DNA from: Paecilomyces variotii
Lineage: Eukaryota
Strand: one strand, 5' to 3'
Assembly (NCBI GenBank): GCA_004022145.1
Contig: RCNU01000001.1
Length of the DNA stretch: 64,000 bases
Position numbers and translations under genes: made by a program. Positions 1 through 64,000 of the stretch are shown piece after piece. The notes under the pieces are model-generated. The model was not told the origin of the DNA and searched no databases. It saw only the letters and a program-made list of their open reading frames with translations. The first letter of the stretch is position 1. Each line of letters begins with the position of its first letter.

Positions 1-19
1 GACAAGATATGTCGGCCAG

Positions 20-828
20 TGCGAGTTCATGACGATGAACTTTGCCATGCAAGCCATCGATCACATCATCAACTCTGCCGCTAAGACTCACTACATGTCT
101 GGTGGTATCCAGCCCTGCAACGTTACTTTCCGTGGACCTAACGGCTTCGCTGCCGGTGTCGCCGCCCAGCACTCCCAGGACTACTCCGCCTGGTATGGTA
201 GCATTCCCGGTCTCAAGGTCCTGGCTCCCTGGAGCGCCGAGGACGCCAAGGGTCTTCTGAAAGCTGCTATTCGGGACCCCAACCCTGTGGTTTTCTTGGA
301 GAATGAGTATGTGCTCAATTAAGTCCCAGATGATCTCGAGTGCTGACCACAGATAGGCTCATGTACGGTCAATCCTTCCCCATGAGCGAGGCTGCTCAGA
401 AGGACGACTTTGTGCTGCCCATCGGCAAGGCCAAGATTGAGCTTCCTGGAAAGGATCTCACTATTGTTTCTCTCTCCCGTTGCGTCGGACTGTCGCTCAA
501 TGCCGCCGCCGAGCTCAAGCAGAAGTACGGAGTCGAGGCTGAAGTCATCAACCTCCGCTCGATCAAGCCCCTCGACGTCGAGACTATTATGAAGTCCTTG
601 AAGAAGACTGGCCGCCTCATGGCCGTCGAATCCGGCTTCCCTATGTACGGTGTTTCATCCGAGATCCTGGCTCTGGCCATGGAGTACGGCTTCGACTACC
701 TGACTGCCCCTGCCGTCCGTGTTACCGGTGCCGATGTCCCCACCCCCTACGCTGCCAAGCTGGAGGAGCTGAGCTTCCCTCAGCAGGATACGGTAGTCGG
801 CCAGGCCGTCAAGCTGCTGCGGTTGTAG
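20..828 (+). CDS. PDB1: Pyruvate dehydrogenase E1 beta subunit, 3' part. Exons 20-306 and 357-828; the 5' exons lie outside the window.
   Basis: Motifs [35 protein letters not shown] and [13 protein letters not shown]. Intron 307-356 (gtatgt..ctgac..tag) joins the two ORFs in frame as ENE/LMYG. Confidence 0.96.
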
Positions 829-970
829 ATGGGAGCGCAGGAGGAGTCAAGATCTATTAATATATTGTCATGTGCCCAGTACCCTTTCATTTTTCACTAG
901 TCAAGCCTGAGGAATTGTACGACTAGAACGTTCTACCAATTTTACATCCCTCACCACTTCTAATGACCGA

Positions 971-1348
971 ATGAGGTTCCCTGTGTTGGTTCACATGTAT
1001 CTGTTCATCAAACATCATGCATGGATTTCCTTCTGCGAGCGACTGGCTGGGTCACATACGATCCGATGTGGCCATTTCCAGACCCCTCCAGTAGCCTGTT
1101 TGATATGACTCCGGCGGGTTGAGGTGTTTCGGGCGTGTCAACCCGCTGCGTTTTCCAATGCATCGACTATTTCCGAGGAGATCGATCAGACATGCTGACT
1201 GGAGCGTATATCGTCCCCTGAAAGCGCTTGGCTCTCAGTGCAGTGGAGCGCTTCTGTGGATCACCGGAGATATCGCTCGTAAGCTCGAATTTGGGGGCTC
1301 AGCGGGTATGTGAAACCCCTTTCCCTATCAATTCCAGTGGTTCCTCAT
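971..1348 (+). ncRNA. Candidate structured RNA of unknown class (independent ncRNA or PDB1 3'-UTR element)
   Basis: At least six nested or adjacent helices read by eye, several with G-U pairs that form only on the + strand. No credible ORF. Confidence 0.45.
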
Positions 1349-1400
1349 GTGCCCGTATCGCCTCCACGCGACTTTGCTCGTCGTATATTCTGTAGTAAAT

Positions 1401-2099
1401 TCATGAAACAGTAACTCCGTTCATACCTGCGCACCCAACTGGACAGTCCGTAGGTCTTCTCGGGTCATAATACTCCTCATCCGTATCACTTTCCGCATCG
1501 ACATCCACTTCCTTCACCTGGGATGACCTGGCACGATCTCGCACATCTGCCGATGTACTTTCATCCTCGTCATCATCAGCCAACACATTTTTCTTCACTG
1601 GAGGCGCCGGAGCAGCCGGTCCCTTGACGGTGGTGAACGAGCTCTTGAATCCCCCCTTCTTAAAGCCACCACCGGTCCCCGTCTTCGTTCCCGCACTTGT
1701 CTCTTTCGTATCGACAACGCGTAATCCAGCTTCCTCGTCTGCCTTCCTTGCATCCTGTTTAGCTCTTTCTGCCGCGTTTGGATCGCGCGAGAGCTGTTTC
1801 AGATCCCGTAGGCGCTTGCGGTGTTGGTGGTCATAGGATCCAATATGTGCTTCGTACTCGGGATGGCGCGAGTAGGACTTATTGCAAAGTGTGCAGGTGA
1901 AGGAACTCAGTGCTGATCGCGCGGAGTCAGTCTGGAAAGGGTTAGCTATCGAGAATGCGCGCGGGAATCCGTTGGGATGGTTGAAAGGTACCTTTGGTGC
2001 TGGGTTCGTGAACCCACGCTGCAACGGTTAGTTTTGTTTCTTCAAGTAGCCTGGTCAAATTTCATGTATTGAGGAGACGGAAAGACTTACAGGAGCCAT
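1401..2099 (-). CDS. C2H2 (U1/matrin-like) zinc-finger protein resembling the GPATCH8/ZNF804 finger. Exons 2099-2091 and 2018-1401.
   Basis: FTCTLCNKSYSRHPEYEAHIGSYDHQHRKRLRDLKQ. A 9-nt first exon (ATG GCT CCT) and intron 2090-2019 (gtaagt..ctaac..cag) give MAP/RGFTNP. Confidence 0.85.
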
Positions 2100-2847
2100 C
2101 GTTGGGGTTCTCTGGTCGATTAACTTGGCAACGCAAGAAGATGAACGCGGGGGCGCAAGTGCGGCCTTTGGAGAGTCGAAAGGCGACTGTTGGAATTATT
2201 GTGGTTATAACTTCAAAATGACAGTATGACGCTTCTGAAATCGATGATTTAATTCATGGAACGACAGTTGTGGCCGATATTAGCGTAATGTATTCCGGGT
2301 AGGAACAGTGTAGAGTACGAAGGTCATGTCTTCGCGATGGCGGCCATCTGCCGAGCGGAAGAGCCCCGGGAGTCGCTCACCGCCTTTAGCTGGCGGGATT
2401 TACTATATCTGAAACCAACGCTCTGGCAGCAGTTGTTCCTACGGGTGAATATTATGGAATATCTTTCTGATATTATACAGAGCCTCGATGCATGTGCTAC
2501 GTAGTATATCAGCTTTCAAGTCTAACGGTCAATAGTGGTTATTGTTATTGTTATTTAGTTGATTGAACTACTGACCGTTTTCCCCGGTTTCTGTGGTGGG
2601 CCAATCATATCTCCGCAGTCACCGCTGACCAATGGAAACCGCGGGAAATCAAGGCCGAGCTTGTTTTACTGGGATTCTGCGAAACTGCTAGGAATTGCAT
2701 GGAAATAGACGCTCAACTCTTTTGCACTCTGTTCTTCACCCGATGGCCGACTGTTATGGGCCCTTCTCATAGTTAATGAGTCTACGTACACTAATATTCC
2801 TTATATGAAGCCTCTGCAATTCCATTGACGAGAGAGACACCCAAACC

Positions 2848-3929
2848 ATGAACAATATGAAGGACGGCGGACCGGATGAAGCCGATGCCCGATCTCTGAT
2901 TTCAATGCAGGAGCTCGATCCATCGCCAGTGGAAGATCAACCCCCAGATCTTGAGTCTGGGGGCTATTTCCCCAAAGATGCGGATGCTGCTACTCCCAAG
3001 CGGGATGGGACGGTGTCCCATTTCTCATTCCCAAAGCTCGGTCTGAGCGGACATCGGTGGGACTACTGGCGTATGGCCTCCATATCCCAGCCAGGTGGAT
3101 TGGACTTGAATTAGCATGATTGTTACTAACCGCTTCAATAGTATCCGCAGTCCAGAGATATTCCACCTATCCGCCGTCTGCCTTCTTCGTTCTTCACATC
3201 GCCAACACCTCCCTCATCCCGCTCGTGACACGTTCCGTACCCGCAAGTGAGAGTTATCTACTTCTCACAAGGCCAATATATCAGTCCATCCCGCTTGAAC
3301 ATATCATGCTCACCGTGCCGATTCTCGCGCACATCGCCAGTGGAGTGACCCTACGGAGTATCCGCGCTCGACGACGCGCGCGCCTCTACGGAGCCGAGAC
3401 GAGGGCACAGAGATCCCTCCTCAAGTCTTGGCCGGTCGTGAGTGTCCAGTCGAGACTGGGATACTTGCTTCTCCCGTTGCTGGGAACACATGTGTTGGTG
3501 AACCGTCTTGTGCCATTGAAAGTGGAGGGCGGAAGCTCGGGTGTCGGACTCGGATACGTCGCCCATGGCTTCGCACGGAGTCCGGTTTTTTGGAGCCTTT
3601 ACTATATCATTTTCGTGGCTGCCGGAGTATGGCATATTGTCGGCGGCTGGGCCGCATGGAGGGGTTGGAGAGTGACAACGGCCCGGAAGAGTCGCGGAGA
3701 AGGACACGTTATCCACGGCGGATATCTGGGATATATGGAGAGCCAGGAACAGCAGAAGCGACGAAGACGGATGTGGTGGATTGTCAATGGAATTGCGGCT
3801 TTAGGCACAGCTCTTTGGCTTGCGGGAGGCTTAGGAGTCGTGGGATACGGCGGGAAGGGCTCCGGCTGGGAGGCGAAGAATTGGGATGAGCTGTATAAAA
3901 ATGTGCCTGTGATTGGGGCCTGGCTATGA
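2848..3929 (+). CDS. MCP1: Mitochondrial outer-membrane Vps13 adaptor Mcp1-like protein (DUF1691). Exons 2848-3070 and 3142-3929.
   Basis: Multi-TM protein with His-containing helices (VLHIANTS, LAHIASG, GTHVLVNR, VWHIVGG) and an N-terminal PxP motif. Intron 3071-3141 (gtatgg..tactaac..tag). Confidence 0.75.
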
Positions 3930-4351
3930 TGAACGACAACGACTGTAAAGTATGTAGAGTACATGATAATTCTAATAATATAACGTATATTTTTGGACAG
4001 TTATACTTCTACAGAATCACTAAAGTTGTTATAGGTTTGTAAGTATCATATAAGTTCAATATGCGTATGATTTATAGATATCAGTCCCCATTCCATGAAC
4101 TACCAGAGAATGCAATTAATGCAGAATGTTAGCTCAGTTTGTCTTTTCATGTACCTATACCGAGTACAATTACTATTTACTCTAGATGTTCGGAGCCTAA
4201 CACAGAAGCCCGCTCATGTGGCCCGTGCACCGAAATTTTACAAAGAAATGATGCTTCCGTCTAGAAACTCCGCAATGCGATCAATTGTAGGTCTGCAGAA
4301 TGCACGGCCTGGCATCCGGTTTATGAGCCTATTTTCTCAAAGCTAGAGCCA

Positions 4352-6730
4352 ATGTTCCTGGCTCCTTCATTTTCATTTTCATTTTCATTTCACCATATAA
4401 AAGCACGATGCGCAATCTGCACGCGACTACCATTTCGATCTAATCGTCTGAACCGCCGAACGATATTCCAAGCGACCAAGAAACAGTTTGCAGAACCTCC
4501 ACTCCTGTCATTTCGATATATCCAGCTACGATCATTTTCCGCAAAAGCCACAGTCATGACGGCTTCTCCCTCTCCAGCGGCAGCGGCGGCTCCGCAGATT
4601 GTTCAGGTCGGGGATAAAGAATATGAAGCTGTTAAGGAGGGGCTGGCCTATATCCTGAACCCGCGTCCGAAAGACGCACCGAAGAAATCACAGAAAGGTC
4701 CCAAGGGAGAGACAACACAGCAGTCGGTGTTCTATAACCCGATTCAGCAATTTAACCGCGATCTGAGCGTGTTGGCGATCAAGGCATACGGTGAACATGT
4801 CTTGGCTGTGAAGAAGGAGAAGCTTGAAAAGAAAAAGCAGAGGATCGCACAAAATGGATTCGCGAAGGGGAAGAAGCGCAAGAGGGGAAATCAGGAGGGG
4901 GATGAGGATGCTGGGAAGGTTGTCCCTGATCAGGTTGATAATGCTGCTGCTACTTCTGAAGCTACTGCCGATCAACCTTCGGAGACTAGTGGTGTTGCTG
5001 TTCCCTCGGAGGAGAAGCCTTTGTCTTTCACGATTCTAGACGCTTTGTCTGCTACGGGTCTCCGTGCGCTGCGTTATGCGAAGGAAATTCCATTTGCGAC
5101 TTGTATCGTCTCAAACGACCTATCGCCTTCCGCTGTCCAGTCGCAGAAGATCAACATCGAATATAACAAGGTGGAGGACAAGGTGAAACCAAACAGCGGC
5201 GATGCATGTGCCTATATGTACAGTCGCAACGGCCCTCACGACTCCGGTGACAGTGGTCGTAAAGGGAGATTTGATGTTATTGATCTGGACCCGTATGGCA
5301 CTGCCGCTCCCTTCATGGATGCTGCAGTACAGGCAGTCAATGACGGAGGTCTCCTGTGTGTGACTTGCACAGATGCTGGAGTTTGGGCCTCGAATGGATA
5401 CCCAGAGAAAGCGTTCGCTCTATACGGTGGTATCACCGTAAAAGGCTCCCATTCGCACGAAGGTGGGCTGCGTCTTATCCTTCACGCGCTTGCCACATCT
5501 GCTGCAAAATACGGACTCGCAATTGAACCGCTGCTATCACTATCAATTGACTTCTATGCCCGAGTATTTGTCCGCGTGTACAAATCTCCCGCAGAGGTCA
5601 AGTTCATCTCAGCCAACACGATGCTGGTCTATAACTGTGACTCCGGTTGTGGTGCTTGGTCCATCCAGCCTCTCAGTCAAACGAAGCAGAAGCCCGATAA
5701 GAAGGGAAATCCTTTCTGGACTTTCGGCTACGCGCAAGGCCCAACAGCAGCGCCGCATTGCGAGCACTGCGGCTTCAAAACTCACCTTGGCGGACCTATG
5801 TGGGGAGGACCTCTTCATAACCCTCATTTCATCCAAAAGATTCTCGACATGCTACCTGGAATTGACAGAGACACTTATCACACCGTCGACCGGATCGAAG
5901 GCATGCTGACGACGGCTCTGGAAGAGGATCTCGACGTGGGTCCCTCCAAGACACCAGGTTCTACTCCTGAACCAGGTCAGGAACAGGACGTTACAGTCAC
6001 TGCTGAACGATCCCCCATCATCCCTCGCATGGATCCAGCTCAACGGGAGCCTCATCCCTTCTTTTTCAGCGTCAGCGCTCTGTCTAAGGTCCTCCACACC
6101 CAAACAATGCCCGTCGACGCCTTCCGCGGTGCTCTCAGACACCTCGGCTACCGTTCAACTCGCAGCCACACCAAACCAAACACCATCCGAACAGACGCTC
6201 CCTGGGACGTTATCTGGGAAATCATGCGCGAATGGGTACGGCAGAAATCCCCCATAAAAGAGGGAGCCCTCAAGCCCGGAACCGCAGGCGCAGCGATTAT
6301 GAAAAAGAGCCGAGAGAACCTCAGAAAGTTTGACGAAACGGACCACCCACTATCCCTACTCAAGCAAGAAATCACAGCCGCGGTGGAAAGTGGCAGAAAC
6401 ATCAACGAGCTCACAACCAAAATCGAAGCTGCGCTCTACCGCTCCGGTGCACGACAGCGACTCGGAAAAGATACCGTTGGAACAGATACAGAGATGAAAG
6501 ATGCCACAGAGCAGGTGTCTCCATCCGAGGAGGAGACTGCTCGCGGATCCAGAGCGGGAAGTCCATCGGCTGCTCAGAGACCACATCCCAGCACGCTGAA
6601 TATCGTATTCGATGAAGCACTAGGAAGAGAAGCCTCCGATGCTCAAACGAAGAAACGACTTGTGAGATATCAGATCAATCCGCGAGAGAACTGGGGTCCG
6701 CTCAGCAGGGCTTCAGGGAGTACGAGGTAG
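4352..6730 (+). CDS. TRM1: tRNA (guanine26-N2,N2)-dimethyltransferase
   Basis: VFYNPIQQFNRDLS, ILDALSATGLRALRY, FDVIDLDPYG, GGLLCVTCTD. Intronless ORF. Confidence 0.96.
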   Translation: MFLAPSFSFSFSFHHIKARCAICTRLPFRSNRLNRRTIFQATKKQFAEPPLLSFRYIQLRSFSAKATVMTASPSPAAAAAPQIVQVGDKEYEAVKEGLAYILNPRPKDAPKKSQKGPKGETTQQSVFYNPIQQFNRDLSVLAIKAYGEHVLAVKKEKLEKKKQRIAQNGFAKGKKRKRGNQEGDEDAGKVVPDQVDNAAATSEATADQPSETSGVAVPSEEKPLSFTILDALSATGLRALRYAKEIPFATCIVSNDLSPSAVQSQKINIEYNKVEDKVKPNSGDACAYMYSRNGPHDSGDSGRKGRFDVIDLDPYGTAAPFMDAAVQAVNDGGLLCVTCTDAGVWASNGYPEKAFALYGGITVKGSHSHEGGLRLILHALATSAAKYGLAIEPLLSLSIDFYARVFVRVYKSPAEVKFISANTMLVYNCDSGCGAWSIQPLSQTKQKPDKKGNPFWTFGYAQGPTAAPHCEHCGFKTHLGGPMWGGPLHNPHFIQKILDMLPGIDRDTYHTVDRIEGMLTTALEEDLDVGPSKTPGSTPEPGQEQDVTVTAERSPIIPRMDPAQREPHPFFFSVSALSKVLHTQTMPVDAFRGALRHLGYRSTRSHTKPNTIRTDAPWDVIWEIMREWVRQKSPIKEGALKPGTAGAAIMKKSRENLRKFDETDHPLSLLKQEITAAVESGRNINELTTKIEAALYRSGARQRLGKDTVGTDTEMKDATEQVSPSEEETARGSRAGSPSAAQRPHPSTLNIVFDEALGREASDAQTKKRLVRYQINPRENWGPLSRASGSTR

Positions 6731-7227
6731 GAAGAGGAAGTGATTAAACGAATGCAAATCCGATAGGAGCCCTATGAAGGAAAATATGTACTGTACTGTA
6801 CTGTACAAGTATGTATTCCTGCATCTATATCGTCAATTCATCTATTTATATATTTCGATCATTTCCATTCAGGTCATTAATCAACCTAGAGCATGCGTTC
6901 TATTCTTTTAGCGGTTGATTATTTTCAAATCTTAATGGGGAGATCCAATCGTCTCTCAACTTACTAGCTGTAGAGATATTCAGAAAGGACCAAACAAGAG
7001 ATCAGCGAACGACATATCGACGACCACCTCGTGGATATAATACAATACGCCAATTGTATAGTCGGAACAGCTAGTTAACTCGTCAAACACTAATGTACAT
7101 ACATACATACATGGATATCCAAGGATCCTGTCCTCTTTTGTTTTTTATCTATGAGAAGTAGAAAAGTAAAGAATAAACTTAACTCCCTCCGTCCTCCCTT
7201 TTTGATACAATAGTTACGCAGAAATAG

Positions 7228-9231
7228 TTAATAACTTGATGATGATGACATATCCTGTGAAGAATGCGAGGAGTCTGGCTCTTCTTCTTCTTCCTGTAAG
7301 GGATCCCGATGATCATACGATATTCCATCCATAAGAGGGATCTCGACTTCGAGTTCTTTATGTTGTCTGTACACTCCCATCGCATCTGGGATTTGGGCGG
7401 CAGCGTTTCTGACGAACCACATCCACCCAACCCAGTATAACCCGCCTGAGGCCAGTACTGCAAGTCCCGTAGCAGGGTAGGCATAGTACGGGAAAGAATT
7501 GTCGCCTTTACCGCCCAGGGGACTGATCCAAGGCAGGATGAGAAGAAGGCAGTTTGCGACGAGGAATATGACAATGTAGACAGTACGTGCTCTGTAGTGG
7601 ATCGAGGAGGACTTTCTGTATTCGAGCCGGGAACGGTGCAAATAGAGCAAGCCGCCTGCGACAGAGACGCTGATGACACTAACTGGGTATCCGCCGATGT
7701 CGACGAGAAAGGCGTAGATCTCTCCTGGTGGCACGAGGATTACGATCACGGAAACTAACCAGTGAAGAAGCAGACCGGCGACAGGGGCGTGGTCTTTATC
7801 AGTACCTGTTTTGGGGCCACGAGAAACCCAGAGTGAAGGGAAAGGTAGCAGTCCGTCCTTTCCTAGCTCCTGGTTGACACGACTCTGCGCAAATGATGTT
7901 GCGGCGATGTTTCCGTAGGCGCTGAGGATGATCAAAAGGGGAAGGATTCGTTCTCCAACGACAGGACCGAATATGTTGCCGAAGAAATGGGCTCCGACTA
8001 TCGCTCCAGAGGCTTTGAAATCGTCCTTGTCCACCACAAGGAAATATGCGATGTTCACCAGTATATAGCTGACGGAGACAAGTGCCAGGGCGACTGGTGC
8101 CGCTACACGGAGCGTTCTCGAGGGGTTCTTCACTTCAGACAGGACCTGGTTTGCGGTGTTGTAACCCCTGAAACAGTAAAGCACTTTGAGAAGAGCCGTG
8201 GCATAATCATATGGTTGCATTGATGAGCCTGCCCAGATGCCGGAGAAGTTCTGTTGCGCTATACTTTCGGGAATAGATATAACGTCTGACTGGTCTGTGG
8301 ACTGCCCCGGGTTTATGATATGTTCGTCAGGCCCGCTGCTCAATTGCCAGAAAGCACTCAGGAATCCCAAAGCGACGACGATGACGATGATAAGCATCTT
8401 GAGTATTCCAAGGATATTTATCGTTTTCACACCCACTGCCGGCAGACGGGCGTGAATAAAACATGAGAGGGTGATGGCAGCAACTGCTATGGATCGCGCG
8501 TTCCAGCCATTCGGTGTTCCCCCGATGATATAAACGGCATATTGTCCAAGCACAATGCAGTTTGGAGCGCTGAATCCCAGCAGCACGACATATGCCATGA
8601 ACATGCAAGTAGCGAACATGTAAGGGCGGCGAAAGATCCGCTCGAGGTATACTCGTTCGCCTCCGGACCGCGGTATCGCGGTGCCCAGGTCCAGATAGAC
8701 CGTCAACCCGCAGAAGGATATAAGTGCCCCAAGGATCCAGACAGAAAGCGACATTCCAACCGAACCAACACCAGCAAATATAGATGACGGAACTGAGAAG
8801 ACGCCCACGCCAAGCGTTTTCCCTATGATGATATTGATGGCGGAAAAGGTTCCAAGTTTGTCCTGTGTGATACTGTTTGCTGGCGTGTATCCAGGAGAGA
8901 TAGGGCGTGGTGTAAGAGGAGATAGCGGCCATGTGTTTTCCTCCCAAGAGCTATTCCTGAGCACAGCCAGTCCTCCATCGCCAGGTGTTATGGGACCAAG
9001 CTTTCTATCCCGCGCATCATCGTCATCCTTTGAACCTTGCGGTATTGACGCTAACCTGGAGTTAGGATTTAGATATTGTTTGCCATTTTGGTGTAAGCGC
9101 GGCGTCGTTGGAGTCCGGAGAACAATGTCATTGAATGATGGACTGAGAAGAGGAGAAGTAGCAGTCGCTATGCTTTCGCCTAAGAACGTTCGAGAGACGC
9201 GCCGGATATCATGAACTAAAGGTTTAGACAT
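7228..9231 (-). CDS. APC/LAT-family amino-acid permease, high-affinity methionine permease-like
   Basis: About 12 hydrophobic segments; IIGKTLGVGVFSVPSSI, YLDLGTAIPRSGGERVYL, SRVNQELGKDGLLPF. First ATG is at 9231 (MSKPL); the ORF track start at 9261 is not ATG. Confidence 0.88.
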   Translation of the reverse strand: MSKPLVHDIRRVSRTFLGESIATATSPLLSPSFNDIVLRTPTTPRLHQNGKQYLNPNSRLASIPQGSKDDDDARDRKLGPITPGDGGLAVLRNSSWEENTWPLSPLTPRPISPGYTPANSITQDKLGTFSAINIIIGKTLGVGVFSVPSSIFAGVGSVGMSLSVWILGALISFCGLTVYLDLGTAIPRSGGERVYLERIFRRPYMFATCMFMAYVVLLGFSAPNCIVLGQYAVYIIGGTPNGWNARSIAVAAITLSCFIHARLPAVGVKTINILGILKMLIIVIVVALGFLSAFWQLSSGPDEHIINPGQSTDQSDVISIPESIAQQNFSGIWAGSSMQPYDYATALLKVLYCFRGYNTANQVLSEVKNPSRTLRVAAPVALALVSVSYILVNIAYFLVVDKDDFKASGAIVGAHFFGNIFGPVVGERILPLLIILSAYGNIAATSFAQSRVNQELGKDGLLPFPSLWVSRGPKTGTDKDHAPVAGLLLHWLVSVIVILVPPGEIYAFLVDIGGYPVSVISVSVAGGLLYLHRSRLEYRKSSSIHYRARTVYIVIFLVANCLLLILPWISPLGGKGDNSFPYYAYPATGLAVLASGGLYWVGWMWFVRNAAAQIPDAMGVYRQHKELEVEIPLMDGISYDHRDPLQEEEEEPDSSHSSQDMSSSSSY

Positions 9232-10488
9232 TAAGATGACTCCTAGACCTGGGGAATGCAAGAGAAGAGATAGAAACGTATCACGGGTTGTGAACAGAAC
9301 GTAACAGAGGAGTGGAGTGAAATATCGATGACCCAGACCCGACTTCCACAGTTACCTAGGCAGAGAGGGCGCAAAGCGAGTGCGTTGACAAGAGATCGAG
9401 AAAGAAAGAAAATTGTCGTGGACCGGTTTCTTTGTAGATGACAAAAAAGGACTGAACAAGGCTGATGTTCCCTGACAATAACGTGAAACCTTTAACTAAT
9501 ATCCTAGACTAGTATAACACTTTCAAGAAACAACAAAAAGTGATCTGATCGACGAGCATGTGGTGGTCGATCGCTGTAGAGCACTTCCCAAAGCTGATGC
9601 GAGCAACAAAAGAGCTAATGATTATCTGATCAAGATGAGACCAGGAGGAAACTGAAGTCTGAAACGAGCACTGCACCATTATATCCATGGCGCGCAGCAT
9701 TCGACTGACTCAAGTGGTGAGTATCTATCGATCCGCCAACCCAGGACAAAGGGTCATTGGGGAAAGTGAATAAGATCAGCTGCGCCGCGTCACAAATAAG
9801 GATTTCATATTGGAACTTTACCTCGTTCACCTGAAGTGTATGGGATTTGGCGATGATCTATTATCTGTTGGTGGTTAGCAGATACGCAACACGCAATATG
9901 GGAGAGCGGCAAACAACGTCTCCAGTACGGCGTTTCAACCATCCGCCGGCGTCTCAGCCCAGGCCAATCAATCTCCGAAAGAGGATAAGAATAGTTCAAG
10001 CTGCACGCAATGCTGGTCTCGCATTGCTTTGGAATGTGCCATCCTATTGGGATTCACCTCGCCTCTAATTCTCTGATCTCGCAGCAAACATGTTCGAGAT
10101 CCGGAAAAGTCGGATGTGATTGTGGATGTGGCAGAAAGGACGACAAACAACGCTTTTTCCTAGAGAAGACAGCTAGGGCCTGGAAGATTTCTGAACTTGT
10201 TGTAATAATAATAATAATAATATCATATTCTAAACTCATTACAGTAAATGTAGACATGCTGGACCTTCCTCATTGGTCGGAAAAATTAGTAAACGAAAAC
10301 AATAACTATCATGCTATCTAACCTCATTATCTGCATAAAAGAAAAATAATAAACAGTTGTCAAGCAGAACATCCTGCCATCAAACAAATGTAGATGTGCC
10401 TCTATCACTTTTTTCGCACCTTCGAAATCGTGCTTGCAATGACACACGCCCAACTAAAGGTTGGCTTTTGCGGTTTATGCTACATGAA

Positions 10489-13400
10489 TTAGAACTTCGC
10501 AACCGCAATAGCGATTGCTTGCGAGTCGCTGTGGCTGATGCTGACATTCACCTGCTTGACACCGGCTTTCTCTGCAGCCTCTGCAGCGGCGCCATGAAGC
10601 TACAAGGGCGAGTTAGTCATGTTCGAATATATTTGCATGGAGTTGCAGAGGTGCTTACCTTAACCACAGGAGCTCCATTTTCATCATTCACGATTTCAAT
10701 GTCCTTCAGCGGAGCACCGGCACCCTTGCTGCTGACTCCGAGAGACTTGAACACAGCCTCCTTAGCGCTCCACCGGCCGGCAAAGGAGGCCTGGGGAGAT
10801 GGGGCCTTGCGGCAATACACTTGCTCATTGGATGTGAAGTTCCTCTCAATGAAGGTCTCGTTGTCAACATTGATCGCCTGGACACTCTCGACGTCAACGC
10901 CGACCTTCGAGTTCTCAACCGCGGCAGCCTTGGCGAGGGATTCGACCACCTTTTGGGTGCTGGCCAGATCCTCGGACGCGGGCTTTGGAGGGACCGCAGG
11001 ATAGGTCAGCTCCGCAGTCTTCTTGTCCACCGTCACACGGTAATCGGGGTTCAGGAAGACCTTGGCCTGGAGGTTGTCCTCGTAGGGGGACTTGTTCTTG
11101 GCCACAAACAGGGTGTTGTTGATCAGACCATTGTGGAAGTAGCGGTAAGCCTTCTTCTGACGGGCTTCGACCTTGGTCTTGTACGATTCGAATCGGGCTT
11201 TGTCCAACACTGCATACAGGTACTTGGGGTGGATACCAATAGCCTGCGCGCCCTTCTGACCGAAACCGAATGAAGTAACGGAGAATGCCTTGATACCGTC
11301 GGTCTGGATGCTACGACTGGGGTACACGATGTAGTCGAACTTCTCCATGACCTTGTCGACATTGTCTGCATTGCGGTTTCCGGGCACAAGACCGCTGTTG
11401 AGGACCTGCAGACATCCGTTGAGCATCCATGCACCAGCTGCACCCTTGGGGTGTCCAGTAAGGTACTTCTGGAAGATACCCATGATCGCGTTGCCCTTCT
11501 TGCGTCCGAGGTGCTTCAGTTGCTGACAGATGACATCGGATTCATTCTTGTCGTTAGCAACGGTAGAGGTACCGTGGAACGACGCAACATCGAGATCGTC
11601 GATCGTAAGACCCCAAGTGGCCAATGCTCCTCTCAGAGGAGCAATGCGAGGATCTTGCCTCCAGAAGTTGTTTCCGAGACTGTACTGGGCCTCCTTGACC
11701 TGGCGGACAGCCTCGCGATCGATGTGCTGGGCTCTCTCCTGCATATACTCCTTCTCATCGAACGGTTCGGTAGCTTGCGCCTTCATAGCCTCAACCTCTT
11801 CCTGGAGGTACAAGAGTTCTGATTCTTGCCACTGCTTGATCTGGTTCTTGCGCAACTCCAGCTGGCGTCTGCGGTACTTGATATCAAGGAGCGGGGACGG
11901 GAACTTGCCGGGGTTCTCACGAGCAGTGGTGAGGACACCCTGTCCAGGAGCCGGGACTGAGCGACCGATCTTGTCCGTTGCAGTGGTGGTCAAGCCGAGG
12001 ATGGCATAGATGGGTACACCCATGTCAAGGGCCAGCTGGGCGCTCATGATGACTTGCATACCACAACCTTGGGACTCCATGAAGCCGCTACGGGTAGTAG
12101 TAGTAGGTCGGGACATCTCTTGAGGAGTACGGCCATGGGCGAATTCGTCTTCCGCATTGCTAGTGGCCTTCATGTTCGCGAATTCGTAGGAACCCTCCTC
12201 CTGGAAGTCATCGAATCCACCAACGAAACAGATACGAGCCTTGCCTTCGACGATGGTCTCGTAACCGATATCGACGGACTCGACAGCAGTAGCACAAGCA
12301 CCCACAGGAGTCTTGATAGGACCGGTAGAGGAGAGGAGGAGCATGTTAACCCATGCGCTCATGGTGTTAATGAAGGACTCCTGCAGAATATCCTTCTGAA
12401 GAGGCTTGTCGAGGTACCGGTCCTTGTACATTCCTCTCAGGGCATGGGTACCACCGATACCCGAACCAATGCAGTTTCCGACTTCGGAGATGTGGACATA
12501 CTTGTAGAACTCATATGGATCAGTGATACCAGACGAGAGCAGGGACTCTGCGGTACAGACAAGCACAAACAGAGTAACTGGGTCGACCTGCTCAATGATG
12601 TCGTCTGGAATACCATATCTCTTCGCATCCCAGCCGGTTGGGATCTGGCCGGCGACCAGTCGGTCGAACTGCAGGGCCTTGGGAATGAAAAGAGTGGCTC
12701 CCTTCTTCAGGCGCACGGTGTATTCGCCCGACTCGGGGATTTCGAAGATCTCCACCTTGTCACCATGCTCCCGTTTGAACTCTTCGGCGGTCTCCTTCGA
12801 GGCCTCGAATGGGTCAAGGTCTTCCTGGATGACGATTTCCTGGAGCAGCTGCTTCTTCTTGGGATCGTATCCCTTGAACAGCTCCGGCTCGATAAGTCGA
12901 ATACCAGAGTGCTCCAGGATGAATTTCTCGTACTTCGACTTGACGTCCTTGTCGTCAACTGGTTCCCCAGTCTTTGCGTCAACCCAGCCGGAGTAGGACT
13001 TGCCCTTCAGAGGACCGTTATGGTTACGAATGAGGCCCATGATCCAGGCCATTTCGACACAGCCTTCCAAAGAAAACTTGCCATAGGCCTCCATCTCCCA
13101 TCGGGTGCGGGAGTTACCCCAGGGACCAACTTCGGAGAAACCGGTGACGACGACAACTTTGTCGAGGTTGACCATATCCTTGAGCTGTGCGTTAAGCGGC
13201 TCGATCTCTTCCCACTTGGGCAGCTGAGGGAATTCGAACTTGATGTTGGCACGGGGCTCGGTGGTGACCTTCTTGTACAAAGCCTCGCTATCTTCACCGT
13301 TCACAATCTTGTTCTCAATGGCAGTCTCCTTGATGACGGCCTGACGAACAGTGCTGGTCTCCATGATGTCCTGGCGGAGCTTTGTCATGAGCTTCTTCAG

Positions 13401-16187
13401 GTCGGGGATGAACTGGAGACCACCGTTCAGATCAGCCCAGACAGGGTCCGACTGGCAAAGATCAACGATGGCGGGAGCCATGAGGCCGAGCAAGTTGAAG
13501 GCCATCTCCTGCTGAGAGAAGGTGCGAACTCCGAGCTTCTCGACGCCTTCAGCGACCATGTTGTTTCCACTCATGAGACCAGTGCCGCGGGTCCAGCCGA
13601 TGACAGCACCGCAGATTGTAAGGTAGTTAGCCCAACTCTCAGAGTACCAGCGGTTAAACAGAGTCTCCAAGCCCAACTTTGACTCTGAGTACAGGCCATC
13701 GTTTCCGAAGGTACCGTGGTTGGGGGACAAGGGAAGGATAACCTGAGCTGGACGGGTCTCGAAACCTCTCTCCTGCTTCTGCGTCTTGACGGCACCGAGA
13801 AGTCTAAGGAGGTTGGTCAACATAATTCTGTGAGCAAGTTCCGACTTGGAATCGATGTTGTCAATTTCGCGACCGTTCTCGGGAATGGCCGCGAAGGGGA
13901 CAACGTAGTCCAGATCCCAGCCCAGACCCTTCTTGGTGTCATAGATGTAGTCGACGAGAGCATCCACGTCTTGTTTGCTACCCTGGTTGAAAGGAACGAC
14001 GACAAGTTGGGAACCACGAGCTCCGTAACGGGCATACATGGATTGATAGTACTCAGTGACTTCGCGAGAGAAGCGACTGGTGGTAACGATGACCTTGGCA
14101 CCACCGCTAATAAGTCCCTGGAGAACCTCAGCGCCGATAGAACCAGCTCCAGCACCGGTCATCAAAGCATTCTTGCCCTGGAAAGTGACTCCAGATCTGG
14201 CCGCAGACTCGAGACCGTCCAGGTAGATGCCGGTCAGCTTCTTGTTGTATTCCCAGCCGTGCTCCTCCTTCTTCTTGAGGTGCAAGAAGGGAATGGTCTC
14301 AACCTTTCCGGTGCGAGTGGCACCGTTTCTGGAGCCGTTACGACCGGGTTTCTTCGCCTGGCCATTCTCCTGCGGCATGATCTGGCTCTCGTTCATAGCA
14401 AGAGCACGGACGACATCCTTGTAGAGAGCGTTGAACTGCAACTGGGACGACTTGGAAAGTCTGTGTTGCCTGCGAATGAGCTTGTAGACATTCTTCAGGT
14501 CATTCTGGACCTTTGCCCGATTGCTGTATTCAGAAATCGGACCGCCTTCAGCCATTTGTTTGACGTAGTGTTCAAGCTTCCTAGCGCTAGCCCTAGGTAC
14601 TTCCTGGTACTCGATGTTTCCGCGAGCATCAACAGTCGTGTGGGGTCCGGTAGGGACTGCGACATCCTTGTATACAGGGGCTTGTCCGAGAACCTCCTTG
14701 CAGTTCTCAATGAGCTGCTGACCCAGTTCCTTGGCAAGCTGATAGGTCTCACCGCGTTCCGTCGGGCAGTTATCGATGTGGTACTGCATGAAATCCAGCA
14801 AGAGGGGATTCGATCGGTTCATGATGCGAATACACTGGCTAACAATTTCACGGTCGACGACCTTCAGCCTGCCGAAAATGATGTCGTAGTACATGCTGAG
14901 CGCATCCTGACGAGCCCAGTTCCAGGAAGAATCGTAGACACGAGCCTTCAGAGGGTCGAAAGAGGGCTCAATGCCGGAGGCATAAATATCGCCGTGCTCC
15001 GTCTGCCAAAGATCCAGCTGCGCTTGTAGTGCCTTCTGAGACTCTTGGGACGTGACAAAGGCCTTCTCACCAGCACGCAGATCCATCTTGAGATAGCGCG
15101 CGATGATCTCGAGCTGCTGCTTGAACAGTGCGCGCTGGTCCTTGGTCAGTGCGTCGATCGCAGCAGGGTCCATCATCATGGCGCCAGAACCGGCGCCAGA
15201 GTCGCCGCTGGCGGTTGGTGCAGACAGGCTAATGCCAGCACTGGCCGCATATTTGTTGGCGACACCGTCAAAGTACGCCTTTGCGTCAGCCTCAGCAGCG
15301 AGACGCGATGGGGGCTCCATGGTCAAGGCAAGTAGCAGGACACCGTCTTGTCTACCAGGTCCCAGTCCCCATCTTGTCTCCAAGTATTTCCTGACCGCTG
15401 TGATGTTGAATCCACCAGGCATCTTAGCGGATACCATACGTGCCACCAACGAGGATGACTGCTTGCCCAATTGGCCGTTGAAGGTTGCCTGCATGGCGGC
15501 ACCCAATTCGTCCAGAGGCGTATCCTCTGGCTTTTCCGGCGTCGAGCCAAATTCTTTGCCCAGGTCACCCAGAATTTCATTCTGCAGGGTCGATTTACCT
15601 AGAAAAAGTAAGAGTTCAGTCAGTTTGTGTCCCATAGCATCTGGTTAAAGGGGGATATCAGACTCACCGCCAACCAGATCCTTGATGGCCTTGCTCAATG
15701 GAACATCTGCGATGCTCTTCTTCAATTTCTGTGCAACTAATGTCCTCAGCACATCCACTGCTGTGACTGGCGCGTCTTCGACCTGAGGAGCGGGACCTGC
15801 ACTCGGGGCAGGCGCAGCAGCAGGAGCAGCCGCCGCAGGGGCCGCAGCAGCAGCCGGGGAAGCGCTGGCGGCGGGAGCAGCCTCTGGCTCCGGCTCATCT
15901 TCGACGGGATCGACATCATAGTAGATTTCCTTGGCGTCCTTGTTGTAGCAGAGAATCTGTCGTTGCACTGATGTAGCAGCATCGTAGGCTTCGTACTTGG
16001 AGGCAATCGTCCGTCGTGCCATGCCGCCCAACGTGTCCGCCGGACCGATCTCGACGATACGCTCCGTGCGCTTCTCCGCGAGAATAACATCCTGGGTCTC
16101 AATCCATCTCACTGGAGAAGCAAACTGGTATGCCAGAAGCTCCACCAGCAGGGTGTGAGCCAGCTCCTGCTCGACTTCGGGGCGCAT
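10489..16187 (-). CDS. FAS2: Fatty acid synthase alpha subunit (ACP, KR, KS, PPT). Exons 16187-15668, 15598-10659 and 10599-10489.
   Basis: [64 protein letters not shown] and SISHSD. Introns 15667-15599 and 10658-10600 have canonical ends. Confidence 0.98.
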
Positions 16188-17876
16188 TGTGAAGGTAAGA
16201 AAGAAAGAATACGGGTATCAAGAAAATGTCGGATTAAAGAGCTCAATGGCGGTAAGACGGCCCCAAAGAAGCTCGAAGACCTCTTTCTGCACAGCAACCC
16301 AGGCACCAAGAGGCCCGTCTGGTTACAGTCTTTGAAAAAAAAATCTTTTTGAAGAGGCCGTGAGATCAGAGAGGAGGCCACAATAATGGGCCGATAAGTA
16401 AGCCCGGAGAGGAGGTGGGCAAAGAAGGGGAAAAAAAAGTTGGAGGAGGAAGTGACACAAGTCAAAGGACCATGGCACGATACGCCAGGACCTTAAAGAG
16501 GAAACGAGAGAGGACGAGGACTCTTGACCACGCTCCAAGCCAGCAATTGACCTAGCGAAAATAATACGACCAGGACACCGCAAGAGAAAGACAGAGTGAG
16601 CGAGAGGGCGTGCCTGGAGCCGTTTGGAGTGTTGGGGCAGAATCCAGCGGTGGTTGACGCCGAACCTTGCACGCTGGACGGGCGGTCGCAGTGGGGACGC
16701 TGTTGGTTTTTGGTGGAGTTGGTTTCTGCCGTATCGCGGTTACCGCTTGTAATTTACATTGACTTGACTGTCGTTGGCCCAGCGTATGGTATTCGAGATT
16801 ATTATGGTCCTACGAGTAATCTATCGAGAATAACAATATTATTATTATTGAATAATCCATCCAACTTATCCTATCTGGTACCTAGTTTACCCCATCCCTT
16901 GCCTCCACAACGGGGGACGGAGGAATCAGCAGTCACTGATGAGTGATCAGTATACTGTAACTACCATACATAATTACCTGACCAACATTCAACCCCCCTA
17001 ATATTATTATTATCAACAGTGATGCCTAACTTAAATTTTCCTCTCCTGTCCTCAACCTCTCTGTGCTCCTGCTGCGCCACGTCTCCCTTGATGGGGACAA
17101 GCCTGTTAGTGCCTCCGGCTACTGTCCTACTAGGCTCCTTCCGACTAGCACCTTCGTCTCTGTATCGAATGGAATGTTCGGTCTGGTCAGGCCGCTGTCC
17201 CATCGGGCCGGGGAAACGGCCAGCCGGCGGTCACGTACGGTCACGGTCAATACCGGACGGGCCAGCCCAGCCCAACCGTTTGGACCTTTGGGGAGCTGCC
17301 AGACGGCGCTATGCCCAATCGGAGCTGCCTTTATTCAACCAGCTCGCGATTCATCTTTTCTTCGCCCCAGGGATGGCCCTAATGCGATTCAACAGCATCC
17401 AGTCCGCATCCCCTCGTCCGGTCAGCCAATTTCACGAGTCTGGGTCTGCTAGATAGATAGTTAGACGCTCTTCACTCTTTTGGTCGGGCTCTACAATCCC
17501 TTCCTGCTCGCACTCCTTCCACTCCTCCATCCCTTCTCCGTCCTATATACTCTTGTATTCGTGGTGGAGTGTGCTGGCAGGCATCCCGCCATAGGGCCCG
17601 CAGTCGAGGAAAATTAATTGCTCCAAAGGCGTCTTTCTTCAACTAGGTACGCTGATCAAGTCCCCCAGCTTGGACCTGCATTTCCCACCGTGATTTTTCA
17701 ATCATTGGGAATTGGGAAATATCAGACTTGGTTTATTTATTTTATTTTTTTTCCTATGCAGCTAACAATCGCATTGTAACAGGTGCTCTTTACCCCCACC
17801 CGCCTGCATCTTTTCTTAATTTTTTCTTCCTTTTTCCTTTCTTTTCTCTTTCCAACCAAAATACCCTCTTGAAAAG
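16188..17876. promoter_or_regulatory. Shared divergent promoter and leader region of FAS2/FAS1
   Basis: Head-to-head genes 1.69 kb apart. Central AT-rich island, CT-rich tracts on each sense strand, and a 5'-UTR intron before FAS1. Confidence 0.8.
17647..17782 (+). other. Spliceosomal intron in the FAS1 5' UTR
   Basis: Donor ag|gtacgc at 17647, T-rich tract, branch gctaac at 17761, acceptor aacag| at 17782, about 95 nt before the ATG. Confidence 0.75.
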
Positions 17877-20800
17877 ATGTACGGGACAGCAACGGGCCCT
17901 CAGACGGGCATTAATACTCCCCGCTCGTCGCAATCGCTGCGACCTCTGATTCTCTCGCATGGATCACTCGAATTCTCCTTCCTTGTCCCGACCTCGCTTC
18001 ATTTCCACGCGTCCCAGCTGAAGGACACGTTCACAGCATCATTACCCCAGCCAACGGATGAGCTGGCACTCGATGAGGAGCCTTCGTCCGTGCCGGAGCT
18101 CGTTGCCCGCTATATCGGCCATGTAGCCCACGAAGTCGAGGAGGGCGAAGATGACGCCCAGGGAACCTACGTCGAGATCCTGAAATTGGCCCTCAACGAG
18201 TTTGAGCGAGCGTTCATGCGTGGAAACGATGTGCACGCCGTTGCTGCAAGCCTGCCTGGAATCACGAGCAAGAAGGCCTTGGTGGTCCAGTCATACTACG
18301 CCGGTCGCGCGGCTGCAGGACGTCCCACGAAACCATATGATTCTGCGCTCCTTCGTGCTGCCAGCGAAGACCAGGCTAGAATCTATACCATCTTTGGCGG
18401 ACAGGGCAACATCGAGGAATACTTTGATGAATTGAGAGAAATCTACACCACATACCCCTCCTTCGTTGAGGATCTGATCACCAACGCCGCGGAGCTGCTG
18501 CAGTCTCTGTCCCGCGAACCGGAAGCGATCAAGCTGTACTCCAAGGGCCTTGATATCATCCGATGGCTTCAGGACCGGGATTCGCAGCCGGATACCGATT
18601 ACCTCGTGTCGGCCCCGGTGAGTTTCCCTCTCATCGGTCTTGTGCAATTGGCACACTACACGGTCACCTGTAAAACCCTGGGTAAGGAGCCCGGCGACGT
18701 GTTGGACAGACTCAGCGGTACCACCGGTCATTCCCAGGGTATCATTGCCGCCGCTGCCATTGCGACAGCTACGACATGGGAGTCATTCGCGGAGGCCGCC
18801 AAGAATGCCCTGACGATGCTGTTCTGGATCGGTCTGCGCAGTCAGCAGGCCTATCCTCGCACGTCGCTGGCCCCATCGACGCTGCAGGACTCTATCGAGA
18901 ACGGCGAGGGTACACCCACGCCTATGCTTTCCATTCGGGACCTTTCCCGAAGCGCTGTCCAGGAACATATCGACGCTACGAACCAGCATCTCCCGGCCGA
19001 CAGACACATTGCCATCTCTCTCGTCAACAGTGCTCGTAACTTTGTCGTTACTGGTCCCCCGATTTCCCTCTACGGTCTTAACCTGCGGTTACGCAAGGTT
19101 AAGGCGCCTACTGGACTGGATCAGAACCGTGTGCCGTTTACCCAGCGCAAGGTTCGTTTCTCCAACCGCTTCCTCCCAGTCACCGCTCCGTTCCACAGTC
19201 AGTATGTCACCGCAGCGTTCGACCAGATCATGGAGGATTTGGAGGATGTCAGTATCCCTGCCAAGGCGTTGGAGATCCCGGTCTATGACACGAACACTGG
19301 CGAGGATTTGAGCAAGAAGGGAGACGAGAACATCGTGGCGGCCTTGGTCCGTATGATCACTCAGGAACCAGTGAACTGGGAAAAGGCAACCGATTTCCCG
19401 AATGCTACTCACATTATTGACTTTGGTCCTGGTGGAATCTCCGGAATCGGTGCCCTGACGAACCGCAACAAAGATGGCACGGGTGTCCGCGTCATTATCG
19501 CAGGCTCGATGGACGGGACTAACGCTGAGGTCGGCTACAAGCCTGAGCTCTTCGACCGCGATCAGCACGCCGTCAAGTACGCGGCCAACTGGGTTAAGGA
19601 GCATGGCCCGCGCCTGGTGAAGACTTCTGTCGGCCAGACCTTCGTGGACACGAAGATGAGCAGACTGCTCGGTGTGCCTCCCGTTATGGTTGCGGGTATG
19701 ACACCCACTACGGTTGCGTGGGACTTCGTTGCTGCGACAATGAACGCCGGATACCATATCGAACTTGCAGGAGGCGGTTACTACAACGCCAAGTCGATGA
19801 CTGAAGCTCTCAGCAAGATCGAGAAAGTTATCCCGCCTGGTCGCGGTATCACTGTCAATCTGATCTATGTCAACCCCCGAGCCATGGGGTGGCAGATCCC
19901 CTTGATCGGCAAGCTCAGAGCTGACGGTGTACCCATCGAGGGTCTGACAATCGGTGCTGGTGTTCCTTCCATTGAGGTTGCCAATGAATACATCCAGACA
20001 CTGGGAATCAAGCACATCGCCTTCAAGCCAGGTTCCATGGACGCCATTCAGCAGGTTGTCAACATCGCCAAGGCCAACCCTACTTTCCCTGTCATCCTCC
20101 AGTGGACTGGTGGTCGTGGTGGTGGTCATCATTCTTTTGAGGACTTCCATCAGCCTATTCTCCAGATGTACAGCCGCATTAGAAAGTGCAACAACATTGT
20201 CCTTGTTGCCGGTAGTGGTTTCGGTGGCTCCAATGATACGTACCCGTATCTGACCGGTACATGGTCCTCCCGCTTTGGCTACCCTCCCATGCCCTTCGAC
20301 GGATGCATGTTTGGTAGCCGTATGATGACTGCGAAGGAGGCCCATACTTCCAAGAACGCAAAGAAGGCTATTGCTGACGCCCCCGGTGTTGACGATGGCC
20401 AGTGGGAGAACACGTACAAGGGTCCTACTGGTGGAGTCATCACCGTGCTTTCTGAGATGGGCGAGCCCATTCACAAGCTGGCCACCAGAGGTGTTCTCTT
20501 CTGGCACGAGATGGACCAGAAGATCTTCAGCCTTGACAAGGCTAAGCGCTTGGTTGAGCTGAAGAAGCAGCGGAACTACATCATCAAGAAGTTGAATGAC
20601 GACTTCCAGAAGGTCTGGTTCGGCCGCAACTCTGCCGGAGAGACTGTTGACCTCGAAGACATGACTTACACTGAAGTCGTTCACCGGATGGTTGAGCTCA
20701 TGTACGTGAAGCACGAATCTCGGTGGATTGATGAGTCCCTGAAGCGGTTGACGGGTGACTTCATCCGACGTATCGAAGAACGGTTCACTTCTTCCGAGGG

Positions 20801-23800
20801 ACAAGCGTCCCTCCTTCAGAACTACTCGGAGCTGGATGTCCCATATCCTGCCGTTGACAATATCCTTGCCGCCTATCCTGAGGCATCCACGCAGCTCATC
20901 AATGCTCAGGATGTGCAACATTTCCTGCTTCTTTGCCAGCGCCGTGGCCAGAAGCCTGTTCCCTTCGTGCCGTCGCTCGATGAGAACTTCGAGTTCTGGT
21001 TCAAGAAAGACTCCCTTTGGCAGTCTGAAGATCTTGAGGCTGTTGTTGGCCAGGATGTGGGAAGAACCTGTATTCTGCAGGGTCCTGTCGCTGTCAAGTA
21101 TGCCACCACCGTCGATGAACCTATTAAGGACATCCTTGATGGTATCCACAATGACCACATCAAGGAACTGGTCAAGGATGCTTACGGCGGTAATGCCGAC
21201 CAGGTGCCTGTCGTTGAATACTTCGGAGGACAGCTCGTGGACGAGTTGGACGAGGAGGTTGAAATCGATGGCCTGACCGTGTCCGAAGATGCCAACAAGA
21301 TCGGGTACCGGCTGTCATCCTCCCCATCAGCTAACCTCCCGGATGTTGATCGTTGGCTGCACCTCCTTGCTGGCAAATCCTACTCCTGGAGACATGCTCT
21401 TTTCACTGCTGAGGTCTTTGTCCAGGGTCAGCGTTTCCAGACCAACCCAATGAGACGGATCCTGGAACCTACCCGTGGTATGTTCGTGGAGATCACCGAC
21501 CCTGACGAGCCGGCGAAGACGGTCATCAGCGCGAGAGAGCCGTGCCAGTCTGGCAAGCTTGTGAAGACTGTGGAGATAAAGATGAACGGCGACAACCAGA
21601 TTGCTCTGACGCTGTTCGAGGGACGGACGGCCGAAGGTGGTGTCGTGCCTCTTCCCTTCCTTTTCACCTACCATCCTGAGACTGGATATGCGCCTATCAG
21701 AGAAGTTATGGACACCCGTAACGACCGTATCAAGGAGTTCTATTACCGAATTTGGTTCGGTGACAAGAATGTTCCTTTCGACGCCCCTACCACAGCCATC
21801 TTTGACGGGGGCCGCGAAACTGTTACGTCCCAGGCCATTGCAGACTTTGTTCATGCTGTCGGCAACACCGGTGAAGCCTTTGTCGACAGACCAGGCAAGG
21901 AGGTTTTCGCACCTATGGACTTTGCCATCGTCGTTGGATGGAAAGCTATCACTAAGCCGATTTTCCCTCGTAAGATTGATGGTGATTTGTTGAAACTCGT
22001 CCATCTGTCCAACGGATTCCGCATGGTGCCAGGTGCTCAGCCCCTCAAGGTCGGCGACGTGCTCGACACCACTGCTCAGATCAATGCGGTGATCAACCAG
22101 GAGTCCGGAAAGATGGTTGAGGTCTGTGGTACCATCAAGCGGGATGGCAAACCGATCATGCACGTCACCAGCCAGTTCCTCTACCGAGGCGCTTACAATG
22201 ATTTCGAGAACACTTTCCAGCGCAAGGATGAGGTCCCCATGCAGATCCATTTGGCGTCGACCAAGGATGTAGCTGTTCTTCGCTCGAAGGAGTGGTTCCA
22301 CCTGGATGAGCCTGGTGTGGAACTCTTGGGCCAGACACTTACCTTCCGTCTTCAGAGTCTAGTGCGGTTCAAGAACAAGTCTGTCTTCAGCAGTGTTCAG
22401 ACTATCGGCCAGGTCCTCTTGGAACTCCCTACCAAGGAGATCATCCAGGTGGCATCTGTGGAATACGAGGCTGGCACTTCCCATGGAAACCCTGTCATTG
22501 ATTACCTCGAGCGCAACGGATCTTCCATTGAACAGCCGATCAACTTCGAGAATCCGATTCCGCTCAGCGGCAAGACGCCTCTTGTCTTCCGCGCTCCCGC
22601 CTCTAACGAGACGTATGCTCGTGTCTCTGGCGATTACAACCCTATCCACGTCAACCGTGTCTTTGCCAGCTATGCTAACCTCCCTGGCACGATCACTCAT
22701 GGAATGTACACCAGTGCTGCGGTTCGCAGTCTGGTAGAGACCTGGGCTGCTGAGAATGACATTGGCCGTGTTCGCAGCTTCCACGCGTCACTCGTCGGAA
22801 TGGTGCTACCTAACGATGATATCGCGGTGAAGCTTCAGCACGTTGGTATGATTGCTGGACGCAAGATCGTCAAGGTCGAAGCCATCAACAAGGATACTGA
22901 GGATAAGGTTCTCATTGGTGAAGCTGAGGTGGAACAGCCCGTGACCTCATATGTCTTCACTGGCCAGGGCTCTCAAGAACAGGGTATGGGTATGGAGCTC
23001 TATGCCAGCAGTCCCGTTGCCAAGGAAGTCTGGGACCGTGCCGACAAGCATTTCTTGGAGAACTATGGCTTCTCGATTACCGATATCGTGAGGAACAACC
23101 CCAAGGAGCTCACTATTTACTTCGGTGGCCCCCGTGGTAAAGCCATCCGTCAGAACTACATGTCGATGACCTTCGAATCGGTCAATGCGGATGGTTCCAT
23201 CAAATCCGAGAAGATCTTCAAGGAAGTTGATGAGAACACCACCTCCTACACTTATCGCTCGCCTACTGGACTTTTGTCTGCTACTCAGTTCACCCAGCCT
23301 GCGCTCACGCTGATGGAGAAAGCCAGCTTTGAGGACATGCGCTCCAAGGGTCTGGTCCAGAGAGACAGCAGCTTCGCGGGTCACTCCCTCGGTGAATATT
23401 CAGCCCTGGCTGCCCTCGCAGAGGTCATGCCAATTGAGAGCTTGGTGTCTGTTGTGTTCTACCGTGGTTTGACTATGCAAGTTGCCGTCGAGCGAGACGA
23501 ACAAGGCCGCTCCAACTATTCCATGTGCGCTGTCAACCCCAGCCGCATCTCGAAGACTTTCAACGAGCCTGCTCTACAGTATGTTGTCGAAAACATCTCA
23601 GAGCAAACCGGATGGCTACTTGAGATTGTCAACTATAACGTTGCCAACATGCAATATGTCGCCGCTGGAGATGTAAGTTTTGACCATGGAACCTTTTGTA
23701 ACTTGGACTTCGAACCTTTGCTAACAATGTTCTAGCTACGAGCTCTCGATACCTTGACCAATCTGCTCAACGTTCTCAAGGCACAGAAGATTGACATCCA

Positions 23801-24221
23801 AGCCCTCATGCAGACGATGTCTCTTGAGGACGTCAAGGCGCACCTCGTGAATATCATCAACGAGTGTGTGAAGACGACTGAGGCCAAGCCGAAGCCAATC
23901 CAGCTGGAGCGTGGTTTCGCCACGATTCCTCTCAGAGGTATCGATGTGCCCTTCCACAGCACTTTCCTTCGCTCTGGTGTCAAGCCCTTCCGCTCCTTCT
24001 TGCTCAAGAAGATCAACAAGACCACTATCGACCCGAGCAAGCTCATCGGTAAATACATCCCCAATGTCACTGCTCGGCCGTTTGAGATCACCAAGGAGTA
24101 CTTTGAGGATGTGTACAGACTCACCAACTCGCCACGTATCGCGAACATCTTGGCGAACTGGGAGAAGTACGAAGAGGGAGGCGATGCCGCCGCACGCCCG
24201 GCTGGCTCTACCGCCGCTTAG
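17877..24221 (+). CDS. FAS1: Fatty acid synthase beta subunit (AT, ER, DH, MPT). Exons 17877-23672 and 23736-24221.
   Basis: GHSQG (AT), GGRGGGHHS (ER), SGDYNPIH (DH), AGHSLGEY (MPT), GIDVPFHS. Intron 23673-23735 (gtaagt..gctaac..tag). Confidence 0.98.
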
Positions 24222-25072
24222 ACGTGTAGTAATACCCCCGATCTTTTCTATCTTCTTTCGAGCCGTGAGTCTCTGGCGTCTGCTTTTTTTTTGCCGCTTA
24301 GAACTCTGGACTCTTGTCTTCTAGGCATCTTTTTCTCTTTTCTGTGACGTGCCCACGTTCTTCGAGTTTGTTGTTCATAATTCGGTCATAATGAGGGAAA
24401 ATGCTTTATGTAACTAGAAAAAGGGGCCCTATGCCTTTTTTATTTTATGCAGTTAGAATTTATGTTTAGAGGGAATGCTATGGATTATTCAAAATAACTA
24501 GTCAATTTTCTGACGCTAATCTCTTAACTGTAAAGAGAAAAGATTCCGCTACGTGCCGTTTAACCCTCGCTGCTCTTAACTGTTACACTTGCAGCATTCT
24601 ATCATGGGGCTGGGGGATCATATCTGGAAATGCAAGTGTTACTAAGATAACAGCTCTTACTGCAATTCAGACCATTGCAGAAGTCTGTGAGGTCCACCGA
24701 GTCAATAACTTCCATATTTCCTTCCCATAAGGCGATAGAACATCAATGACAGCGTGAGTGTAATTAAATTGATCTTCTAATCCAGTCTATTAGTAGCTTT
24801 GGGTCACACTGGTAGACCAGAATTATGGACATGAGCATAACTTCCTCAAACTAGTCAGCCCAGCTGGGTTGTGCAAAATATGCTCTTCATAAAAAAACTT
24901 GGCCACTTCCCTTTTTTTCCCCCAAATAGGACGTACATACACCGCGCGTAAAGACACAAGAAATATAAAAACCCGGTAGATAAGACTGTCTAAGGAGGAG
25001 GGAGACAATTAAAGATTGGCAGATAATCTTACCTACCTTCCTGACAAGAGAGGGACGTAGGACTGTCGCTGT

Positions 25073-27422
25073 TCAGGTTTCTTTCAGGACACCTGGACGC
25101 AAAAGTCTGTCCTCCTTGCCATATACACCGACTTCTTTGACAATCGAGATGAATCTCCGGTGGTTTTCCCTCGATTCGCCAATGCGAGGTCGGAAAATCC
25201 TGAGCAGGTCACTGCTAAGGATGCCGGTGGCAGGGATGGCAGCGTGGATCTCGGCCGCTGTAGGGAAACTCTGTTGGGACGGACCAGGCGTAGAGACACG
25301 TGTTTGGCCTAGGAAAGATACAAATGGCAATCAGTATGGTCGATCTGATCAAGCGCAGAATCAAGGTTTTACCTTTCATAGAGCCTCCTTCAGGGCTGCT
25401 GGCGCGGCTTGCGACGACGGCTTTACCACCCAGCGGGATAGGACTACCGGCTCGGGATCCTTGGGGCGTTCCATGATGCGAGGGTGCTGTCGGGGGGTTA
25501 AGTTTGAATTTCTTCGTTTTACCGCTTTCACTCATCTCACCAGCTGAGGCAGCACCGCCATCGATATCACTACCAGAACCCGGGCCCAGATTCCGAGCAC
25601 GCTTCTTGTTCAACTATCCAAGTCAGTCAAGAACATATCGTAGTTGCCTTTCGACAGGGCTTACCGGAACTGCGGACGTTGCCGCTGGCGACATTGGACG
25701 CGACTCCGGCTGAGTTGGAGCGTGCTTGCTCTTTGGCTTCTTGCGGGAAGTGTCTGTCCCACTGGCATCGGACAGACCTGGAGAACCAGGGCGTTTCCTA
25801 GCAGGGAGACCAGTCGCTTTTTTCAAGGGGTCAGTATGCTTAGGGCGTCCACTGGGGGTATCTCCGCCTTTCGCAGAGCCCCCTCCATTTTTCTCGGACT
25901 CCTTTGCCTTCTTGTTCTTCTCCTCTTCGGCCTTCCGCTCCTCTTCTTTCAACCGTTCTGCCTCCGAGTCTTCGGAACTCTGCACAATCCATTCAGTCAG
26001 TCACACCGAGCATCAACACGGATAGATAGGGTCGCTGATAACAATGTTACGTACCTCCTCGTCGGAGTAGGGATTGAAATCGGATTCGCTGCTATAATCG
26101 TAATTCTTTTCCCGCCTTTGGAGCGCCTTTCGTACTCGCTTACCCAGAATCCTCCGCGCTTCTTTCTCCCTCTTCTCCTTGAGCTCTTCCTCCTCGTAGT
26201 CCTTTTCTTCTTTGAGGTCAAAGACGTTTGCTTTTAACTGATCTTCCTTGATTCTTTTTTCAGCCGTCTTGGCCTCTTCATCCTCATCGAAAATCGCATC
26301 ATGTTCCTCATCGTCCGCAAATCTGTCTTCTTCGAAATCCATTTCATCTGCTTCTAGAGCCTCGCCACCAGAAGCGCCTTGCTTACCACGGTAGACCTTC
26401 CGTGATTTGGCGTAATTTTCTAGTTCCTTTTGCTGTGCCATCTCATGTTGCTTTTCCATAAACCACCTAGGATCCTTAGTTTTCTTGGACATCAATTTCT
26501 CTGCCTCCTCAATCGTCAAAGTCCTGAACTGGTTCTTTGCGCTAAATTTGTACCACTTGTCGATCGGGATCATCCTCATTCGGCCAGTGTCTTCCAGTAC
26601 GAACATTGCATACGTCTCAGACAGGGCGGCCTCATAACTTCCAACCCACGTGTTTTTGTTATCGAAATCTTCCAAGTGCCAGGGTAGAGCTTCTTCGTAT
26701 TTAACCCGCGCCCGAGCTATTTCTTCCGGTGTCATCTCAGCCCTAGACACCTGTTGAGTCTTCTGTTTGGGAGCATTCGCTCTCCTCTGTACAGTTGCCG
26801 CTGAGGGAGCTATCTGCGCAAGATTCTCCTCGCGCTCCTTTTCTCTTGCAGCCTTTCTTGCTTCGATCTCCTCACGCTCAGCTTCATCGAGCGGATTCGC
26901 CCCTTCTCCCGTCTTCTTGCCATCTGCAGTCTTTTCACCCCCTCCTTCGTGTGTCTTCGCTCGCGGATCTCTCCGCTGGAGTCTGACCGGTCGAGTGAAC
27001 TGAGATTCGTCACGGGGATCGATATTCTTCTTAGACGCGAACTTGGCCACATGGAATTTCAGTCCTTCGCGCCAAGCACGCTTTGTGGTCACTAGGGGAT
27101 AGTCCACATAAGTATCTGAAAGCAGAGGGCCACTAAACCCGTTAACCGCCATGTCCTCCCCGGGAGGGACGACCTTTGTTCTAGGCGCATTCGAACCGGG
27201 TCGCGTATTAGACGGAAGCTGTGCATTTGTCTGTGGATTGATGCCCGCTGAGCCATTTGGCGGCGGCCTAGGAGCCGGCGCAGCGTTCGGTGGCCTTGGA
27301 CCAGGCCTCTTCTTAGGACGCACCAGGGGATCTGCGGCTCTCGGACGACGAATCCTCATTACAGGGGGCCCGTTCGAACCGGCCAAGTTCTGAGGAGCAG
27401 ACGGATTCGTGGGAGTCGCCAT
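25073..27422 (-). CDS. TFG1: Transcription initiation factor TFIIF large (alpha) subunit. Exons 27422-26055, 25979-25665, 25613-25373 and 25308-25073.
   Basis: YEEALPWHLEDFDNKNTWVGSYE, KWYKF..LTIEEAE, acidic central region, C-terminal winged-helix-like segment. Three canonical introns join the ORFs in frame. Confidence 0.92.
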
Positions 27423-28273
27423 TTTGGCTGTGACAGAACGGAGAAAGGTAGGAAGTGGTGTTGAACAGCGCGGGTGTCAGACATCCAGCGGAACGACAAG
27501 CTTTTAGCAGCGCCTTGGTTTATAAATGCATGTGGATATGAGGGTTCCAAATAGAACTAAGTAACAGAATTAGTATTTCAGAGAGTATCGGACGCTGGAA
27601 GATGTATGCTGGTGGCCAGCGCAGATGAATGCAGCTCTCTTTGTCGAACATGATGATGCGGGACTGCAAGGCGCGGTCTTCTGCTGACATAATCTGTAGG
27701 CATCGGCGTCACGCTAGCCGAGCGGCAAACCCCTCGCTGATTGGCTGGCCAGTCACTCGGAATAAGCCCATGTAAATTGCCTGTGATAGCTTCATGTCTC
27801 TTTCACTTCTGGGTTTGCCTTCCACCTCTCTGTCATCTAGCGCACCCTTTTTGGAGCATTTCCCTTCATGTGGCTACTGCTATCTGCGCCTCTAAAGACT
27901 TTTTCAGTGTTATAGAGGATGCCCGTTCGACTCCGCATTGCTAGTATTGAGTCTTTGTTCAATACAAGCATGTGCTCTATTGTGCCCTCTGTCCCAGCCA
28001 TCATTTTTCATTCACTGTTCACCAGTCACACTTTACTCCAGCCTTCTTTAAGATCTAATAACATGGCTGGCTGAGTGTTCTGCAACCTGACTCACTAGAC
28101 TCTCAGATTTAGATCATTCTCATGCCCTAGACAATCCTCTTACATTCTCTTTCCCATTCTATCACTGGGGAACTTTGCACCGTCTTTGCTAATATTTTTG
28201 ATCTATTTCTGAGCTAAGCTTCTTACAAGTTTGGTCTTTGCTCTTCATCTGAAAGGGTTCTGCCAATTAATCA

Positions 28274-31255
28274 ATGAATATGGCTTCAGAGGCCTATCCT
28301 ACTAAGGGTCACCTGCAGGGATCAGCACAAGGGGACATATTACCTGGACAGGCCTACAATACAATGGCTGTTCCTCCCAATCAGGCTCCTCAGAGTCCCT
28401 ATGGGCCTCGAGACTATGCTTTCCCGACGCAGGGACGATCATTCAATCCCGCGCTTCATCAGTTTCCGAGTCCTCATCCTGACCTCCGGCAACAATTTCC
28501 AGCAACTCACATTGAGCGGCTTCCCTCTGGACAGCTGGTACCAGTCGGCAGTCAGCCGTTTAGCACAGAAATCGGACCGCATCCTGATAGGTGGCAGCGC
28601 TCACACTTCCAGCATCCTTCCACGCATCTTGTTCGCTCTCAGTTTCATGGTCATTCGCGGTATACCCGGCCCTCGATTCCCGCTGGGCCCGGATATTCCT
28701 ATGCCAATGCACCCAGGACTCGTTTTGGGGATCAGCAGACAGATCCTAGACGGAGATATCAAATGCAGATGAATTACTTGGACTCACTAGCTGTTCCGGT
28801 TATTCAGAGCCTCCATTCTCTTACTCCTGAGCTACAGTCAAAGGAGAGTCTGAGAACTCGCCTAGTTAAGATTGCTCGAGAGGCAATTTCTGTCCGAGCT
28901 GCACAATGTGGTGTTTCTATCGGACCCGATGCCATAGATCTCAAATGTTTCGGCAGCCTACGCAATGGATTTGGTCTTCCCGGTGCCGATATGGACTTGG
29001 CAATGACTACACGTCCTTCGAATCTTCCCAAAGAGATCGAAGATGAATGCCCCCGTATTCTCGAGAAGGCATTCCTGGATGCCGGCTTCGGTGCTCGGTT
29101 GATAGGGAAAACCAGGGTCCCGATCATCAAGCTTTGCGAGAAACCGTCCCAGGAACTTCTGGATGTGCTCAAGGAGGAGCGGAAAGCTTGGGAAGTCAAG
29201 CAGTTGGCCAGCGACACGACAGAAAGCTTTTCTGGAAAAGAGACTCGTACTTCCTCAGAGTCAGAAAATCCGGACCGTTCGAAAACTGACGACCGTGTTA
29301 TTGAGAAACCGTCTGTCAGCGTTGACTTCCCTGGTTCCGACACAGGGATCCATTGTGATATCAATTTTTCCGGGAGCCTTGCAATCTACAATTCGGAACT
29401 TCTGCGTTGCTACTCGCTTTGTGATGAGCGCGTTCGCCTCTTGGGCATCTTTATCAAGAAGTGGGCCAAAGCTCGAAAGATCAATAGTGCCTACCACGGG
29501 ACCCTCTGTTCCTATGGATACATCCTGATGGTTATCCACTATTTGATTAATGTCGCTCAGCCTCCAGTGATACCCAACCTTCAGATAGACTATCGTCCTC
29601 CTGCATCTGGCCGCAAGAGTACCACTACAGTATCCGGATATGACGTACGATTTTTCAACGATGAGGAAGCCATCAGAAGTATGGCACGGACCAGGGGGTT
29701 CTCTCGCAATAATCAGTCTATTGGTGAACTGATACGCGGTTTTTTCGCTTATTACGGAGCCTCAGGTCCCAACGCTCCTCTCGGTGGTTTCGACTGGATC
29801 AATGGAGTCATCTCCATACGTACCAGAGGTGGTATCCTCACTAAGTCCGATAAAGGCTGGACTTCACTCCATGTGGACGATAACGGCACTCGCCACAGAT
29901 ACCTTTTGGCCATCGAAGACCCGTTCGAAGTCGACTACAATGTGGCCAGGACAGTTGTCCGTGATGGCGTCCATGCTATTAGGGATGAATTCCGCCGGGC
30001 AAATAATATAATCTACAGCATTCAGGAGATACCCGGCGCTGGTTGGCAATGGCGCACAGAAGAAGGTGCCATAGGTGAAGATTTCTTCGCCGAAGCAGAA
30101 GATCGGCTGCATTTACAGCGAACCCGCCAACTCAGAACCCTCTCAGGCCCATCTAATGAGATTTCGGAAGATCCTACCGAAGAGAAACAGCGGGGTGCAC
30201 CTACAACTGCAAGGTCTGTGCCAGGTCAGAACCTCGGCGAAAATGACGTTCCAGCACATGGGCCGACAACCACGCTGGCATACCGACCTAGGGCGAAAGG
30301 AAGCAATAGTCAGAACAAAGGCGGCTCCATAGATTCGAACCGGGATGGGAGGCCTACATTTCATCCGCATCAGGATAAAACGCAGCCTCTAGCAGCCAAC
30401 GCAAATAGCAGCAACCCCAACATTGGAACTTCAACTCAAATCGCATCCGGCAACTTACAGGATAGGGTTCCAAAACCTCGCGCATTTCGGGCTGATGAGC
30501 GTACAGATAACAGAGAATTATCATCGAAAGGCAAAAGCATATGCAATGTCAATCCTTTGATTCGTCGTCCAGTTTCCGAAGTGACACGCAAACAAGAGGA
30601 GATGGGTAAATTGTTTGCACGGGATGCCGCTACTGCAGCCGGAAAGATGAATTCCATGTTGGAGAACCAGAAAGCTTATGCTTTAAGTGTTTCAAATCAA
30701 CCTAAAAGCCTACATACACCCTCGGACCACCCACTTGTGGGTAGTAAGACCGTTGCGGTGCCTTCAGGCTCAGAGTATGTTAATGATTCCGAGACCCGGG
30801 ACAAAGAACAGCTAGATAACATTACCCCTATGGAAAAAGAAACGATACGTCCTGCAATACTCGACACCCGTGATACGGCATTCTCAGATAGCGACTCTGC
30901 CACCGTTCACACCCATCTTTCTGGTAGTTCAGACGCTATTTCGATTCCTTCAGTCGCCATTTCTAAACCGTCCCCTCGTGCCGCCTCCTCGGATAGCTCT
31001 CAATTGAGCACTGGTGACTCGAGTCGGGTTCCAGGTCAGCGCGGTTTATGTGTCGATCCAAAGCAATTATATGAGATGTATTCGATACACACCGGGAAGC
31101 AGAAGGCTGGTGGGGTAAGACCTCAGATCCCCTTTCCTCATAACCCTGGATCTACCGAGGACGACTATGATCAGGACAAGCCTCGTGTTCCGTATGACGA
31201 ACTGCTGCGAAACCTGCCATTCAATCAGTTCGTCACACCTTCCAGTAACCTCTGA
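28274..31255 (+). CDS. Cid1-family non-canonical poly(A)/poly(U) polymerase (terminal nucleotidyltransferase with PAP-associated domain)
   Basis: Pol-beta signature FGSLRNGFGLPGADMDL, RVPIIK, third Asp in CDINF, GTLCSYGY, and nucleotide-recognition motif LAIEDPFEVDYNVAR. Confidence 0.92.
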   Translation: MNMASEAYPTKGHLQGSAQGDILPGQAYNTMAVPPNQAPQSPYGPRDYAFPTQGRSFNPALHQFPSPHPDLRQQFPATHIERLPSGQLVPVGSQPFSTEIGPHPDRWQRSHFQHPSTHLVRSQFHGHSRYTRPSIPAGPGYSYANAPRTRFGDQQTDPRRRYQMQMNYLDSLAVPVIQSLHSLTPELQSKESLRTRLVKIAREAISVRAAQCGVSIGPDAIDLKCFGSLRNGFGLPGADMDLAMTTRPSNLPKEIEDECPRILEKAFLDAGFGARLIGKTRVPIIKLCEKPSQELLDVLKEERKAWEVKQLASDTTESFSGKETRTSSESENPDRSKTDDRVIEKPSVSVDFPGSDTGIHCDINFSGSLAIYNSELLRCYSLCDERVRLLGIFIKKWAKARKINSAYHGTLCSYGYILMVIHYLINVAQPPVIPNLQIDYRPPASGRKSTTTVSGYDVRFFNDEEAIRSMARTRGFSRNNQSIGELIRGFFAYYGASGPNAPLGGFDWINGVISIRTRGGILTKSDKGWTSLHVDDNGTRHRYLLAIEDPFEVDYNVARTVVRDGVHAIRDEFRRANNIIYSIQEIPGAGWQWRTEEGAIGEDFFAEAEDRLHLQRTRQLRTLSGPSNEISEDPTEEKQRGAPTTARSVPGQNLGENDVPAHGPTTTLAYRPRAKGSNSQNKGGSIDSNRDGRPTFHPHQDKTQPLAANANSSNPNIGTSTQIASGNLQDRVPKPRAFRADERTDNRELSSKGKSICNVNPLIRRPVSEVTRKQEEMGKLFARDAATAAGKMNSMLENQKAYALSVSNQPKSLHTPSDHPLVGSKTVAVPSGSEYVNDSETRDKEQLDNITPMEKETIRPAILDTRDTAFSDSDSATVHTHLSGSSDAISIPSVAISKPSPRAASSDSSQLSTGDSSRVPGQRGLCVDPKQLYEMYSIHTGKQKAGGVRPQIPFPHNPGSTEDDYDQDKPRVPYDELLRNLPFNQFVTPSSNL

Positions 31256-32004
31256 CTCTGTCCAGTGATTGCATAAATAGAGAGGCGGATCACAGCTCTC
31301 AGATCACCCTTTCCAGATTACGCTTATGACAGGACATTACTCTATATTGATCCTTCTCTATGTCCATTATTGTTCTGGGTGCTTATCAAATAGCCGCGGT
31401 TTGTCTTTATGGGTCATGGCTTTTTATTTCAGGCCTAATCTTTTTTTCGGTGCCTTTTGAGTCCTTGCTGTCGCGCAGAACCTGTATCCATCGGGGAAAG
31501 TACATCTAGGTTAGCTCAAGCATAAGCGACGACAAAATTCGTGTTCATGTTACTCAGCTGTCATTTCCTAGCTAAGAGGCCTTTAGTGCCATATCCAATC
31601 TATACGTTCAATAGCCGCGGTTCGCAACCAGTAGATGTCTCTATAATTACCTCGTAGCACTGTACCAAATCTATGGTGATTTAATATAAAGGGCGTACTC
31701 AAGACAACAAACGGCGTTTAGAAAGGCAAGATGATTAGGGCCGAGCATAGAAAGAAAATGAAGGAACGGAAGACGGAACCCAACATTAACACTGCGAAAG
31801 AGATGGAACCAATAAACCGCCGCAGTTGTACGCTCGTGTATTTTCTCAAAATTGCTGGATCGGTGGTGTCAAAGAATTGCATTGATGGAATCATATAGCC
31901 TCTATTTTTGGTTGTGCCAAACACTTGAAAGAAATACAGCCCAATGTGTCACCAAGTGTAAATGAGAAAAAAACGAAGTGATCTATGCCTTGATGCTGCA
32001 GCAT

Positions 32005-33388
32005 TCAGAACAATTCAACGACCTTGTCATCATCGTCAGCTTGCTCGTGCTGCGGTTGCCCCAGCGCTTCTGCCCTAGCTTTCTCGAGTTCGGCGTCTTC
32101 CTCCCCTTCCTCGTTCCTCATAATTACATTCACCAGCCTATCGCAAGCTTCACGGACATCGTCATCATCCACATGGAGGTGACACTCCCTTACGATCGGA
32201 TACACATTTACCTCGCGCATCTTATCCCGCCCTTCTCGTGAGGTGGTTAGCAACATTAGAGTTTCGAGATGGGTAACGATGTTGCTGGTGTCTGTGTCTC
32301 TCTGCTTATCTGGCGGTAGTAGCTGTAGATCTGGCAGCATCGATGCAGATTCCTCGTCTGTGAACTCCTCGGGTCCGGTGATTGGCAAAAGAACATAAGG
32401 TAAAAGATTTGCCCCGTCCTCTGCAAGGAGCATTGGATGCGAGGACACATCAAAGGATACGTTCTTGATGGTCGAGGCGACTCCCTTTCTCCTGATATCA
32501 CTCTTATGTTCCGTGAATACCGTGAGCTTCGTGATTGGAACGACGTCATCATATGCCTGTCTTGTCGTAAAATAAGCGCGGCCTTCCTCCGTTTTCGAGA
32601 GGTCTGCGAAGAGGTAAGACAGGTAGTCGTAATCAGCATGCTTGTTCAGGGACCCTTCCGCGCCCTTGACGAAGCAATCCATAAGCTGGTCCATAGCTTT
32701 TGCTGAGTCTGACACCCCCTCGGGCACTCTTCTCTCCATCTTTATAATCCTTTGCATACTATCCGATTTGGCGAGGTTTGCGAGAAGCATCGCTATCTCG
32801 TTCGCGTTTGGCTCTTTGGGGTTCTGTACGAAATCGGTCAGACTCGGTTTCGCGCAGGCCGGACGCTGAAAAAGAGCCATTCACGCACCGTCAACTTGAC
32901 CAACAATGTCTCTAGAAACGCATCATCCTCCGCTAGAAGTTGAAGTATCTCATTATCGGCCGACAGATTAACCAGCATAGTCAGGACATTCTTTGCGATC
33001 GGCTATTCCGTTGGTAACCAGATTCTATTAGCCATATATCATTCTGAGGTAATTCAAATTCCACCAAAGGGTCCCAACGACTAACCGAGTAGTCGCGCAC
33101 AAGCAGTTTCATATCTCGGACAGGTAGGAGTTGCTGGCGCTTGAATAATGAGGGCTGAGATGTTGAGAACCCGACCAGGTTTTCAACGGCTGACAAGCAA
33201 TGATCAGTCAGCGTCTTTCGGGCTTTAATGTTCACGGAACCACGAGATGTACCTATTTGTCTGATCTGAGTGTTTCCATGGTGGAGGAACTCGACGAGCT
33301 ATAATGCCGCAAGGGCAAGTAAGTCAGCATTAGAAATATCGAATCGTCGGGGTATTCTTCAACGCACCTCCTCCAGCTCTGTCGGCAT
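32005..33388 (-). CDS. HGH1: Hgh1, eEF2 chaperone (FAM203 family). Exons 33388-33368, 33298-33253, 33189-33086, 33002-32889 and 32823-32005.
   Basis: The spliced product begins MPTELEELVEFLHHGNTQIRQIAVENL; also RRKGVASTIKNVSF, LLPYVLLPI and DLQLLPPDKQRD. Four canonical introns. Confidence 0.92.
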
Positions 33389-34305
33389 TTGGGCTGAGAG
33401 ACGGGGGCGCTTTCTTGAAACTGGATTCTAGGATCGCCGCCTGGAATATCTTGTGAGTCGATATAATGAACCAAATGTGCCTGCGAATGTAGTAGTGTCT
33501 TTGTCTCGTGTGAGATCTCGGTCGGCAAAAGAAAATTTTGTGGGGTTAAGTACCTACCGACGTCACCGAATGTATGGTATGGGCTTGCGATGCTTCTATG
33601 GTAGCACTCAGTATTTACTTGTTACGCCTACAGAGGAGACCAAATGGAAGTAAAATCGAATTGAATTGACTATACGCGCAAAATGTTACTAATATCTCTA
33701 TATTTTGTGAAGGGTTGAGTTCTGGAATACAGTAATCCGTGCCATAATCTAATCAGAACTTTTCGGAGCGGATAAAGGGTTCCAAGATTGAGTGTTTTCC
33801 TTGCCACCACAGATGTCCCAAAGCTTCCTTCATTATTGTTTTGGCGGTCTCCAGACAGAATAGCTAGCATGTGGTGGTTTCCCCTTGTATCATTGGAGTG
33901 CAAGCCGTCTCCGTGTACTCCAGAACAAAAGGGAGAGTCGATGGAGGGGCTCATGACAGGAATGGAGGGGCAGAGTGGACCCGCGAAGTATTAATTACAT
34001 ACATTTAGTTAGGATCGCTTCCTAACATAACTTATCCATAATACCACCAGCTCGATAACATCCAAGGCACGCAAGAGCAGCCCTTCACTTCTCCAATTGC
34101 CTGTTCGTTGTGACTGTTGTACTGGTAGACTCTCCTCCTTTCCGGTACTATTGCTCCGTGCTCGTATCTGCCAGAGGTTCGGCTGCTTTGCGATTTTAAA
34201 CAAGCTTAAGTACCTGCAACGCATCCCAAGTGAAGCAAAGCTACTCCAGCAATTTGCTTAATTGTCCTTTACTTGACCCAGATATCCGATAGAAAAACGA
34301 AAAAG

Positions 34306-35329
34306 ATGGCTGGCTCCGAGAGCACTCCTGATCTGCAGGAGATCCATGATTTCCTGGTTGATTTGGCCTTCAAGGCTGGCAAAACAATCAACAGTGCTTT
34401 ACCAACTGTCTCTAGCACCGATTCAAAGAAGAACAGTAAGTCTGGCACTTGAGTTTACCCATCAATGCGACCTGTTAGCAGAGACTGATGATGCCTCAAG
34501 GCTCCGACCTCGTCACGGAATATGACCGCGCAGTGGAACTGCAGGTTTCTACCGCTCTGAAAGAGAAATATCCTGAATACGAGTATGTGGTTGCCCAAGT
34601 AGTATAACGGTGCGTTGCTTACGGCGTGGCTGACGGTATTTTGTCCATAGCTTTCACGGAGAAGAGACATACGATCCAGCGCATCCTCTCACGGACGCCC
34701 CGACATTCATTGTTGACCCAATTGATGGCACTACCAATTTCGTACATGGCTTTCCCAGCGTGTGTATTTCCTTGGGCTTTGCCATTAAACGCACACCGGC
34801 CGTTGGCGTGGTGTTTAACCCTTTCACTCAGACTCTATACTCCGCCATCCGTGGGAAAGGGGCATACTTGAACAAGACAACCAAGCTCCCACTGAAGGGC
34901 GCCAATATCGAACCACTGCAGGGGCTCAGCAATTCCCTCATTGCCGTTGAATGGGGTTCGGACCGTAGTGGCCAGAATTTCGAGACTAAGGTCCGCACCT
35001 TTGAACAGCTAGGGAAGAGCCGGGAGGAGGGGGGCGCAATGGTCCATTCCATGCGCAGCCTGGGATCAGCTGCTCTGAACCTGTGCAGCGTCGCGGCCGG
35101 AACTCTCGACTTGTACTGGGAAGGTGGGTGCTGGGCATGGGATGTTTGCGCTGGTTGGGTTATCCTGAGTGAAGCTGGCGGCATTATGGTTGACGGGAAC
35201 CCCGGTGAGTGGACTGCGAAGCTCGATAGCCGGAGATACCTTGCAGTCAGAGGGTCGCCAAATGGTGAAGGCCAGAAAGAGCTCGTGGAGGAATTCTGGA
35301 GTCATGTGCAGGGTCGCATGGACTACTGA
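34306..35329 (+). CDS. Inositol monophosphatase. Exons 34306-34435, 34501-34582 and 34651-35329.
   Basis: DLVTEYD, FHGEE, IVDPIDGTTNFVHG, RSLGSAALNLC, WDVCAG. Introns 34436-34500 and 34583-34650. Confidence 0.95.
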
Positions 35330-35502
35330 CCTCTTAGGTCGACTTCACACGATACCTCGGATTGAAGCAGCGATAACAGGTCTGCGTTGTGTTTCTCCTT
35401 CTCATTTCCATATCTTATCCTATATATTATCTTTTCTAACGGATATCTCGATCATCCTTCTTACACAGCGAGTAACTTCTTGAGGAACCATCTCCGTCAG
35501 AC

Positions 35503-35533
35503 GAGAGAGAGAGAGAGATATATATATATATAT
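35503..35533. repeat. Compound (GA)n(TA)n microsatellite
   Basis: gagagagagagagagatatatatatatatat is directly visible. Confidence 0.9.
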
Positions 35534-36335
35534 TTCTTTTCTATATGCCTTTTCAAGTCCCCGCATTCTACATAGAAGTCTCATTATCTGTCATGAATCA
35601 CTTCCCAGGAATCCCCTTATCCATCCGTAATAACTCACTCACATACGTGGTGACTCGTTGCTCCTTTGGATGTTGTGCTGTCTTTGTTCAGTTGGTTCAC
35701 AGCATCTCACCGCTCGGGAATTTGCTGCCCGATTGTCCACGTTCCGCCTTCCCTATGGACGCCTAATTCTGGGGTCTTCTCCGGACTTCAGAATTCAATA
35801 ACCAGGTTGAATTCTTCAAGCAAATGATGCTTTTATTCCATGCCTTTATAGCCAACACTGAACCTCATTCCGGGGCAGGGCGACAGTGTCTGCCGCCACA
35901 CTCTGTCTGACGGGTACCAATCAATGATCACCGGGTGATTCGGCCACCTCATTCGGTCTTGCGCTGGCACATAGTCCAGGTGCATGCAGCCTCTTAAGAT
36001 CGCGCGACATCGCGCCAAAGGCTACTAGCCTGTGGAGTAACAGCTGCCTGCCGCCACCTGCCTATGCAGCTGCGATCCTACCGGGGCACAGGAATATATG
36101 AGTCCGATTGCTGTCCAGCCTTCCGAACAACGGCGTCTGCTTATCCTACCATCGACAACCGACTACACTCTATACCTCCAATGCCAGCGGGAGCTGTACT
36201 TTTTGCATTGTGACGATGGATATGCTTTTCCGCGGGTGACTGGCACCGAGCTGCTGAAATAGTTTCTCGGCGGTAGCTAGTTGCGAAATCAACTCACCAG
36301 CGCTGTTAAGCTAGAACGAGGTCCAACGACGACAT

Positions 36336-37990
36336 ATGGCGGGCACACATGAAACGAGGCGTGGAAAAAAGGCGACCGGCGCTTCTAGTCAGAAACAGAA
36401 ACGACCGTCTTCAGATGTACGCAGTGGGAGTGTCAAACCACCAGGTCGTGACTCGGAGGAGCAAGGGACCTCCAGACCGCCGCGCGATGGAGTGAAAAAG
36501 ACGAAGAAGCAGGGAGACGCAGGTTCTAGCACACGGAGGGTGGTTTCTGCCGCGCTAGCTGACACCAAGACGACTGCATTGAACACAACGAATTCGCGCA
36601 CTATCGAGCGTTCTTCCACGCAGCGCACCCTCGATAAGGATAACTCTCTCAAGACTCGAACTATTAATCGGTAAGTACAATTCCTATCCGAATGGCGGAG
36701 CTGTTTTGTTAACGCAGAAGCAGAGATCGGTCGCTGAAGAGCACGAAGCCCATAAGTTCTGGTATCAAGACAGATTCCTCGAAAGCGAAGACAGCTGCTG
36801 TGGACAAGCCTTCGAATGGCAACACCAAGACAGCCCCGGCCCAAAGTAAGGGGCTTCGAAAACCTACTGGCTTTTTCTCCGCTTTGTTCGTAGCATCACC
36901 TGCTCCGAACCCGCAAAGAAAGTAAGATATATTTGCATTGCAGGGTATCTAGATCAGTATTAATGGATAAAGCAGAATAACATGCCTTACATGCTTTTCG
37001 GACGATATTCCTGTGAGCAAATCGGCTAAACTAGCCTGCTCTCACCGAATGTGCCATGCATGCCTCAAACGTATATTTACTCTGTCCGTAACTGATCCGC
37101 AGCACATGCCACCGCGATGTTGTACGTCTCAGCACATCCCCCTAAGGCACGTGGACAAACTCTTTGACACGAAATTCAAAATCAAATGGAACAAGAAATA
37201 TCAAGAGTACACGACAAAGAATCGCATATACTGCCCGACGAAGGGATGCGGTGAGTGGATCAAACCTGACCACATCTTTGTGGATACTAGCGGAGGTGCT
37301 TCTGGTGGCCGAAAGTATGGGAAATGCAGCCGATGTAAAACGAAAGTCTGCTGCACTTGCAATGGGATATGGCATTCTGGAAAAGAATGCCCGAAGGACG
37401 AAGATACGAAGAGATTTGTGGAAGTAGCGAAGGAAAAAGGATGGCAGAGATGTCACAGCTGTTCAGCTATGGTTGAGCTGAAAGAGGGCTGCAACCATAT
37501 GACATGTCGCTGCACGGCCGAATTCTGCATGATCTGTGGTTCCAAGTGGAAAACCTGTGATTGTCCGTGGTTCAATTATGGTGCTGCCGACGAGGGAGAT
37601 AGACTGAACTTCATGAACGTTCCCCAGCCGGTCAGAAATAATGTGGGTTATCAGGAAGAACTCGATCGAAGGAGAGAACAGGAACGGCAAGATGAGGCTC
37701 TAGCTCGACGAATGCAGTATCTTGGATTGTATCATCGTGCTGAACCAGATGAAGCTAATGATGGAGTCTTTGAGGTGGGTAATGCAACAGGCCACTTTAT
37801 GAATGAACACTTTCACTTGCGACCGACCGGAGCTACAGCTGGCGATGAAAGGCTTGCTAGACGAGCAACACACACTGGAGCTCGTCGCAATCGCAACATA
37901 GCAGCTGCGCGTTCGTACACGCCTTCGCCACCCCCGGATCGATCGAGGGAGCACCTGGGAAGGCGTAGGGATCTTCCCAGGCGAACGTGA
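36336..37990 (+). CDS. RBR (RING1-IBR-RING2) E3 ubiquitin ligase. Exons approximately 36336-36670, 36724-36921 and 36976-37990.
   Basis: RING1 CLTC..ACSHRMCHAC..PPRCC, IBR YCPTKGC..CSRC..CCTC..WH..C, RING2 QRCHSC..EGCNHMTCRC..FCMIC. Basic low-complexity N-terminus. Confidence 0.9.
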
Positions 37991-38314
37991 AATGGGAGCC
38001 GCTTGCTTTTGTAACTTTACGACTGTATGAGTGCCATGAAATTTCCAGGAATTATACCCTAGTTGAATCTACAATGACAAATGATTTATGGGAAAGAGCT
38101 TGTGTCTCCTTTTCCTAGTAGAAGTTCTCAACAAGAACCAGAGATCTAATCTTAAGGCAGAGTTCGAGCCTGACTATTAAGGCCGAAATGATTACCGGTT
38201 CTGGTCGGACTTATCATCCGGACTTAACGCGGGCCGCCAGCAAAATTGCGGATGCCAATGATGTCTCAATTCTCTACGCAACTTGATCGAGAGGAAAGAA
38301 AATAATAACCACTG

Positions 38315-40356
38315 ATGGGCATTCCGCATCTCACACGCCATCTGCTCCCGTACTCAGAGCCAGTCTACGTAGGCGATACTGATCGTACTGCAGAAGATGA
38401 GACCAGATGCCTCAGAAGAGTCGTGATAGATGGACCGAGTCTTGTCCATCATGTCTTCCACCGAATACTATCCTGGAGAGATGCTGATCTCAACCCAGTA
38501 GATGCCCAGCCTACACCTAATGAAGTAAGCAAGGGTGTATTGCTGTACTTGCTCCTTTTAAGACACAAAAACGTCCAGGTGTGAGTACATAACCGGCCTC
38601 TCTTAACTATCTTCTTGGCAATGATGCTGATCTAATAAGAGATCACATCTATTTCGATGGAGCCTTGCCTCTTGAAAAGCGCCAGACGCGGCTTTCGCGC
38701 ATGGAGAAATCAAGGAAGAAATTGGAAGATTTCTGCTCAAATACCAGAGGCGGATTCCGGGTATCGAGACCCTTGTTGCAGAAACGCCCAACGGTGCAAC
38801 TTCATCAAGTCATGTGCAGCCATAAGCCGGTAAAGAGATATATGGGCCTGTCTGAAAATCCGTTTATGGTGTCAGCGGTGTTCGAGGATCTTAAGCACCG
38901 ATGGAATTGGCGCAAGATCAAAACCACTGTCGAAGGGACCGGTATTTTTGAGACTCTTGGTGATGATGATGCTGCTGCTGCTGCTCATGATGCGGAATAT
39001 CCCTGGGCCGGTATCACCGAAATAGTACCCGGCGAGGCAGATATATACTGCGGTTACGCATCGAGACATGAGGGCTCGGCTGTTTTAAGCAATGATTCTG
39101 ACCTTCTGGTTCACGACCTAGGACCCAATGGGTCTGTGGTGTTTTTGGATACGGTTGAATTAACCAACTACGACCTGCACAATCCCCAGAACGGACGTAT
39201 TACGGCCATGGAGCTCCGCCCTACCGTCATTTCACGGAAGCTTGGTATCCCGAGCATTCTAGCACTAGCATATGAGCTGAAAAGTGACCAGCATGTAGGG
39301 CTGACTGAGTTAATACGGCGCTCGAAAGGAAGGGTTGGAGCACTTGCCGATACAGCAGCGTATCTTCGCTTCATGCAAGAGTACGAACCTATCAATCTCG
39401 ATGTATTGATTAAAACACCGGGAACCAGCGAGAGCCTGCAATCTCTTGATATCAGAATCGCAGAGCTATTCATGCAATACGAACTAGCCGGTTTCCAATC
39501 CGGGGAGGCCCCGCATATGTATCTCTCTATCTTGCATGAGGACCATTCCAGGCGTTGCGCATGGACTGAAGGGAAATATATACGACGTCTAGGATATTCA
39601 CTTCTGAACGCTTCATACCCATCCTCGAAAAGGTACCCGACGGTAGTCGAGTGTGTCCGTCGAGGAAACAGGATTTGCTTCGACACAATAACCCTCCACA
39701 GCGAAACACAAATACAGAACGAACTACAAGACCTCCATGATCGCCTATCTCAAATCGGAGCCCTTTTCAACGAAAACTACACTTCACCTCAATACTGGAA
39801 AATGGTATCCCTGAACGAGATATATCACCAAAGAAAATCAGATCCCGCCATCCCCCCAAATCGTACTGAACTGGAACGATTCCTCCTTCTCGGCCACACG
39901 GGCTCAGAACTACAATGGAAAGACATCCATATATTCGCCCAGATGCAATCAGTTCTTTACTCTTTGAGAATATTAGCGCAACTACTTCACGTTGCTATGC
40001 TTAGAGATTATCGGGTCGATGGCCTCCAAAACATACAGAGAATACTCTGTCATCTTCCACCGCTTCACGAGTTGATATCACTTCGTGAAGTACGATTGGA
40101 TGAATCCAAAGTAAAGGATTTTGTGCGTGGATTCTTTGAGCTGCAGGGACAAGCCGATGATAACGAATCGGATAGTGAGTTATCGGAGCCGAGGCCGGCT
40201 GAGATCGAAACTCGTGGTGATAACAACAAACGAGCCGCAGAGGAATGGACAGAGGTTCGGAGTGTACGGCGAGGACCAAAGGCAGATCCGCAGATTAGTT
40301 GGAAGAAATTATCCAACGGTCGGAATATAAACGTATATGACGTCCTCGGCAGTTGA
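38315..40356 (+). CDS. XPG/PIN-like Asteroid-family nuclease-domain protein. Exons 38315-38580 and 38640-40356.
   Basis: MGIPHL start, VVIDGPSL, YFDGALP..K, VPGEADIYC, VLSNDSDL. Intron 38581-38639. Confidence 0.88.
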
Positions 40357-40557
40357 CAGTTAATTAATTACTGAGCTCTGGCATCTCGACTTCATTTGCA
40401 TATGTAATGAATCTCTCTAGCAGCTACTCCGCTACATGAATCATGAAACTTTACGACTATAGTGAGTATTTTATGAATAATACATACAATACAACTAATT
40501 TTTATCATTGGCAAGGGTATGTAAACGCAGGACATGGGACTTTTAGCTCCTGTCCAT

Positions 40558-43500
40558 CTATCGTGCAGATCGCAGGAATCCGACCACTCCCCTGCAGTAG
40601 CTCATCAACGCCGCCAACCTCTTTGCTTCCCGCTGCTCCTCTGATTTCCAAACCGCCAGAGCCTCTCGCAGCATCTCAGCTACCTGATGCTCATCGTCTG
40701 TCGATGCTGACCAGTCCCCAAGAATATCAGCATGTACCTTCAGAAAGACGGCCATCCAGGCATTGACAAGTTCAAAATCTCTCTTCATCCGCAATCGCCC
40801 TGTTAATGCTGTAACAAAGTCTACCAGCTCGCATCGGCCACTGCGGATACGCGGATCAAGCGATCGGATCTCCAAGTCTGCCTTTGCTGGCGGTAAAGCC
40901 TTCAGAAACTCGACAAAGGGTTCGAAATTTCCTGATTCCGAGCCAGAACGCAGAAGTGCGTTAAAGCGAGGTCCACCAAGGCCGACCCCTTGCTCGCTTT
41001 GAATCCTAGCGATCCTCGAGCGCTCGGTTGCGGCATCGTTCGAAGAGGGTTTACCAGCCTTGCCATTTTCAGCACCTTCAACTGCTGCGTTCGTGTCGTC
41101 TTTCCCAAGGAGAGACGGAAGGAAAAAGGGTGCCTTTTCCGGTGCCTTGGGAGCCTCTTTCGGCTTATTGCGCTCCTGCAACTTGGTTAGTCGGAATAGC
41201 TACGAGATTTCCCAATAGTACGTACCTTGATAACATCCAAATGCAACAGAGTCTGCCATCTACTCCTGGGGACAACACTAAGTGTCATCATTTCTTGACT
41301 TAACTGCTCAAAGGATAGGACCGGCCCTTCTCGCTCCTCGTCGCCATTATTGTCGTCGAAGGCAGCCTCGATCGTACCCGCACCATTCTCACCAGATGCT
41401 GTAGGAGCTGCAATCTCGGCAATATCATCCTCGTCGATATGTCTGGTCGGTATATGCGCAAATAGGCTTCGATTGCTCCAGAGGTTGATGCCTACACCGT
41501 CTGCATGAGCGGTAGCCAAGAATTCACCCGTGCTTGAGAAAGACAACGATGTGCATGTGCTAGCCACCCGGAAGGCATCAATTAAATGGCCGGTGGGCAA
41601 ATCCCATATCCTGATGATCGAATCCATCGAAGCCGCAACGATCCATCGGCCATCGTTGGAGAAGCAAAAGTCATTGATCTGACCGATGCATCCCCAGAAC
41701 TCACGAACAACTTTCATGGTCTCGATGTCCACAACACGAATTGAGAGGTCATCACAGCTGAAGGCTACCAAGTCGCTTGCGTTGCTATATCTTAAACCAA
41801 CAATAGCTGTCATAGGATGCCAATCCAACTCGTTGATCAAGCGCCCCGAAAGGAGGTCCCAGAACTGCAAAGAGTGTCAATACTTTCCCCTTATACTGAA
41901 TAGGATCACAATTACTGTACCTTTACTTTGCCGTCGAGACCGCAGCTCACCACTGTTCGGTTAAGGGAGTCTACCATGATGCCTGTCACTTCCTTGGTGT
42001 GTTTGCCTTCGCCTGCTGCGAACTTCTTCAAGGAATTCGAGGTCGTAGTTCCAAGCTTCCTCGGATTCGAAATGCGAGCAGGGAAGCTCTGACGATGCAT
42101 GCCCGACTGCAAGTTGAACATGTCGATGCTACCGCCCGCCGAACCAACAAGAGCAAAGGTCCCACATGGTGAAATAGCCACACTCTGTAGAGCAATGTTA
42201 GCAAGGGACAGCTGTAAAGGCGTGTAAACCTGGTCTCTTACCTTGACTTCTGTTCCATCACCAGTTTCGAAGGCCCACCGACCGGCCTTTTTCTTCCCCC
42301 AGAACCATGTACGAGCATACTTATCCCCTTTATGGCCGGTCACAATGCTCTCCCATCCAAGAACACTGGAAGCTTCCGCCTCGGTGCCTCGCGTATTTGA
42401 CCAAACAGGACCGGAAGCCGCAACTGCCATCCCACCATCACGGTTCAAAGAGCATGCCATGCAAGTGATCTCTGGAGCTTTGAGGTCTTCTGATTTTACA
42501 GATTCTCCGGACCGGCCACGGGTACCAGCAAGTTTTTTTGCGGTACTCTTGACGTTTCCTTGAGAGAGTTCAGTATTTTGCCCATCCTTTCGCAGACTGA
42601 ATCCCCATAAACTATGATCTTTGCTTGCACTTAATAGCCACTTTCCGACTGACTCTGACCCATCAGATGGGGCGGGCAAGAAACTGAGGGCAGTGACCGC
42701 TGCGGAATGGCCGCTTCTTGAATGGAGCAATCGTGGAATCGGTGAGAATGGCGTCTCCTCAAATATCCAAGTCCGCAAAGCGTTATCTTTTCCTGAAGAT
42801 ACCATGATAGGCTGGCCATCAAGGAACGCGATTCCACTGATTCCAGACTCCTTATCATGGGACGACGTTTCGTGAGCCCCGCGGAGGATACCAGTTATCC
42901 GACCCCCGAAATTCAGATCCCACATGGTAATATCGCCACTATCCGCTGCAGCCGTTGCCATGACCCCAGACTTTCTGCCATCCTCACCTGCACCCAAGCC
43001 ATCGGTTCGGAAAGCGATTGATGTCACTGCGGCAGCTTTTGTAGAACTTGATCGCAATGATAGTACGCTTTGATCCGTCTCCACATTATGAATTGATAGA
43101 AAGCCGTTCTTATAAGCAATAGCGATCAATGAGAGGGCTGGCGTCGGCTCCAGCGTGGTAACCGGTCCTGTGTTGGGTGCCGTCGGAAGGATAGAATAGA
43201 GCAATTTTCCGCTGCTCACGTTGTAGATATCCACGCTACCGTCGAACTTGCCCACGAAAATCTTGTTGAGATATGTAGGCATAGTGCACATCTTTCCAGT
43301 GAAGACCTGCTTTTCAGAGAGCCCTCTGGATTCGGCCGGAGTCAAGGTGGTGTAATGCTCATAGGATACCGACTTCCAGACATGGATACTTCTGCCACAC
43401 CGTCCGACAATCCAGGAACCAAAAACGAGGATCTGCTCAACGGGCTCAACAGGCCCGGGGGGGCTTTGCAACTCCGCTACCTTTTTACCTCGTTTGAATA

Positions 43501-43930
43501 TCCAGACTCCGGCAGGCGATCCAGGTCGCAGGCCTCCCCATGCTGCAAAAACCGCGTCTTTCCAGGCATACGTCGCCGTGATTATGTCCGGTGTCTGAGG
43601 ACGAGTGAGGAAGACAAGATTGAGTCCACGGCGTAGATCGTAGGTCTGCAACGAGCGTCCCACCGAAGTCGTAATCTGGAATGTCGACTTTCCCAACCGG
43701 ACAGCAGTGAATGGGACATCTGTCGGTGATACCAATCCTAGAGTCTAGATGGAGATCAGTTCGAGGATTCTCTCTGTCCTTATCCACGCACGCTCTGCTT
43801 GACTTACTCTGAAAGGAGAGAAGATCTCAGAACCTGGCCGCCGGATCTTTTTCTGTGCGTCTTCATCCAGAATTCTCTTTTGTCTTTTCGCAGAAGGTCC
43901 ATCGTACCGCTCACCATCGATGGACGGCAT
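40558..43930 (-). CDS. UTP21: U3 snoRNP / SSU processome WD40 protein Utp21. Exons 43930-43808, 43744-42242, 42184-41921, 41864-41226 and 41175-40558.
   Basis: SEIFSPFR/TLG, WD repeats, RSGHSA, FNLQSG, PKAPEKAPFFLPSL, PAKADLEIRSL, DFELVNAWMAVFLKVH. Confidence 0.95.
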
Positions 43931-44911
43931 TATTGCGATTTAAGACGAGAGGAATCCAACAATGCACGATAAAAAAAACAAAACAAAATACCACAAGTAA
44001 GACCGGCAGAAAATAGCCTCTGGCCTTCTTTGGATCGACACGCGAAGGTCAGATCTGCGATGAACGACTGTTGTTATGCTGCATGCGCCGCCTTAACTAT
44101 TTTTTGCGGACAACTTTTTTTCTTCGGCTCTCTCTCTCTCTCTTTTTCCGCCTAACGAATCAGGCAAGCGGGAGAAGCTCTGCAAACAGAGATTATTATT
44201 GAATTCCACCAAGCTCTCGGCTATGCTCGTTCGAGTATCGCTCAGTGATTTTCCCCGGTACAACCTCGCGCTCACTAACTCATCTCAGATCGCTAAAATC
44301 GGATTCTGGGACCTGCGATGATTCCTGCCAATAGGACGAGATCCAGTTCACCGACCCACTGGGACATGATGTTGCGCAATGGAAGAACTCAACCATGAGA
44401 GCCACTGTGGCAATCGGAGGTTGAATTGGCAGAGCAGAAAAGCAGTGGACTGAAGTCTGGAAACCACTTTGATGTTGGTCTCCCTCGTTAGGAGTTCTCA
44501 TGATAAGATCGCCCCAGCAGCGATCTTCCCCAAGGCGTCAGCTGTCTCCCGTCATTACCGCAGTCAGTCTTGGAGTGTTCTATACTGCAGTCCACTGTGC
44601 GTTGTAAGGACTGTAGGTGTGTGTCCAATCTCTCCCTACAGAATTGGCCTTTGACGCAGCAAGTACTGAGCCAAGCGATCCAGCAGGACCCTAAGAAAGG
44701 AAAAGAGCTTCTCCTCCAGACGTCTTGCCAACAACACTGCCAACCTTTCTGAGAACAAGAACGCTGCCAATCTCCAGAGCACCCATTCTAAACCTTCAAC
44801 TGCGATCCGCCATCTTGTTTCTGGTCTCATACATTCTCTCTCTGAGCTGTCCCACGGATAAGCAAGCTTTTTGTGCCTCACGCCGATCGATTGTCTATCG
44901 CAAAGAGTGCG

Positions 44912-47900
44912 ATGGATGACGAAGGGAGTGTATCTCCCTTCTCTCAGAGTCATGGGAATGATTTACAGGATTCGATAACCGCCAGTGATTTTTCGGCCTC
45001 GCGCCCGTCTATATTGGCCCCTCATCACCCCGCCCTGGGATCCCAGGTACCCGGAGGTGATCAGCCTTCCGATGTTTTGGCTACCGCCCGTGCTTCTCGG
45101 CCTGCACGTTCGTCGAGCAGGACACCCAGAAGGCTGAGCGGCAGCACAGCTGCTAGTTCCATCAGCGATATAGACCAGCAAGTTCCAATTATAGGGAAGA
45201 TCGGGGTCTGCGCTCTCGATGTCAAGGCTCGTAGCAAGCCAAGTCAGAACATCCTCACCCGTCTCCAATCGAAAGGGGACTTTGAAGTGATTGTCTTTGG
45301 AGATAAGGTCATTCTTGACGAGGCCGTGGAGAATTGGCCCGTTTGTGACTTCTTGATTGCATTTTTCTCTGATGGATTTCCTTTGGACAAGGCGATTGCC
45401 TATGCGAAACTGCGGAGACCATTCTGCATCAACGATCTGCCTATGCAGAAAGTCTTGTGGGATCGCCGATTATGCCTGAAGATCTTGGATCAGATGGGGG
45501 TTCCGACCCCCAAGAGAATCGAGGTCAATCGTGACGGTGGGCCGACGCTTGAGTCTCCAGAACTTGCTCAGCACGTCTATAGGCTGGCAGGGGTTCGGCT
45601 CGAGGGCCCAGAAGACGGGACAGGAGGCGGGGCTGCGAAATCTCAAGATGTGTCCTTGTCTGAAGATGGAGAAACACTCATTGTTGATGGCAAGACCTTT
45701 CGCAAACCTTTCGTCGAGAAGCCGGTCAGTGGAGAGGACCACAATATTCACATATATTTCCCCAATGATCAGCAATACGGCGGTGGTGGCAGGAGACTGT
45801 TCCGCAAAGTTGGCAATAAAAGTTCTGAATATGACCCCGACCTTGTCGTCCCGAGGTCTATCACGGACAAGACTTCCAGCTATCTTTATGAGCAGTTCTT
45901 GAGGGTCGACAATGCCGAAGATGTCAAGGCTTACACAGTAGGCCCGGACTTTTGCCATGCAGAGACACGCAAGTCCCCTGTTGTGGACGGTCTAGTCCGT
46001 CGGAATACCCATGGCAAGGAATTAAGATACATCACTAAACTCACCAAGGAAGAAGCTGCCATGGCTTCAAAAATCTCCAACGGCTTCGGTCAGCGAATCT
46101 GTGGGTTTGACCTCCTGCGTGTGGGCGAAAGGAGCTACGTTATTGATGTCAACGGATGGAGCTTCGTCAAAGACAACAATGACTACTACGACAAATGCGC
46201 AAAGATACTGAGAGAAATGTTCATAAATGAAAAGCGTAGGCGTGATGGGTTGCTGGAACAAGGGGAACAACCGTCACCTGAGTTTGGCCATGGCCATTCC
46301 AGAAGAAGCACTGCAAGCTCCCACAGAAATACTTTGAAAACTTTGCTCAAATCACCGAGTGTGTCCAGGCTTCATGGGTCTCACCATGGTCACAAACCAC
46401 ATGGAAATATTCCTTCAGATGTCATAGGCGCCCCGGTGTCATCCTCGGTTCATGACAGTAGGGACGTCTCTCAGAATCAAACCCCGAACTACAGTGGAGA
46501 TGATTCCCAAACTTCTCGAGACATACATGACATTACGAATCTGTCGCCCGAGTGTGCTACACCGGAGCCTGAACCCGAGATACCTGCTCCCCCGCCTCCT
46601 GCTTCCAAGCATTCGTGGAAATTGAAGGGAATGGTAGCCGTGATTCGACATGCAGACCGTACGCCGAAGCAAAAGTTCAAGTTTACATTCCATAGCCAAC
46701 CATTTGTTGATCTGCTGAAGGGACATCAAGAGGAGGTCGTCATCAAAGGCGAGGCCGCACTCGCCAGTGTCTCCAAGGCTGTCAGAGTCGCCATGGAACA
46801 AGGACTAGAAGACCCGGATAAGCTGAAGCTGCTTCGGACTTCACTTGAGAGAAAAGGAGGCTGGCCCGGAACCAAAGTCCAGATCAAACCGATGTTCCGT
46901 AAAAGGAAGCCCGAAGAATTGCGTGAGGGTCCTGCCCCAACCGAGCAAAACCACCTTACCGCTCAAACGCCTGAAGAGCCTACCTCACCTGTTTCAGACG
47001 ACAAGAGGGAGAGTAGACTGAATCGCTCGGAATCACGAAGCGATTCTATCTCTGGAACAACGTTCTCCAGGTTCTCTGCTGCAGAGAACGACCTGGTATT
47101 AGACAAATTGCAACTTGTCATCAAATGGGGAGGAGAGCCCACTCATGCAGCTCGCTATCAGGCACAGGATCTAGGCTTGAATATGAGGGACGATCTAAAA
47201 TTAATGAACAAGGAGGCATTGAATGATGTTCGAATTTTCACTAGTTCAGAACGAAGGGTCAGCACCAGCGGTAAGTCCAGTCCCTTAGACTATTTTTTCC
47301 TCTTTTATACTATACATGTGCTGATTTCAAGTAGCTCAAATATGGGCATCTGCATTTCTGGATAGGAAAGAGCTTCCTGAAGATTTTATACAAGTGCGAA
47401 AGGATCTCTTGGATGATTCCAATGCCGCAAAAGATGTCATGGACAGAGTCAAAAAGAAGTTGAAAATACTTCTACGAGAAGGCTCGGCTCCTTCGCAGTT
47501 CACGTGGCCGAAAGAGAATATCCCAGAGCCCTCCGTCGTCCTAGCTACGGTGGTCGAGCTCATGAAGTTCCATCGAAGCGTTATGCGATACAATTTCCGA
47601 AAGATCGATGAATCCGCGCGCTCATTGAACGCGTCCAGAGACGACGAGAGCGCATCAGCATACCAGTCTAAATCTGATAATCCCGCCGTGGCCGCGATTC
47701 AGGGTCGTTGGTGCGCGGGAGAAGACGCGGATCTCTTCAGAGAAAGATGGGAGAAGCTGTTTGCTGAATTCTGTGATACAGAGAAGGTTGACCCTAGTAA
47801 GCTCTCTGAACTATATGACAGCATGAAATTCGACGCTCTGCACAATAGGCAGTTCCTTGAGTGGGTTTTCATGCCTCCGGACAATCTCAGCGGTGAAGAC

Positions 47901-48809
47901 GGCGATGTCTCGCCGAAAGCAAACGAGTCTACAGGCGACCTCAACGGAGACAACAAGTCTGAACGCACGGCTTCGCTGGCTTCTCATGATAGAAGCGAGG
48001 AGAAGTCTGACGGTCATTCCTTTGCGCATCTCATAGGTTTGAGGAAGAGAGCAATGGCGTTAGATTCGATATCCGCCGTTGGGGCTATTGAGGATTCCTA
48101 CGACCACTACTTCAAACTCTATACCGGTTCTGGTGCCACGAGAGCCAAGATGGATGAGCGCTTGTCTAAACTGAGAGAGCTGTACAAGTTGGCAAAGGTG
48201 CTCTTCGACTACGTCACTCCACAGGAGTATGGTATCAAAGATAGCGAGAAGCTCGAGATCGGCCTTCTCACATCCTTGCCTCTCCTTCAGGAAATTGTCA
48301 GGGACTTGGAAGAAGTTCAGGCTTCTCCAGAAGCCAAGTCCTTTTTCTACTTCACGAAGGAGTCGCATATCTACACTCTCCTGAATTGCATTTTGGAAGG
48401 CGGGATACAGACTAAGATCGCAAGGAGTGCGATACCGGAGCTCGACTACCTCTCGCAGATATGTTTCGAACTGTACGAGGCCAAAGATAGCGAGTCTGAG
48501 ACGTATTCGTACTCAATTCGCATCTCGATCAGCCCCGGATGCCACACCTTCGATCCTCTAGATGTGCAGCTTGATTCGAGACACGCAATCGGCTGCGCAC
48601 CGAGAAGGAGTCTGACCGCTCATCAGGATTGGAAAGAAGTTATCGAGACGCTGAAAGCCAAATTCAATACGTAAGGAAATTCGACTCTCCTGCTACGACG
48701 TTTGCTGACTGTTGCCTTCAGTGTAAAACTTCCAAAGACGTTCATCGCCGTGAACTTGAGTGATAAGCATGCGCCCAAACCAGACGAGAAATCAGGCCTT
48801 TCCGGATAA
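44912..48809 (+). CDS. VIP1: Inositol hexakisphosphate / diphosphoinositol-pentakisphosphate kinase (Vip1/Asp1/PPIP5K). Exons 44912-47270, 47335-48670 and 48722-48809.
   Basis: ATP-grasp kinase motifs ([41 protein letters not shown]) plus histidine-phosphatase motif [10 protein letters not shown] and FYFTKESH. Confidence 0.96.
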
Positions 48810-49403
48810 GTCTCCGTCATGTTTGGACATTCTGCTCTATTGGATAGGCCCATCCGCAGAGCTGGATGGCTAATTGCACCTGCTGTCCCCGGTAGATGTC
48901 TATAGTGATCTACATATACAAAGAAAGCCAATTGTAAATATATCATAATCAAGGAATTGATATCAAGCTCCCTCCAGTGAGAGGCAGGGCAAGTCCTATA
49001 GTTAGGTTACATTCGAATGGGTCCTGGTTCTCCTAGTGACTTATCACGCAATCAAGATGCTCCCTGAGCAATGTTGTAGTTGTAGTTGTTCAGCTGCCCA
49101 GCTGGTAGTTATTTGGCTTCGGGGACTCAGCCCCTCTCCGATTCCGACCCCACCATGTAATCAGGCCGCCGATAAGCCTCAGTAATCAACAATGGCACAT
49201 TATATCCGTTTGAATATCTCACTGTAAAGACAGTCTTTTCGACTAAAGAGAAAAAGAATCATATTTAAGCCTGTCAGGTCTAAGAATCGAAATCGCCCTG
49301 GTAAGTATGCTATGGGGGTCTTAACCATCATGATCCCGCCTTGAAACGCCCAGTGTCCCCCGAGAAATAATCCATAAACTGATATGGTTCTTTTGTATAA
49401 TAG

Positions 49404-50807
49404 ATGCCGCCGGTGCCAGGCCCTGTCGAAGGAGAAGATGTTGGCTTGGATGTGTTGACAGACGGCTTTCAATACCGGGATCAGAAAACTCAGTCAACAG
49501 TCGCAGTCAAGGACAACCAAATCGTCTCTGTCTTGCCGAGCCAGGACAAGTTCAAACCAGGCTACACGATCTTGTTCGTCAACAAGCGTGTCGAGACTGG
49601 AGAATCGGGTTCACAGAAGGAATTCCCATACCTATCATCTGTTTTCGCAAAGAATTTGCCTGCGGAAGTGCTATCACGACACCTCTACTCGGGTCCGCCA
49701 GCCCACCTTGAGGCAAACTTACATGTGATAGTATCTACCGCTTCAGGTACAGGCAAAGGGAAGACCTTTTTTGAGGATCTCTTGCGCCCATTCTTGACCT
49801 ATATCGACAAAACTGATTATCAATTGCACGAGACAACGTCTGACCAGCATATTATTGATCTGGCGCGCTCTGTCCTTCTCCCGAGGGCCAAAGAGGGTAT
49901 CACGCAGACAATTCTACTCTTATCCGGGGATGGAGGACTGCTTGATATTATCCAGGTATTCTTCGATGAGTTCGAGGGGGAGAACCTACCCGCGGTCCCA
50001 AGCATTTGTCTCATCCCCACGGGCACTGGGAATGCAATGGCAAATTCTATTGGACTATTCTCTGATTCAACGTTCGGATTGACAAATATCATACGAGGCA
50101 CAGCTGTGTCTTTGCCGACCTTTAAAGCGACATTCTCCCCCGATGCGGAGTATATTACGGACGAAGGACGGCAGCGCAGCAGAATCAACCCATATACCAA
50201 AACCGGATCCCCATATCCTCAAATCCACGGCGCTGTTGTCGCTAGCTGGGGCGTGCATGCAGCCATAGTTGCGGACAGTGACACGGCAGAATACCGCAAA
50301 TACGGCGTGGACAGGTTCAAAATGGCAGCTAAAGAATGCTTATACCCTTCTGACGGATCAGGGCCACATGTGTATCGAGGCACGATCGATCTCACCCACA
50401 CGCATGGTCCTGATGGAACGGAACACGTTCAGAAGCTAGATGGTACTGAGCACATGTATGTCTTGGCGACCATGGTATCGGAGCTAGAGCAAGGATTCAC
50501 GATTTCGCCTTCGTCGAAGCCGCTTGATGGTCGTTTAAGGCTTGTCCATTTCGGCCCTCAACCACCGGAGACCGCAATGCACCTCATGACATTGGCATAC
50601 CAAAATGGAAAGCACATAAACGAGGATCCAGTGACATATGAGGAGTTTGACAAAATGAAGATCACATTCGATGAGGAGCTTGAGAAGTGGAGGCGCATTT
50701 GCATCGACGGGAAAATTGTGGTAGTAGAGAAAGATGGCTGGGTAGAAATCGAAAGAGAGAATCGGAAACTTTTGAATATCGTTACTGATGTATCTCATAA
50801 GTTATAG
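49404..50807 (+). CDS. Diacylglycerol-kinase catalytic-domain protein (sphingoid long-chain-base kinase-like)
   Basis: VIVSTASGTGKG, LLSGDGG, LIPTGTGNAMA, ICIDGK. Confidence 0.88.
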   Translation: MPPVPGPVEGEDVGLDVLTDGFQYRDQKTQSTVAVKDNQIVSVLPSQDKFKPGYTILFVNKRVETGESGSQKEFPYLSSVFAKNLPAEVLSRHLYSGPPAHLEANLHVIVSTASGTGKGKTFFEDLLRPFLTYIDKTDYQLHETTSDQHIIDLARSVLLPRAKEGITQTILLLSGDGGLLDIIQVFFDEFEGENLPAVPSICLIPTGTGNAMANSIGLFSDSTFGLTNIIRGTAVSLPTFKATFSPDAEYITDEGRQRSRINPYTKTGSPYPQIHGAVVASWGVHAAIVADSDTAEYRKYGVDRFKMAAKECLYPSDGSGPHVYRGTIDLTHTHGPDGTEHVQKLDGTEHMYVLATMVSELEQGFTISPSSKPLDGRLRLVHFGPQPPETAMHLMTLAYQNGKHINEDPVTYEEFDKMKITFDEELEKWRRICIDGKIVVVEKDGWVEIERENRKLLNIVTDVSHKL

Positions 50808-51412
50808 GGATGCTAGATGCTAGACTATTACATTTGATAATTCCTCCCTATAATAATATACCTAGTTCCACCGCAAGGCCATACTGTATTCTTGAGTATG
50901 GTCTTTTTCCCTTTTCGCTCATAGTATACATTTCCGGAGTTGTACTGTCGTGGGGAATGAAGTGGACAATCGAATACTTACCAACTGACGCCAGTGAAAA
51001 TGTGAAGCCCTCGATTTCCCGCATCGACTCCGATTCACCGGTTATTCAGTACTCATAAATTTATTCGCATTGACTTGCGACTATGTCTAGACGCGTGGCC
51101 AAGGGGCGGCAAGCGCAGCTCTTCATTTAACCTGGAGCCACGTGACGCGAAACGGCCAAGACGAACTGGACTCGACGCCGATCAAGATAGCTTTAACAAT
51201 CAACACCCAAATGGCGTTCGACATATTCAAGATGTCGGTGGGAGTCCAGGCCAGATGCTGAAGGTCCCGATGGCAACAGCTGTCTTGCTTCCATGCTCAT
51301 CAATACGCGCACTTATCTCCTCTCCCAAACTCGACGCAGTACTGCCTCTCCGAAGTCTGATTCACTAACAGGCCGGCACGGTCACTCTGAATCTACACAT
51401 CAGACTACAGAG

Positions 51413-54400
51413 ATGTTATTGGTATATCAGGCAGGTAGTGTCCATGTTGGCGAGGCTGTTCGGTTCGTTAATAGGGAATTTCTATTTTGTTTATCTAGTT
51501 GTTCTGGTCAAGATCTAATCTAAACATCTACGGATAGATATACGTTGACATACACACCGGCCGCAGACCCAATACTTCCAACGCCGTCGGAGCTGCATGT
51601 TAGGATTAAGAACACATCAGCCCTTCCTCTCCGCGCTGCCTATCTCCATGGTCCATATACTCTCTATACTGCCTGTTACCCGTCTTCTTTCAATCCAGAC
51701 CACAAACACAAATTAGAAGATGGGCTGCCACAATTCGAACCAAATCTCAGGGCAGGTGGGAGCTGGGATGCCGTCATCCCTATACCTGAGCGTATTCGGC
51801 AAACTCCAGAAACAGCCCTATCCATCGATCCCGAAATAGCAGCTGGAAGCGTTACTTGGGTCATTGAGATTGTATCACAAGTGATATTCTCCACGACAGC
51901 ATCTGTTCACTTTGAGCTCTTAGTCGGCCGCGATGAAAAGTCACTGAATTTGGGCTCGGGCTCTCGGAGCGGAGGATCTGGGAATGTGCCCCCTCCGGCG
52001 CAACTCCATGATCATTGGAAGCCAGGAGTCAAGCACCACCAATCTGCTGCCAATACTAGAAAGGGAGTAAATTCCAAGTCTATTACTTTGGTGGTCGATG
52101 ATACTTCGAGCCTTTGGAATACGCCTGCATTTCCATCTTGGGAAGAGAAACAGTACCTTGGAAAGGAGGCAGATACTCGCCAAACCTCTGGAGAGACGCA
52201 AAGCGATTCAGATATAAAAGGCGGAAACTCGAAACAGGCCGGGAGCGAAGGGAAAAGAAAGAAGCGGCGCATCCACTTTGTGGTTTTGACTCATGGCCTT
52301 CATAGCAACCTTGGCGCCGATATGCTATATCTAAAGGAAAGCATCGATGCCGCTTCTAAGGCAGCGAGGAAGCAGGCAAGAGAAGAACGCGATCGCCGAA
52401 AACACGAGGAACCCGAGAACACGGCTGGTGACGACGGCGCCGAAAGTGATGACGAGCAGGTTATTGTCCGCGGCTTTCCCGGGAATGCTGTACGCACTGA
52501 GCGAGGTATACAGTATCTAGGGAAACGACTCGCAAAATATGTCCTTTTGATGACGTACCCTGATCAGCCGTACCTGCCCACCAAGAAACCCAAGAAGTCT
52601 CTTTCTCGGTCATTGACTGGTTTGAAGAGCCCGACTGGATCAACTGCCCACAATCCTCTTGCAGAGTCCTCCGAACTTGGCGACAAGAACACTCCAGACT
52701 ACGCTTATGAGATTACCAGCATCAGCTTCATTGGTCATTCCCTAGGTGGCCTTATACAGACATATGCAATTGCCTACATCCGGAAATATTCTCCCGAATT
52801 TTTTGATCGGATAAAGCCTATAAACTTCATTGCTTTAGCAACGCCCTTTCTTGGTTTGAGCAACGAGAATCCAGTGTATGTGCGGTTTGCCCTTGACTTT
52901 GGTCTGGTTGGCCGCACGGGTCAAGATCTCGGTCTCAGTTGGACTGCCCCCAAGGTCAGAAGTGGCTGGGGAGCAGTGATTGGTGGCCTGGGGAACGAGT
53001 CTAAGAAGGCCGAGAAGCAGTCAGATCCAGGATCCAAACCACTGTTGAGGATACTCCCAAGTGGTCCAGCTCACCAGGTACTTCTCAAGTTCCGCAACCG
53101 GACAGTCTATTCTAATGTCGTCAATGACGGGATCGTTCCTTTGCGAACATCGTGTCTCCTTTTCCTAGACTGGAGGGGCTTGGATAGGGTGGAAAAGGCG
53201 AGAAGGGAGAACGGACTCGTTGGGACTATGGCTGAATGGGGTTGGGCAGAGTTAACCGGAGCAAATTCCAACACTGTCAAGACTGCCCGAACCCTGACGG
53301 ATTTGAGTCTAGGTCCTGCAGCTGAAGCACAACAAAGCAGCTCATCGCAGATGGAGTCAGCAGCTACAACAGGCAAAGCCAAGGATGACAGTCCTGGTGC
53401 AGACGAGATGTTGTCTCCTGCCCCGAGACAGTTCCTCAAGCACTCGGTGCAGACGGGCAATACCGATTTGGTCAAGTCTAAAGAAAACTCGCATTCGACA
53501 CCTGCAACGCCTGCGACACCTACCAGTCCACTTGGCAATTTGTTGTCGATGCTGCGGCCAAAACAGTCGAAAGATTCGAGCAACAGCAAAGATGCTAGGA
53601 TCTACAAGCGAAGCCAAACGATGAATATATCTAGTGAGCATACCGACACGTCCTCATCAGATGTGCCGCAGTCCGAGCAGCCGCGTCCTGGACCAGTCCG
53701 TGGAGACTCCTTATACGATGATGATGTATATGCGCCGCCCAAGACTACGTTTTTTGAATCTGCCGGCGACCTTCTGAAGCCGCCTCTTCCAACAACGGAG
53801 TTTCTCATCGACCCGGCTGCACGACCTCGCACAATATTCCATGATCGCGTGTACCATCCCGAGGATATTCCTCCCCCGTCTCCTGTAAAACGCCGTACCA
53901 TTTTCAGCTCTTCTCATAGTGCGCAGCCTGGGTCCAACTCAGGAACATCTCAGTCACTGGATCATCACGACCAGCAACACACCGAAGGCTCTATGAGTGG
54001 CATGAAAGTTGAAGAGAAGATTGCCAGGGCATATCACCGTGACTTGTCTTGGCGAAAGGTCTTGGTCCGTCTGGAACCGGATGCCCACAACAATATTATC
54101 GTGCGTCGAATGTTCGCAAATGCGTACGGCTGGCCAGTAGTGAAGCATCTTGTCGACACTCATTTTGCCTACACTCTTACTGCCGAAACTGATGATGCGC
54201 TCGAGCCGAGTGTTGAAAGAGCAAAGCCCGTCAACGAATCAGCATCTAATTCTGGCGAGGAGGTAGAAGGCCAAACTGAAGTTCCGAACATCGAAGCAAT
54301 CGAACGGGGTAAAAACGCTCCGAGCAATGATAGAAATCACCCTTCAGAGCTACAAAGCACTCCGTTCTCCGAAGATCCACAGAAGACGGCTCCAGTCCCC

Positions 54401-54589
54401 GAGCCTGCCGTTGGCCATGCAGATGCACATGATAAAAATTCGAATCTATCGAATCTCCCAAGACAGGATTCAGCAAGATGGGATGACCACCTTTCCGGTG
54501 ACGATAATGAAGAAACTCTTTCTGAAGCTGAAAGCAGTGATGGGAGCTATCATGACGATCTGAATCATTATAGACAGCGGACTGTCTAG
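51413..54589 (+). CDS. DUF676 lipase / serine esterase, Rog1-like. Exons 51413-51462 and 51538-54589.
   Basis: IKNTS.LPLRAAYLHGPYTLY, VVLTHGLHSN, nucleophile elbow FIGHSLGG, NDGIVPLRTS, PDAHNNIIVRR. Intron 51463-51537. Confidence 0.92.
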
Positions 54590-55143
54590 GACTGACAATG
54601 TCCACGGTTCCACACTAACTCTTAGCTTTTGCAGAAGATCTTGACATGGCCATTCATTGGTAGATAGATCGGGTATCATGCCTGTATATAATGTAGTCAA
54701 TAGTGTTGTTAATATGATAGAATGCATTTCAGTGGCACAACAGTAGAAATTCTAGATTGACATGGATTGTGTCGCATAACTCTCTCTCTCTGAACCTTGA
54801 AGAGAGGTATTTGAAAGTGTAGACCATACAATAATGCCGTGACTTGAGAGCAAATCTACAATACACGATGGAGATTTATTGAGAACGGTTAGAACCGACA
54901 GGTTTTACTAAACCATAGTAATCACATTTTGCATGACCCGGGGGGTCAATATCAGCCGAAAACTACCCGCCACTGCCCAGAGATTCAAGAGAAAACACAT
55001 AATTTTTTTGAATATTCATTTCGAAGAGTGCTAAATCCCGTAGTGCCATTCCATCAATACACACACTAGTTATCTCTCTAATGGGATCAGGAAGTATATC
55101 GGTGGCAGATCACAAGGGACTAGTCGTCCAGTCATAGCTGAAT

Positions 55144-56145
55144 TTAAACACTCTCAAGAACGGTCTCCTTGAATTCTCTCTCGACCTTCTGGCCCTTGTC
55201 GTCAGTCGTAGATTCACCGTGCAGGTTCAGCAGAGCACCGAGGTCGAACTTGGGCTGCTTGAGGAGCTTGACCTTGCGGATGTGGACCTAAAAAGAAAGC
55301 AGAGTCAGTTGACAATCGATCACTCAGAAATACTCCATGCAAGTACTAACATTCTGCAGGGGGTAGATTCCCTGGGTGGACTTCTCGATCTCGCGACCGA
55401 TGACCTCGGGGATGAGCTTGGTGGTAAGCTGGGAGAGGGTGCAGCTAGCAGCCTCACGCTGGATGATCTCCAGCATCTTCTTGCGGATAGCCCGGATCTG
55501 AGACGAGCGAGCGTAGGTGGTCTTCTTGATCTGGTTGGGGCGTCTCTTGGTGAAGGCAATGGCGAACAGTCGGATCAAGTAGTCATCGGTGGTCTTGACG
55601 GTGACGTTGGCCTCGATCAGGGACTGCCACTTGCGGACCAAGGAGCGCAGCTTGTCGGATGTGAAGTCCAGACCGTGGAAGTTGGTCAGACAGTTCTTTC
55701 CCTGGATCTCGTCCACACGGAGCTTAACCTTGCGGAAAGCGTGGTCCTCGTCGTTCTGGAGATCGGCAAGGGAGACCTCGAAGATTCGGCCCTTCAGGGA
55801 GTCGTTGGCGTTCTTAAGACCGCTGGTACGGTTGACGAGGGTCTTTCCAACATCGCGAATCTGGAAAGTGGACGGAGCCTGCATGTTGTTAGAGGTGTGA
55901 TAGCGGAGAAAATGTCGAAAATGAGATGTACCTTAACGGAGTACTCGTCCTTTCTCGAGAAGGGGTCGACGGTGCGCTTCTTGAGACCCTTCTTGCCCTT
56001 GGAAAGGCGCTTGTTCCTATAGAAATCAGCAACGCGTTCAGTTCACGCACGCTAGTCGATCAATCAAATAGATGTTTAAAGTTGCTGTGAAAAGCGATAA
56101 CTGGAGATTGGAGGGGGACGATTGTGCTCACTTTCCGACAGCCAT
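55144..56145 (-). CDS. RPS1: 40S ribosomal protein S1 (eS1/S3Ae). Exons 56145-56132, 56016-55932, 55878-55351 and 55287-55144.
   Basis: [51 protein letters not shown]. Strong codon bias. Confidence 0.98.
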
Positions 56146-56836
56146 ATTTGCGACTCGAGTCTATCTTACCACGTCGAAAGACAGACAATTGTCACCACAA
56201 GCGCTGGGTGGTTGATGTCGGTCGGTTCGAGTCGATTCAGGATGCGAGATTGAAAACGAAATCCCACACAAAAGTCGGCTAAGCGAGGCGGCGGCCCTAA
56301 ACCGACAACCTTATTACCTAAGCCCCGTGTTGCCACGTGACGCATAACCACCTCTGCGGGCAAGGAGCATTGCGTATTGGTAATTACGGCTGGACGCCCT
56401 TAATAGATTACGGAGGCAACTGCCCTAGTGTATTGACATTACTCCCCGCCTATGGCTAGCCAGGCCCAAGCTAAGTAGTACTAGCAGTAACTATCATCAC
56501 TACTACTACTTATCTACCTGCGAAACTGTTCACTGCTTGCTCAACCGCAGCCAGCTTCTATGCGCTGAGAGACTATTTGCCTGGTGGAATCGCCTGGCAG
56601 TGACTTCAAGTTACTACTCAAACGATCTTTCTCTCCGACTCTCCCCGTCTTCCCCCCCTCTTCCGTTTCGCCTTATCTGCAACTGCGCTCGAGTCCGTGA
56701 ATTTGCGCCGCTCCTGGAGAGCAGCCCATTCGCGATCAACTTCTCCGGAATACTAGCTTCGAACCGACTAGCTCCGACCGGCGCATAGGTACCTTGTTAA
56801 AAGGGCTATACTGCCCTTAGCTAGAGAAACTACAAG

Positions 56837-57378
56837 ATGGTATATGACTACTACCACTGGAGACCTTCACGCTCTAGTCCTTTACTGACGTATGGTCGCA
56901 TAAACACAGGGTAAAAGAAAGAAGTCGAGTCGCCAGCCGCAGGGACCCAAGAAGGTGCGTCGCAAGGAATCCATATTGTCGTCACGTTGGCTGTGCTAAG
57001 ATTGGACCAGAGAGAACCACTCCCAACAACATTTTCATGTCTGTTTTGCAACCACGAGAACTCTGTAATAGTGAAACTGGACAAAAAGTTGGGTCTGGGT
57101 AACTTATCCTGCAAAGTCTGCGGTCAGCGCTTCCAGACGGGCATCAACTGTGAGTACTTGCAGATCGTATGTTGTTGATTGTATACTAACGGATTACTAC
57201 AGACCTTTCTGCCGCTGTCGATGTCTATTCGGACTGGGTCGATGCTTGTGATGCTGTCGCAAAGAACGCTGCCGATAATTATGAAGATAGTGCTTCCCGT
57301 GGAGCACAGCTCCGCAGGTCACCTCCTTCTCCAGATCAACTAGCCAATTCTAGAGACTACGATGAGGATGATTATTGA
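56837..57378 (+). CDS. ELF1: Transcription elongation factor Elf1 (zinc ribbon). Exons 56837-56839, 56910-56954, 57011-57149 and 57203-57378.
   Basis: Spliced product [61 protein letters not shown]. Confidence 0.96.
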
Positions 57379-57521
57379 AGGCATAATAGGGCTATATTCA
57401 GGATTCTTGAAGTCGGTACTATGTGATTCTATTTGGTGGTTCACACCTGTTGAAAAGGCCCCTATGTTGCAAACCCACACCGTGCCTCATAGCCGCAATT
57501 CATATAGTTTCTTTGTATGGC

Positions 57522-58435
<914 letters not shown>

Positions 58436-58448
58436 GATGGAAGAAGGT

Positions 58449-58728
58449 CTGTAGTGAACGAACGTAGCACAAATAGCCAATCCAGTTAGTATGATCTCAA
58501 GGCTCTTTCTGACTGGAGCGAGTTTCTAGGTAAAGCAAATGTTGAACTCGTCACGAGTGGCCTCTTTTGGTCGCGAGATCACAACAGAGCTCCGTCTGCT
58601 CTGTGGCTCGAACAGAGGGCTTGATTGTAGAACGGTTGTCGCTAGCTCCAGAGCTCCACCAGTGTGAGATAAAGGGTACAGAAGAATGGGAAGACAAGAA
58701 GATAATTATGAATCATGCATGAACGTAC
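58449..58728 (-). other. 280-nt intron in the FUR1 5' UTR, internally structured
   Basis: Donor gtacgt at 58728, perfect TACTAAC at 58491-58485, acceptor ctacag ending at 58449, 13 nt before the ATG. Confidence 0.7.
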
Positions 58729-59535
58729 CCGGAGACGGTCTACTGGGCAATTATGAGCGTGCGCCGTGAGTTGTACCGAAAACTCCAAGCCTGTTCTAGA
58801 TAAGGGCTAAGTATTTAGCTAGCTTGGCGGGGCGAGGTTGGGGACAGACCGCCTTCCAGAAAAGAAGATCATCTAGCTTGTTGCGACGAACTTGCGAGCC
58901 GCTAAGCAGAGTTACATTATGATTATTTGAGGATTGTAACTACTGGGATACAAGCTTCAGACGCTCTTATTATCTTAGCGTGAAATGATCTCCACCCGCA
59001 CGGCTTATATCATTCCAACTTGTCGCATTCTCGACTTCTCCAGACGACACATATTATTCTGAGCCATATCATCGCAGGAGATGTTGGTTGTCGTCGCAAG
59101 ACAAGCCAAGACGTACTACCGGAGAAAGGCAACCTGATACTGTGATTTTTGCTGATAACCGCAATCGGAGGGCTGGGATAACTCAAAATTCTGTAAGATG
59201 ATTCTGTCGCAACCCGGCTATGCGCACGTTCTCCCCTCAAAGTGGGGAGCATCCATTACAGCAAGATAACCATAGCATCGTGTTCTACTTACTATTTGAA
59301 GCCTATCTGTCAATTTTGTCTCAAGCATCCTGCGATTGGATTCTTGGTGGGATCTAGCTCGAGGGTTTTACAGTTTGGCTGATCCTTTAACATGTCAGGT
59401 TCTCATCTAGGGCGACCAGCCCTCACTTTCAGAGACTTCTTTGTCGCCAATGGCCACGATAATCCCGCGCAAATTCTATGTCTAATCTGCCTCTGAGACC
59501 ATTAGAGTGAATTGGCCATAGCCGGTGCCTACAAA

Positions 59536-62163
59536 ATGTCGACGCGCAACCGCAGATTAGTGACATACGGCAAAGCTTCGAGATCGATCGCAAAGGGCAC
59601 ACCGGGCAGTATCTCTTCAAAGCATGTGCCTCTCGGTGCTGTTGAACCCACAGCTAGGCCTGTGACCTTTGCGCAGAGATATGGTAGTTCGGTGACTTTG
59701 CCAGAGGAGACTTCCAGTACAGAAACCAACGGTGTGTCTAGGGACGCGCGAGAGGTAACCGCTCTCCGCGACACGCATGTCGAGCGCCCTGCTGTTTCTA
59801 GCGACGATGAACAGCCTGCGAATGAGAATCCAAACAAACGCAGGAAACCCATATCAAACGGTCCCAGTCAACGAACACGTCATGCCGGCACGAAGAGCAT
59901 TAGTGGTCATTCTCCCGTATCAGCAATAGAGCATGGAAGCGGTGACATTCGTGATGTATCCAGCTCACATGGTCCTTCATCAAATGTCGGCGCGCCACAA
60001 GGTGACAAACTGGAGAATGGAAACAATATGTTTTCTGGAAGACGAGACATTTCCCGGAAACGCTCAAACTCCTCTCGATCATCGGTTGCCCCTACCAGTC
60101 TGGGAAATGTTCAAAGCCCAGGGACTGGAAAGCTTGCGGGTGACTCTTCGTCTTCTGACGCCCACTCGGTTCCTAGGACGCGTCAGGTCCTGGCTTATTC
60201 AAGAAAAAATCGATCGATCGCCAGGTCCTCGGCACAACCTCTCACCGGTAAGACCCCGGAAAAGTATACTCAATCAAATCCTGCGAGTTCAGAGAATATA
60301 TCATCAAATGACGGTGAGCAAGTTAAACCGAATTCACCCAGGGTAGATACGCCGGGCAGAAAGAGGCTTGTGGATTCCTTGAGCGCTCAAGGAAGACCGG
60401 AAAGATCCCCTCCGCAGCCCTCTGATATTGGTGGTGACTCGAAAGCGATGTCCTCTAACGACCCTTTCACGACTCCGGCCCCTACTGGACAATCGATCCG
60501 TTTGGCCGCTTCTCAATCTAGTGGATCTAAAGTTACATACGCACGCCAGAGATCCTTTCTAAGTGAACTAGGCTCTTCTGATGATGCTGGGCCTCGAGAC
60601 CTATCAGAACTCCTATCCTCATCGCGCATGCAACTGCAACCTCAAGTCAGCTCTGCAACTACGATTTCCTCGCTTATAGACGACGAGGAAAGTAATCGTG
60701 CCAGCTCAGTTCGCAGTATTCACGAGCTGAGACGGGCAGGTCGTACTGCTCATTTTCAAGCGACCGTCAATTCCATGTTGGAAGACATAGAAGATGCTTC
60801 TCTGTCAATGTCTAGCCGGCGAAGCGCCCTTCTACAACTCTGCAGAAAACTCAGTGATCATCAATTTGCCCTACAGTTTCTTGAGCATGGATTCGACAGA
60901 CGGCTCGCTAGTTGTATCTCCGATCAACTCGATGTCACCTGCTCATATCTGGCGCTCTGTGCTTATGCACTAATCCTCTCGAACGGCCCACCATCCCCTG
61001 ATGTCTTGCTGTCATTCTGGCCCCAGGTCTTGCAGTTGTCCCCAGCTCTTCTTGAATTAGAGGATGATGTCCTCGTGATGTCTAAGCAGAAGCGCTACAA
61101 TCTGCCTAAAGATGGACAAAAGGGCTTTCGCGACCTAGTTTCGCACTTTCGAACTGTGTTCCCTGCCGATCAACTGCATTATTGGCTTTCTCCGCAAATA
61201 CTGGGTCTTCGATGTATCTGGCTGACCCTGCGCGGATGCCGCGATCAAATTGATGCCCTGAAGAGAATCCCAGGAGCTTTAATGGAAAGAATAGTCGAGA
61301 TCCTGGTACGAAATTCCGTCCATCTAGGAGACAGTCTAAGCCCAGAAAGTCTATCGATTCTGGAATATACTTTGTCTATCCTAGAAGCGCACACAACTCT
61401 ACCGGACATACTCGAAGACGGTGGAGAAAATCCGATAAAAGCGGTTGCTTCCCTTGGGACTCTACTTCATTCTCTTGAGGAGCCGCATGATCATCGTTTG
61501 AAGGAAATTCAAGTCCTTTACATACGGCTGGTACTGAATATTACGAACAACAATACGTCACTCTGCGAGGACTTCTCTACCCCCGAACTGGTGAGGAGTC
61601 TAGTCGAAATAGTCTTGAAAGATTTTGAACGAGTCTCAGAAATGGTCAGTGCGGAGAAGAAAGAATCTATTGACGCCGTGATATTGGCTCTTGGGACTTT
61701 GATCAACTTGACAGAGGAGACTGCAACACCCAGGAAGCTTATTCTTGAAGAGATGACGCAGTCTGGGTCTTTACTTGATCGTCTCTTATCTTTGTTTTCG
61801 AGTGGGTTTGAGGCTGTTTCAGAGGTAAGGCTAAGTTACGCGCTATTGTTATGGATCTATCTAACAACATTCCAGGCCGATTCTTTTGTGCAGACACATT
61901 CTAATGTTGCATTTGGTTATCTATCAATTCTTCTGTGTACGCTGTCTTTGGATGAAAGTGTCCGTGCACGTCTGAGACATTCTCTCTGTGGCAATGGCCT
62001 CTCACGTGTTTTGGCGACAGCAGAGGAATTCCTTCAATACCATAGGAAGGTTGAAGATGAACTACGCAGCTTGGGCGGTGAGCAGGATCAAGTGGCTGGT
62101 TTTACATCTAGATTACAGGGCCTTGTGGAAAGAATTCGACGGTATGAAAAATGCTCGATTTGA
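59536..62163 (+). CDS. WPL1: Wings-apart-like (Wapl) cohesin release factor. Exons 59536-61824 and 61876-62163.
   Basis: Long S/R-rich N-terminus with LVTYGK and VTYARQRSFL motifs, VRSIHELRRAG, and a helical WAPL domain (LNITNNN, LALGTLINLTE, AFGYLSILL). Confidence 0.85.
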   Translation: MSTRNRRLVTYGKASRSIAKGTPGSISSKHVPLGAVEPTARPVTFAQRYGSSVTLPEETSSTETNGVSRDAREVTALRDTHVERPAVSSDDEQPANENPNKRRKPISNGPSQRTRHAGTKSISGHSPVSAIEHGSGDIRDVSSSHGPSSNVGAPQGDKLENGNNMFSGRRDISRKRSNSSRSSVAPTSLGNVQSPGTGKLAGDSSSSDAHSVPRTRQVLAYSRKNRSIARSSAQPLTGKTPEKYTQSNPASSENISSNDGEQVKPNSPRVDTPGRKRLVDSLSAQGRPERSPPQPSDIGGDSKAMSSNDPFTTPAPTGQSIRLAASQSSGSKVTYARQRSFLSELGSSDDAGPRDLSELLSSSRMQLQPQVSSATTISSLIDDEESNRASSVRSIHELRRAGRTAHFQATVNSMLEDIEDASLSMSSRRSALLQLCRKLSDHQFALQFLEHGFDRRLASCISDQLDVTCSYLALCAYALILSNGPPSPDVLLSFWPQVLQLSPALLELEDDVLVMSKQKRYNLPKDGQKGFRDLVSHFRTVFPADQLHYWLSPQILGLRCIWLTLRGCRDQIDALKRIPGALMERIVEILVRNSVHLGDSLSPESLSILEYTLSILEAHTTLPDILEDGGENPIKAVASLGTLLHSLEEPHDHRLKEIQVLYIRLVLNITNNNTSLCEDFSTPELVRSLVEIVLKDFERVSEMVSAEKKESIDAVILALGTLINLTEETATPRKLILEEMTQSGSLLDRLLSLFSSGFEAVSEVRLSYALLLWIYLTTFQADSFVQTHSNVAFGYLSILLCTLSLDESVRARLRHSLCGNGLSRVLATAEEFLQYHRKVEDELRSLGGEQDQVAGFTSRLQGLVERIRRYEKCSI

Positions 62164-63545
62164 CGTGACGTATTGTTATGCCGCAGTTTTCTCGACATGG
62201 ATGTCCAGATGCTCGATGAGCCCAAAACGCGACCAAAAATCGCTGGTTTGTCCCGACCTATATGAGCGGATTTCCTGCTAGATGCATGTATGAGTGCCCG
62301 CAGAGGGCGTTCTACGTTCAAATCAGACGTTCTGCGCTCACATCAGATCTTATTGGTCGTTATTGATGTTTATTGATTTCAGGGTCCGCCAGCTTGATTG
62401 TCCGAGCTAGCGATTTTAGGAGGGGGATTGCAGCATGGCATCAGAAAAATCAGGAGATCAGCCCGGAAAGCCTCGAGCTGCTTCCTTGGAAGTGGATGCG
62501 ATACCAAAATCCTGCAGCTCCCTTCATATTTCTGGCATAACAGCCAAATGAAAATCCTTCGAGACGAGCAACGGTCGACCATTTCTTCAGTGGAGACTGC
62601 CTCCGTAGCGAGCGCATATACTTTAGCGCCATCTTCTCGTTCGGTCGACCGAACAGAGAGGTTCATTGCATCCTATCGTGACAGCTAGTGAAGGGGCTCC
62701 ATCGGAGGACTGGAGGTTGCAAAGCTGCCGAGGTCCGATTCGCGATACCCATGTTTGTTCATGTGTCCGACTAAATTACAGGGGTTATATTCTGTTAAAT
62801 AGGTATGATGATAATATCCATATGGAAATGCATAGATGATTACGACCCTAAGGACTGTGTTTGACTGTAGTGATCCTTAGCTCTGTAGGTAGTAGTATTA
62901 ATTACCTTATCCGGACTGCTGGACAAGTGAGCACTGATGATATCGGAAGCATGTTCCGCCATCCGCAGAGTCCATTTGGCATCGGATCGTCTGCCAGGTG
63001 CTGGTCTACCGCCTACTATTTCCGGTAAGCGCAAGCACCGGCATCGCTACCTAACAACCACCTGCAGTAGCTACGAGTACTTACTGAGTAATTACGAGTC
63101 CCGCAAGGTCGGGGAACGATTGTCGACTCCAGACCATCATTCTTCATCAATTCCATCGTTTCTTCCAGGTCTCCCCGTCTCCGGAGGTGGCATTTAAAGC
63201 TACCATCCGTCCTTTTAGACTCTACTTAATTTCTCACCTGGCAGCCCACCTCTATTCCGGGGCGTGTGTACCTTGCCACTGAAAAATTCGATTAGCTGTG
63301 ACCTTGGAATCTGTCCACTCGCTGTTTCAGGACATTGACTTATATTGTCCTCGTGAGGACCAGCTTCTTCTTGTCCGAATTAATTAAATATACAGAACGC
63401 CAATCCCTGATCCCGGAGCGTTCTCAGTGCTGGCACGCTCCCGTGTACCGATATTGGATCTCCAACCTATCCTATCTGCCAAAGCTAGTGTCTTTGGCTC
63501 CTCCTAATACTCCTGTTTCAGCAACTCGAGATCTCGCCATTCAAG

Positions 63546-64000
63546 ATGCCTGCGCCTCCTAAGCAGCGCAAGATCGCCATCGTCGGCAGTCGTTCGGTAG
63601 GTATGTTGGTTTCGCTGATCCGGCCTGAGGGCTCCCTTTCCACCGGGAAGTAGTAGTTTCTGATCTTCCTACAGGAAAGTCTTCCCTCACAGTTCGTTTC
63701 GTCGATCACCACTTCGTAGAGAGCTACTATCCTACAATCGAGAACACGTTTAGCCGCATTATCAAGCACAAGGGACAAGACTATGCGACGGAGATTGTGG
63801 ATACTGCTGGACAGGTAACATCCTCATCGTCTAACAGCCATGTTCGACGCTAATTGTTCCGACAGGATGAATACAGCATTCTAAACTCGAAACATTTTAT
63901 TGGAATTCATGGATACATGATTGTATACTCAGTGGCATCTCGGCAGTCATTTGATATGGTCAGGGTTATTCGTGACAAGATACTGAACCATCTGGTGAGC
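63546..64000 (+). CDS. RHB1: Rheb small GTPase, 5' part. Exons 63546-63600, 63675-63814 and 63866-63994; the gene continues beyond the window.
   Basis: RKIAIVGSRSVGKSS with the Rheb-specific Arg in the P-loop, YYPTIENTF, DTAGQDEYS. Confidence 0.96.

Follow-up and report, generated by a model that had tools for sequence, protein, structure and literature searches.

A predicted multi-branched fold between convergent PDB1 and zinc-finger genes in Paecilomyces variotii: probable 3'-UTR sequence with an incidental hairpin

When a few hundred nucleotides between two genes can be folded into many nested helices, do they represent an RNA gene, a regulatory part of a messenger RNA, or transcribed sequence that happens to fold well? 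This question is raised by positions 971-1348 of a 64,000-nt stretch of contig RCNU01000001.1 (assembly GCA_004022145.1) from Paecilomyces variotii, hereafter called the window. A reading of this DNA made from sequence alone had described the interval as a highly structured element of about 380 nt, and proposed that it is a novel or divergent non-coding RNA (ncRNA) or a cis-acting structure in an extended PDB1 3' UTR. Should it prove genuine, a new structured RNA of this kind, whether ncRNA or UTR element, would be a young fungal feature beside a core metabolic gene. In this study, we analyzed the genes that flank the element, its transcription, the strength of its predicted fold and its fate in relatives. 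We consider it probable (roughly 0.6) that 971-1348 is lineage-specific, transcribed 3'-UTR territory of two convergent genes with an incidental hairpin, and not a gene in its own right.

The element (GC content of 52%) is located in a 572-nt spacer, 829-1400, toward which the stops of the two genes face (Table 1). The fragment of the first gene matches the Pfam domain Transketolase_C (E 3.7e-35), and its top solved relatives are mitochondrial pyruvate dehydrogenase E1 beta chains (E 1.4e-41). Its intron joint, 306/357, is of the GT..AG type and is found in RNA-derived contigs from two public runs, X3 and X15. Window bases 1-19 are the end of the upstream PDB1 intron, and in both sets of contigs the upstream exon is spliced onto base 20. 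The second gene is supported by an RNA contig that extends to 2225 and by CT..AC joints, again in X3 and X15. Its protein has a weak zf-C2H2 match (E 0.0031), which is under the Pfam cut-off, and a search for a solved relative found none.

Table 1. Features at the start of the window
Feature	Positions	Strand	Description
PDB1, 3' part (pyruvate dehydrogenase E1 beta)	20..828	+	Exons 20-306 and 357-825; intron 307-356; stop 826-828
Proximal PDB1 3' UTR	829..970	+	Two short motifs common to relatives; 0 differences from the variant lineage over 829-1066
Reported element	971..1348	+	Predicted fold with several branches, within transcribed sequence that separates the convergent genes; RNA contigs from X3, X14 and X15 span it without an internal joint
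Central domain, 124 nt	1083..1206	+	Long imperfect stem 1086-1112/1177-1204; cap consists of the 1113-1147 hairpin and two mini-hairpins
Zinc-finger gene (small C2H2 protein), convergent	1401..2225	-	Stop 1401-1403; last exon 1404-1931; introns 1932-1991 and 2019-2090

All or part of the spacer was found in 20 of the 24 public runs listed. Six of these runs are recorded as RNA, all of them metatranscriptomes, and 0.69-0.78 of the sampled words of the spacer were present in them. Contigs of four runs (X3, X14, X15 and X17) were aligned to positions 1-3000 at no less than 90% likeness; such contigs are unstranded and carry neither transcript ends nor expression levels. X3 is a culture labelled with the name of the organism, whose RNA nature was guessed, but its contig is spliced. 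X17 retains introns, is thus DNA-like, and served only as a variant sequence. In X3, a single contig of 2,503 nt, from which the intron of PDB1 and the two of the zinc-finger gene have been spliced out, is continuous over 357-1931. The X15 contig joins 20-306 to 357-1461, and the X14 contig spans 561-1590. The whole spacer is therefore represented in RNA-derived contigs from three studies, and none of them has a joint inside 829-1400. Positions beyond 1590 in X14 and 1462-1826 in X15 are uncovered, gaps from which the gene of origin of the RNA cannot be deduced.

Facing stops (826-828 on the plus strand, 1401-1403 on the minus strand) together with RNA that is continuous with spliced exons place the interval among 3' UTRs and convergent spacers. 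We favor 3'-UTR territory because the RNA of the element is continuous with the spliced exons of both PDB1 and the zinc-finger gene and has no internal joint. The transcription of the element would also suit a discrete, lineage-specific ncRNA gene on the plus strand, an explanation that we regard as very unlikely; the RNA contigs pass straight across both ends of the element. A third possibility, unlikely in our estimate, is a cis-acting structure under selection, located in a long 3' UTR of PDB1 or of the zinc-finger gene, which could act on 3'-end choice, mRNA stability or localization, or could limit read-through into the convergent gene. This explanation gains from the continuity of the element with spliced PDB1 exons in the three studies. 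An additional zinc-finger exon within the element was ruled out: the ortholog in a relative (locus L006, below) has the same C-terminus, and the RNA contigs are unspliced below 1931. A hidden small protein gene or pseudogene was also rejected, as the four ORFs of 45-64 amino acids had no Pfam match at E <= 1 and the spacer has no splice joint.

The predicted minimum free energy (MFE) fold of the plus strand (ViennaRNA) has an energy of -147.1 kcal/mol and 134 pairs, 16 of them G-U. The sequence-only reading had listed a closing helix (971-983/1335-1348), an inner long-range helix (1035-1042/1273-1280), helices at 1050-1057/1066-1073 and 1086-1104/1185-1204, and hairpins at 1112-1148, 1222-1253 and 1287-1335. 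All of these occur in the plus-strand MFE fold, and their coordinates are right. It had also argued from the G-U pairs for a plus-strand RNA; numerically the argument is right, but it does not amount to proof of an RNA. Folding z-scores against dinucleotide shuffles, which it had proposed for both strands, were -4.61 for the plus strand (100 shuffles, none equally good; -3.57 with an independent 40 shuffles) and -2.39 for the minus strand. The element thus beats shuffled sequence, and the plus strand is favored, which speaks for both the cis structure and the ncRNA gene.

Where in the element does this signal reside? Five self-contained pieces were folded alone; the closing and inner long-range helices need the whole element. 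The central domain, 1083-1206, had a z-score of -5.61 on the plus strand and -3.27 on the minus strand. The others scored -2.24 (1046-1077), -1.67 (1218-1258), -1.10 (1283-1340) and +0.46 (971-1034). Almost all of the fold signal of 971-1348 comes from the central domain, the sole part clearly beyond shuffles. The apparent 380-nt architecture is one strong, imperfect hairpin of 124 nt whose tip is branched, accompanied by helices none of which is better than chance on its own. The helices of the proposed element are there; its signal is concentrated and does not extend over the 380 nt.

According to the pair list of the predicted fold, the central hairpin has about 27 pairs with bulges, and a three-way junction forms its branched apex. 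An imperfect hairpin of about 120 nt within transcribed sequence, known here from contigs and a predicted fold, is a feature shared with the hairpin-derived (milRNA-like) small-RNA loci that are described for fungi in the available part of one source (PMC9757828). The domain might accordingly be taken as a candidate precursor of such small RNAs. We find this highly improbable, since the apex is branched and not a simple loop, and since a covariance model of the hairpin revealed no conservation across 26 loci from relatives.

The strength of the fold was then set against the rest of the window by a scan for local folds over the whole 64 kb, on both strands, with a span of 400 and a support vector machine (SVM) z-score. 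The local fold at 1020-1406, which covers most of the element, had a z-score of -4.86. The window contains 22 distinct loci with z <= -4.5 (10 on the plus and 12 on the minus strand), and 10 of them exceed -4.86. Among local folds of at least 300 nt, 1020-1406 ranks first, a point in favor of an ncRNA gene, although narrowly (-4.86 versus -4.82 and -4.77). Several competitors are internal to ORFs: 20107-20489 and 20417-20650 (in an ORF of 1,971 codons), 48263-48609, and 14157-14414 on the minus strand, with dinucleotide z-scores of -4.2 to -4.6. Another, 24942-25248, is partly in an ORF and has a dinucleotide z-score of -5.15. The fold of the element therefore belongs to the tail of the ordinary sequence of the window and is only marginally above background. 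Because the best-looking spot in 64 kb was picked, a fold of such strength would be expected somewhere. That 22 loci reach z <= -4.5, some of them in long ORFs, is one reason to read the hairpin as incidental.

Further local folds with SVM z-scores of -4.5 to -5.4 were present at 43859-44069, 44886-44977 and 52897-53032 on the plus strand and at 56460-56528 and 16820-17019 on the minus strand. In the same range, 13843-13917 and 48177-48609 fold on both strands, which indicates palindromic DNA. Some of the other strong local folds lie outside long ORFs, 43859-44069 being an example.

A more general caution follows from these counts. In this window, about one fold per 6 kb of strand (22 loci in 128 kb), with coding sequence included, is 4-5 standard deviations beyond shuffles and strand-biased. 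Before such a fold is named an RNA gene, evidence from conservation or end-mapping is required.

Known RNA families were searched with the 4,227 models of Rfam 15. At E <= 1 over positions 1-6000, there was no match within 971-1348. At E <= 10 with the laxest filters, 829-1420 gave four matches with E-values of 3.2-9.3 and scores of 14.8-16.6 bits, as compared with gathering scores of 44-60. The initial statement that the element lacks signatures of small nuclear and nucleolar RNAs, SRP RNA, RNase P/MRP and the TPP riboswitch was thus borne out by the database search that had been called for, which yielded nothing at gathering score. A tRNA- or SINE-like origin was ruled out, as ARAGORN reported 0 tRNAs. 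The lack of any Rfam, tRNA or Pfam match is a further ground for the 3'-UTR assignment.

A run of five or more T residues is a mark of Pol III termination. Neither end of the element carries such a run, whichever strand is read, which by this rule argues against a Pol III-type terminator and, like the lack of an Rfam family, against an ncRNA gene. The nuclear structured RNAs (RNase P, RNase MRP, SRP and U3) resemble the element in their length of about 300-400 nt and in a multi-branched fold; the element differs from them in having no Rfam match, no conservation in relatives and no terminator-like T-run. A scan for promoters and terminators of the bacterial type gave counts similar to those of shuffles and is inapplicable to a fungus. 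No paper describing a structured element of a PDB1 3' UTR came up in a literature search.

For comparison with relatives, we used 28 loci, obtained by a metagenome scan, that contain the last exon of PDB1. The order PDB1, reversed zinc-finger gene and next gene is retained in only one of them, L006, whose PDB1 is 83% identical and whose zinc-finger ortholog is 59% identical with the same C-terminal end. The spacer of L006 is 265 nt long, 307 nt shorter than that of P. variotii, and the alignable part is only about 866-897. The element, for which conservation in the syntenic interval had been named as a check, is absent from this sole syntenic relative. In L002-L005, which have the highest PDB1 identity (92%), no zinc-finger gene occurs within 3 kb downstream, although the less similar L006 keeps the gene order; the break in synteny is immediately past the PDB1 3' UTR. 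PDB1 of another relative, L001, is 89% identical.

Smith-Waterman comparison of 929-1400 with L001, L002, L005 and L006 on both strands gave scores of 15-25, and the maxima of 30 shuffles were 21-26; the best case, the plus strand of L002, scored 25 against a shuffle best of 24. In L001, L002 and L005, no sequence could be aligned with 929-1400. A covariance model of 1083-1206 matched only the domain itself and its reverse strand in a search of the window and 26 loci (172,408 bases), from which L003 and L004 had been omitted because they have the same match statistics as L002. An analogous fold was sought downstream of PDB1 in 15 of the 28 loci (16 were picked, of which L008 proved too short). 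In this local-fold scan, nothing comparable was present at the corresponding position in the closest relatives, L001, L002 (equal to L005), L006 and L007. At 405-527 nt beyond the stop, L002/L005 have a hairpin of 123-129 nt on both strands (z-scores of -3.7 and -3.5), and one of 49-70 nt at 1110-1179 (z-score of -4.5). The distant loci L018 and L014 have local folds with z-scores of -4.4 to -4.6, located 420-770 nt past the stop. No fold of the scanned relatives fits the covariance model of 1083-1206.

The absence of the element from the syntenic relative and from the 26 loci supports its assignment to lineage-specific 3'-UTR territory. It weighs against an ncRNA gene, for which there is neither a structural homolog in the 26 loci nor covariation. 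It likewise weighs against a selected cis structure: the syntenic spacer of L006 holds nothing comparable, nor do L001, L002/L005 and L007 at the corresponding position, L002/L005 having only the 123-129-nt hairpin further along. The proposal of a novel or divergent ncRNA thus finds nothing beyond the fold in its favor, as there is no homolog and no compensation, and similar z-scores occur in nearby coding sequence.

Two short motifs in the proximal PDB1 3' UTR are common to relatives. The first, TCATGTGCCCAGTACCC (868-884), also occurs in L006 and L002, and the second, GAATTGTACGACTAGA (912-927), in L002 and L001. The first has the form TCATGTGCC(C/T)AGTACCC and is found at 3501-3528 of L006 and 3537-3553 of L002; the second has the form GA(A/G)ATTGTACGACTAG and is found at about 3612-3627 of L002 and 1394-1408 of L001. 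In these relatives, the 3' flanks are otherwise unalignable. The second motif contains UGUA-N4-UA, which we take to resemble a Puf-protein site.

The 307 nt by which the spacer exceeds that of L006 raise the possibility that the element originated as a foldback or MITE-like insertion relic or as a local inverted duplication. Such an origin would not conflict with the 3'-UTR assignment, as it concerns only how the sequence arose. Relics of this kind resemble the element in their nested inverted repeats, short terminal inverted repeat (here ATGAGG...CCTCAT) and extra length relative to a syntenic relative, and the central domain folds on the minus strand too, i.e., it is palindromic as DNA. We nevertheless consider such an origin rather improbable. 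The terminal positions match at only 11 of 14, the GC content is not that of an AT-rich relic, and no target-site duplication is found at 971/1348 (flanks ...ccga and gtgc...) or at 1083/1206, so the combination of terminal inverted repeats with a duplication that defines MITEs and foldback elements is missing. No second copy exists in the 64-kb window, and in the four runs only contigs that run unbroken through the element were seen; as far as can be seen from these sources, the element is single-copy.

The exact 10-nt direct repeat TCATGTGCCC, at 868-877 and 1345-1354, was ruled out as a target-site duplication, as the ancestral conserved motif at 912-927 lies between its copies. At its 3' end, the closing helix overlaps with the second copy, and the repeat is probably due to chance or a small duplication.

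Selection on the structure was assessed with a close variant lineage (contigs of X14, X15 and X17), which has nine substitutions in 829-1400. The totals of 16 and 10 differences in the X14 and X15 contigs are wholly explained by the listed rows. Within the element there are six substitutions, at 1067, 1111, 1172, 1173, 1178 and 1237. Three of them affect paired positions and all three are disruptive (A1056-U1067 becomes A.C, and C1111-G1178 becomes G.A), with none compensatory in this one variant with six changes. Both partners of pair 1111/1178 changed, an event with a chance of 2.8% in random draws; the outcome is G.A. In the variant, 1111 may re-pair with 1149, the change at 1173 adds a pair to a mini-hairpin, and the cost to the central domain is only 3.1 kcal/mol. 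Over the element as a whole, the energy change of +7.1 kcal/mol compares with a mean of +6.0 (sd 4.7) over 300 random sets with the same substitution types, of which 59% were no worse. We see no sign that substitutions spare the structure, in a test that is weak with six changes.

This result is a second reason to view the hairpin as incidental. It also argues against a selected cis structure, as does the finding that the best-folded part bears four of the six changes. Of the original alternative of a cis-acting structure in an extended PDB1 3' UTR, one half holds, in that spliced PDB1 contigs traverse the element; a sign of selection on structure did not emerge. As to the covariation asked about at the outset, no compensatory change was seen among the three at paired sites, with low power from one syntenic relative and one close variant.

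The level of divergence gives a different picture. In the last exon of the zinc-finger gene (1404-1931), 10 of 12 substitutions fall at third positions, which serve here as near-neutral sites, i.e., 10/176 (5.7%) with the codon frame set by hand. The element differs at 6/378 positions (1.6%; Fisher p 0.012), a value that speaks for a selected cis structure, and the whole spacer at 9/572 (1.6%; p 0.005). The low values are unevenly distributed: 829-1066 has 0/238 differences (p 0.012 versus 1067-1400), and 1067-1400 has 9/334, which is not significantly under third positions (p 0.14). Within the element, the central domain has 4/124 substitutions and the rest 2/254 (p 0.09). Low divergence of the spacer fits some function, but could also reflect ordinary UTR constraint near a conserved gene, or mosaic ancestry with a step near 1067.

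The points against an incidental hairpin are the strong z-score of the central domain, the preference for the plus strand, the first rank among folds of at least 300 nt, the low divergence and the change of both partners of pair 1111/1178. Alternatively, 1083-1206 with its flanking helices might be a young, lineage-specific, functional RNA domain of the plus strand, either a cis element of a long PDB1 3' UTR or a Dicer substrate from which small RNAs are made, which seems to us improbable. If it were true, a PDB1 cis element would set 3'-end choice or block read-through into the zinc-finger gene, and the spacer divergence of 1.6%, versus 5.7% at third positions, would reflect selection on the domain.

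If, as we prefer, 971-1348 is 3'-UTR territory with an incidental hairpin, its RNA would come from either gene or from both, as distal 3' UTR or as read-through. PDB1 transcripts that pass proximal 3'-end signals, the zinc-finger 3' UTR, or both, would carry the element. In such RNA the hairpin could form as a by-product of local inverted repetition, and would not be a selected architecture; the weaker helices around 1083-1206 may make the stretch resemble a structured RNA of 380 nt. Such an arrangement has a counterpart in filamentous fungi. In Neurospora, according to the accessible part of one study (PMC3951366), convergent pairs that overlap at their 3' ends form the most prevalent class of sense/antisense arrangement. 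The present locus is similar to such cis natural antisense pairs in that the genes are tail to tail, 572 nt apart, and joined by an RNA contig over the entire spacer; it differs in that overlap is deduced from an unstranded contig, by which neither transcript is proven to reach the other.

Additional differences from the variant lineage were observed around the spacer. Positions 1-1066 have one change in coding sequence and a cluster of seven changes at 313-326 in the PDB1 intron. Third positions of PDB1 have 1 change in about 250, far below the 10/176 of the zinc-finger gene (p 0.0007). Divergence steps up near 1067 and is about 2-6% thereafter, for which mosaic ancestry or strong constraint may be responsible; 43 further differences apparently fall past 2245, judged by table order, and would again correspond to about 5.7%. 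An in-frame insertion of 3 nt at 1553 (TGT on the plus strand) also distinguishes the variant lineage; it falls where the zinc-finger gene encodes its acidic C-terminal portion.
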